Source: Ruditapes philippinarum (Eukaryota). From it: a stretch of DNA of 64,000 nt. Under the pieces are notes generated by a model that did no database searches, was not told the origin of the DNA, and worked only from the letters and a program-made list of their open reading frames with translations. The position numbers and the translations under genes are program-made. Position 1 is the first letter of the stretch. Each line of letters starts with the position of its first letter. The stretch is taken from positions 1-64,000 of the forward strand of contig NW_026861603.1 of assembly GCF_026571515.1 (NCBI RefSeq). The letters are read 5' to 3'. Shown here piece after piece: positions 1 through 64,000 of the stretch.

Positions 1-194
1 AATTTATTTTCACCATGATGATAAGATAAATTGATATAATTGCATTCCTGATGATAACACTTATCAATATTATTAAAATGTATTTACATTAAAGCTTAAA
101 AAAGTAAAACCGTTTACAACATATGATATAAAGTATAGTTGATTTAAGCAAAAGGAAACTAATGAAAAAATATTCATGCATTAAAGAACCCATT

Positions 195-2395
195 ATGCCT
201 CAGAAATGATTTATTTTTATTTCTCATTTTGTTTTGATTTCCTGTTATAGTCTCCAAAAAGTCACTCATTGGCAAATTACATAAACCATGTTTTTGCTTC
301 TAATTAGTAAGAAAATAATGATACAATACTTTGAATCGAAGTTGAGATACTACTTTGTTTACGTTTCGCTACTTTTCATTTATAACAAATATTCAGAGCT
401 ACTTTCTTCATGATAAACATATATAATGCTCTTAAACCATTATTTGAAACGCTATACAACAAATGTATGTGCCTTTTCCAAAGAATGAAAATTACGATTT
501 CTAAAACTGACCATTGGCATAGGTTAATATTCATTTTCATAAATATTTTAATTGCTCATTTGTGTCTAACATTTCTAGAAAGGTGTGAAAAACAAGTTAA
601 TAATTAACAGTTTGAAAATTAAATAATTTCATTTCATAAAGTAACTATGAATTGGTTCAATCTGTTTTCTGTTGTGATCTTATCACAATTTACCAAAAGT
701 GTTACTTTTGATTTTTCAGGTACTGTCCTTATTATGCAATATTTTCATTAAAATGCAATCATTTTTCATAACTTTGGTATCTAAATGACCGGAATGCATT
801 CGGTTTAATGAAACTGTGAAAAAATATTTAAAAGAAATATATTTTCCTTGTTAAAATACAATTATCCCGACCGTGCGTTTTCATTGTCCTAAAGTATACA
901 ACTGCTTTATTGTGTTATTTATTTGTGTAAGCAAAGAAAAATACGTTTTGACGTGACTGTGTTACTTTACTGACTACACATTTGACAAAATAAAAAGAAA
1001 AACAAAACAATATGCCTATATGTAGTAAGACAATTTAAATACGAATTGCACAGCAAAAGAAATATATGAAAAGTTTATTTTCCCTTTCTCTTGGACGTGG
1101 TCTCTACACTAAGAGCTCTGCAAGAAGTCGTGTTACACGCGACTGTAATTTTTATCACTTTTTTATGATTGACTGAGCATACTCGTATTTATACAGTATA
1201 TCAAGCTTCTGATAATTCTGTTTTATATTGTTATCTATAATGAGAAACAAGGCAGATATCACTGTATTATGAATATAAAGTATCATATTTAATCGTTAAA
1301 CGTTCGGTTTAATTAATATTGAATATGTACTTATTTACATATAGTTGTTAAATTAAGATAAGCAATTACGCACGATTTCTTTCGATTTTCTTTAACCTAT
1401 AATATATATGTTAGCTATTTTATCATTTAAAAATATCTTTTAGCAATTTTAATACAATGCTTTTCTTTCTTTCAGATCAGACATATGGCTTAATTATGGA
1501 AACTGACATGGAACACTAACATATTATAATCATTTCTGTTCTTTGTATGCTTTTAATCGGTTTTAATTTTCTCCTCGTAAATCCATAACCTGTTGTATTT
1601 GTTTAAAGATCCTGCACGTTGTGTGAAATTATATATTTGTATATAATTATGCTAATAAAACAATTTTCAAACATCAAAGAATATGTAAAATATGTACTGC
1701 AAATATGTGTGCATATTATAAGAAATTATTGGGAAAATTTGACTTAAACTTTATAGAAAATCAATTTCTAATTACCTCCCTTTATTTACATGAAATGTTA
1801 AATTCGGTAATATCTTTATAAAATAATGCCTACAATATTGATAAATCTTAATTTAAGCATTATATTTATGATTTAAAACCATAACAAAATTGTGTTACAG
1901 GATCTTTAATAGACATGCTTACGTAATTTCAATTAAACAAAATCCTACTCATTATCCATTTCAATTTGTAAAACAATAACTGCGTTCCTGGTATTGATGT
2001 GTTGTCATTTTTAAAATTTTGAAGGATAAAACTGTACTTGCAATATATCTACAATATAAATCAAGAACACTTTACAATGGTATAAAATATAAGCATATCT
2101 CCTATATTAAAGACTACATTATGCCATAAAAATGTTTTAATTTTTTATTTCTCAAACGCTTTTTTTAATTTTGATGTACATTTACTTTGATAGTATCCAA
2201 AAGTTACTCATTGGCCAATTACCTAAACCCACCTTTTTCATCAGTTGCCTTTTGATATCATAATATGTACAGATATAGTGACTTAGTATTTTGTATGGAA
2301 GTCAAATTACTACTTTGTTTGTATTTTGCTACTTTATAGAAAATCATTTCACATTTATCGTTTATTTCTTCAGATAACACACATCTGATCTTCTC
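195..2395 (+). repeat. Diverged direct duplication (about 195-420 and 2120-2395)
   Basis: CCAAAAAGTCACTCATTGGCAAATTAC vs CCAAAAGTTACTCATTGGCCAATTAC; TACTACTTTGTTT present in both. Confidence 0.7.
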
Positions 2396-2803
2396 CAAAA
2401 CAATTATTTTAAAATTATAAAATTCATTTTAAGTAAACATTTATTTGTTTTTAAGGCATTATTTGCCTTTAAACAATATTCAAGGCAGATATCGACTTTA
2501 ATTAATCTTGTAGAAATGAATGTCAGACGTGTAGTACTTATCTAATTTACCGAAAAATTGCATTTTACAGAGGATTAAACAAATAGAAAATGGAAGAAGC
2601 ACTTTCGATATTATTTGATTCTAGGTTTCTTGCATGTGTTAAATTTTACAAGATAAGCAATCCTATGCCTAAAAATTGCACGCTTACAATTTAAAAAACA
2701 ATTCAAAGTTTGTCTTTGTACAAATAATTGTAAGTGAGTATTGACAATACTAAATAGGAATAAAATAAGTCACTCGATCCGACAATGCTTGTTCGGTTGA
2801 ATT

Positions 2804-3036
2804 ATATGAGCCGTGTCACGACAAAACCATCGTAATGCGTTTGCGACCAGCATGGATCCAGACCAGCCTGCGCATCCGCACAGTCTGATCAGGATCCATG
2901 CTGTTTGCTTTCAAACCCTATTACAAGTAGAGAAACTGATAGCGAACAGCATGGGTCCTGATATCCGCGCAGGCTGGTCTGGATCCATGCTGGTCGCAAA
3001 CGCACTATGTTGGTTTTGTCGTGACGCGGCCCATAT
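2804..3036. mobile_element. Palindromic MITE
   Basis: TIRs ATATGAGCCGTGTCACGACAAAACC / GGTTTTGTCGTGACGCGGCCCATAT and internal inverted GCGTTTGCGACCAGCATGGATCCAGACCAGCCTGCG. Confidence 0.85.
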
Positions 3037-3604
3037 TTGTTCACATTCGGTAATAATGCTATGCAGGATACTCTCTACTTTAAAAAAATGTCTGTTTATA
3101 TATTAAAGTTCAAGTACTTCGATGTAGAATAAATGCCTTTTGCAGGACCATAATGTACAATTTAACTATAGTTACATTCTAAATACAGAATAGTTTATCA
3201 TCTACAAAACTATTTGAATATTTTGGCTAATGTGTCTTTCTAAAAGGTCAAGAACAGACAAGCTAAAGAAACTATTGCGTATGATACCTTAATTTGATCC
3301 AATTTTGTTCAAGTAATGTAATTCTTGCAACCATTTTCACCGGCAGTTATGCTACAAAACATGGACCGACCGCCTCATGTGCATTTGGTTTTGTTTAATT
3401 TGTTCTCGTTGATATTTGTTACTTAAAAACAAGCCTATATACTTATTTATAAATAAAAAAGATGCAAGCTGGTTTCAATTCACAGATGGTTAACTTCCTT
3501 ATGGAATCTAGAAAACTTTACATTTAATATCTTTGGTTTCCACGTCTGTGATAACGAGACTAGTCTTGTGTAAAGAAATAATTTGGATTTGTTTTTTGGA
3601 AAAG

Positions 3605-3745
3605 GGAGATTACTAAAGAAAAGTGAAACTAAGCACAAATTTTAAAATAACAGACTCGGTTTTTGGACTCTTTTCATGAGATTCAATTAAAAAGTAAAAC
3701 ATCTTCACGCTCAATAGCAATTGCTTTAGTAAAAATCATTTGATT
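3605..3745 (-). pseudogene. Highly degenerate copy of the U1-like family
   Basis: Plus strand GGAGATTACTAAAGAAAAG...CAGACTCGGTTTTTGGACTCTTTTCATG...AAAAGTAAAACATCTTCACGCTCAATAGCA is collinear with family motifs. Confidence 0.4.
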
Positions 3746-3958
3746 AAGCAGAACAGCTAGCTTAATTATAAACACCGTAATCAATAACTCCGAAAGACCT
3801 TGGCAGAAGAATATAACAATTCTTGTGTTCATTTTATTGTGTTCATTTTTAACATATATAGATCGGTTTCGATAGGCATAGTCTCATTCATTTCCGTTCC
3901 ATATGAATAAGTATAATATCATATTTCTACATTTTGTATATCAATAGTACATTAAATA

Positions 3959-4131
3959 AATGAGCCGCGACACGACAAAACCAACATAATGCGTTTGCGA
4001 CCAGCATGGATCCGCGCAGTCTGATCAGGATCCATGCTGTTCGCTTACAAACCCTAAAACAAGTAGAAACTGATAGCGAACAGCATGGATCCTGATCAGA
4101 CTGCGTTGGTTTTGTCATGGCGCGGCTCAAA
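3959..4131. mobile_element. Second, internally deleted copy of the same MITE
   Basis: TGAGCCGCGACACGACAAAACC / GGTTTTGTCATGGCGCGGCTCA; core shared with 2804-3036. Confidence 0.85.
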
Positions 4132-5242
4132 TCTGTTTTCTGAAAGCACTGCATTTAATAATAACCAGAAGTGTGATAAATTGTATGTGTTAGTTCTTAG
4201 TTTTCCATGAAAAGTCATATAGAAATATTAGCATAGCTGGCATAAGAATGACATAATAATTTCTTGTTGGTTTCTTTATCTTGATAAATGGAACCCTTTA
4301 AGATGTATGTGTTTCTAAACAAACTTGTCATGTTTCAGTAAGTGAACTTAATTTCTAACACCAACATCTACGCAATCAGTTGGCATTCTTTTTAATCAAT
4401 ACTTTATGAATATGCAAAAATATATGAAAATTATAAACATTATATAAATTATAAACATTACACCAATTTAACACATCAGTAATCATATAATATATTTGAC
4501 ACTTATTGAATATCATAGACTGAGGGTACCACCTGATAAGTTAAACAGAACTTAAATATTTAAGCAATTTAACTAGAAAGTTAAAGAACTATCCTATACA
4601 TTTTATTTTAGAACTGTCCTTACATTTTATTTCATAATGGCAAGAACTATACGTCGCATTTTAGTTTAGAACTATTTTAGAATGACAAAAACAAAACAAA
4701 ATTCCCAATTCTAAAATGACCAATGAAAATTCTTCATATATTCTGTACTTCCCTGTAAATTTTACAGGAGGTCAAAGTGACTTTAGACCGGACTTCGGCC
4801 GAATGTTTGACAAAATCAATAATTAAATAAGAAATTCAACCCACATGAGCTATTCTACCCCCCCACACACATTATAAATCGAATGTTAAGTTTTGTATGG
4901 AGACATTAATCTCACACCCTTCACACCACTGACTTAATGTTCCTCTCGTGAGGCTTAAATATGTTATTTCAGTATTCAAGTAATCTCTGATACTGTTCAC
5001 AAATCACAAGTCCAGACAGAAAGCTAAAGGTTAATTTAAAATGAGCCGACAAGATTCAATCTTATCTGTTTATTATAAACATGTGTATATACTTTAAAAA
5101 TACAATGATAAATGTAATCTTTTTTTAAATGCCCTATTAATAGCAACAATAATAATTTCATTATGCTTTATTTTCACTGACTACCTTAAGACTTTTAAGA
5201 ATTATTTTTAAACATGTTTTCTTCTCTAAAATAGAGAAAAAA

Positions 5243-5403
5243 GGAATCCCAAAAGAAAGCCCGACACGGCAAAATTGAAAATGTTGCAGGCTCGGTTTGA
5301 TTCAGCCTGTTCATGGACGATACTGTCAAGTACAAACAACCGTCCATGCCCCCTAGCACCGGCTTAAGCAGAATTCAGTATTTAAACATGAAATGGTAAA
5401 ATT
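5243..5403 (-). ncRNA. U1-like structured snRNA candidate, subfamily A, full length
   Basis: Minus strand, in order: AATTTTACC 5' arm; TAGGGGGC; hairpin CATGGACG...CGTCCATG with TTGTAC in the loop; hairpin CAGGCT-GAATCAAACCG-AGCCTG; Sm-like AATTTTG about 128 nt from the predicted start; 3' GGGCTTTCTTTTGGGATTCC. Length about 161 nt. Homologous to about 15 other copies in the window. Confidence 0.6.
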
Positions 5404-5430
5404 TTGAATTTAGAAACATCCGCAGATGTG

Positions 5431-5455
5431 TTCATACGGCGGTTATCATGGAACC
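5431..5455 (-). promoter_or_regulatory. Conserved upstream motif GGTTCCATGATAACCGCCGTATGAA, candidate snRNA proximal sequence element (PSE)
   Basis: Recurs at 16326-16350 (-), 29831-29855 (+) and 45607-45630 (-), each time upstream of a family copy. It ends at -28 and -29 from the predicted +1 in the 5.3 kb and 16.3 kb copies. Confidence 0.4.
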
Positions 5456-7354
5456 AGTTGTGCCATTCAACGAAAAGCGTCGTATGGTCCTGAAGTAATA
5501 AAAAGCGTGTGCCGCCCTTAACGAGAAAACAATGTGCGGAACTAAACAAAATGGAATTGTGAAAGGGAATCAGAGGTTATGAAGCCTGCATATCACAAAT
5601 AAGACGTCGAAAGACAAATTTAAAATGCAGGCAACATATCCTTAGGGTGATTCTACATTATTCAAGTAAGAATACTGGAACCGCCTATCTAGAAAATGCC
5701 AAATAGTTCAAACTAAAAATACCACAAACACAACAATACTGTCGTGCTGAACGATTTTTAAGGATCGGAAAAATAACATCTCTGATTGAATGTACGGGGT
5801 GATTTTTTACAGCCTCCACACGGCACGAACAACACTGATGTCTTATTTATGTTAAGATTGGAATAGCTCGATTCATGTTCTTATTTGTAAATTTGAGTCA
5901 TGACTTAAATTTGCTTTCTACATTTAACTTTCGCATTGTATATCATAAATATTAAAATCCTGATTTTGTTTGGTTTTCCCCGAGAGTAAAACTATTTTAC
6001 AAATTATAAAAAGATATGATCGATAAAGCATTGGTTTTTTCATATCTCAGTTCTGTAATAGGCTAATGTCGATATACATTGCTTCTTTAATCGGAGTTAT
6101 AAAACAATAAGATGCAATAAGATGTTTTATATTAGGTATCAGACATCTGTGTGTTGAAGTATATCTTGTTTCTACTAACGAAATTTGCAATAAATACTGC
6201 AGTTTTATTTTCTCATACAGTATTGTTCTAGCCTCTGTGACAAAAAGTTAAGATTTTCACTTTCAAATTGAAGGTTGTAGGTTCGAATCTCTAAAAACAT
6301 TATTTTTCTTCCATTTCCCTTTTTATAGTTTGCAAAACTCAACTTCTATGTATTTGGGCATCACCCATTCTTTGACTTTACGTATATGAAATATGTCAAA
6401 TTACATAATTATGCAAACTTATAAAATCTACAAAATGAAAACAAAATATCAATATACACGTAATGTATTAGTCTAACATTACTGATCTATTATAGGAAGG
6501 AATATTCATTTAGATGCTGTTATTACTATGTCGGTTTTATTATTTCAAGATATTATTTCCGGAGTAGAACAATTTCATAAAATGTACGTAATGTTTCAGC
6601 TGAATGTATATAGAGTTGAACATTTGTAATATAATCAAAGCAGACAAGCTCTTGTAAGACTTTATATAATAATACATCTCATGCATTTTAAAAAATAGCT
6701 TGGTAGAAAGTGTTTCTCTTGACAGACAAAATAATCCCATAACCACATAGATTTCTCACTGGAAGGTTGTATTATAAGAAATATCTATCTGAGATGTCGT
6801 TTCGACTATTCAAATAGTTGCAGTATCGACGGAATCTCAAAGTTGGCGATAACTTATAAAGAATGTTTTGCAGAAAATATACATGCCCTAAATGAACCAT
6901 GTTTTAACCCAGCGAGCAATTGTTGCTACGAAACAAAATTAATGAGAAACGAACATTTCAAAATCCCTTTCCAAACATTCATATATTATCTACCCCTTAG
7001 TCGTATAGAACACTACCTTTTCTACGCATATTCCATTTCTTCATAAACTTCTCATCCCGACTGTAAACACATGTATAATGCCAATAAGATATGCAATGAA
7101 AATATATTTTATATATATATATATATTCTTTATGATTGTATACCTAAAATACTACAATATACTACAAATATCAGCATTAATATAGATTCCGACTCGGGGA
7201 CAAAAGTAATCCCGATATGTTACCGATATTTAAAAGGCATGGCTAACAAGACAAAGTTATACAATTTGTTCTGTACGATAGGAATTTGTTTCGGCAGTTA
7301 CATTTCCATTATCGTTCATCTTTGTTGCGGGCATCACTATTATATATGTCCATT

Positions 7355-9469
7355 GACCTAGTTATTTTCTTCCTCAAATAATACACAAAAAGTAATGAAA
7401 TTGTAGTTAATTGCCAGACTGAAGATCGTGGATGTGACAGTTAATTTACTTGCAGTATGGACTGGCTTTATTCCATTACACTTTACATCTAATAGCCTTG
7501 TTAGTCCTTAGAGAGATACTTGTCTTGTGTATTTAAGTGTTATTGACACTGTCACAAGCAGGCAGATGAGATAAAAAAAAGGAATAGGTCTCTTCATTGT
7601 ATGTATATACAATTGACTTACGAAAGGAAGTAAAATCACGTTTAAGTCTAACACACTCTTGAGTTTATATATTTTTTGTAAAAATATTACAAAAGTAGCA
7701 ATCATTTTATGAAGTCTTCTGTTAAATTTATACTAGATATGGTGACGTTAAGACAAGCGTAAATGTCATGTCATTGTAGAAAATTACTGTTTTATTTATT
7801 ACTTGATAAAGTTGCCAAAGACATGCAAATGTCACACAAAATATAAAGATTAAAATAATGTGAAATCGTACAATTCATTATATTCCAGAAATAATTTTGT
7901 TTTAAAATCAATTTGCAGATAAGAATGTGCGATGCAATATTTTTCATATGTCCCTGAAAAGTGTTCGATCAAATATTATTGACAGTTGAATATATTTGGA
8001 CATTTCAGTGTTGCATTCAAATTTTAACATTTACGTAACTTTTAACTCTGATTACAAAAAACCATTGAAGTAAACAGAACATACCATTATTAACCTAAAA
8101 TATTACAGTATTATTAAAATTAATGCAAGGCAACATATATATTAGTAAAAGAATTGAAATGGTTCCTTTGTAGTTGTTTCGGTTAACTTATTAAACAGTT
8201 TATGGTTTGTATTGTTTACGAGGGATGGTCAACATGAAATGCAATATGAAGTACATTTTCTAATTTAGCTCGAGACTCTTGTGTTTGTGTAAGCTATACA
8301 ATGCTTCAAAGCTTCTGCTTACAAATGATACCAAAATCATGTATTAGGCCAACCGATTAAGAATGTTATTCACATTTAAAAATATTTTACACAAGTAACT
8401 TCACGTAAGATATGGCTGGTAAACGCTTAGCTTAAAGTGTTGTTATACAGGCGTACTCAAAAGCTTGAGAGCAAACCAAGGATAATCAGCTATTAATGTT
8501 TATAATATTTGTAATACGAAGGTGTGTCAATATGTAATGCAATATGGTCACTAGATTAAACAAAAGAGCTAATATGTTACAATTTTCTATTTCAACCCCT
8601 CCTGCAGATACAGTTTTAGATCCAGTTTAAAATGCTTCAACAAAGTCCTCTTTAGGTAAACATAGCATTAACTGAAAAAATGGCCATTCTAGTTTTGTAC
8701 CATTAAAGACCATCCACCATATCGGTCGTGATCACAAGTGCAAAACGTTCATTTAGTCTTCCCCACACTGGCTCGTCTATCAGTGAAGTCTAGGTGAAAT
8801 CTAGTACGTTTTCTACAAATTTTTAAGTCAAGTTGTCGCACAGGTTATTAGCAATTTGAAATAAAAGAGACTTGTGATCTTAAGCATGATTAGAGACATG
8901 TACGACAGAACTATTTTAATTTCACATTTGAAGTGAAGTATTTTAAGCACGCTGTGTTTTTCTAACATCATAAATATTTTATTTGAAAAAAAAAATGAAA
9001 AAAGATATTGAATTTAAATGGCAAAACAATGAGGCGACTGTCTCTATCCCTCAGGTCGCTATTATCTTGATCAACGGCCTTTATTTATATTTGATTCAAT
9101 GCACACCTTTTAAAAAAAATATTTCTTTATGTCTGTTTTATTCATTTTAATTGCATTTTAACAAAAATACTGTTATACAACAAAACATATTGTATTGCTT
9201 GGATTTGTATTCATGTTGAAATTCCCGTATGTAAACTCGAAAAGTCTTTTTCGTCTTCTCTTGCTTGTTGTGACAATGTCAATAACACTTAAGGATACAA
9301 AATAATTATCTCTCTAGGGACTGATAAACCAATTACATGTGGAGTGTGATAGGTTAGATTCTACTCATATTGTTAATGATTAACTGTCACATCCATGATC
9401 TTCAGACTGACAATTAGCTACATGTTAAATACAGTCTGTGAATCATTTTTGGACGAAAATAACTAGGTC
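7355..9469. repeat. Diverged ~215-bp inverted repeat pair (7355-7570 and 9258-9469)
   Basis: GACCTAGTTATTTTC vs GAAAATAACTAGGTC; CTGAAGATCGTGGATGTGACAGTTAAT vs ATTAACTGTCACATCCATGATCTTCAG; TTAAGTGTTATTGACA vs TGTCAATAACACTTAA. Confidence 0.8.
8514..8960 (-). mobile_element. Decayed Tc1/mariner transposase 3' end with TIR
   Basis: TIR-like TACGAAGGTGTGTCAAT. The frameshifted minus-strand translation AIFQLMLCLPKEDFVEAF*..WI..LKL..GG and an SPDL-like remnant resemble a mariner C-terminus. Confidence 0.5.
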
Positions 9470-9654
9470 GGAGGACGTTTTATTGCAAATGACCTCAATA
9501 TGTGAAATCGTAATGGTAGTAACTAAGCCTAGGCAAAAATGGATAAATTGATAAAAAAAACACAAGGACTATATACATTAACGATATATTTAACCAAAAT
9601 AGAATAGAAGATTGGAATCAAAAAGACAATTAATATTTAGAAATCGGAATATTA

Positions 9655-9955
9655 AACAAGAAAGGGCATAACTTTGAAAAAGGTATCTCAGTATATCAGA
9701 TCTGTGTCAATCATGTTCGATTATTACAGAGAACAAGTGTTGGAAGTTTCATCCCATTGTCTTTAATAGTTATGGAGATACCAACATACTCGAAAAAAAT
9801 ATAAACCAAAGTGTAGCGCCGACGCCAACACCGGGTTTAGTTTGTAACCAAAGTGTGGCGACGGTGACGCCGGGTTTAGTTTTTAACTAAAGTGTGACGC
9901 CAACGGCGGGTTTAGAGCAAAAGCTTTCTCTCTATTTCAATAAGTCGAGCTTAAA
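9655..9955. mobile_element. Helentron-associated non-autonomous element (HINE) fragment
   Basis: AAGGGCATAACT core, three short CGCCGACGCC-containing repeats, terminal AAGTCGAGCTTAAA; similar to 36787-37299. Confidence 0.6.
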
Positions 9956-12338
9956 TGTCTCCAAACCGTAAAGGTTTTCATTCTATATTTAAACGAACTA
10001 AACTTAAAAAAACCCCGAGGATTGCCATCATTTCAGAATTTGTGATTACATGCTGCCATGCATACGTTTTCTGAAATAATATTTTCTCATTTTTATATCT
10101 GTGACAGGATTCGAGGTCAAACAAATAACAAATTATGCCTCTTAATTTGTAAAACCTCATCTTAACAAAGAAACAATATCACATTTAGAAAACTTACATT
10201 TAACAAGGTATACGTATATATTCTATGTAGATTTATATCAGTTACAGTTACATAAGTACTTCAGAATATGCTTTACAGAATTATTTCAACAAACAGTTAC
10301 AAAGGTATCTCAAGATATCCTCTAGGTACATAAATACTTCAAGATACCTTTGAAGATTAAAAGTTAAATAAAATCTCAGAAATGTTTTTTTAATGATGAA
10401 TAAAAAGATAAAAACAACAAGCTAATATTTTACTTTTGTATGCCGTAAAATGTATATACATTGTTCAGTTTAAATTTTACTTAGAACATTTTGTATTGGG
10501 TCAATGTTTTTGAAAGACAATTTTGTGAAAACAACACAATGGTATTAAATGGTGCCAAAAAGACCCGGATTCAAACTACATAAGCACTACACAGTTTTCC
10601 TAGATCATTGAAAATATTCTGAAATTTCGATTTCACTTATTACATACAGTTGATTTGCAATAACATTTATAAGAGCTGTTAGATTATGTAAGCTATTGAA
10701 GATCTCATAGAAAAATATTCATGATGATGACAAATGCTTGCCTATTTCCTTCTATCAACGCATGTTCCCTTGTATACCTGACAAAGCACCCATTTCAGAA
10801 ATAGCATGTCCAAACAGAAAAAAAATCGTTTTAAAATTTGATTTGTTTCCTAACATGTGTATATACCTCGAGCTGCGTTTGAAAAATTCCCAAAAACATG
10901 AAACACTACGACAGATGAAATACCCTTGCAATTTTATGTATTTGTAAAAAATGTTTAAAGCTACTAAAATTGACTCTTTATCTCTAAAGTGTACAGAAAA
11001 AGTGTGTTAAGAATATATCAATATAATTATATGTTTATATGACAGTAGGGACAAAGATAAATCTGTACATTAAAGTAATTAAAGATATTGGTAGCATTAT
11101 TAATTTTCCTAAAAGTAACATTCAGCTGTTTCAAACAAAGTAAAGCATCATTCTTGCTGATATATTAAAATTGTTTCAGTGTCATTTTACAAAAAAAACC
11201 CGAAGATTAAATTACTAATTATGTCGAAGTTTTTACATCAATGCAAATAAAAATGAATTTAGCAAAATATTTTTACCTGCATGACCAAGCCAAAGAGCAC
11301 CGACGATGAGTATTTTTGCTTGCTTTTGACAATTACTTTGAGCACCTAAATATCATTTAATCATATTGTGCAGCTTAAAACTATAAAAAAAAAAGAAAAC
11401 AACAAAACTAACAAACATAGACATATAGAAAAACAACTAACAAAGTATTCATGCTCAAAACTAGACAGATGTATATCTTTGTGATGATTTACGCGATGTT
11501 ATCGTTTGTTTGTAAATGACACCTTTATTTAATTATCTTGTAACACGTTTACTACATTCAGTAAAAGAGAGACTGCACCACTTCAACAAGTGTGAAAAAA
11601 AACATGAACGTTATTCATTGCATCTTTGTAGATGTTCTGCAGAACAAATGAATACGTTAAATCACACGTGAACTTTTCTTAGCGGAATTTGATCAGATAA
11701 GATCGGTTTTAAACGCAATATATAGAACACATAGTGCTTTCATGGTAATGGCAACGTACTGGATAATGGTTTTATTGGTTAAAGAACAATAGAATAAGGA
11801 CGAGAATTGCTGGTTTATTGAAGTCATCTTATTAACGTATATGTATCATTGCTGGAAAACAATAATTAGATTAGTGGATATATTCTATAATAAAGTGACC
11901 TCGATACAAAGTTAACTAAATCGATAAGAAAAGCAGACAAAGCTATTTCAGGAGCTGCATCATTGTGTAGTTGAAGTTATGGCGTGATTTTTGTACCATC
12001 TTGTAAAATTTACGGAATATTTTAAGAGATAACCATTTTACAAATATTTTATTCTTTTATATCCCAGTTAACGAGGGCAAAATAATTTTTAAAAACAAAA
12101 TGCATATTAGTTACGTTTGATCGAGTGGAGTGTTTTTTTTAACTGGTGAGGTGGTTTAATTCTCACTATTTCTATGTGCTCAATAGCAATTTTATAATTC
12201 GCGCATTTGCGACATTTTCCAATGCAATTTTTCATTGATTACTCTGTAAAGAAAACAAAACGAACATTAGGGCTTTTTTTCAAAACTGTCCTTTGTACTA
12301 ATTTACGTGTTTTATGATTATTTCTGGATATTAGCTAA

Positions 12339-13000
12339 TATTGTCCAACAACATTGACCTGGCACTCTTGCATTTGACCCCATAGTCGGTAAATTCCGTA
12401 AACGTTACTACCTATTTGTAAATCGATATAGATGTATATAACCAGTTGTTAAATGGTCTAAACTACAAATCCCTCTTAGCACAGTCATTAAGGGCTTTCA
12501 CTTGAAGAATATAAACGTACACTCGTAGGTTCGAATCCTGGTTCAGCCACTTTTATATTTTTTTTCTTATTTTAGAATTGCCATTTCTCTCTTAACTCGT
12601 GCAAAACGTTTTGAGTTTTGGTTGTGTATTCTATCTGTGTAGTATTTTAATTTGCATTATGAACGTGCTGTCCTTTTTATTAATAAAAGATAATGTAATG
12701 AAATAAAAAATAAAATTGTATAAAAACCACTACTTAAAAGGTATCCTAAAAACAGATGCAGTAAAACTATTTCAAATTAATTATTGCAAGTAAATTTTAA
12801 AATGAAAAAAAAAGCATGTCCTCATAACGTGGTGTTGGTCAGGTATCGAACCAGGGAACTTCAGATCAGTAGTCAGGCATCTACACCAATACACCACAAC
12901 TCATTGACGTGTGAAGTTAACAAAATATCGATATATTTTTAGATACCATCTGACCTTTACGGAAATTAATGAAGTGCCAGGTCAATATTGTTGGACAATA
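12339..13000. mobile_element. MITE with ~28-bp TIRs carrying two tRNA-like segments
   Basis: TATTGTCCAACAACATTGACCTGGCACT / AGTGCCAGGTCAATATTGTTGGACAATA. B-box GGTTCGAATCC at about 12529 (+) and GGTTCGATACC at about 12852 (-). Confidence 0.8.
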
Positions 13001-14233
13001 CATGTAATTGTGTACATGCAAACGGATTCAGTAATGTATTTAAATCAAAATAGAATCTTCAATGATTAGATATGAAGTATTTAACTTAAATGATTGTTAA
13101 CTGTACGAGAATAAACAGCAAAATTAGGCGTTAAAACATATGTTTTTGCAACACAAAGTGTTATGAGCTTGCGAAACTAATACTAGTATATAAAATATGT
13201 TTTTAACTATTAAAAATATTCATGATGAATTCAATCCTGCATTTAAAAATTCCTTTATGAAAATAAAAGATGATAGAAAATGCATTATATAAAATCAAAA
13301 TCATTTCAGGCTGAATATGAAAAACAGTTTAAAAAAGCCTAAAGAAGTCAATCTGATATCCTGTAGAAGTCCATTATACAAAGCCAAACCTATTTCTTAT
13401 TTGACTGTTGCTATACAAGAAAGATCACGATTGGAGGATACAAATTTTGCTTATCACAATAAATGATGGCTTATCCTGTTATTAATGGATTAGAAATAAC
13501 TAGAACAGATCGGTTCCTCATTCTCAAGGTGATATCACCATAATAAACACATAGTTTTGTAAAACGTCTTTATTGTACCTGATGAAAACTGTTCTTTATT
13601 AGTATGGGCCGTAACATCAAGAGTCATAATGCATTTATTATGCCCACCACAACATAATAACGTCAACAAATAACAAAGAGAGGAGAGACTTCACAGTAAT
13701 TACATCTTTACACAGGCATTGTATTGAGTAGGTGAACAATAGCATAAAGCTTAAGCCTTCAGCTATTAATTACTTGGAATATTGCTTTCATCTTGCTTAA
13801 TTTTTTCAGAATGCAACATTGTATATTTATATACTTTAACCAACATTTTCATGCATGTGTTCTAGTAATACGGCAGATTGAAAACGTAGCTGCTCTCGAA
13901 ATCTTGGTGCTTCAACCGGATTCACTTAAAGGAACTGATTTGCGCCTGAATATGAAATGTCAAAAGTATTGCCGTAATCCTTATGTATCTAATAAACCAC
14001 TCTTTTTTGGTATTTTTGTAAATTTTTATTAATACTTTTTTGGGGGGTGGAGGTGGGGGTGCATAATGTATAATACTGTTTGGTTTAAACCTATTTATTT
14101 TAGCTTCCAAGTTCTAGAAACTTATATTTATCACTTTCGAGTCCGCTTCCTGGAACCAACAAGTACTGGTGTCATATGAAGAAATATGGTCGAAATTAGG
14201 GGTCGAACCCATGATCCCTTGGTTGAGAGGCAC

Positions 14234-15870
14234 TGTAACACCGCAAAACGTCCGTACCGCAAAACGTACGTATATGGACGTTTTGCGGCGCATATTGTCC
14301 ACATTTTTCTGACGTACATTTTGCGGCAAAAATGCATGGTCCTGACGCATAACGTCCATATTTTAAAGTTTATATAATTTTTGTTAATTTTGACCAGTTA
14401 TTATCAGGTGTTATTGTGTGTTAATTTTAGCTCACCTGAGTATGCGTCTGTCTGTCTGTCCGTCCAAATTTCGCTCTAGCATCCCCATACCCTAGGCAAT
14501 ATGTCCAGAGTTATCTGCCCTTGAATTACAATATGGTTACCACTCCAACGCTTTCATTTCTTCTTCAATCTTGACAATTTTCAACAGAATATATATGACA
14601 ATAAAATCTCAACAAAGTTAGATTATAGGCTAAATCTAACACAAAAAAAATAAATAAATAAATAAATAACGCACTATATTTCACCTTGTTAGTGCTTTCG
14701 TTTCTTCTCCACTCTTAAAAATTTTATACAGAATATGTATAACAATAAGGTCGCGATAAGTTCATTTATGACCTAACACGACTGAATATGTCAAGAGTTA
14801 TTTGCCTTTGAATAATAAAAATAAAAACATATTTTAAAGTCAAATTATTGAATTGTGATAAAACTGCCATTTCTTTGTTATCAATGATCAGATGTCATTC
14901 ATACATTTATGACAGGACGGACATCTTGAATAGTTCAACTATAATATTGACCTTGAAATGACCTTGACCTCAAGGTCACTATTGAATTTTGCCTAAATTA
15001 CCAGATCTTTGTCATTTACAGATATTTGGATATTGATGACCATTTCAGACGTAGAATTGAGTACTGATATCAGTTACCCAGATTCTGACCAAGTACATGA
15101 AATGTACTTGCTTTTTATTTGTAATATTCAATGCTATCTGCCCTTGTCATGTGGAGCCTTTATAGGCAGGTGGGCAATATAAGGCCACCATGACCTTTTT
15201 TCTTTGTTCAGTTATAAGATAACATTGTTCAATAATAAAATTAGCTCAAATATGATTACGCTGTCAAAAGCCCCCATCCATCCGTAAAAATGAACGGTAG
15301 AACCAAACCTCCATAGTCAACAAGAACACAAAAAATCATTCCCACTTCTTGATGCAATTATATGAAAAGCTTTTGTCAAAAGCAAAGCTTAATTTTAATA
15401 TTTTTTGTCATTCACTCAGTTCAATCCCCGGTTCGTCCGTCCGTATAGCCGTCTATAAGATTACATTTATTTCAATATCATCGTTTTTATATCTCTGCTG
15501 CTGCTGCTGCTGCTTGGTTCCATTCCATAAAAAAATCTATTCGAAAAAGATCATCGGCTTAAGCATATTTCTTTTTTTTAAATAAAAAAAGTCAGAATTA
15601 TATAGGATCACAAAAATATTGCACTTCAATGTTTATTTTGTCATATCTTTACCTGAAACAGTATGAAAGTGACAGAACCAATAAAAGTAACGTTTATAAT
15701 GAATTGATTTTAATACAGAAAATATGGACGATATGCGACGCAAAGACACACCCTCGCCGCAAAACGTACCAAGTACGATATGCACCGCAAAACGTCCACA
15801 TGTGTACGATATGCGACGCAAAACGTCCACACGCGTACGTTTTGCGGTACGGACGTTTTGCGGTGTTACA
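14234..15870. mobile_element. Non-autonomous TIR transposon with TGT...ACA ends and a 6-bp TSD (AGGCAC)
   Basis: Perfect 37-bp TIR TGTAACACCGCAAAACGTCCGTACCGCAAAACGTACG; sub-terminal CGCAAAACGT repeats; AGGCAC at 14228-14233 and 15871-15876. Confidence 0.9.
14425..15205 (+). mobile_element. HINE nested in the TIR transposon
   Basis: TTTTAGCTCACCTGAG start, (GTCT/GTCC)n microsatellite, 3' CAGGTGGGCAATATAAGGCCACCATGACC sub-TIR and palindrome. Confidence 0.7.
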
Positions 15871-16212
15871 AGGCACACACCTTAAACACTAGGCCACCGC
15901 TCCCCTTGTTTAAAGTATCCGCTTCTGTTTAAAGTATCCGATTTAAGTCGATATTATGAAACATATATTATTTTATGCAGAAATAAATATCTACCATGCA
16001 AAATTTCCGATTTCTTCATACATATTTTATAAACTATTGTATTTTAAGTAACTACCGGCAATAAATATCATAGATAAGATACCGAATGTTATTCTTCATT
16101 TGTCAGCCTCGGGTAAATTTACAGTTTGGAACAAATTCAGGATTATTGAAATAGACTATGCGAGCTTAATCTAATAACCTGATGTATGCATAATGTAAAA
16201 TGGAAAGAAAAC

Positions 16213-16297
16213 AGAACCCTTAAGAACACTCAAAACAGAAAAATGGAAAATGTTGCATGCTCAATTTGATAAACATGTTAAAGAAATTGGTGAATAT
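16213..16297 (-). pseudogene. U1-like family copy with internal deletion of the first two hairpins
   Basis: 5' arm ATATTCACC and 3' part (GAAAATGTTGCATGCTCAATTTGAT on +) are retained. About 230 bp of upstream flank (16326-16550) is homologous to 5431-5640. Confidence 0.55.
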
Positions 16298-18467
16298 CTA
16301 AATTTAAAAAATATCAACCGATGAGTTCATATGGCGGTTATCATTGAACCTTCAATGTGACATTGTCGTTCCATGCCATGAAAAGCTGTGTATGGTCTCC
16401 AAGTGCAGGTAAAGGAATGTGTGTGTTCTAAACGAGAAAACAATGGGCGGAACTAAATAAAAACAATTTTGAAAGGGGACCAGAGGTAATGAAGCCTGCA
16501 TATCACAGACAAGATATCAAAAGACAAATATGAAAAGCGGCAAAAATACATCATAAGCTTGATATTTTTATATTAAGATGCTCAACATGGAAAAAGAATC
16601 AGATCGTTTCAATGAAACTAGTTGCTATTTTGAACTTACGGTGTTATTCGTTTGATAACCCATTGGTCCACTAGAGAAGCATTAAAACTCGTAAAAACTA
16701 GGAAATATTGTTAAATAAATACCATATTATTAATACAATGACTTTATGGTGGATTAATATATTACATTTTTTCTGCCAATCCATAAAATGCATTTATGTA
16801 AATTATAATTATAATTTGATATTCGATTAAGAAACTGGATCGAAACGTCTTTTGAGTTAGTTAGATGAAAGCTACTGTGAATGTAATTAATTTTTGTACC
16901 CATTTGGTAAGGCGCCCATTATAAATTGAACGTTTATATCTTCATAAAACAGAGATTTGTTTCAATCATTGCGTGGTGGCAGAGCAGTTATACAATTATC
17001 AGCCTAAAATAAGACAAAATAAAAACGTGTTATAAGCCAGTCCTTGTAAATGATTCATTTTTATGCATTCACATTTGTTTTAACCATGGTGGAATTTCCT
17101 ATCAGTAATTTGAATAGAAATAACCCAGTTGATACATTTTTATGTTTTCAGAGGTTCTCGGGTCATTTCAGCCATTACTTTAGCAAATGCGTAATCCCCT
17201 GCGCATCGGTCGAATGTTCCACTATCGTGAAGTAACGGAGTGTATTCAATGCTTAGCAAATGCGGTACATGTACACAATTGGTGTAAAATGTTATCAGTT
17301 ACAAATGCTGCTTTGAGGTTTTACGCGCTTCCAATCCCATTTTAAAGGTGAGGAAAAATGTAAAGTATAATTCCAAAAGAAATATGCCTTTCATTTTACA
17401 AACAATTGCACGAATTTAACTGATCCCGTTAATAACTGAAAACATTTTGAGAGGAAAAGAGAAATAAATCTCATTACAAAAATGTATTCAGGACCGTCCT
17501 ACTTTACATAACGCTGTATCAACATTTTCTAAAACGTATTATAAAAAAAGCCATTTAATGTGGTAGATGTTTTAAACCGCGGTGGTTATTTGTCTCTTAG
17601 GTTTTGTTTGACATTCAACACGTATTAAGAAGTAGTGTGTGTAAAAACGTATAATTACCTAAATAGCAGTTATTTGTAATTGCTAATGGAGACATTTAAT
17701 GCTTGCATTACAGTTGTTATGTTAAAACGTAGATTTTATTCTTGCACTGCAGTTGCTTGAATAGAACCCATTTTGAAAACAGAAGTGTTTATAATTGCGA
17801 TCGAGAAATTTAATGTTAAGAATGCATAATAATTCTATGACAAGAATGTCGCCAAGCGAGTTCTGTTACAAACAATTCAAAATGAAGTCTACTTTCAGTA
17901 AAATGAGCTCTTTCGAATAAAGATATCATAAACATAATAGGTACTTTGATTAATTTGATATCAGTTTCCATATAACGTGCTCACATAGTTCTTTGAATCT
18001 TCTCCAGTATTATAAAATATACCCAGAATAAATTGATGAAATGTTGGCAGCAGGGATATATGTAATATATGTATGGACCTCAATCGCAATGTTACCTTTC
18101 CAGTAAAAGAAATAAATAAAACAGGTAACAACTAACAAGGCTATGAGAATTTTTTTTTTCCATTTTTGGTGTCTGTTTTTGTAGACGAAATCAATAATTG
18201 TATAACCATAGGTCTGTATGGTGAACAATACGATTTAATATGTCTTTAATTGACCAGAAGAACAAAAACTAGACAAATAATAATCATGATCTTACTCCTT
18301 TTTAAGTCATAAATATAAAATAAATATATAATAATACGTAATGAACCAATGTCAGCTCAATGTATATTTGTTTTATTGTTTCAGATTCTTTTGCTTTCAA
18401 AGGCTAAAAGGAAAAGAAATGTACACAGTAGTCCAGTCATATGTCCTAAAATTGTGTTGGTGCGACG

Positions 18468-18825
18468 TTAAAGCTGCACGCCTCCAGATGAGCCAAAATA
18501 TTCCAAGAAATTCAATTTTTAGAAAAAAATGTATTAAGATCTTAAGAAAAGTAAAAAAGATTCAATATTTAATTAATTATTTACATCTTTAGTGTGATTA
18601 ATGACTGATTTTGCAATATCAATCACTATAATTCTACTGCGTAAGTAATGCAGTAAGAGGTATTTATGTATATTTTGACCTTATTTTGGTAATTTACGTG
18701 GATTGTAATTGCCGTTTGCAATTTGTAAATTATTTTCTTTGTTCACTTCACATTATTTTACTTTTAAATACATTTTCTAAATTTTCATGAAAAATAAGCA
18801 TAAATCTGGAGGCATGCTGCTTTAA
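18468..18825. mobile_element. TTAA-flanked MITE (Kolobok-like) inserted in a SINE-tail-like sequence
   Basis: TTAAAGCTGCACGCCTCCAGAT / ATCTGGAGGCATGCTGCTTTAA. The flanks rejoin as CATATGTCCTAAAATTGTGTTGGTGCGACGTTAACCCC. Confidence 0.8.
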
Positions 18826-21800
18826 CCCCCCCCCCACCCAAAACGAATTTTCGGTCACATTTCCGTTACTTATAACAATAAAGAATTCTTTTTTTAACTT
18901 AAATTGCATGTATGTTAATATCTTTGATGCTGTTGCCACTGTTACAGCAGTTAATTGTGACATAGAAGTTCAGGACCATTTGTCTGCAATCAGAATTATT
19001 ACATTGCCTTTTACGAATGCTCTAGTTAGAATTGTTTTACATTATTACATGTTTTTTGTTATGATTTCGTTTGTTTTTATTGCAGAGTTTACTAAGGAGG
19101 AGTAAAGCAGTATATGTTAAAAATTATGTTTGTAATTCTTATAAAGTATATCCTAATCATACTGACAGCATCGTAAGAAGAATATGAAAATTTCTAGAGA
19201 TTTCAATTTTAGCTTTTGTTTTACAACAACAATAACACATTTAGGTTGTTAAAGTAAATTTAATTGAGTTTACATAGAAGATGATTCAATGAGCTGCTTT
19301 GTCCCCGTCATCCTTATGCATTTAATGTCAACTAATTGTCTTGTGGTTGTTGTCTACACAAGTCATTGAACAGATATCTTAGCCCAGCAATATTATAATC
19401 ATAACTGTGTTAACCACAATCATACAGTTGCCTCTTGGATTCTTAACTTTGTGGTACCCTTTGCACTTTGACATTCAGCGGTGACATATACATGTATGTG
19501 TGTAATATTTCCCTTGTTCAGGAAGAATTTGACAGATAATTCATGTTTTTGAGAATAAAACCCATTCGTATATCACGTGACCCGCAAATTGCTGATTTGA
19601 CATAATATTGACATGTTTACTAGAAGTTTTGAAACGGTAAATGCATCACAATGCATTCAAAATACAAAGTCCCAATGAGTAAACGTAAAGGAGGAATACA
19701 AATACTTTCAATCAACATACATTTAAGAATTTAAAAATCATTCGTAACTGTTCATAAACACTAAAAGTTTAACTTCTGATCCGTTATTGGCCAACTCACT
19801 GTATATGGATGATATTACACACAAGACAATTACATAAAACTTAGTTCCTTTACATATGTATTGAATGAGAATGAAATAAACAAAATTCTACGCACACGCA
19901 TACATGAAAATAAAAAATTATAAAATGCGGAAAAGAATGTATGTTTCTATACAAGAGAATTTCTAAATACTCACAAAAAGAACCTATTTTCCGTATTAAA
20001 ACTTTGCAAAATTAAAAATAATTAAAGTTCAAAAGCTATATATCTGCTACAAAAATCTTTTTTGTTTGCATTTTTGAAAAGAATACTTCTAGAATACCTG
20101 TTTGAATAAAACATGTTTATGCATGTCCTTAAAAAAGAATAGCCCATGCACGAAATCATTGCTACTTGAAGTAGCATAATATTTTGTTTAGGAACATTTT
20201 CTTCTTCTTCTGTTTACGTACACTATTCATGTGTGTTAAACAACAGAGCTATATTTAATGTTACTTTTCTTCCGAGAATCATCCATAATGTCTGAACGAC
20301 GTAATTTTATTGTATATTAAGTTTATAAAAAGATTTCTTAAGCTATTACTTTATACACTTATTGACTGGTGTCATTGTAAGCGGTGCATTTAAAACAAAA
20401 TGAAATTCATTTATATTACAATTAAAGTATTTCTTAATTTTAAACTGATGTTTTTGGTGTTTATACTGAAGTTATACTTCTGCAAGTTTACAAGCAATTC
20501 AAATCAAGACAAATAAATAATTCATTACTTTGAGGGTTGTAAATGTGGAGCTGACTTTACTGACTATTTTCACTAAAACATGGAATGTTTTGGACGAAAA
20601 TGCTATTGGATTGATAGTGTTTTTATTTCTTTATTGTGTTTACACTTATTGTTGTAAAAGCATAACATTCCAAGTTAAAACCTTTCTCGATCAAAAAATC
20701 ATTTAAACGATGTTCCATGTTTGAAAAGATCTATAACGCCATCATAGGCAAACATTATTCAAACTTTCTTTTAATTGGGTAAAATCACAAACTTTTACAA
20801 ATTGTTTAAATATTTATGCAAGACCGTACAAAATAGCGTTCAAATTTTATTACTATCGGCTTTCAGGAGCTTATTTCTAAATATAGACGAAACTAGATAC
20901 ATTTGATAAATTATGCATTGAACATAGAAACAGTCAGATGTTACAGAGTCGTAACTGTCAATATCAACTCCCAATAGGTTTTGTATAATGACTTTATTTA
21001 GTTTCTAACAAACTGTAGGCACGTTGAAAGAACTTGTCTGTCAATTGATACGTGCTCGTACTCCGAGAAATTTGACTTATGGCACACATCGTTGAAAGGA
21101 CAAAACTGTATGATTACATGATTTGTTGTAACCTTCTTTAAAAATTAGATGGTATCATTTTTTCTTATAGAGTTTTCAAGAAGGAATGGCGGAAAAATGC
21201 TGTAGTAATATACAATGGCGGTACAAATACAAAGAGAAAAGCATGAAGTAATATTAATTTAATCGACAATAACAAAAAACAAAGAGATACTATATATGAT
21301 CTACAAGGTTAGCTTTTAAAAAAAGCTAGTAGCGACTCGCTTCGTAATTTTTTTCAAGGGGTGTGTTTAAATGTAAAAATGACAGTTCTGTTAGCTGAAG
21401 AGACTCAGCGAACATCAAAATAAAAGTGAAGTCAACACTGGCCCGGTGCCCGATGGCCAGTGTATATAAGTTCAGGCCAGTGTAAATTTAAGAAAATTTT
21501 GTTAATTATTTAGTAGAATAAATTCAAAACTCGAATTCGGGCCAGTAAATTCAAAATCTTAAACTCATTGACTGAAAGTGACATATAAAGTTCTCTCAGT
21601 TTAACCAAGATGAGTATGAGTATATATGAAGGTGCATGTAAACAGATTGAATGAAGAACCTATGTCTATGCACATTTACTATATGGCCTGTTGACCTTGA
21701 CCATTAAATGTTAGATAGGTAGATTTCATAAAGATGTCTCTTTATACAAAATTAAGTTGTAATACATGTATGTTATTTAGTATTGGAATGAGAGGCACAA

Positions 21801-21829
21801 GTCCTAAAGTAAACACAAGTTGTCAATCA

Positions 21830-22120
21830 ATTCAGCCAGAAAAGCCGGGATCCTATTAAAAAATATAGGGATCCCGGAAATTGACCAGTCTAAGAAGATG
21901 TTTTTCAGATAAGCCGGGATCCTATTAAAACATATAGGGATCCCGGGAATTGACCAGTTCAAGAATATAGTTTTCAGAAAAGCCGGGATCGTATTAAAAT
22001 GTAAATAGATCTCACGGATTGGCCAGTTCAAGTATATAGTTTTCAGAAAAGCTGGGATCGTTTTAAAACATAAAGGGATCCCGGGATTTGACCAATTCAC
22101 GAAAATAGTCTTTGATTTTT
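21830..22120. repeat. Tandem repeat, ~69-bp unit, about 4 copies
   Basis: Recurring AAGCCGGGATCCTATTAAAA...GGGATCCCGG...TTGACCAGT; accounts for the repetitive ORF 21804..22124. Confidence 0.85.
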
Positions 22121-22809
22121 CCAATTAATTAGGCATATAATTATAAGTATTGTGATTTCCGCATTTTAAGTTTGTTAATAAATAGCTCTAAATATATCTA
22201 TATTATAAGTTAAATTAATTTAACGTTCATTATATACAATAAAAAAATTAACGTTTAATGGCCTTTCATTACGACAACAATCAACACAAATATAGTTCAT
22301 TAGGTTTTTCCTCCATATCTTATACGATCCCGGATCCCGGGCGTCCCGGATCCCGGCCAGTAAATACATACACTAAATACCGGAAAGGATAAAATGACCG
22401 GAAAAAAGGAAAAATAAAAAATGCACAGAACCAGATGTACACTTATGTTAATTAACCAAACGAAAACTTACTGCAGAGAAAACAGGTGAAATCGCTAAAT
22501 CAGAAGTCAGTGTAAATATGATTTATTGAAAAGAATTCATAAAGACAAACATGTTAATCATCATTATATCTTTGCGCTCAAAACAATACTTGCTGATTTT
22601 TAAAAATGGCGTGAAAATTGAAGGTTTTTTGACGCTATGTAAGATTAAATTTGATTGGCTAAATAATTTTGGATCCTAGCCCTGATAAATAAATTTTGTA
22701 GAAAGCTGGAAGCCAAGCTTCGATTGAATTTTTGGATAGCTTCAGAGTTTTAGGTTGTTTCTCAGTAAAATCCTACCGTAATACCGGCTCGCCGTGGCGA
22801 GCCGGCATA

Positions 22810-23285
22810 ACATACATAAAATAAATCAATATAACACATTTCATGCCTGATAGTTTTCGCGCCAAAGATTAGCTTTGTAAACGTTTTTTTGCAAGTTTAT
22901 TAATAGTATTACTTTGTTGACAATTTAAAAGAGATTGGAATTTAAACAAATTTGGCCAATGACAGTTATAATTAGGTAAAATATTAAGTCTAATCTGTCT
23001 GTAAAAAGGACATACTAAGAGGAAATGATACTCATTTTCTATACTATTCATATTACATTCGTGCATATTCTTTGACTTCTATTAATGTTTCTATCTCCCT
23101 TCTTCAATAGCTAAATTATGAGCAGAACACCGGAGTCTAGACAAAGCAATTCTATAGCTATCATATTTTACAAAAACTTATTTTTCTAATTCAAAACTGG
23201 ATTTAAATAAACAGTAAGTTTCAATTTTAGGAGATTCTTTGAGCTTTGAAAACCATTGCTGTAGATATTGGTCATTAAATAGTTC
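22810..23285 (-). mobile_element. LINE ORF2 3' fragment (probably CR1/L2 group)
   Basis: RIALSRLRCSAHNLAIEEG followed by C-x2-C (CHEC)...ENEYHFLLVCPFY, the C-terminal motif of non-LTR ORF2; frameshifted. Confidence 0.8.
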
Positions 23286-23779
23286 TTATTACTTTTACGC
23301 GCATGAATATATCTGCATACATTATTTGTGCAAGACGAAGACAGAGGTTTTCAACAAGCGCATAATTTTCTACGAATAAGGTGTGATTTGACTTTTTCAA
23401 TTACATTGTTATTATATGTTTAAGATTATGCAATGCTGTTGTAGCGGTATCTGAGTGAATTAAGCCTGAACGATCGCTGCTTTGTACGAGACCTACTTTC
23501 CCTTGGTTTGTTTACATGAAGGAAAAAGGATGTTTTGATATTGTTTACATAAGTATAATCACATGCATAATTTGCATATTATATTGCATATTACTGTTTG
23601 ATACATGGTTAATCTGTGGCTGGTAAATGTATTTCATGCAGGCCTTTTTTCAGTTGCTGCTTGTTGTAAGTCTGTAAATTTATTTTTGACTGCCGTCTTT
23701 TCCATATTATATAACCCAATAGACTACATTTTAAACCTTGTTCAGTATTCAGATATTCAGAGATGGATTAATTTGCAAC

Positions 23780-24035
23780 ATACTGAATTTCTCATGGTAC
23801 AAATACAAATTTGATATTTAATTACAGAAATTACAGAATTTTACATGGATTGAAATTGTGTTGAATTTACATGGAATTTGATTTACACTGAATAATACAT
23901 GGATTCTGCATTGCACTGAATCCCACATAGAATTTAATTTTTTCTGAATTTCTCATGGAATATGAAGCACACTGAATTTCACATGGACTTTGAATGGCAC
24001 TGAATTACTTATAGCATTAGAATTGTGCTGAATTT
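23780..24035. repeat. Degenerate ~30-bp minisatellite
   Basis: Recurring ACTGAATTT(C/T)ACATGGA. Confidence 0.75.
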
Positions 24036-24244
24036 CCGAACTAGCAGACGACAGGTGAGTTTCAAGAAAAGTTAGCCGTAACATATCTATCAGTATAAAT
24101 TTATGTAAAATGGCGTTAGGCGGTAGGTTTAACAGTTAATTAAGTACCTTTGGTGTCAAAAGGGGGAGAATAGTCCGACTACCTTAACAATTCTCGGGCT
24201 TACTGCATACAGGACTTTCAGTGCTATATAACTTTTATTAAGGA

Positions 24245-25045
24245 TTGAAAATAAGCGTGCAAGTAATTTTCTCGCAAAATCATAACTTGTTGGCAGGAAA
24301 TAGATATTTTTTTATTCAAAGTTTTTATGAAAAAGGAATAAGATTTGAAAATGATATTATTAATCAAGAAGGTGATTTTGTAGATTTAACTTACTTAGAG
24401 CAGGTGACACAAAAACAAGTAAACTTTTTACACTATGATCATATACTATACCCTATTATGAGTTTTTATATCAAACCTATTTTAATTACACTTAATAACA
24501 ATAAGAAATATGTTAATGAAACTCTAGTTAGAAATAAAAATGTACCAACATGTCAAGAAAAATGGAACTCATATTTAACAAATTTTGATATAAACTGGAA
24601 TTCAATATATATAGTTATAGATTCCTATATTCAGTGGTTTCAGACAAGAATAATTCATAGAACTTTAGCAACTGACTCACTTTTATTTAAAATGAAAATT
24701 GTTTATAGTAAAATATGTACTTTTTGCAATTGCAAAGAGGAAACTTTGTTGCATTTATTTTGCGAATGTCCAAAAACTCAAATTCTGAAAGACATTATAG
24801 ATAATTTTGATGAGAATTTTAATTGTAAATTATTCATTTTAGGTTCTTAAGTTAATGATTTTAAATTTAGAATGGGAAAGATATATTTATTTGTCAAAGA
24901 GATAAAAAATGTTACCTACATTACCTGGTTTTAAAAATAGTCTTAAATTGACATGGAATATTTACAAAAAAAAACCCAAACAAAACAAATTTGACCAAAC
25001 ATATAAATGAAGGATGGCAAATTGTAAGAACTTTAATAAACTAAA
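24245..25045 (+). mobile_element. L1/Tx1-type LINE ORF2 3' fragment (zf-RVT region), pseudogenised
   Basis: WFQTRIIHRTLAT...CTFC...ETLLHLFCECP motif in ORF 24245..24850. Confidence 0.8.
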
Positions 25046-25420
25046 TGGGCTACACTCAATTAATTAACCCCAATGTTTGTTTGAATGCTTTTGCATAAAA
25101 CATAATCATACATAATTGTTATACTTATTATATCAATATATGAAAATTGATTGAATATTTGAATATAATGTATATTGTAATTATATTATTTTAGACAATG
25201 AGTGGAATATTATGTAAATATCATGAAAGATATGAGGGAGCTGACCCCGACCCTCTCATACCCATTACGGGGTATATAAACGGGGTTAACCAGTTGGGGC
25301 CTCAAAAATTAAAATTCTCGCAAAATAATGTGATTTACAAGAACTTACTGATTAACTTACTTCAAGCCATTGTGCGATATTCATAAAAAAACATTTTAGT
25401 ATTGGCTAGATGTAAATAGA

Positions 25421-27350
25421 AACAAGATTGCATTTGAGAAAAATGCTATGCCACCGCATTAATACAACACTAAATAGTAGTGTAGGAACAGATTTTTTTG
25501 TTTCTATACAATTGAAGATTGTCATAATGCATAGATCCCTGACCTATCGAATTCTTATTATCAGATTAGATTAGATAAAAGATCAGAGTAGGAATATATC
25601 AATGCAATTGAGTCTAGTGAATTTGGTGGTGAAGGTCATATTTCACACAGCCTAAATTTCATGACTACATCAAAAGACAACACAGTAAGACACTTTGTCA
25701 AAATCTAGGTCAGTTGATATCAAAGTTCACTTTACATCTTAATCTGTGCACATGGTTCAAATTTCATAGCTATACATCAAAGGACAAGTAGGTCACATCA
25801 TCAAAATCTAGGTCACCTGATATCAAAGTTCATTTTACAACTAAAACTTTGCACATGGTCAAATTTCATTGCTGTACACCAAAGGACAAGAAAGTAGGTC
25901 TCTATTCCCTTGGGCAAGGCAAAATTTTGACCCAAGGGTTTAATTTAAAACAATCTTGATACAGGTCCACCAAACAACATTTCAAGTCAAATATCTAAGC
26001 TGTACCTTTCTCCCATTCAGAAAACATTTGTTTCATTTTCTGCTTTTACTATGTGTACATAATGAGAATCACTGCCCCCGGGAGGGCCAATTTTGACACC
26101 AGGAGAAAAATTTGAACAACTTTGGTAGAGGACCTATAGATGATATTATATAGCAAACATCAAAGCTCTATGCCTTGTACAAAAAAAATATATATTTTTT
26201 ACTATATGTACATAATGAAAATCAATGACCCCCGGGGCGGAACCAATTTTGATCCCAGGGCTATAATTTGACCAATCTTGGTAGAGGTTCACTTCACAAT
26301 GTTTCATGCAAAATATATTAGCTCTAGCCTTTGTAAGTTTAGAGAAGATGATTTTTTAAGTTTTTACTATATACATATAAGGAAAACCAATATTAAAGCT
26401 CTAAGCATTGTACTTTCAGACAATAAGATTTTTTGATTTTTTACTATATGTATATATTAAAAATCAATGACCCCTAGGACGGGGGCAATTTTGACCCCAA
26501 GGCTTTAATTTGAACAATCCTGCTAGAGGATAACTACACAATGTTTCATGCAAAATATCTAACCTCTAGCATTTGTCAATTGCTAGAAGAATTTTTTTTA
26601 AAGTTTTTACTATAAGTTTTTACTAAATACATATAAGGAAAACCAATGACCCCCGGGGCGGGGCCGATTTTGACTCCAGGGCTATAATTTGAACAATCTG
26701 GGTAGAGGTCTACCACACAATGCCTTATGCAAAATATCTTAGCTCTAGGCCTTTAGGGTCTTTACAAAAAGGTATTTAAAGTTTTTACAATTATATACAT
26801 ATAGTGAAAATCAATGACCCCCGGGGCAGGGGCCGATTTTGACCCTACGGCTATACTTTGAACAATCTTGGTAAGGGTCAACCAGACAATGCCTTCTACA
26901 AAATATCTTAGCTCTAGGCATTTTGGGTCTTTACAAGAAGGTATTTTTAAGTTTTTACTATATGTACATATAGTGAAAATCAATGACTATTTGGACCCCA
27001 GGGCTATGATTTGAACAATCTTGGTAGAGGTCTACCAGACAATGCCTAATGCAAAATATCTAAGCTCTAGGCCTTTTGGGTCTTTACAAGAATATTTTTT
27101 AAATTTATTCTTATAATTCCTTTTGGTTGCCATGACCACCAGATTTCTGAATGGAATGAAATTCTTTGAACAACTTTGGAAGCCCTTTACCCAAGGATCA
27201 ATCCTGCCAAGTTTGGTTGAAATTGGACTAGTGGTTTTTCACAAGAAGATTTTTTAAGTTCACAATATAATCTATATAACACACAAACACATATACACAC
27301 AGGTGAATCGCTATATGCCACCGCATCGCAGATGCTGCGGTAGCATAAAT
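25421..27350. mobile_element. HINE with internal ~167-bp tandem array
   Basis: Sub-TIR ATGCCACCGCA at about 25448; terminal palindrome ATGCCACCGCATCGCAGATGCTGCGGTAGCAT; (CA)n microsatellite; about 6 units of AATCAATGACCCCCGGGGCGGGGCC...GGTAGAGG. Confidence 0.8.
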
Positions 27351-27361
27351 ATGGATAAAGT

Positions 27362-27445
27362 TTGATTTCACGGAAGCATTTATCACAACAAAATTACATG
27401 AAAATTGCAGACTAGCTTTGATTGAGTCTGTACGTGAGGGATAAT
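27362..27445 (-). pseudogene. U1-like family, subfamily B, 3' half
   Basis: Minus strand CAGACTCAATCAAAGCTAGTCTG, then AATTTTG, then TGATAAATGCTTCCGTGAAATCA. Close match to 46148-46229. Confidence 0.55.
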
Positions 27446-27554
27446 GGTAAAAGCAGTAATGCCTATTACAATGGTCAATATTGCTTGCGAAAATGACGAA
27501 CCCTAAGATATTATTGAAATATTCGAATGCAACGTGGCAATTACAATCTGTAGA

Positions 27555-27712
27555 ACAGAAGTTCCCTTGAGGACAGTGAGACATAAAAAAGAGAAAAAAA
27601 AGCACACTTTGTTTTATTGAGTCTGTTCGATAATAAAAAAATGGAATTTGAATCTTTTCGAAAGGTTCCTGGCATCTACAGAATGTAAGCAGTACTAGAA
27701 TCCTCAACATTA
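27555..27712 (-). pseudogene. Degenerate U1-like family copy
   Basis: Plus strand GCACACTTTGTTTTATTGAGTCTGTTC...CCTGGCATC...TAAGCAGTA...TCAACATT is collinear with the family. Confidence 0.4.
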
Positions 27713-28293
27713 TTTAGCTTTGAGTTGTGGGCCAGTTTTTTTTAAATATAATTAATGATTGACTGACAGAGTCTCGTACTATTGACTGTTATCAGCAAAA
27801 TGTTCAATGTCATGTTCACTCTGGTATATTTTTACTTTTTAAACAATATTAATCTTGATTTGAGTATTTGCACAGTACATACAAATTAAACAAAACCCAC
27901 TTAGTTGAGTATCTATATAGTCAACATGTGACAGACATCACTGTCTGCGGTTTCGTAAACAAAATTACAACAACCAATATAGATCTAATTTGGTTATTTT
28001 GTGTGAAATTAATTATCATGCACTTTAGATGTACTTAAATAAAAACTCTCGTTTTTAGTATTTGAAAAGAAAAATTAAAAGCTTTCGTCATTCAAACGAT
28101 AAAAATAAATTCAAATTAAGACAAATTTAGTCTACCCTCCAAGTCATATTCCCGAAGTTTAGTTCAATACAAAATGTGATTGATATACATGTTTCCTATA
28201 CGAGGAAAATGGTATGGACTTATCATTCTGTTTAGAGCAAATAATATATAGTTCTTAAGTGTTTCACTAGCATCACTTGAGTGTATTTCATTT

Positions 28294-28406
28294 TGGATGG
28301 TTCGATTTTAACAAAGACAAAAAATACCGTTCATGAACAGACTCGTTCAAACCGAGCCTGCAACATTTTCAACTTTGTCATTTTGAGCGGTTTTTAGGGA
28401 GTTTCC
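28294..28406 (+). pseudogene. U1-like family, subfamily A, 5'-degenerate
   Basis: TACCGTTCATGAACAGACTCGTTCAAACCGAGCCTGCAACATTTTCAACTTTGTC...TTTAGGGA; the Sm-like site is mutated to AACTTTG. Confidence 0.55.
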
Positions 28407-28553
28407 TTTTCAATTTTTATATAACTTTATGACAGGGCGCGGAGTAAATTTGTTAAAAGGATTCTGACTAGAATTATTTAAGTCCCAGCAAGATAACAGT
28501 TGTGTACTTTAAAACAGTCGATGTTATCAAAAATAGTGAAATAGAGACAAACA

Positions 28554-28714
28554 GGATCCCTAAAGAAAGTCCAACACGATAAAATTGAAAATGTTGAGGG
28601 TCGGTTTGGTTGAGCCTGTTGAAGGACGGTAATGGTAATTGCAAGCTACCGTCCACGCCCTCTAGCACCGGCTTCAGCAGAATTCAACATTTAACATGAA
28701 AAATAAGTAAGTCA
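28554..28714 (-). ncRNA. U1-like structured snRNA candidate, subfamily A, full length
   Basis: Minus strand: TGACTTACTT 5' arm (ACTTAC equals U1 nt 3-8); AGGGCGTGG (U1 has AGGGCGAGG); GGACGGTAG-CTTGCAATTACCA-TTACCGTCC; AGGCTC-AACCAAACC-GACCCT; AATTTTA; GGACTTTCTTTAGGGATCC. The upstream motif is not seen. Confidence 0.55.
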
Positions 28715-28735
28715 CGTGCAATATTCAAAGATTTT

Positions 28736-28892
28736 TTTCTGATAGAAGCTTCTGATAATTGTATGAAAGCTGTATTTTCTGAAAGTAGCTTCTGATAATT
28801 GTATGAAAGCTGTATTTTCTGATAGTAGCTTCTGATTATAGTATTAAAGCTGTATTTTCTGATAGTAACGTAGCTTCTGATAATTGTATGAA
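28736..28892. repeat. 40-bp tandem repeat, about 3.7 copies
   Basis: AGCTTCTGATAATTGTATGAAAGCTGTATTTTCTGATAGT repeated. Confidence 0.9.
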
Positions 28893-29874
28893 ATTTACAG
28901 ATTTTATACTAAACAACTTAACTAGTTGCAAATGATTTGTTTTTATTTAAATACATAATATTTCCCTCAATATCGAATGAGTGAGTATACATATAACTGA
29001 AATTCTTCTCAAAAACTGGATATTTTAAATGCTGATTTTGAACCATACATCTTTGTGTAGAATAATTATTTATAAAACACGTTTAATGATTTTGTTTACA
29101 ATTTTTATTTCTCATTTAATGATTTTGACAAACATACATATAACTAGTATTACAAATACATAACAAGGACCACTACTTATCAATAAACACCTTTTGGTGA
29201 TACATGCAGTCCTTTGTATGCATGTCGATAACTAAATAACTAATGGTAATACTTAAAGATTAAAAATATGTTATAAAAAAATCGCAAAAAAATAATAATA
29301 ATAAATAAATAAATAATGATCATGGAGTATACAAAATTCTTTTAAAATTTTATAACAATGTATAACTTAATTATATTTGTGTCTATTTATCGTCAAATTG
29401 CGTTGTTGAATTAGGACATTAACTCAGTGTCGTTCCTAGACTATAGTATTACATTACTTCGCAAAACCACATTTCAAAAGAATACTGAAACACATTTACA
29501 AAAAAAAACGGACTTTTATCAGCTATGTGTGATTTTTGCTAACAATATTTGCACGCATTTACCCTCTTGCAAATACATGTTTCTGAATGGCCTAGATAGA
29601 AACGACCCAGCTCAGCAAGGTCTTCTTGTAATGCTTGTTGTTTTTACTTTTTTTTTCATTTTTTTTCTTCGGGTGATTCCTACTTTAATATTGTATTATC
29701 AAACACCCTTGGTATATTGTGATCCGTGATGCTCATTATTCCATTTTGTTAATCCGCGACAGTGCTAAATTTTTTTGGTTGGGGAACAAACTGATCTTTT
29801 CATGGAAGGGTATAAAAGTGTCACACTGAACATTCTATTATGACCGCCGTATGAACCATCTATGTTAATAATAG

Positions 29875-29955
29875 TTGATCACCAGTTTCATGTTTGAATG
29901 TTGAGCATGCTAGGGCCCGTGACAGTACCTCCAGTTTCCAATTCAATCCATGGAT
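29875..29955 (+). pseudogene. U1-like family 5' fragment with upstream motif
   Basis: ATGACCGCCGTATGAACCATCT...TTGATCACCAGTTTCATGTTTGAATGTTGAG...TGCTAGGGCCCGTG is homologous to the 5' region of the 5.3 kb copy. Confidence 0.5.
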
Positions 29956-30042
29956 CTTTACTGTCTCTGTTAATTAAAAAAAAATGTCACAAAACAACAA
30001 TTTTTGCCAAAGTCACGTGTAAGGCCACGTGAACATGGAAAA

Positions 30043-30625
30043 ACTTTTACCTCATATAGACGTGTTTTTACGATTTTTTTCTACCCCCCCCCTCCTTTTG
30101 AAGCCTAAAATAGTGCAAAAAAGAACAAAATGCGCTATTTAGGCATCAAATACTGTTTTTCGTTCGAGAAATGTTGTTAAAAAAGTGATAATTTTTTCGC
30201 CACCGCCCTTATCAAAAAGGTACATGAAGGGGGTGCCAGAGGGGGATGTGCCCTCTTCTTTTTAGGGGTTTGAAGGGGGCGATAGCCCCCCTCATCACGA
30301 AGAAAATTTTGGTCATGTGACAGGCTAAAATGGCATCAGGTCATTAAATTAACTTGTAACCAACGATTGAAAGCCTTTTACTCTATTTCAATCCTTTGAG
30401 AAGTGGTAGCACTTTGCAAAATAGTGATTTTGGGCAATTTCGAGACGTTCCCCCGTAGCCATGGTAACATAAAATTTAAGATTAAGCATGCTGTTACAAA
30501 GGCAATGGTCCAGTCAACATTTGTCTTAAGTTTCATCAGTATTGCAGTATTTTTCATAGTTTCATAGCAGTTTGACTTTGTAACAGGAGGTTTTTCAATG
30601 AAAACGGCCATTTTGCACAATATGT
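30043..30625 (+). mobile_element. Non-autonomous DNA element, inverted homolog of 40210-40823
   Basis: Collinear reverse-complement similarity, e.g. CCATGGTAACATAAAATTTAAGATT vs AATCTTAAATTTTCTGTTACCATGG. Confidence 0.75.
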
Positions 30626-31800
30626 TCATTGGGTAAAAGATTATCTCTTGCAAATGAGAAACAATAAATATAGGTGAAATCTATGCATGAATTCGTATTC
30701 AATTTTATAGCAAACCATGCTTTTATATTAATTATTCTCTTTGTTTTTTGAACAATTGGTATTTTACCAACAAACCAATCATCCAAACTACCAACAACAA
30801 CAATAACAAAATATAACAACAAAATAACAATAATTAAAGATAAACCGATGTTTTAAAGTTAATTTGTTATGTGAAGTATTTTAGCTTTGGTTGCTACTGT
30901 GAAAAAATTAAGTGCGTGTTTTTCGTATAAATTTTAAAATGAAAGTATTCGATCTGTTTTTTTTGCCATCTCTTTTACTTCGAAAAATGAAGATATTTTC
31001 AAAAAATGTAGTCTCCAAAAGAAAAAAAAATCAAATGCAGTATGTACTTGTTTTCTGATACGGTAAACTAACGTTATTTAAACATTTATAAAGGAAAATT
31101 GTTATTCTAATTACATCTTTACGTTGTATTCTTTACAAAGTACATAATGTTTCTGAAAGCTTACACAATTTAAGAAATAACAGTAGCGTTTCAATAAGAC
31201 ATCATTATGCAGTAGTTATCCCCGGCAATATTTGTAATGTTACGTGACTTTCTCATTAATTCTATACATTTGTACAATAGTATGCAATCGTCATTCCGTA
31301 AAAAAATTAGATGTGCCCTTGGGAGCAACAAAATTTGTTTTTTCTCTTTGGAGTAGAACACTTAAGAGTAATTGAAAGATTTGATTATAGTGATTGACAT
31401 TTAATTATATTTAGGTTTATTGAACGTCACATAAAAACACAATTGAGGTCCATTAAATGGAAGTGATCATTGTGTTGTGTTAGTCTGCTTTCATGGATGC
31501 TCTGTATTTTCAGTATTTAAATGCTATGAAGGGATGTCAAATATTAAATAAAAATATTGTTTTGTGACACTTCATTTTTTACGTTTAGTTTCGTTTATAT
31601 TTAAGAAGACCGGAAAAAATGTTAAAATCAAATCAAAATGTAATCAAAGCAAACAAATAACTTGTTTATAGTTTTATCATTGCAACAATTTATATCTACA
31701 TTGTGATATTTTGTGACAGAGGCAATATTTCTGTGATCTATAATTTGTTTTTATGTAATTCATAATTAGTAGATTATGTTGTGAAGAAACAGAAAAATAC

Positions 31801-31935
31801 GGAATCCCTAAAGAACACCAAGAACGGCAAACTTTGAACTGTAAATGGGTCGGTTTGATTGCATCTGGTCATGGAAATTGCAATGTACCGCCCATGACCC
31901 TAGCACAGGTTTAAGTGGAATTTTACATTTGACTA
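31801..31935 (-). pseudogene. U1-like family, subfamily A, degenerate
   Basis: Plus strand GGAATCCCTAAAGAAC...TCGGTTTGATTG...CATGGAAATTGCAATGTACCGCCCATGACCCTAGCACAGGTTTAAG. The loop reads ATTGCAAT on the minus strand. Confidence 0.55.
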
Positions 31936-33437
31936 ATGATGCTACATATATAATACTGAGAAACGTTGTCTTGAATACCAATCAGATTCATGTGCTCTAC
32001 TTGCTTTTATTTCTTGATAGTCCGATGCCTTTTCTGTGCATGTGTTATGAAAAATCCTTCTTCTTAAATTTCAGAAAAAACAAGCTTTTTATTAACACTG
32101 TCATTAAGCATGCGTGTTACTGGCATCAAGTGTATTTTTTTTGGACGAAGTCCGTCTCAGAGCACTTTGAATTCCTATATAATATAGAGGGAAGAACTGA
32201 ATATAGATAGGATTTCTATTGGTGTTTCTAAAATTACAAACAAAAATCAGGGAATCTCATTGGCTTATCTAAAAATAGTAAAATAATATAGAGGATCTTA
32301 AACGTACACACGTCTAATTTCTTAAAAGGAGTGTCAGAAACAAACTGTCTGGTTAAATTTCTCGGATATTTGAGACCTGTGAACGGCGTTTCATCCCATT
32401 TAACAACAGCTTACAATGGTTTCATAATTTATTGATTCTCTAATAAAAAACATTCTTAACATTAAAATAAACTGTGATTAATTGGCATTTTATATGTTTT
32501 GTGTAAAATAACGAGACCACCAAAAGCACTCACGATCCTTGAAACTTAAGTTCATGAAAATATGTAAAGGCACAACATTAAAATATCCGAACTCATCTGA
32601 TACTCTCACTAGATAATGTTGCATGTTCACGATATAATACATGTATGATTATTGATGTGTTCAATTGATTTGAATCGCATTATTTTTATACATGTATATT
32701 TGCATATTAATGAAGCACATATTCATTTGTACCTGAAAGCGCCATTGTAAAGAACATTACCGGAACAAGCAGTTTCGTTTAGAAACATATCTTACACGGA
32801 TGAGCTCAGATAAGGGTAGGAATCACTACCAAAGCTTTGTCAAAACACTGGCTACAAATTGACTATCACTGATTTGTTATAATTATCATATTGTTGATTT
32901 TTACTGCATTTTGGTGGTAAAAACCTGATATGACACGATGAAAAGTATAGTATGTTTACTGTATAATTCTGGAAATTTCGATAGTGCAACTTTTTTTTAC
33001 TATTCTTCAAAAGAAATGCAAAAAAAGCCAAAAAAGCAGATAAAAATAATATTAAGATTTCTGGAAATATAAAGGTCCTATGAAATAAATACTTTTTACC
33101 AAATTTAAATCGGGCAAAAAATGTGGCCAAAAATGTAAAGCATGATATAAATGTATTTATCGTTATTTTTTGCCATATTTGGACCATTTTAAATAAGACA
33201 TGATGAATTGTACTTAAAACAAGACAAACATGTACATTACCAAGAGTTAACTACAAAACAGACATTTAACTGTGAACAAATTATCAGTAGTTTTGTCAAA
33301 AGTTTGGTTCATTTAATTTCCCCAAACCCAAAGTGGAGTGGTTCTTTTGGTATGGTCCGTATACCAACTTTCAACATGATGTTACAATTGCCTTTCATAT
33401 CAAATGAATATTTCATTATCAATTACAGACAACAACA

Positions 33438-34692
33438 TGTTTGTTTGATTTTACGCCTTTTCCCAACAGTATTTCAGTCATATAGGCGGGTAGTTTCCTA
33501 ACCATCGTTCCTTGAGAGTTACACCAGCAGTGCGTTCAGTACCCATTTTACGTTAGCCAATCACCGTTACTGTTACGAAACGGTTCATCGAACGAACTGT
33601 TTTGGCGCTAACGTTTAAAGATGGCGGACAGGAGAATAATATCAGCGATTTTGTTAGAAGAATTGGCAGAAGATGACTTCTTTACGCAATTTAATTCTTA
33701 TCAAACATTGGCAATGGATGTCATGAATTTTTCTCTAAGTATGTATGTTCAAATTTCATGTAATTGTTGTTTATTTGCTGTTAAAATCACATCTTTTCGC
33801 CCGAATTACAACGCCGGTTCAAGACCGGGAAGTCTCGTCGTATTTTTAGATTTCCCATAGTGATAATGAACATATGTAATTTGTTTATAGTGGCGTTGAG
33901 GTAATAAACTGTGGCGTTGAGATAATAAACTATTATTTTATCTATATTAATTAATTCGGAAAATTTTGACGCCTTGAAAAAATCAACGTTTCCCTCAGTC
34001 ATTGCATATGTTTTTTTCCGATCTCAAAACATTGTATATGTAAGTAGTCTTTCGGACTATGCTCCCTATATTTTATGCGAGACAAAACAGAATTTCACTA
34101 GACTGGGGCTTGGGCTTTGCCTATTTTTCGTCAAATATTTCAATTGTGAATAAAATCAATTGGCAATTTGTAGCCAAAGTTCTACGGTATCATAGTCATG
34201 TTTTGAAATTATAGGTCATGTTGGTGTCAATGTACAATATACATCAATACATCTAATCACAGTTTCTATATAAACTGTTTAAATAGCCAAGGTAAAATGA
34301 GTGAAAACACACGAGCTGTTTACCTTTTCTTCGAGTAAAATCGTAATTTGTAATGCTAAAAGATGCAAATTTTTCTATATTTAAACTGCAAGTTAATTGT
34401 GATTTATTGTTCAATTTACCTTCCTCCGTGCTAAACTACCAAAGCATCTCCCGGGGATCGAACCCAAACCAGAGAGGTAACTAGATTAGAAGTAATCGAC
34501 TCTAAACCCTTGACCACGGAGGCGGTCCAAGACATAGGCGGGTAGTTTCCTAACCATCGTTCCTGGAGAGTTAAACCAGTACTAGAATACCTTCCTCCGT
34601 GCTAAACTACCAAAGCATCTCCCGGGGATCGAACCCACGCCAGAGGTAACTGGATTAGAAGTCATCGACTCTAACCCCTCGACCACGGAGGC
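33438..34692 (-). mobile_element. tRNA-derived SINE with duplicated head, interrupted by a ~0.9-kb insertion (33528-34414)
   Basis: Two heads GCCTCCGTGGTC...GGGTTCGATCCCCGGG (34415-34523 and 34585-34692). TAGGCGGGTAGTTTCCTAACCATCGTTCC is shared at 33483 and 34535. (CAAA)n tail at about 33440. Confidence 0.75.
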
Positions 34693-36395
34693 GTTCCAAG
34701 ACAACATGATTATACAACATGTGCAGAAGACATGGGGAATATATTCTCCGAAAAACTTTTTCCGTAGACCGTTTACCCATTATATTAGAACCTTTAAAAC
34801 CTATTTAATCACTCTTTTAAAACAAACTCTTCACTGAATTTGATGATACTTTACTAAAACTTAAAGTTGAAAATCATATTTTATACCGTTTCAAGTCAAT
34901 CTGAATCTATGTGTTATAATTAAGACTATAAATACTAAAAGGTTCACTTAATATTAACAAAAAAGTAAGTTATCAAGATCTGAATTAAAGAGATGGTACC
35001 GTCAAAAATCAAGACAATATTGAATACGCAAAGGAAACAGATAGTCGGAGAAAGCGACTAAAGCGCTCACGACAAAGGGCAGAAATAAAGAGTGGAAACA
35101 AACAGCTTCACAAATATGAAAACGACAAACAAACAAAAACATGTCCAGATACAGAATGAGCTTAAAGTCAAAGAAAACAAGTGAAATTCGCCACAACTGA
35201 AAGAAGATAGAAAAAACAAATAATATATATCAAGAGACACAAAGCTGCGCATAACACTCAGAAATTTAAAAAATGAGAATTCAGCTCAAGTCAGTTGATC
35301 AAACAAGTACTAACAATACATTTCCTAACACCATTGTACAGAATTATATGGGAAAAACTGGAGATATTTGCGGACGCGTGTATGTTAAAGCATGCATATA
35401 AGAAAAGTCTAAAATCTTGTTATAATTATGACATCAAGGGGCTGTCCACTTTCTCTGATATCTTTAAGAAATATTGCAAGAGAAACCATTGTCAATCGTT
35501 GTGGTGATAAACGTATTGGTCCCAGTAAAGGCCCATAAGAAAGATTGGTGTTAAGCTTTTCTGAAAACCATCTTGAGCTTAGACTAAGAGTTGCCCATCC
35601 CCTTGAACATTCCAGAGCAATTATATCTGATGTGGTCGATGAATACTGTCACTTGTTACAGAAGTGTCTTGATGAAGGCCATCTTACGTTTGAAATTGCA
35701 CGCATTTAGAATTGTAGACTTGTGGAGAGTTAGGCAATTTAAGTCGAATACATTTAATACAATATAATACTAATTAATGAAGCATGTATATCAGTCTTTA
35801 TTCATTTATCTTGGCGTGTAACATTACAAATTGCAATATCTGCTGGTGGACATCAGCATAGGATAACTGAAAAGGGAGTTATTGTTTTGCAGTTGTTTGA
35901 AGGATATTTTGTTATAAGCACAGGACGTTGTTTACTTACACATATCAAAACAGCGAGTGCTTTCCTTGTAACAAGGATATCTTGTTGAGAGATAGAGAAT
36001 ACTGCTTCCAGCATTTAAGCAGATAAATGGTGCCACTGTAGCTGCAGCCTTCAACTGTACTCGTTCAATATATATGAAAGCTGTAAAAGCGCTGTTGCCT
36101 GTCACAAGCAATAGAACAACTTATCAGCAGTCCACCATCATCAACGGACGTTGCTTTCATATAAGTTGAACCACCAAACGTGCCACTTACAAACACGTAC
36201 GTCTGGTGGAGAACAATAAGATCGTTGTTATGCACAGTACAGTCCAAGAACCTGAAAAAGCATCTAAAGAGTAAATTAAATGTTACGCTGATATCTGTAT
36301 TGTCTGCGAGGTTGGTCATACAGAAGGTAGGGTGTGTGACATTTGCCATAAATGGTATAATCGGGATTGTTTGCCAAACTGTATTTAAACAGAGA

Positions 36396-36442
36396 TACAG
36401 ACTCAATCAAACCAAAGTCTGCAAATGCTTCCGAGGGATCAC
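36396..36442 (+). pseudogene. U1-like family, subfamily B fragment with the Sm-like site deleted
   Basis: CAGACTCAATCAAACCAAAGTCTGCAAATGCTTCCGAGGGATCAC, plus the downstream CCAGATTTTTAA shared with the 46.2 kb copy. Confidence 0.55.
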
Positions 36443-36786
36443 TTTGTTTCCAGATTTTTAATAACCATAACAGTAATCCAGTGGCTGTGCAATTTTTTTC
36501 TAATGTAAAACGTATGGAAGTATGTTAATCATTTATAGTTTAATAGTTTTTTCCAAGTACATTCACTGTTACTATGTGTTATCGAAGTTACAAAAACATT
36601 TAAAGTTACATGCTGATAAAATTATATTATATCATTATTGGTGAATTATGTTGTCCTTTTCATACAATTGGTTTTGATGTTTACCTGTTCCGAGTGATCA
36701 CACTTTGTCCGGATCATTCAGTGGCAGTTGTCATTAAATACTGAAATGAATGTTTAGCTAATAATGGACTTTTTGTTATATAAAAC

Positions 36787-37299
36787 AACAAAAGCTGTCG
36801 GCAGGACAGCTAGCTCGACTATTTTTAGTGCTTGATAGTAAAAGAACCTTTATAATGTAAAATTTTCTACTATAACAAAGGGTGTAAACTTAAATGTAAA
36901 TTCTAATAAAAAAGTGCATTACTCTGTCAAATTGCCTGATAGAGTTACCTCCTCTTGTCTACAGATTGAGGCTATGATGGTGAACAAGTGTGCAAAGTTT
37001 CAAAGCCATATGTCAATGGACTTTGAAAATAATTAAGGTGGTACACAAACTTTAACATAAATTCTAAGTCAAAAAGGGGCATAATTCTATCAAAATGTTT
37101 GATAGAGATACCTTATTCTGTTTACTGGTTGGGGTCATGATGGTGAACAAAGCCATATGTCAATGGACTTTGAAAACATTTCAGGTGCTACAGAAACTTT
37201 AACATAAGTGCTTACGTCGATGCCGACAGAGAGGCCGACGCCGACGTTCGAATGACTAGGATAGCTCTACTTATTCTTATCGAATAGTCGAGCTAAAAA
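36787..37299. mobile_element. HINE
   Basis: Palindrome AGCTGTCGGCAGGACAGCT, sub-TIR GCTCGACTATT / AATAGTCGAGCTAAAAA, two internal repeat units, GACGCC microsatellite. Confidence 0.75.
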
Positions 37300-39318
37300 G
37301 GCACCAGTCCACCTTACAATATTTAAAACTGTATTTTCTTAACGGCATTAGATACCACTAGATCACGGACACCATTCACTAATTAAATAGATTGTTGTCC
37401 ATCTTGTTTTGCAAGAGTATAGATAATAGAAAATAGATAAATCAATGAATTCCCCATGCCATATTAGTTTTTTAACAAACATTGCTGGGCCGTGTATGGG
37501 TTGCTTTCATTGAACGCCGCCTTTCCTGGTTTGTCTTGTTTATCATGTTTTAAGGCATGTGAATTGACATATTATGAAGGATTGAACGCCGCTTTTCTAT
37601 GTTGGCCTTGTTAATCGTATTTCATCATGTCATATTATAAAAAAGCAAGATCAACAAGGAAGGGTGGCATTCAATGAACGGACCCCCAACACAGGACCAC
37701 TAGCATGGAACCCAGTAGGACACCAATAAGGACAGGGCACACATGCACACCTCGGTCGAAATGTCTCTAGGCAGACAAATAGTCAAACAAGTGTTTAATT
37801 TGGTTTAGTAGAGTAACATTTGTTAACTAAGTGTTAACCAATAATCAATAGGAATACACTTTTTATAAGGATGATCAAATAGATTATTTGAAACATGAAA
37901 AACAAAAATTAAAAAAAAACTAAAACTAGAGACACAAGGGAAGATATTATCGTAGGCGAGAAGGGACACGAAAATAGTATAAAATAACAAACAAGACATA
38001 CCTCTAAGGAACACAAATTGGCACCGCCTTGGAACGGTCAGCAGCCTTAGCACTGCTGGGAAGTTTAAACCGGTTAAAATCGATTTACAAATGTATCGTT
38101 ATGGAGATGTTTATTAATGGCAAGGACCATTCGACGAGTGTAAAATACATGCTTGATCAAAAATGAATTGGAGAGTGGGATTTGGAATTAAAAAAAGAAA
38201 TAAAAAGAACCTCTTCCCCAAGCCATTTTAAAATAATAATAAAAAATATGTATTGTCAAAAAAAAATTAAATGTGCTTATAGTTAGATATCGCAGATCCT
38301 CAATGAATTAGATTAATATATGCAATAACTTGTGAAGAAAAATAAAGTCGTTTATCAAAAGGAATGAGTAGTAAATTAAAAGAGAAAAAAAAAGATTCAC
38401 TTCAGATGTTGCCAAGATAGTTGTCTCACAGTGACTCTCAAGAATATTGCTACAGCTCTAACTGATGTGAAACCTTGACAAATTTCTGTCAATGACACTA
38501 TTACATACATATACTTTGGAGAAATGTTTGATAAATTTCTTTTCCATATTAAGAACAGAGCAAAGAGTAACAGCAGGGCTTTAGCAAAGAAAAATTTGAC
38601 TACAAAGAACACAGATACATAAAAAGTGTAAGATGAACATAATAAGATCATTGACACAGTCAATGTATGAAATTCACATTTATTTCGGTGAGGGAATTAA
38701 GATTACTTAATTAAATGCCTCGTAAACGGTGATTTTACAAGTACGGGAAAATGAAAACAATTTAAGTAGCAAGAAAACGTAAAATGGTTTGAAGTAATAT
38801 GATTTATGATATCTAAATACATTTTTATTATTACTTTCTTTCATTTTGCTTCTAAATGAATATAGTGAGTATCTTTTTTACTTTTGTACCCCTCTTAGCT
38901 GTTCTTTTTAGCACCATTTTAAGTTTAACATTATTGTCAAAATTCATTTGTTTTTTTGGTTAAAATATTTTGTAACATCCGATGTACAAGTATTTAGATT
39001 GAAACAATTTACAGAAACAAGTGTTACGTTAAAAAAGACAAGAACAAAGATCAACAAGGCAAAGGCAACGTTCACAGGACGTAGTAAGAAACAGTACACT
39101 TTTCACTAGAGTTTATAATGATTACATGCGAACAGGATTAAATAATATTCTTATCGCCCATGTGAACAGAGTGACAAGCTTTAGAATGACGAAATTTTAG
39201 TGAATTTTAGGAATTAAATGCGTGATTTTGATGACTTCACTCCGTTGGTTCTGAATGGTTTATAGGTTATACTATTGATCAATTGAAAAATATAAAAATA
39301 AATGAAATAGAGAAAACA

Positions 39319-39525
39319 GAATCCATAAAGATAGTCCAACATGGCAAAATTTAAAATTTGCAGGCTCGGTTTGGGCTTTCCTTAGGGATTATTATTTTTC
39401 TTTTTTGATTGAGCCTTTTTATGGACTGTAGTCGTATTCATGGACGGTAGTGGTTATTGCAAGCTACCGTCCATGCCCCCATAGAACCGGTTTTTAGCTG
39501 AATTCAATATTACAGTTTTATATGA
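39319..39525 (-). pseudogene. U1-like family, subfamily A, with internal inverted insertion and short duplication
   Basis: Perfect 12-bp stem CATGGACGGTAG/CTACCGTCCATG. The loop of the CAAA hairpin is interrupted by an inverted 3'-end segment at about 39373-39404. Confidence 0.6.
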
Positions 39526-40209
39526 AGTTGACAGTTAACGTTGCTATATCATTAAATAAAATATTGATGAGACGTTTCTTTATGATGTCAGTAAACAATA
39601 ATATTTTTTTTATCAAAGATGCCTATATTTATCAATTCTATTTGACACGTAAGAAAGAACATAAGAACAGCTGCATAGTCAATTTAGACATGCAGTCCGT
39701 AAACGATGTTTATTGACATATTTACTCCCGGTTATTTTCTTGTTGGTTTAAAGTGACAGAATCACGAGTCATATTAGAATATTCTTATTCATTCAATGAT
39801 GTACTGAAGTTAACCAAAAAAGGTTTCTCAGATTAATAAAAAGGAAGGTTTCCCATTAAAAAATTGTTTTGAATTCAGGACGTCAATTATCAATATACGA
39901 CTATTTTCAGATACATATTTTATACGTACTTTGTTATAAACTCCTGCTGTCTATATCATAATGTAGATTCGGGATAAAATCATTTAATCCATGTTTATTG
40001 TAGAAATCACTTATTTGATATACACGCTTGTCCATTTGCCTTATCACAAAGTTATACGATGTTCCTCTGGGGACATCATAAAATGTCAAAAATTACTATG
40101 TTTCTCTTTGAACCTGACGATTTCAAGTTATTAACATGATCTGAGTTCAATGCCTGATGTTTAGTTACATTTGCCTGTCTAAAATAATGCAAATCAGAAA
40201 CCTTATAAG

Positions 40210-40823
40210 TTAACCTTTTATTTTGAAAAATGGCCGTTATCATTGAAAAGCCTCCTATTAAGTTCCAACAACTATAAAACTATGAAAAATACTTCAATAC
40301 TGATGAAACTTGGCACATATGTTGACTGAACCATAACCTCTGTAACAACATGTGCAATCTTAAATTTTCTGTTACCATGGCAACGGGGGGACGTCTCAAA
40401 ATTGCGAAAAATCACTATTTTGCATTGCTTTTTTCATCAAAATGATTTCAAAGTCATGCAACTTCTTAATGCAATGAGATAGAGTAAAAGGGTTTTCAGC
40501 GTTGGTTAAACGTCACCTGTAGTATGACTTGAGGCCATTTTTTACCTGTCACATGTCTAAAATTTTCTTGGCGATGAGGGGGACTACCGCCCCCTTCAAA
40601 CTCCCAAACAGAAGGGGGCACATCCCCCTTCTAGCAACCCCCTGATGTATCATTTTGATGGGGGGCCGCGCCGAAAAAGTGGTCACTTTTTTTTAACAAC
40701 ATTTCTCAAACGAAAAAACGTGTTTTGGGGCCTAAATAGGGCATTTTTTCACTGTTTGAGGCCTCAAAGGGGGGGGGGGGACAAAAGGTCGTCAAAACAC
40801 AGCTATATATGGGAAAAGGTTAA
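40210..40823 (-). mobile_element. TTAA-flanked piggyBac-like non-autonomous element
   Basis: TTAACCTTTT...AAAAGGTTAA ends; second copy at 30043-30625. Confidence 0.7.
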
Positions 40824-42313
40824 ACTGAATTAAAGTAAATACCTCATCAAATGTTTCAAACCAAACTAAAAGCTATCAAATAACGTGAGAAAATGTTTAT
40901 ATTGAAAGTACGTCACAAATTATCTCCCTAAACCCTCCCTACACACTGATTTCCCTGCTTATATAACATACTCCGATAAAAGGCCTCTTCCCAATTGAAA
41001 TTTTCTTTGAAATTATAAATTATGCAGTTTTCCAAAGAAACTGAACTTAAACCTGCTTTTTACTTCCCAAAGCAGCAATTTTAACGAAAACTTTTCCCAA
41101 AATCAAGTGGCTAAGGCCTCTTTCCAATTAAATGAGAAAAATCACTGTTACATTTCCGTAACTACCAATGACGTGACGTCAAGATTTACACATCTTGCTA
41201 AAATCATTTTTATTATAGAAAATGCTATATATAAACAACGATGAACCGTATAGAAGAAACTTGTTTATTTATTAATATTAACTAATATATTTACTTAAAC
41301 TTCTTTTTTTGAAGACAAAAAACGTTTTTACATAACGATTTGGTATTGATAAAAAGTAATTAACAAAAAATATTGTTTTAATAAGGTGTCATTTCAGGAC
41401 TTGGTCTTGATTAAGTGTCAAAACTAATAGAAACTTGTGGACTGAAGAACAAGTAAATCAAATCATGAGTACACAATGCCGAGTTAATAACTGATTGTAA
41501 GGCCACTGGGAAATAGATAAAGTTTATGAAAGACGTACACCATTTAAATATAGGAAAACACCATTTATTGTCGCTATGTAGCTTCCATTTAGTATAACAA
41601 AAAGCTTGCTAATTGCAATTGTTCATGTAAAAGTTGAACAACAGACATACAAGACAAATATGATAACACTAAGACGAAGTATGACTGAACTTGCCTATGA
41701 AAGTGTCGTTAATGCTAGAATCAAAGAAACTATCTTTAAAATTTCCTATCAAATTGTTTATGGTTTGAGTTTGGTATCTTATAGTAAAGGTGTTAGATTT
41801 CTTTGTTTCATCTTTCCATATCTATTGATATTGATCATATGGAAAATCTGCTTCCAGAATGTAATTGTTTGGTCGACTGTGTGTTGATATATATTTAACG
41901 TTCATATGTCCTTCAAGATTAGCGCAAAACAAGAATCAAACGATTAAAGGAAAACGCATTTTATTTTTTAATGATTTTTTACACATTGGAAACTTCATTC
42001 AAACATTAGTGATATCTTTTCTGATTAAAAGAAGAATAACGAATTGAACATTCATCAAGTCATATGGGTTAAATGTCATTTGAGTTCATTGATGTTCATT
42101 GGAGACTCATCCAATAAATATTTAGTGAAGATACTTTTATGGTATTCTGCAATTAATATGTATAAAATCAGAACGCAAAAGTAGTATCCTTAATTCATGC
42201 TATATAGCCTCAGAATGTTAATTATTATTGATTTGTCTTCCATTGTGAACATTGACAATATAAATATTGAATTAAAAGAACACACAGAAAAGATTATTAA
42301 AATCTTGAAAAAA

Positions 42314-42465
42314 GTATCGCATCGGAGGCTCTGAAAATAACAAAAATACATGAAATTAGAGACAGAGTTTGATTGAGTTTGTTCATTAGAGAGAATGGAA
42401 AAACGCAACATCCCTATGCCCTCTAGCACCGACTTAAACGGTATGCAAACTTCAACACTTAATGT
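42314..42465 (-). pseudogene. U1-like family copy intermediate between subfamilies A and B
   Basis: Has the A-type GCCCTCTAGCACCGACTTAA and the B-type GCAACATCCCT and ACATGAAATT (plus-strand reading). Confidence 0.5.
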
Positions 42466-44118
42466 TGTATTATATAACTTTCCTACATTGTAGTTAGAAA
42501 AAGAGTGTTTTATTGATTGCATATAATACAGCATATAAAAAATAAAACACGTCTCTAGAAATGTATATTGGCTGTCAAATGATTGAAATATTTTACTACT
42601 AAATTTTATCTTTCAAATGACTGAAAACATTTATCATGATAAGGATATAGTATGGACTCAAATTATTAAAAAACACGTCAACATTTCAAAATTTATGTCC
42701 TTTGGTGAATAGTTGTCGTAAATAGCCCCAAGAGTTGCAGAACTTAATAAAGGTGATATAGATAAGACATATTTTATGACTTTTTTATTTTTCTATAGTA
42801 AAAACAAATTTATACCATTATGTATGCCGTAACATACCATTTCTTTCACATTTCTTAAATGTTAAAATTGTAGTCTTAAATCGAAGTATAGTTAACGGGG
42901 TAGAAATGACTTATGACGAGGCAGAAAATTCTGAATGCCCCAGTGATATAGATAAGAAGATATGTTTATTTATTTACCAATTTCGGAAAATAACAGGCCA
43001 GGACCATTAGCAGCACACCTGAAAAGAATTCACGTTACAAACAATCTCGAATTCTAGCCAAGTAGTTTTGCCTAAAGAATTTAATTGTAAGTAAAATCTC
43101 TTAAAATTTGTATAATTGGACATTTGACTCGGTTGCTATACGTTAATTTTGACAGTGTTCATACGGGTAGCCATTTCCATATCAGCTATTTATTTTGCGT
43201 AATGATTTTCAGGATTGATGATAGGCATGCTTTTTAAATAAAAGAGGCAAATCTACTTAAAACCCTTTTGATAATTGGAAACAACACGATTTTATTGCTT
43301 TATAAATTGCACAAAATATAAATTCCACTAAGATGCATAAACTTTATAGCATTTTGTGGATTTTTATAAATTTAATAGAAGAATATCGCAGACACTTAAT
43401 GAAAAAAGAATATATCATCATCTGATATTGATTTAGTCGTATATAAGTAGAAAAGAAGACTTACTAGTAACCAAAGAATGCAATGAAATTAAACAACAGG
43501 TAAAAGTACATTCTCTAGGATAATTCATTCATATGGAACACTGTAGCAGATGACGTTAAAATGGTGCAACTTTTGCTTAATCTCTAAATAAAATACCTAG
43601 TCTGCTATTTGCAACTATTTATTTTTTATTTTCATTGCCCTCGATAGATAATCCTTTAAAGCTAATTTGTATTAATTAACGTTTCTTTTTATATACGACA
43701 TAATTCATTGGTAATATTTCTTATTTTAATCAATCAGATTGTTCATTTCACGCACATATTAACACTAATTAATTAATAATAATTTTACCTTTTTCCAGTT
43801 GTTATGAATTTTCGTCTCTTAAGTAAATTATTGTAGTTTTATCTCTGAAATTGAAGCGTAATGATGGATTGTAAGAGATAATTGACAAAATATAAAATAT
43901 GTGATTTACTATTTTATTTTGAGTAATTGTTTTAATTGTTGCTACATCTATCAGATATTTTCATTAATCTTGAAAACTATGTAATCTACATGAAATACAT
44001 ATGCCGTGATGATGTCAAGGGCGGGAAAGTACATTGTGATGTCAGACTCGTCATTGTAAAGTTTTGCCACTAACAATTTGTCTCATACGGCAATATATAG
44101 TTGTCGTCATTTTTACAC

Positions 44119-45458
44119 AAACCAGAAATGTGTCAATAGGACACTCCACTGTTTTGTCAATCTTATGACTCTAGGTCAAATATTTTTTGGGCTACATGTG
44201 CCACAAATTGAAAACTAAAAATAAAAATTTTACTAAGTAAAGGGCAAGAACTTTACAAATACTGAATAAATTCACAAACGAACCCAAGCTGCATAAGTAC
44301 ACATGTTGAACAGCATTCTTATGAACGTTCAGGCCAACAGGTCAAATACTTTTTGAGCAATGCATGAACAAGTTGAAAATTGCAAATTTATACTAAGTCA
44401 AGGGCAATAACTCTAACAAAACTAAAAAATCCACATGCAAAATCCCAGATGCATAGCTTCACAGTGATGTGATCATTATACCTGGTTGATTCTAACTCAA
44501 TCACTCAAGGAACAAATAACACAACATAATGAAACAGTTTTATAAGTCAAGGGAAATAACTGGATAAATCCACAAACGAAACCTAAGGTGCACAACTACA
44601 TTTGCTGACCAACATTCCTGTTAAGTTTCATGACGCTAGGTTAAATTCATTTGGAGCTACTTACGGCAAAAATTGAAAATTGCAAATTTTCACTATGTCA
44701 AGGGTAATAACTCTGACAATACATATAGATTCACAAGTGAAACAACAGGTGCACATTTTCACATGCTAATCAACATTCCTGTAATGTTTCATGACCATAT
44801 GTCAAATACTTTTTGAGCTACGTGTGACACAAGTTGAAAATTGCATTTAATTACTAAGTCAAGGGCAATAACTCTACAAATACTAAATAAATCCACACGA
44901 AAATACCCAGGTGCACAACTACACATGCTGATCAACATTCCTGTAAAACATGACCATGTCAAATACTTTTTGAGCTATGTGCGACACAAGTTGAAAATTA
45001 CAAATTTTTACTAAGTCAAGGGAAATAACCCTGACAAAACAGAATAAATCCACAAGCGAAACCCCAGGTGCACAACTTCACATGCTGATCAACATTTCTG
45101 TAAAGTTTCATGACACTAGGTCAAAAAAATCTAACAAAACAGAATAAAATCCACAAACGAAACCCCTTGTGCACAACTTCTATGCTAAGCAACATTTCTG
45201 TAGGGTTTCATGACACTAGGCCAAACACTTTTTGGGTTACGTGCGACACAAGTTGAAAATGCAAATTATTACTAAGTCGAGGACAATCACTCTACAAATA
45301 CTAAATAAATCCACACGACAATACCCAGGTGCACAGCTACAAATGCTGATCAACATTCCAGTAAAACGTGACTATGTCAAATACTTTTTGGGCTATGTGC
45401 GACACAAAATGAGAACGGACGGACGGAAGCACGTCCGGACGGACAATGGTAAATCTAA
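44119..45458. mobile_element. HINE with internal ~157-bp tandem array
   Basis: About 8 units of ACTAAGTCAAGGGCAATAACTCT...AGGTGCACAACT...; terminal (ACGG)n microsatellite. Confidence 0.8.
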
Positions 45459-45475
45459 ACTAGAGAAAAAACACC

Positions 45476-45595
45476 AGACCCTTAAAAAAGCTTAAAATTA
45501 CTTCAGGTTCGGTTTGATTGAGCGTTTTTATGGATGGTTGAAGCTACCGTCCATCCTCTTCTTTCACTATTTTAAGTAGTATTTTGAACATTGCA
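45476..45595 (-). pseudogene. U1-like family, subfamily A, degenerate
   Basis: CAGGTTCGGTTTGATTGAGCG...ATGGATGGTTGAAGCTACCGTCCAT; upstream motif at 45607-45630. Confidence 0.55.
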
Positions 45596-46079
45596 ATTTA
45601 AAAATATCATACGGCGTTGATCATGGAACCTTGAATGTGTGTGCCCTAAACGTCTTTATATATTATTCATTTTGGAAATATAGAAGTACACGTTTCCCAA
45701 CTAACAATGAAATAAAGTCAATGCTACTGAAATAGTAAAATAGAACAAAATGGATAGAATGTTCTTGTCGAGACAGAATAACGTTTTACTTGGCACTAGC
45801 CGACGTTAAGTACATGTATACAAGATCTGGAAAAGAAAATTTCTTCGAGACAAATGAAAAGAAAGGTATTATATAATTTTGCAGACTCTATTTAATCAGA
45901 CAAGGAATTTGTCCGAGACGGACATCATAGAGAGCGACGGAAACAGCAACAAATATAATTTGTAGACTTAGATTTTTAAAGTTCACAACAGTAGGTGTCA
46001 ACAGCTGTGTGGCAGCTGTAAAGTCGCCCCGTATTTCACTTCAGTGTAGTTATATATTTCTGGTGCTTCTGGATCATTG

Positions 46080-46229
46080 ATTCCAACACTTTTACGTGTT
46101 GAACATTGAGTACCGCTCAAGCCGTTAGGGATGTTGCACTTTTTCATATCCCTCATGTACAGACTCAATCAAATCGAGTCTGCAATTTTTATGTTATTTT
46201 GTTGTGATTAATGCTTCCGAGGAATCACA
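46080..46229 (+). ncRNA. U1-like structured snRNA candidate, subfamily B, near full length
   Basis: TTGAG-TACCG-CTCAA; AGGGATG-TTGCACTTTTT-CATATCCCT; CAGACTC-AATCAAATC-GAGTCTG; U-rich AATTTTTA and TATTTTG; 3' stem TGTGATT...AATCACA enclosing GCTTCCG. Confidence 0.55.
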
Positions 46230-46762
46230 CTTTATCCAGATTTTTAACATCATAGACAATTTCAAACGGCAATTCATAAAAGATCAACAGCTTACACTTG
46301 CAAGGTGTTATAATACAAGTTCATTGTTCCACAAATTAAAATACGTCTTAAGAACAATGGCATATGCAAAAAATGTAACGTTTTATAGGGTTTTATTTCT
46401 AAGGTTAAATTTGATCATGTTGAAACGTAAAAAGTTTGTTGGCATTTATATCTTTATAGATAACATGAAGAAAAGTTCAGCAACAAACTAAAGAAAGCCA
46501 TTAACAAAAATTTAGAAGTACACATAAATTAATTTAGATCAAACTTAAGAAAAAATATAGATAGAAATTTATAAAAACGTTAAAAGACTCGCGCCTAGAA
46601 CGCACCCCTTCTTTTAAATGTCTTAAATACTCTAATTACTACAATGTTCCACGGTCTTAAGATGAAAAGGTTTAGTTGGACATAGCAAATTATATTGTTT
46701 CATGGAGACACATCGATGACACACTTATGCAAAGATGGGTTATTTAAGATAACAAACTTCCT

Positions 46763-46820
46763 ATCAAACCGAGCCTGCAACATTTTCAATTTTGTCGTGT
46801 TGGGCTTTCTTTAGGGATTC
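46763..46820 (+). pseudogene. U1-like family, subfamily A, 3' fragment
   Basis: ATCAAACCGAGCCTGCAACATTTTCAATTTTGTCGTGTTGGGCTTTCTTTAGGGATTC is nearly identical to the reverse complement of 5244-5301. Confidence 0.6.
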
Positions 46821-46945
46821 TTGTTTTCTCTATTCCATACTTAACTTCTGTTGTACTTCGACATCATATTTAGTTGTTTTTAAAAAATACTTCTTGTCGA
46901 ATTTTTCTTGTGATTTAAGTTGTACCAAATTATGAAAGAATACAT

Positions 46946-47158
46946 TTAAAGCAGCATGCCCCTAGATTCATGCTAATTTTCATGAAATTTATGAAAATGT
47001 AAAAAGGTAAACATTTAAAAGTAAAATTTGTGAAATGAACAAAGAAAATAATTAACTAGTTCCAAACGACGCTTACAATCCACTTAAAATCTTAGTGCAT
47101 TCTTCTCAAGTTTAATTTTCTTGAACATTTAGGCTTACCTGGAGACATGCAGCTTTAA
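46946..47158. mobile_element. TTAA-flanked MITE, same family as 18468-18825, inverted and shorter
   Basis: TTAAAGCAGCATGCCCCTAG / CTGGAGACATGCAGCTTTAA. Confidence 0.75.
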
Positions 47159-50100
47159 AAGTATTGCAAAAACGATTGTGAAGTTATAACGCTATTCTTT
47201 TTCATCGTTTTTATGCTAAACAGGAGTAAAACAAATAAAAAACGTTTAACTTTTACAGATAAATAGAAAAAGTTTTTTGATAGAGTCTTTTTTTTAAAAT
47301 TTGTTTTATCTTTGAACATGATATTGTTCATTTAACGAATTCGTTTAGTGATATGTGTTTGTTTTACACTCCTTCTGCCTCTAGCATAGAATAGATTCAG
47401 GATACAATCAACGAATACATGTTTATTGTAGAAATCACTTACAAGTATTTGATATGCGTTTTTACAAAGTTACTAGATGTATCTCCTGGGACATCATAAA
47501 AGGCCAAAAACCACTATGTTTTTCTTTGAACTAGATGATTACGAACATAATCTGAAACCAATACTTGATGTTCAATTACATTTAGTGTTACAGTTACATA
47601 TCTAAAGCAACGTTAAAGATAGATCGTATATGTTGAACTAAATTTTCAGTAGTTATGCTATATATATCTTCTGTTACATGATTTTAAAGCCAAATTATCT
47701 GCATATAGTCATCTGCTATGAACATAGTATTTCAATCTTCAAAACATGTGGTATGTTAAAGGTATTGACGGAATTTTGGCTGGAAAACATTGCTTAAGAT
47801 AAAATGATGGTAGAAGCCTAAATTAATTTAAATATGAAGAGGCATATACGATAATATTGTGGTGATAATACTAATGAAACCCTTTCTTTTTAAGTCAGGA
47901 AACGTTAAGTTTTACATAAACATTTGGATGTCAATATTTATTTAATATAAGAAATAATTGAAAAATGAAGCGTGTGATAAATAAGATTTTCTGAGGTCTT
48001 GATCTTTATTAAGTTTCAATCCTAATTGTTTTTTTGGACCGAAGAGCACGTAAATTAAATAAAAGGAACACAACGACTCGGGGAAAAATATATTAAATAG
48101 AAGTACAATTTATAAATATAGAAAATACGCGCATGAGTTGTTGCCATTGTGCATTGTAAATGTAGAAATCTCTCCTTTGATGATTGATTTGTTTTAGTTC
48201 ATTGAAATAAAATGTGAATCACATGAACTAGAATACTTCTAAAATGCAAGACTTCTTCAGGAACTTTTTTGTTCCTCTACTTTACGAAAGAGTAAGCGCT
48301 AGAATCAAGCAAAAATATTTTACATAATGCATCGATGATGTTTACGTGTCGCTTGGTGTCTTTTAATTAATGTATTAGTTTTATTGTGCCAACTTATGCA
48401 AATAAATTGATTATATATCTACTAAATAATGAAAGTACTTACATGTATATTGTCAATTTTAACATAGATTGGTGACCAAAAGCCAAAGAGCTGCTGTTTA
48501 CTTGCTCGTACATATTCGGTTTCATAAATATGTTACATGTTTAACTTATGTCAATATTCATTTTTTTACTTAATCTTCAGCACAGTTTCATGAAGATAAG
48601 TTCATAATAAAAAATCACGCACTAAAATGGTAACACATTTTATGTATTTTTCGTCAATTACCTATGTAAAGGCGTAAACCGACACTTCTTTCAATTCAAT
48701 TTTAGATATGTTCCTCTTTTTTTAGGTTAATTGGAATAAAATTAAATGTAATTGGACTTTCATCATTAAACCAGGTCTTGTCAATGCAATGATTATAAAA
48801 TATTCTTCATTTCTCAGGGATTTAGTGTGATTTGAGTACATTGATGCTCATAGGAGACTCATCCAATAACAGCGAAATAACAAGAAAATTCTTTTATGGT
48901 ATCATACGAACGAATGCTGCAATTACTGCGTATTGAACTTATTCCAAATGTAGCATCCGTTATTCACACAAAAAGAGCCTTAAAATGTAAATAATTTTGC
49001 CTTGATGTTTTTTATTGTGAACGTTTGGAACTCAAAAGACAAACATGAGAAGAAGTGTAAATTATCAACTTTCCTATATTGCAGTTAGGAATGAAAAGTG
49101 TTAGAATGACTTTACGAAATACACTTTAAAAACCCACTGAAATGTATAGTGCCTGTCAAAGGGTTTAAATATTTTACTACTTAATTCGATCTTTCAAATG
49201 ACTAAAAAAATTTTAACATCATAAGAATGAAGTATGGGCTTAAATTATTAAAAACACGTTAACACCCTTTTCAAAATTAATTTCCTTAGAAATAACAGAG
49301 AATAAAAATTTGATACAAATGTCACAAACAAACCATTAATATTCAAGTAGTCTTTCTTTCTCATTTTTTGAAAAAACAAATTCATAACATAATGTTTACC
49401 ATGCAATACAATTTTTCACACATTTCTTTAATATTTCAAATGAAGTAAGTATTAAAAGACAGCACGGCGAATTTGGTAGAAATGACATATATAGAGGCCG
49501 ATGACTCAAAATGCTTCAGTGAACAGATTAGAAAATATGTTCAATTCAACACATCTTCTCAACTGCAGCAAAAAATAGAAAAAATATCATGTTAAAATCT
49601 AGTCTTATCTTTGCCTGACATTTTACATGGCCACATTGCGAAAGGTCGTTTAGTGAATTTAATTGGACATACTTCATGTATGTTAATTGGACTTTTTTCA
49701 GATAAACTGTCAATTTACTCAAATGAAAATCTAAAATATCTGCCAGAACCACTAATTAGATATATTTTGCCGATTTTTCTTTCATGAAGCGTTCTTTTAA
49801 TCTATTTAATAAACATTAATCATCAAAATTTAGGAAACCATAAAAAAAATAAAACACAATTTGCAACTTTTTATCGTAAAAGTACTGATATGTAAGATTT
49901 CATAATAAAATGAAATGAAAACAAAAAATCAGTAGGTGAAAGTAGGATTTTCCGGATAAGTTATTCCCATATCGTTAGTTATAAGGATTGAATATTGCTT
50001 AAGTTGGTTGAACAGGACAGAAGAGATGTTGCTCTTTGCATTATCTATAATAGAACCGAGTCCGCTATTTTAAACTAAATGGATCGTCCCTTCAATTAAT

Positions 50101-52684
50101 AACTTAGATTATTCATGTTATTATACATACACTGAATTAATTGGCTATATTTCTTATTTTAATCGACAAATCTTTTATTCATTTTGATATGAAAATTTTT
50201 TCTATTGCCTTATTTTGGTATTTAATGGATACGCATCACATTTATGGAAACAGTTTTATCTCTGTATCTGAAAAATATTGATGGATTCTTAGAAATAACT
50301 GACAATGTATGTGATTTAATATATAATTGGAATCGAAGTTTTATTTGTTGCTACATATATCATTTCTTTTAAATCCCGTTCATTTTCTTATGATATACAC
50401 ATGCCGTTATGGTTGGCAATATACGTTAGAAATATTTATCGTTTTGTCAGGTTCGTCTTGAAAAAAGTGCAAAATATAATATGTAAAAATGACAGAAAGA
50501 AGTTATTTTAATTTATAATAGTAATGTGTACATCAAATATTATAGAACCACAATTTGTACAGTCTGTATGAAATAAACGCTGACATTAATCCCACAATAT
50601 TATCTGTGTGTTTTAGGACAGACAGACGGACAGACGGAAATGACAACGTTTATGTTTCTTTTTTTCTTTATTTTTTATCTTTATGTGGCATTTTTCTAAA
50701 TGATTCAGTGAAAGGTTTAGTCGACCGTTTATGTGGTTTCCTTTTATTTTAGGGAATAACTCATAAATCATTTGATGTTAACCTCTTGTATGTAGAAAAC
50801 GTCCGAACAAACATCACTAAATCTATATTCTTCTGCCTTCTACGGAAGATATTAATTAATTACCGCTAGCGAGATTAGATTGTTTTTAACCATGAGAGAT
50901 ATTGAAAGTACCCCCCCACACACACACACTCAGGCGTTGAATTTTGCAGTATTCAATCCTGTACAAGAATTAATGTCAATGGTCAATGATCCAAAGAACT
51001 AATAAAATATTACTACACTAAGAGAAGCATGTTGCAAAATATATCCTTTGGCCAAAACCCTTCTTGTATTCGAACACCATCATTCAGCTTATTTGTCTAA
51101 GCATTATGGTAAAATTAACCAAAAATAGTCTCCAGTTTTTGTTTTGTTTTCATATACATATACATGATTTAACAAAGCACAATTTTTATATCTTTTAATC
51201 ACCGTTAAATGTATTACGTCACCGATCTTAAACCATAGTCGCGACATCGACAAGTAATGTTTGTCTTTGGAAATATCAAAAACACAACGTACATAATACG
51301 CTCTCTACAGATTGAATGTAGTAAACGATCAATTGGATATAAATGTGCCAGATTTTATCTGTCATTTTTAATATATATACATCTTATATATACATATAAA
51401 TATAAGAACAATTGTATACGAGAGGCGTCCAAAATTGGGGGCATACCTCAGCTTGTGCACGGGTTCCACACAAAGTTACTTGTATCGTTTAAGTATGGAG
51501 AAAGTAACATTATGCCTATCCTAGAGTAAATAGCTAGAATTCTGGTTACATAACAAATCTTTACATTTTGTCAAATTTATTTTTTTACAATTTGATAATT
51601 AAATTTCGCATGCTTAGCACTGTCACATTAAGACAACGTTCATGATTGGACGTTTTAAGAGTTATGTTTTCTCAGTAAATAATTTTTGATATACCATTCT
51701 TTTGATCATTTAACAATCATCTGAGCATTTGTCTCACAGCAACAAGTGTGATATGTTTTCTGATTTTTATTAAACTTCATTAAAAGTAACATATGCTAAA
51801 AATCACTAACTAAAATCACAAAACTAATATGAAAATTAACACTAATTTACATATTGTCTGAAGTATACTTGCACATGCTATTGAGATATGATTATGACCT
51901 TATTTAAAAAAACAACTTATTACAAAAACATGTGGCCCGACTTTGATGCTTTGCATCAAACTTAGTATTGTTTGGTATTGAATAATAAATGAAATAACAA
52001 ATTTTAACTAGATGCAGAAACTAACTTGCAAAAGATAAATAAGACATGACTTTGAAATTGGAATACGCCTATAGAGCAATGACCTCAAAGCAAAAGAAAA
52101 ACAAAGACATATCTCTTGAGGTTGATCTCCTATATTGCTTAGGGATTACCATTATAAACAAATCAACTTATGTTCTGGGAAAGACAGTTTAAGGTTTTAT
52201 TTAACATTAACCGTTGTAAGTATTTAAAATCTGGAAAGGAAAATTCCTATGAGACAAAAGTACAGACATTTGCAGACTCTATATACTTAGTTCATGTAAG
52301 ACAAGGAATTCGTCTTAGACGAACATCACTAAGGGCGACTTTAGCATCTCCAAATATAAAGCTGTGAAAGTTTGTAATTTAGTTGTTGTTGTTGACACCA
52401 TAGCTTACATTGACAGTTTACTCATGTGTGTGAAAGAAATTTAAAGACAGCCTACATTTGATAGATCTCACAAAATGTAGTATTTCATTGTATTACTTTG
52501 TTATAATTTTCCTGTAGAACACAACGAATGGAACATTGTAAACTTTTGCTCATTTAATATTCCTGTGCCCATTCTGACAATAAAACGAATACAGGCTTAA
52601 GGAGATTTAATAAGAACAGAAAGCAGCAGGCAATATATAAATCTTTGTTACAAAATTATTTGCAATATCAAATAGCGTGACATA

Positions 52685-52806
52685 GAATCACTAAAAAAGC
52701 CCAAAACGACAAAATCGAAGATGTTGCAAGCTCGGTTTGATTGAGCCTGTTTATGGACGTTACTGAAAGTGCAAATAACCTAGCAACCCGATAAACTTCA
52801 CATTAA
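52685..52806 (-). pseudogene. U1-like family, subfamily A, with deletion in the 5' half
   Basis: Minus strand GTTATTTGCACTTTCAGTAACGTCCAT; AGGCTC-AATCAAACC-GAGCTT; GATTTTGTCG. Confidence 0.55.
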
Positions 52807-53500
52807 ATTTTCCGCGTAAAGAAACCATTCTATGGTATTAAATATTTGCTCAGCAGCTTTCAAGGCTGATAACAAACATTCTGACGAATTATACATTCTG
52901 ACGTGAGTGAAACAAAATAAAAAAATATATTTCTATATTACATGTTGAATTTGATCATTTTCAAACGTTTAAGGCTGAAAATGTTTGAACATGTATTATC
53001 ATGCATAACTTCGATATTGTTATAAGCATGACGTAATCTGAAAGAAAGGCCTGCAATAAAATGTTATGTAAGGATCATGCAAGAATTAAGGTAACTACTT
53101 TTACATATACGTAAATGCCGAAAAAAGTTTAATAGACAAAAATATTTTCTGATCATGAAATTGTTACTTTATGTTTATATGCATTTCAAAAACAAATACG
53201 ATAATAGTACGAATATCATTCTGGTATAAATAATTGTATCAGTAATAGAAAAATGTACTCGTATTAAAAACTTTGACCTTTTTTTTGATATTCTATTAAA
53301 TTCAAAAACAGTAATCACTGTTCTATTTTAGAGGTCCTTGGACGTTTGAAGTAAAATAACAATTATCATATTTATTTGATAAAGAAAAAAAATATAAATA
53401 AATGAAAAAAATAAATAAAACAACAAAAATCTTAAAATAAACTTCGCACCAGACTACTTATTTGCATGTATAAAATTAAGAAATATACAACAATAATTAT

Positions 53501-54250
53501 TTAAGGTAGTCTACCCCTAATGCATTACCTCTACTGTGAGGCTAGGATCAGTGCGTGGGTTCAAAACCCAGAAGTGGCAACTTTTTTTCTTTTCTTTTTT
53601 CTTGTAACATTATTAATGTATCTCTCAGATCCCTTATTGAAAGAAAAAATTGTTTGATTTTATTTATTTAATTATTGTTAGCATTTATTTGCTAAATAAT
53701 GCCAAATTTAATAGCAAATATGATACCAGATATGTTCAATGTTTAATTTAATTAAACTTGCACGGTAAAAGTATTTAATATTTTGCAAGATCAACCAAAA
53801 TGCTTTTCAAAAAATTTAGGCAAACTTTGAAAACAATCCCTCATTGTGGTAAATTAAAGGGATATTTTGAATACGGCTTTTTACATAAGGAATTAGTCAA
53901 ATAAGTGTTTGAAGTGGTGCGGTAGAGTAACATTTTTAAACATATTAAAAAATTGTTTAGAAACAATCTTTTTGCTCGTGTTTTGTTATCTGAATGTTAT
54001 GATTTGTTTCATGAAAATGAGCAATAAGAAAACAATTTTCATAATGATATTATAGATTCTTCAGAGTTCCCTCATTTCAGAAAGAGCATCTAATAGCAAA
54101 GTTTTAGATCATAAAAATGTCGATAGCTCATAAATCACACGGTACATATCGTTTGAATTTTGCATACAGGTGACCTTTAAGGCATATAACTGTCCTATGT
54201 TGTCAATTTTACATTTCTTTATAGTGTCCATTAGGGTAGTTCTACCTTAA
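53501..54250. mobile_element. TTAA-flanked Kolobok-like MITE
   Basis: TTAAGGTAGTCTACCCCTAATG / CATTAGGGTAGTTCTACCTTAA; internal B-box-like GGGTTCAAAACCC. Confidence 0.75.
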
Positions 54251-56760
54251 CGTATTGTCACACTTTTCATCCTTAAGTATTTTATTTATTAGAAAATTAC
54301 CTAAACTATCACCATCACGTTATTAAAACATCTTTTAGGTCAGCCAAAGTAAAACAAAAGGAGACCTTTACTTAAGAGTGTCTTAGAAAAACCTAAGAAA
54401 CGCACATTCTGGATGCCTACATTTTCATTAACAAAGGAGAATCACGTTTATGACCTATCTGAATAACTACAAATAGCTATACTTTGATAATTTTGCGGAA
54501 AAAATTAAGAACGACACGAATATAGTTAAGATATGATAATGCTCATACAAAATAGCTATGAAACTAAGTTGCCTAAAATAGAATTGATGAGTGGTATTTA
54601 ATGCACTTTGTCCCTCCAGAAATGTTGTAAGGCATCAATTTATATCTATTTCTATCAGATTTATCCAATTATTCATATATAAGAGTTTTGTAAGTGAATT
54701 ATCTCCACCAAAATGTAAATCATAAGGAATTTATGATTTGAAAAGGTACAGCAGTATGTATGTAGAAACATTATCTACACAAAACAGATGCTTACCTTAC
54801 ACAAACTTTATCATCAAATATGATTTGTAATTAGCATAAGTCTTGACCAGTGGGTATCAGTTGCATATTTTGACATTTTATGTTTTCATTTATAATTTCA
54901 AGTTCAAATTTTCCGTTTCCCTAGCTGGCAATTTAATCAACCCCTCAAGCGCAAGCTGATTTAACCTCTGTCTGGACAGTTGGAAATATGATATTGATCT
55001 TATTGGACTTCTCATATGCAATTCGTTAGATAAATCAGTTACATTTTCCACAGAAGTGGATGTTTGTTTTTAGATTTTACTAAGTATCTTTGTAAACTTC
55101 ATTAACTCGTTCGTGATAAAGCATTAGTTTTCTTGCGATCATAAAAGTTGAGTTGTGCACAAAAAGTATTTCTTCTGAAAAAAAAAAAGAAATATTAAGT
55201 TAACTTTAATGCTACATAATTTGCTGTGAAATATATTAAAAATTTTAATTCTTAAATAAGTGAAAGGTTTTTCATTTTATTCACAACTGTGTGTGTAGTC
55301 TACCTAGTGTAAGTCATTTAGTTCATATCTAACATATTTGTATATTTTTTTCAATCAACACAAAAGGTAACACATAAAAAAGCCTGGTTTTAGAATCTCA
55401 AATGTGTTATTTTTGTGATGTTCAATAAGACTAGATGTGAGTAAATGTGTCTCACATCCTGTCAATCACTCAAATGTACTATGGTTGTAAGGTGAAAGAA
55501 ATGATTTGGTCACAGCAAATGACGTCGTTCAAGGCTAGGATTTCGAATGAAGTTTCGAAATTGCATATAATTAATGTATATTTTTACAAGAAATAAAAGT
55601 AGAAATTTTGTAGTTCTATTAATACGGATGAATATCACTACTATCTTTTAACAAAAATGTTCAGAAACGAAGTAAAATTTTACCATGCAACACTTTAGTA
55701 ACCCAATTAAATTTTCACCATTAAGTTGCTATTTTCATCTGGGATTTTGTTACTTAATATTTGTAATAGTATTTTTTCAATGTAAAACAAATCTAGTTGG
55801 TTTTAGATGTTATGATGTTGTTAAGAAAAGACATATTCCCCAGACGTAAAGGTTAACGTTCTATTGGCAAAACAGTGTCAGTATTAAGAACGTATACGAG
55901 AGTTTCCATCCTATGTGAATTTCTGTTCAGTTATTATATCAAGTAAAATGTTTAAGTGTCAGTGTTTTAAAACTTAAGGAAATTATGAGTATTTTTGCTA
56001 TTTATTATGTAATATATGTCCTGTTTAGACACATTAGTTATTATTTCTAGCATTATAATGGGCGTTTTCATTGCACAGCAATAACGTAAACTCTGACAAG
56101 GTCTCAAAAAATAATTGTTTCTGATCAAAGTATCTGAGCAAAATAAACATAACACATGTCTAGCCTTCGGTTTAACGTCAAGGATATGTCCTTAATGACA
56201 AAATATATCTTATGATTACTATTTCTAACATATTCATATTCAGTGACAATAAAATAATTAATACTAATATAACAATTAGTATTGTTTTAGATGAATCAAA
56301 GTTCCCTAATACAGAAATAAAAAAAAATCAAGATAAAGATGGTATTCACTGTACGCCACCCTACAAAGAACCAGAAAAAACAGGACCTCCCGAAGGAGCC
56401 CAGCAAAGTACCAAACAAAAACGACAGATGAAAGAACGGCAAAACACGGAAATGGATTCATTACACTCAATTCAAGGAAGACAAATCAAACAAACTGTCA
56501 AAGATATTAAAGAAGACAAATAATTCAAAGGAAAAACATAGATAAGGGTTAACACATTTATAGCCTTTAGTTTAATGTTCAGGATACGTCCTCAATGATG
56601 AAATATGCCTGATTACTATGTTTTTCAATGACAACGAAATCATTATGACCTTCTAATGTACCTTATATTAAAATCGGGGTCCGTATAAAATCATTTCTTA
56701 ACTGAAATTTAATTTACAATTACGTAGGATAAAAAATCTCGATTAAGAAATTAACAATGA

Positions 56761-56845
56761 AATGATGATGATGATTATGATGATGATAATAATAATAATA
56801 ATAATAATAATACAAATAAAAATGATAATAATAATAATAATAATA
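56761..56845. repeat. (ATG)n/(AAT)n microsatellite
   Basis: Direct reading. Confidence 0.9.
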
Positions 56846-57987
56846 AAAACACACAAAACAACAACATTCTACCATTGCTTGAAATTGATATTCAAAATGT
56901 GAGTTTGATCCGAGTCAACAATCAGGAAATGTTCAATATTAATGTTGTTATATTTAACAATTTGCTCTGCGGGTATGTAAATTTCGTAAGTAAATAAGCC
57001 ATGTGCCCTTAATTACTTTTTAAGTGATTTGGGTCGGAAAAAGTAACAAAAACGAAATAAAAAACCATGATACTACTATAAATGAAGTAATATTTAATCT
57101 TATAAAAACTAAAACCATTATTTATTCCCTGATTATAACAATTTTAAAAAGACAATAAGTTAAAATGCTTTAGAATATGCATGAATAAACAGCTTACCGT
57201 TGAATCATTGATACATAAATATTTTATTGCTGTGAAATCGTAAAACGTCTTCAATAAGATTGATGCAAAAAGACAAAGTAATTCAAATCTATAAAGAATG
57301 AATACTGTCACCTTATATAAAAAGAAATTGAACTAAAATTTTGAAGTCATTGACACCGTCTAAATATAGTAATGCCCCGTCAAAATCAATATGACTTCTC
57401 ATACTTATTACAAGCTATTGTTTGTAAAATCTAAAAGAATGATTCCCGGGAGACATCTGAAAGAAAACAAACAACTATAGAAAGTTACTGGTTTGTTAAT
57501 GTCAAATATTTGTTAAGAGATTTTTTGTTTGTGACGGACATCGTTTGAGCGATGTCTCGAAATATAAATGTAGAAAGCGTGCCAACGTCAATTTGTTGAC
57601 AACGTGATGTGAATAAACAGTTAATTAACGGTAGTTTAGAAAAAAATAGAGTGGATATAATAAACTCACAATATATTAAAATACAGGATATTTTGAGTCA
57701 ATCGATATAGATTCAATGAGTACAAATTCCTATAGGACATTTACGTTATGTAAATGTTTCAATGGCATTTTCAATATGAGCAATAATGCAGAAGCACGCT
57801 GATGAATTAGTTCATATATTATTGAATAGGCTATTGCTTAAGTAATCATGTTTGTTCATAGTTTGTTATACAATGTAATGTACTACACGTCTTAAAGAGT
57901 ATATGTAACAACTGACATTCACTTTTAACAATAGATGATTAGCTCGGCAAAATACCAATTGCATTTGATTTTGTAAGTTGTAAGATA

Positions 57988-59097
57988 CAGCATCGACTGC
58001 TGCTACCATCTCCTTCCTCAGGTGGGTGCCATATTCATTGGGCGTTTCGGCGCTTCCCACTACGCCCTCCTATGGTGCGCCGACTAGAGTGATATCAAGC
58101 TCTAGCCAAGAGATGGTAGGCTTCAGCTATCCCTGCTTCACCTGCCTTGAAGCGGGTACTCCCTAACTATTGGTCTTTCGACCCTCCAACTATGGCTCTT
58201 CTTTCTTGCGCCAGATCCACAATGAAGCTGACTCGGCTTCATGTGCTATGTTAGATATGGCTTTGCTGCGCGTTTGTCCTGTCACACCAAGGCAACCAAA
58301 TGCTCGCCATAGTGATCGCGCTGGGAAGCCTCTACATCCAACTTCCACTGCAAAGAACCAAGACCTCCAACCTCTTTCCTTACAGGTATCCACAAGAGGC
58401 TGGTATTTTTCCAGTTTCCTCTCATAACTCTCTTCGATTCTTTCTTCCCATGGCACTGTGAGTTCAAGTAGAACAACTTGTTTGCTGGCTGAAGACCATA
58501 AAACAATATATGGTCTTAGTTTGGTCACAGTTATCTCTTCCGGGAATTTCAGTTTCTTCTTCAGGTCAACCTCCATCTGCCAGTCCTTAGCTGTACTAAG
58601 AATCCCCTTTCTAGGATTTCCTGCTCGTCCAGTTTGACCTTCTCTCACAAAAGGAATGAATAGAACACCTTTTTTCTTATTTTTCTGTAAACGCCTTGCA
58701 TGGTCCAATGGCTCTGCTATTGATGCCAGGACTCTGTCATGACGCCAAGTGTACCTCCCATCTTTCAAGAAGGTTTGGCACGAATTGAGGATATGCTCCA
58801 GATTTGCTGGACTTCCGCAGTGTTTACACTCTGGGTTGTCAGAAAGGCCCCATGTCTTCAGGTTTACAGGACTGGAAAGTACATCGTAGACAGACCTAAG
58901 TAAGAAACTTAGTCTTTCGCCTTCTGTCTTCCAAATATCGCCCCATGCCAGCTTTCTTTGCTGAACGCCTTCCCAATTGAGCCATCTGCCTTGCTTACCA
59001 AGAGCTGCGGCCTTGGTCTGTCTGTGTTCCTCTTCTGTCCGTCTGACCTCACTTTGTATCAAAATTCTTCTTTCCTTTTGACCTGCCTTGCTCCACT
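57988..59097 (-). mobile_element. 5'-truncated RLE-type non-LTR retrotransposon (Hero-like)
   Basis: ORF 58190..59158 has CKHC...HILNSC (CCHC), RYTWRHDRVL and LRP(Y)IVLW...LLELTVPWEE endonuclease motifs. The catalytic PD is changed to PY. GC content drops abruptly at about 59097. Confidence 0.9.
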
Positions 59098-59702
59098 GAA
59101 AAAAAACTATTGATTGAGTTAATTTAACACAATTGTAAGCATATCTCAAGAAAGCCATATAATCAAGTTTATTGACGATTCGTTAAATTATTTATATAGA
59201 TGAGAATAGAATAAAACGAGAGAGGCAATTAGAGTTAATTAGAGTTGACGAAATCATTATTATTTTCGGAATGAATTTGATCACATTTAAGCGAAGAGTA
59301 AAAAAGCTTCAACATAAATTAGGATCTTTTAATACATATCAACAGAAAAGATTTGTGTTACTTAAATATTTATTCCTTGTGATAGACTGTAGTCAAGTAT
59401 TTAACTACCGATATGTGGATACAGTGCAACCGCTTTAAAAGTGATGTCGTCAGTCCTTAATAAAGATATACTATGCTCATTTATGTGCTCACTATTTTTA
59501 TCGCAGAAATGTATTGAACTCTAGAAAAAGTCTATATGAATTCTTTCTTATTTAAATAAAAAAATGTATAAACTATGTATGGGAGCCGTGAACCTTATTG
59601 CGGGTTGAGTAAAGCTGACCCTTTCTTTAAAAAATATTTTTTAGTGACACTATATATTCATACTATGTCCATTTATAGTGTGTAGGATTTAAAACATAAC
59701 AT

Positions 59703-61350
59703 ATTCAATTCAATTCAAATAGTTTATTTTCGTCTCATCACATGTACAACACATATTTCACAATCAAATGAATAAAACTTGTAAAAGTACATATGCCATT
59801 CAATATAGAATAATATGAGACGTGTAAGCAAAGCTTACATCTATAGGTAAATAAAAAGATCATATTTACATACTTATATGATTATATACTATACACACTT
59901 ATAATAAATGTATTGGGAATGCTGTGAATCTATCATTTTTAAGCTTTCATATGTCTACTGATGTGTCTAAAAGTCTATATATTAAACAATTCACTAGTCT
60001 GATGTTACAACAATTCTAATGAAAGTTAAGAGAAATAAAATCTAAAATGTATAAGATGCACTTAAAAAAAACCTTAAAAAAAAGAAAAAAAAAACAAGAC
60101 ATTATTCCATAACCATAAAATATATTCCATCTATAAGATTCACAACACTCTCTATCTTAAAATACCTACGTAAAAAAGAAGAGTTACCTACAATAAAGTA
60201 AAAGACGTATAAAAAATATTAAATCAGGCTTTGGCTGTAAACTTAGTCATACATGGATTAACAACAGGTTATGCATTTTCTCCACATCAGATAAGTTGTC
60301 AAAATTATTAACAATTGTTCTCGCAGATTCAAATAGGTCTTCCCTTAATTGTATATAGAGTGGAAAGTGTAACATAACATGTATCTCATCTTTAACGGTA
60401 TCAGTACAGTTAAAACAAGTTCTTTCATGTATTGACAGATTTCCATGCCTCCCCGTTTCCAATCTTATCGGTGCAACACCGCATCTAAATAATGCCATAG
60501 CTCTTCGATAATGAAATGGCAAATGTTCTTTTACATAAGTTTCAGTTTCAAAAACATTCTTGAACATTCTATATGTTCTTATTTCCACCATTTCCTGATA
60601 TTGATGACACACGATTTAATGATTGCTTCTACATCAAATTTCTTTATACATATGTATTTTGTGTGAAGTCAAAACATGTTAATTTCATAATTACAAAGAT
60701 CCCGTGTAGTAATTATCAATATTTTCAAATATCAAATTTGAGCAAAGCATCTCTGTAAGTACGAAATTGCTATCTCGTTAAACACATAAAGACATGTTTA
60801 CTGAAAATAATCATAATCATCGAAGACATCAAATATAGTGTTAATCTAGTTTGACTTAGCTTTTATATTCTATGAGACTCCAGTCTTTAAATTAATATCT
60901 TTCCATTCATATTATCAGTGATTACTTTTCATATCACTCTTCACAAATTATCATTGCTTATTTTCTTAATAAAAGTTGATATATTCACAGACAATTATTC
61001 AGTTTATAATGACTTCATTGTACATTTCATTATTAATTGAAAACCGTGCACAGAACGCCTTACTTCTTAAAATCTGTCTCAAAATTACAATTTTTCAGCT
61101 TAAAAGTACATTTTATTTGTAAACCTAGACAACAGTGTGCTTTCTCCGTAAATATCATTTCAATAACAATAAACGCTCTTCATTCTACAGAACTTGAAAG
61201 AAGCCACAAACCATTACGAAATCTCACTTTAACTAAAGTGTTCTCTGTTGTGGCTGCTTTCTTTACATTAAATAGATACAAAGTACATTTTAGCACGAAT
61301 CAGATATTGACAATAACTCATTAGTGATCTGGTCTTAAAATAGAATAAAA
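59703..61350 (-). mobile_element. Decayed LINE (probably CR1/L2 group), 3' portion
   Basis: ORF 60247..60612 has ALFRCGVAPIRLETGR...RTCFNC...DEIHVML. The minus-strand tail AATAAACTATTTGAATTGAATTGAA lies at about 59703. The 5' limit is uncertain. Confidence 0.7.
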
Positions 61351-62902
61351 GTAATTTGTGCAGGGGGTGATATTTTTTTCAAATGAAGTAAAGATATGGC
61401 ATGTGTAAAGTTATGGCAAATCGTACTAAAGATAAAACAAACCAAACGTTTCCAATGGCAATGTTTAATCACTATCAATATCAATGCTTTTAATGTATGT
61501 TATTTTATTAATTAACACTAATATTATATCTGAACTAGATAATACTCGTATTTGTTTGGTGCATCGAGTCACTTGTTCATGTATACGGTTTTTAAAGTCT
61601 TTTAAGCTTTTAAGAACACGAACAATTCTAGTTGATTGTATCATGGTTAGCTCCATAAGCTGTAATTGTATTAGACGACATTTTAAATCATGGATCACGT
61701 GATAATGTTAAGAAATAAACGTTGGATTAAAACAAATTGATTCATTTAATATAGAATTAATCGAATATTTTGCATTTACTGTAATAAAGTTTAACAACTA
61801 ATAATAAGACAGGGTTAAATTTAAGATTCCATTTTAATTAATTACATGGTCCTCAAGAACGAAAATAAGCAGGAAATATTTTTGTATGGTTTCCCTTTAC
61901 TCATCTATTACACTTATTAAAATAATCATTTATTATTTAATTAATTTAAATAAAGTATCAATTTTGCACTTGAAAGGCGCGTTTAACTAAATCAACGATG
62001 AAGTAATATTGATTAACATTTACATTTTGCAATACCTTTACACTGATTTGTAGTTTTGAACTGATGTTGACATAAACGAAAACAATATTTACCTCAATAT
62101 CATGAATTCAATAGAATCATTATCATCAATGTTATTAAATAATATTGTTTTCAATAGAAGTGCATCATATTAAAGGTCGTAAGGGATATATAAATGCTTC
62201 AATTATTTCATATATTAGTCACCTACATGTCACTGTTCCCTTAAATGTCATTTTAACCTTTCGAGTACATTTACACATTACAATGAAAACGATTATAAAG
62301 TTCCCATTATTATACAATATTCAGACCTGTACAGTGTATCCTGAGTTTAACACTAGTCAGACATTCAATTCTTTCAAAAGTATTGTGCGTAAGTAAAAGT
62401 TTTAATTTCTAACAAGTCATTATTAAAGAAAAATAGTCTTTCTTTTCGTTTTTTTAGCTGTTGCATTTTACGTTGTCTGTAGATTTGTCAACATTTTCAC
62501 AATAAATTCAATGTCATTTATGGGAAAGATAATGAAGGCTTAATAAAAAAAACGTTCCTTTTCAATTAAAAAATCTCACTAAGTATGTCGATGATTCAAG
62601 AAAAAACAAGAACTGATTAATACGCTTTTAAATCATATCACATTTCAGTTTGAAACGATATTACAGAATTAAAGAATTGCTAAAGGTTTTATTTGATGTC
62701 TAACCCTTTTAACGACATTCTTTTGCTCACTGTAACCAAAAATTAAAATTTAATCGTTGCTCGGGTTGAAATAACGACATTTATATTTAAACAGGCCAAC
62801 CATGCGCCAGAAAACGGTCTATTTTTTGTGTTGGTAAAAATGTTACTTATAACTAATATTAAGAATTAAAGAAAACATGCCGGCAAAATTGTTTGTGTTT
62901 TC

Positions 62903-63166
62903 TATGGCGGCTGATTTGTTTCATTCTTGTTTTCGCCCCGCGACCCCGCCAAGCGAAAAGTCGAGAATTAACAAGTTAAAATGGCGGGGGCGCAGAGCGA
63001 AAACACGCGAATTAGCGAGGGCGCGGGCGAAGTTTAATGCCGCATGTTTTCGTCCCGCGACCCCGCCAAGCGAAAGTCCATAATTAATTAACAAGTTAAA
63101 TTGGCGGGAGCGCGGAGCGAAAACACGCTTTTAAGCAGTGGCGAATGGCTCAAATCAGCCACCATA
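62903..63166. mobile_element. MITE with TAT...ATA ends and a 6-bp TSD GTTTTC (IS3EU-like)
   Basis: TIR TATGGCGGCTGATTTG / CAAATCAGCCACCATA; GTTTTC on both sides; two internal GC-rich palindromic units. Confidence 0.85.
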
Positions 63167-63319
63167 GTTTTCACATTTCACTCCATTATGTCGACTTAGT
63201 GAAATAAGGAAGATAATTGGGACATTAATAGAATTGACCTGCTTGTACTCTCCTTAATTAGGTAATGGGAGTAATATTGCACTCATTTAACGTTTCATGT
63301 AATATTGTCGTTCTGCAAC

Positions 63320-63395
63320 AATAAAACTTGAAAGTCGCCGTATGACCTTAAAACAGTGTTTGTCTGAATTAAAATCCAGTAAAACAAACAAACAC
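63320..63395 (+). mobile_element. SINE 3' tail remnant
   Basis: AAAGTCGCCGTATGACCT...AAAACAAACAAAC; similar to the sequence interrupted at 18468. Confidence 0.45.
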
Positions 63396-64000
63396 ATATT
63401 ATATAGGTTTTTCATATTAGAAATATTTTGTATTTAATTGAGTGATAGCATCGAGTCAGAAATCAATTGAAACTAGTCGGTGTGTTTCAAAAGATTGTGG
63501 TCACCTTATTTGAGAGCGTATGTAAATGAAAAAATATATTCACTTTACAAACAATAAATATCAAATCATCGCCAGTGTTTTCCATTTGAGAAAGGTCGTC
63601 GTTCATATAGTATAGACAACTATTTATTTTTAATGAATAAATTTAAAATACTAATTGACTGTTTATTTATGTTTTTTCTTTGTTTTGTTTTAAGGACTTA
63701 TTCAGAATGCTTTACATGTAATTTGTATTTCATTCCTCTAAATAATCAATATAGACGTAATATCCCAACTGACAAAGACATTTTGCAATTTAAGTGAATA
63801 TGTACTTTTTAAGTATGAAAATAACAACAAAAACAACATTTAGACAAAACGTTAAGCAACGGCTACTTATATTCTTGGAAACTCGTTTTGGTGTATCCTG
63901 TTTCCATTTTCGACGATATAGATGCAATGCTTGATGTAAATATTGAAATCAAATATTTTTTCTTGATATGTATAACCGGATAATTACAAAGTCTAATTGT

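Follow-up and report, generated by a model that had tools for sequence, protein, structure and literature searches.

Retrozyme-like repeats without hammerheads in Ruditapes philippinarum: probable parasites of Naiad Penelope-like elements with a candidate twister-sister-class ribozyme variant

The 64,000 nucleotides of contig NW_026861603.1 of R. philippinarum analyzed here (positions 1 to 64,000, hereafter the window) contain many copies of two repeats, A and B. An earlier note had described these as two subfamilies in which base pairs of RNA hairpins are preserved while the sequence is replaced, and had taken this as a sign of functional RNA rather than neutral repeats. This raises the question of what kind of element maintains such a shape. 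Our analysis classifies this major, so far unlabelled repeat of the genome: A and B belong to the selfish retroelements and not to the RNA genes of the host, and our verdict is that they are hammerhead-less, retrozyme-like parasites of Naiad Penelope-like elements (PLEs) with a candidate new ribozyme variant. We assign a probability of roughly 0.6 to the reading that A and B, which have their leader in common with Naiad and probably depend on its enzyme for copying, carry both a predicted fold that likely sets where the reverse transcriptase (RT) begins and a twister-sister-like core predicted to cleave as a dimer.

Two repeat families and their link to Naiad

Family A has a unit of 630 bp and family B one of 283 bp, so that the repeat reaches far past the 150 nt seen in the earlier note. 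Both are non-coding, tandem-forming and 5'-truncated, with a single fixed 3' end. The CAAA-loop hairpin has 20,688 exact matches genome-wide, as compared to 0 for the control. More than one unit is present in 58 of 126 B copies and 28 of 157 A copies, and the arrays are short and dispersed. Partial tandems, 5' truncation, inverted 5' pieces and chimeras are common, and no conserved flanks were found outside the units. Between -10 and +12 of the unit junction lie the 3' ends of 114/164 A, 96/126 B and 93/172 Naiad copies, where a uniform distribution predicts 6.0, 10.2 and 0.9, respectively; the A and B counts are inflated because many loci were seeded with queries extending to the 3' end. Only 3/163 (A), 10/125 (B) and 0/164 (Naiad) 5' ends fall into the same interval. 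Rfam gave no match in the window at the gathering threshold and nothing relevant on A/B arrays at E values up to 10, and a pattern scan of both strands of the A and B units revealed no hammerhead core. Resemblances to SRP RNA and to the pistol, hairpin and HDV ribozymes were not backed by Rfam and were set aside.

The window holds one near-complete A unit (5228..5841, minus strand; 87% identity over positions 7-630 of the tandem unit at locus L010). The further A copies are internally deleted (16197..16563, minus), 5'-truncated (28539..28701, minus, with an inverted A fragment nearby at 28325-28417, plus), old (31787..31964, minus, 69% identity), rearranged (39305..39511, minus) or decayed (45492..45639, minus), and two are 3' fragments (46751..46834, plus; 52670..52780, minus). 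Family B is represented by a near-complete unit (45982..46246, plus; 86% identity over positions 4-283), a 5'-truncated copy without core (27347..27446, minus), a short, internally deleted 3' fragment (36396..36460, plus) and an old, decayed copy (42299..42468, minus, 75% identity). A cluster of 3'-end and 3'-UTR fragments of autonomous Naiad, with four BLAST matches to the Naiad unit, lies at 37482..38077 on both strands. The window also contains 160-bp arrays nearby.

The helper candidate is a Naiad with a 4,255-bp unit that encodes an N-terminal GIY-YIG upstream of the RT, a KR block, DKA and RT motifs; the criteria used for Naiad were a GIY-YIG upstream of the RT, a KR block, a DKA motif and a length of 3.4-4.4 kb. 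Pfam gave no match on the pieces of this helper. The leader of A is 88.5% identical over 87 nt to that of the autonomous Naiad of the same genome, and that of B 78-83%; in the near-complete A unit it is predicted to form a long hairpin at 5755..5841 (minus strand, approximate boundaries), with 83% identity to positions 7-89 of the Naiad unit. A and B further share with Naiad the fixed U-rich 3' end, scattered 5' ends, tandems, inversions and direct fusions. The 99 non-overlapping loci seeded with A or B contain 31 Naiad fragments, 15 of which directly adjoin A or B, as compared to an expected 3.6 and a maximum of 9 in 2,000 within-locus permutations. No second cluster of 3' ends was found at +30 to +40, where the PLE-typical tail of 30-40 bp would end; in the Naiad description this tail is optional and present on part of the copies. 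The middle of A resembles the 3' UTR of another Naiad, L209 (66% over 127 nt, E 1e-5). This genome yielded no L209-like Naiad from which A could directly descend, and the idea that the inner motif of A and B is an inverted piece of a Naiad 3' UTR received no support from the comparison. The leader pattern was absent from viral contigs, and a first scan of contigs from other genomes yielded no confirmed relative. We consider A and B to be, with high probability, Naiad-dependent elements, and the sequence relationships suggest that they are likely copied by the Naiad enzyme, i.e. mobilized in trans.

Predicted fold at the unit junction

For 14 elements, taken from this host and from others, each unit's 3' arm is predicted to pair with the leader of the following unit, in a fold that encloses the unit junction and the leader hairpin. 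In the near-complete A unit this arm (5228..5286, minus strand) also closes a four-way junction and ends at the U-rich fixed 3' end. The earlier note had read the 3' stems of A and B as homologous local hairpins, for which we found no support; in both families they are instead one strand of the predicted helix with the following unit's leader. The perfect B stem quoted there requires a variant that 8 of the 107 B copies have.

The arms of the long junction helix do not align by sequence, for which reason RNAalifold missed it, and own pairs of arm and leader were compared with swapped ones in its place. Own pairs have a mean energy of -43.8 kcal/mol as compared to -26.1 +/- 7.1 kcal/mol for swapped pairs (n=14 elements, among them four pairs of close relatives), a difference reached in 0 of 100,000 permutations; the own pair ranked first in just 7 of 14 rows and never below third. 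L209, L231, L245 and L267 were excluded since their junctions are missing or too short, and L231 and L245 folded differently. The sense strand pairs better than its reverse in all 14 elements, and each helix contains 4-12 G-U pairs. The helices are bulged, and their position is the same among unrelated sequences of several hosts. The leader hairpin has a 20-pair consensus, with double changes at 7 pairs among 13 elements. Rfam gave no junction match at these loci. One natural element (L156) is a 244-bp mini-Naiad that consists of the junction region only, is tandem-repeated and ends at the junction.

According to this model, the fold requires a read-through tandem or a circular RNA to form, and it likely marks the start of reverse transcription. 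It bears on how PLEs choose their start site: with roughly 200 nt, it is a candidate cis-signal for a telomerase-related reverse transcriptase that can be tested directly.

Four-way junction module and twister-sister-like core

The CAAA and UUGCA hairpins are two arms of a predicted four-way junction, which also occurs directly after the stop codon of the distant Naiad L244/L241 and is absent from the presumed helper Naiad. In the near-complete A unit they lie at 5287..5309 (minus strand; G-C form, one mismatch in this copy) and 5312..5348 (minus); in the near-complete B unit (46127..46182, plus) they are found at 46160-46182 (A-U form) and about 46127-46156, respectively. The claimed double change from G-C in A to A-U in B is real. 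The string quoted for B is exact at 46160-46182, whereas the copies at 27.4 kb and 36.4 kb keep the A-U pair but have mutated stems or loops; the usual B loop equals that of A. A hand tally of the 100 matches listed (of 20,688) gave 56 G-C, 34 A-U, 4 G-U, 5 A-C and 1 G-G, from which the A/B difference is a single inherited event and the one-sided decay within families looks neutral. The UUGCA hairpin is equally real, with several double changes in its inner stem, but the statement that its stem differs entirely was overstated: the outer 4 bp are shared, which is masked in the B copy at 46.1 kb by a deletion of about 13 nt. The stem quoted for A lies in the rearranged copy at 39305..39511. Alignment shows that this deletion in 45982..46246 takes out the second core strand, so that the segment suggested for probing (46080-46229) is without half of the conserved core.

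Over the 27 pairs of the module, 88% of cells pair, as compared to 76% after shuffling and 25-43% after sliding, and 11 pairs have changed on both sides. The third, distant lineage, L244, has new double changes in the same helices; the covariation is based on three lineages, from whose own sequences the structure had been drawn. A model of the module, searched against 98 loci from other hosts, retrieved just L244 and L241 (a single family, and part of its training set), plus one decayed match at E 3.5. The proposed selection on RNA structure is supported by this third lineage and by the strand preference of the junction helices, to a greater degree than can be seen in the window by itself, with one of the three stems misassigned. 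Selection, however, worked on a mobile element's active master copies, and the genomic copies decay.

The core of the module consists of two strands that match the catalytic loop of twister-sister and of LINE-1 ribozymes, split by a 6-nt linker. In A it lies at 5353..5369 (minus strand; a 6-nt strand, the 6-nt self-complementary linker and a 5-nt strand), with a cut predicted by residue comparison between 5366 and 5365; the first strand and broken linker of the B copy are at 46115..46125 (plus). The B core equals the LINE-1 ribozyme loop at 11/11 residues (numbering of PMC11620745), and position 64 is an A in both families, as in that ribozyme. In comparison with four-way twister sister, A, B and L244 all retain G5, C6, A8, G9, G59, C60, U61 and A63, and the departures are A7U and C62U, both reported to be tolerated (PMC5660989). 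The linker differs in sequence between A/B and L244 and is self-complementary in both. A strict core pattern had 2 matches in 374,765 bases of other-host loci and none in any of 20 shuffles.

Because the linker splits the core, cleavage is predicted to need a dimer: with 6 nt between the strands there is no stable intramolecular P1, and the full helix forms only between two copies. Unconstrained homodimer folds of A and L244 contain the swapped double core, and a short P2, with one G-A mismatch in B, reaches the four-way junction. For B, the energy model favours an alternative fold by about 9.5 kcal/mol per dimer, also with two units in cis. The energy gained on dimerization was rejected as evidence, since shuffled, non-self-complementary linkers gain equally. 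The SL4 features of twister sister (G29-C37, G31, A33, G35) are not matched, with guanines G29, G31 and G35 absent at that position; the 9-nt loop located there keeps two adjacent A residues, and the neighbouring hairpin has a UGCA-like loop. The 5' ends of copies do not accumulate where the cut is predicted: 4 lie there in A, for an expected 2.8, and 6 in B, for an expected 4.9. We propose the core as a candidate twister-sister-class ribozyme, predicted to cut as a dimer at the N62-A63 step. If so, this ribozyme class would be conserved in animal retroelements, in a small RNA module open to direct testing.

Proposed copying and cleavage, and comparison with known systems

A plausible sequence of events, which we hold to be probable, is that the Naiad protein binds the junction fold, nicks AT-rich DNA, starts cDNA at the enclosed U-run and copies upstream. 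Under this proposal all insertions would end at the junction and may span several units. More tentatively, and at slightly less than even odds, neighbouring units would pair through the 6-nt linker to form two twister-sister-type loops, and multimers would be cut to monomers that could circularize, as is thought for dimeric hammerheads in retrozymes.

The principal competitor, unlikely but of some weight, retains the Naiad dependence and makes the module non-catalytic, with a role in protein binding, stability or export and with the twister-sister match a coincidence or dead relic. The unmatched SL4, the alternative fold of B and the missing footprint of cutting in copy ends and RNA reads speak for it, as do the findings that hammerhead cleavage is dispensable in vitro for another PLE and that many LINE-1 ribozyme homologues are inactive. 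Against it, stems and linker vary among A, B and a Naiad of about 45% RT identity, yet the catalytic-loop residues stay the same, and the changes at positions 7 and 62 are among those reported as tolerated. The RNA reads come from one raw library (X24), of a type that may miss circles; it showed no strand bias, no piles of starts or ends, 3 unit-junction reads, about 85-fold fewer reads than a DNA-like library and no sign of an abundant discrete RNA. Two further libraries labelled RNA (X22, X23) behave as Hi-C-like DNA with joints at GATC and served as DNA yardstick only, and the X15 contigs show just the presence of the repeat sequences.

That the complementarity is a by-product of retrotransposition, with snap-back and template switching creating inverted repeats, or matters in single-stranded cDNA, is improbable: inverted pieces and chimeras are indeed frequent at these loci and the CAAA difference is a single event, but helices that are bulged, rich in G-U, better on one strand in 14/14 cases and equally placed in unrelated sequences are not accounted for, nor are the double changes at 7/20 leader hairpin pairs. 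Head-to-tail satellites with a fixed end are common in bivalves, and the arrays of A and B, together with the 160-bp arrays close by, might suggest ordinary satellite DNA or Helitron/Helentron-type rolling-circle elements with hairpins acting in DNA; this is very improbable, since the arrays are short, dispersed, 5'-truncated, fused to Naiad pieces and devoid of conserved flanks, and have both leader and junction fold in common with Naiad; the shared leader already largely refutes this reading. Least probable of all is a host non-coding RNA gene family or host co-option, for which the stable conserved fold and the occurrence in RNA assemblies could be cited, as there is no Rfam match, copies decay uncompensated and the RNA signal is low and unstranded.

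Among known systems, the animal non-LTR retrozymes (Cervera and de la Pena 2020, PMC7229834; Li et al. 2026, 10.64898/2026.07.22.740005), reported in a mussel, likewise consist of tandem units that are non-coding and a few hundred bp long, occur as dispersed monomers to multimers and have terminal sequence in common with PLEs. They carry a type I hammerhead per unit, whereas none was found in A and B, which have the twister-sister-like candidate instead and Naiad as partner; abundant monomeric circular RNA is part of the retrozyme description, and A and B gave a low signal in X24, whose library type may miss circles. Naiads are reported as dominant in bivalve genomes and as lacking a canonical hammerhead, and the absence of canonical hammerheads has also been reported for the N-terminal-endonuclease PLE group (Craig et al. 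2021, PMC8557442). MRC1 and other non-autonomous Chlamys elements of the latter study are also head-to-tail partners of such PLEs; they generally resemble their helper at the 3' end, whereas in A and B the part in common is the 5' leader, and of the 3' end the pairing is kept but not the sequence.

As in four-way twister sister (Zheng et al. 2017, PMC5660989), the module has the catalytic internal-loop residues, a 3-bp helix that connects to a four-way junction and, on the fourth arm, a loop of 9 nt in which A residues are neighbours; it differs in being circularly permuted, with the 6-nt self-complementary linker as P1, no SL4 guanines and no Rfam match, and is a prediction. Reviewed ribozymes of retroelements belong to the hammerhead, HDV-like and twister classes, alongside weakly conserved human twister-sister-like ones. 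Among the latter, the LINE-1/OR4K15 ribozymes (Zhang et al. 2024, PMC11620745) have strands that, for LINE-1, equal those of the B core in the same order, but with a full stem-loop between them, no junction and poor conservation, whereas the core of A, B and L244 is conserved between lineages and is unable to close that stem on its own. Minimal dimeric PLE hammerheads (Cervera and de la Pena 2014, PMC4209133), for which low in vitro activity was reported, have a different catalytic core but similarly need two tandem copies because a helix has shrunk to a short palindrome. For the Anolis Poseidon PLE (Frangieh et al. 2024, PMC11167929), an internal cDNA start, a requirement for downstream RNA and ATT nicking of AT-rich DNA were reported; the internal start and AT-rich nicking shown there are what we propose for A and B, yet Poseidon starts at an AC-rich stem-loop with two sites giving the tail, whereas A and B would use one U-rich site enclosed by a long helix. 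Taken jointly, and as a tentative view that we hold at somewhat under even odds, A and B may be retrozymes of a new type, i.e. Naiad-dependent RNA circles with a natural, circularly permuted, dimer-only ribozyme of the twister-sister class, and the Naiad-wide junction fold may be a telomerase-RNA-like template enclosure that would explain the need for pseudo-LTRs and the fixed end.

A and B repeats and their probable Naiad partner

The A and B repeats are, with a probability of roughly 0.9, non-autonomous parasites of Penelope-like elements (PLEs). Their units measure 630 bp (A) and 283 bp (B), A resembling B with 345 nt added in the middle, and copies are scattered through the genome, frequently as short head-to-tail arrays. 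Copies longer than one unit were found for B (58/126) and A (28/157), with a maximum of 5.1 units. Copy 5' ends are scattered, and the 3' end is single, fixed, and U-rich; ends lie at -10 to +12 of the junction in 114/164 A, 96/126 B, and 93/172 Naiad copies, the A and B counts being raised by locus seeding. The genome also holds a Naiad-type PLE, the putative helper, with a unit of 4,255 bp and at least 150 close reverse transcriptase (RT) copies; the first 87 nt of this unit share 88.5% identity with those of A. Naiad fragments adjoined A/B copies in 15/31 cases versus 3.6 expected by permutation, as determined on 99 non-overlapping loci out of 121, 17 of them containing Naiad DNA. The A/B and Naiad insertion signatures are those reported by Craig et al. 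for Naiads, which are described there as being without canonical hammerheads (PMC8557442), and the A/B signatures are also compatible with retrozymes and similar non-autonomous partners of PLEs (10.64898/2026.07.22.740005; PMC7229834). Both families may already be catalogued, for example in Repbase, Dfam, or a Naiad consensus set.

Several further observations concern these elements. B arrays occur within Naiad coding sequence in identical orientation (L039, L045, L058), a second Naiad family of this genome has a nearly identical leader and a different 3' UTR (L195, L198, L201), and a partial B-like element is present in another host's contig (L267). Copies of the helper ORF share four in-frame TGA codons (L108, L115, L118, L119, L120, L123) and are followed by a SECIS-like element (L119:4094-4155; E 0.009, a match too weak to pass the Rfam threshold; L204 has one too), in keeping with published accounts of selenoprotein Naiads in clams. 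At most loci, the Naiad 3' UTR carries a second conserved motif with short palindromes (L227:4555-4618), one part of which has 2,392 exact matches in this genome; it gave a weak twister-P1 match (E 0.37) and may be another ribozyme variant. Naiad-like RTs, some in tandem, in contigs filed under bacterial genomes or MAGs (L282-L310) are probably host contamination.

The window, part of a 1.41-Gb animal assembly, is repeat-rich with about 30% GC. The host is probably a bivalve, judging by how abundant Naiads are and by RNA records bearing a mollusc label. A profile of the region shared by A and B had 17 matches in it, and Rfam at gathering thresholds returned no match over its whole length. Its ORFs are retroelement-like fragments only; the ORF/domain search identified non-LTR retrotransposon coding fragments at 58190-59182 (-), 24242-24850 (+), and 60247-60615 (-), two of the three with zf-RVT matches. 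Degenerate arrays with a period of about 160-170 bp (25924-27140 and 44137-45415) are unrelated to A/B and may be Helentron-type internal repeats. Three long inverted repeat pairs (30148-30622 with 40219-40725, 14234-14364 with 15719-15870, and 18468-18767 with 47014-47158) have the look of DNA transposon ends.

Predicted pairing across the unit junction

A, B, and Naiad cannot be aligned by sequence at their 3' ends, yet in each of them the 3' end of one unit pairs with the arm immediately 3' of the next unit's leader hairpin, so that the junction is enclosed. The same leader was found in Naiads of other hosts' metagenome contigs (mostly 53-69% RT identity), and its hairpin consensus has 20 pairs, with double changes at 7 (13 elements). 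Among 14 elements, four pairs of which are closely related (L209, L231, L245, and L267 were left out), own junction pairing averaged -43.8 kcal/mol versus -26.1 +/- 7.1 for swapped partners (0/100,000 permutations); the own partner ranked first in 7/14 rows and never below third. The helix is stronger on the sense strand in 14/14 elements and contains 4-12 G-U pairs in each. A natural 244-bp mini-Naiad (L156, G000:C226:92800-95200) consists only of 91 nt from the 3' end and 153 nt from the 5' end of Naiad, is repeated about five times in tandem, and ends at the junction.

We infer that the junction fold would likely serve as the binding and start signal for the Naiad protein; it may resemble the template-enclosing helix of telomerase RNA. 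For an Anolis PLE, a cDNA start internal to the RNA, a requirement for downstream RNA, and prior nicking at ATT have been reported (PMC11167929).

Hairpins of the four-way module

The feature that the earlier note singled out, compensatory changes between A and B, is real. The G-C to A-U double change in the CAAA hairpin was confirmed, and this hairpin has 20,688 exact genome matches (control, 0). A hand count of this pair among the 100 matches listed gave 56 G-C, 34 A-U, and 10 one-sided or broken: a single fixed change separates the two families, and the remaining variation looks like neutral decay. The UUGCA stem, said to differ entirely, has its outer 4 bp common to A and B, and double changes separate the families inside. 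The local 3' stems do not hold up as homologous hairpins, the perfect B stem requiring a variant present in 8/107 B copies.

The CAAA and UUGCA hairpins are arms of a predicted four-way junction. A search with a profile built on the 3' part of A/B identified the same module immediately 3' of the stop codon in a distant Naiad (L244, L241; about 45% RT identity, endonuclease N-terminal to the RT, DKA motif), where the CAAA stem shows two additional double changes and the middle stem is not that of A/B. In 9 rows from three lineages, from which the structure was itself derived, 88% of 229 cells were paired versus 76% when shuffled and 25-43% when slid, and both-side changes occurred at 11/27 pairs. 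Best conserved are two short strands, which a 6-nt linker connects; the strict core pattern had 2 matches in 374,765 bases and 0 in 20 shuffles. The linker, too short for a hairpin, is self-complementary in A/B (one form in 114/139 copies) and in L244, though the sequences differ. When two copies were folded without constraints, A and L244 each produced the swapped double core, the short helix being one base out of register.

Self-cleavage of the modelled module is a near-even question that tilts towards doubt. An alternative fold of B is favoured by about 9.5 kcal/mol, in cis as well, the energy gain of the dimer is equalled by shuffled linkers, and A/B copy 5' ends show no pile-up at the predicted cut. 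The sole true raw RNA run (X24), of low and unstranded coverage, revealed no ends. Two runs filed as RNA-Seq (X22, X23) have a Hi-C-like DNA pattern, both joints and loose ends lying at GATC, and show no strand bias. The helper Naiad is without the module, and a covariance model of the module run on 99 loci found nothing new except one decayed match (E 3.5).

Comparison with known ribozymes

In the open-access literature searched on retrozymes, Naiads, how PLEs work, twister sister in connection with Penelope or retrotransposons, and clam satellites, neither module is described. Because the guanines of twister-sister SL4 are absent, B is predicted to favour another fold, no cut footprint was seen, the helper is without the module, and the model search found nothing new, we file the module as twister-sister-like and not as a member of that class. 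At twister-sister position 64, A/B have A and L244 has U. If active, the module would act like twister sister: all eight conserved loop residues of the four-way form are retained here, and the two changes present, A7U and C62U, are among those that the form is reported to tolerate (PMC5660989). The B core strands are identical at 11/11 residues to the LINE-1 TS-like ribozyme in its catalytic loop (PMC11620745), and the predicted dimer device is also that of minimal PLE hammerheads (PMC4209133).
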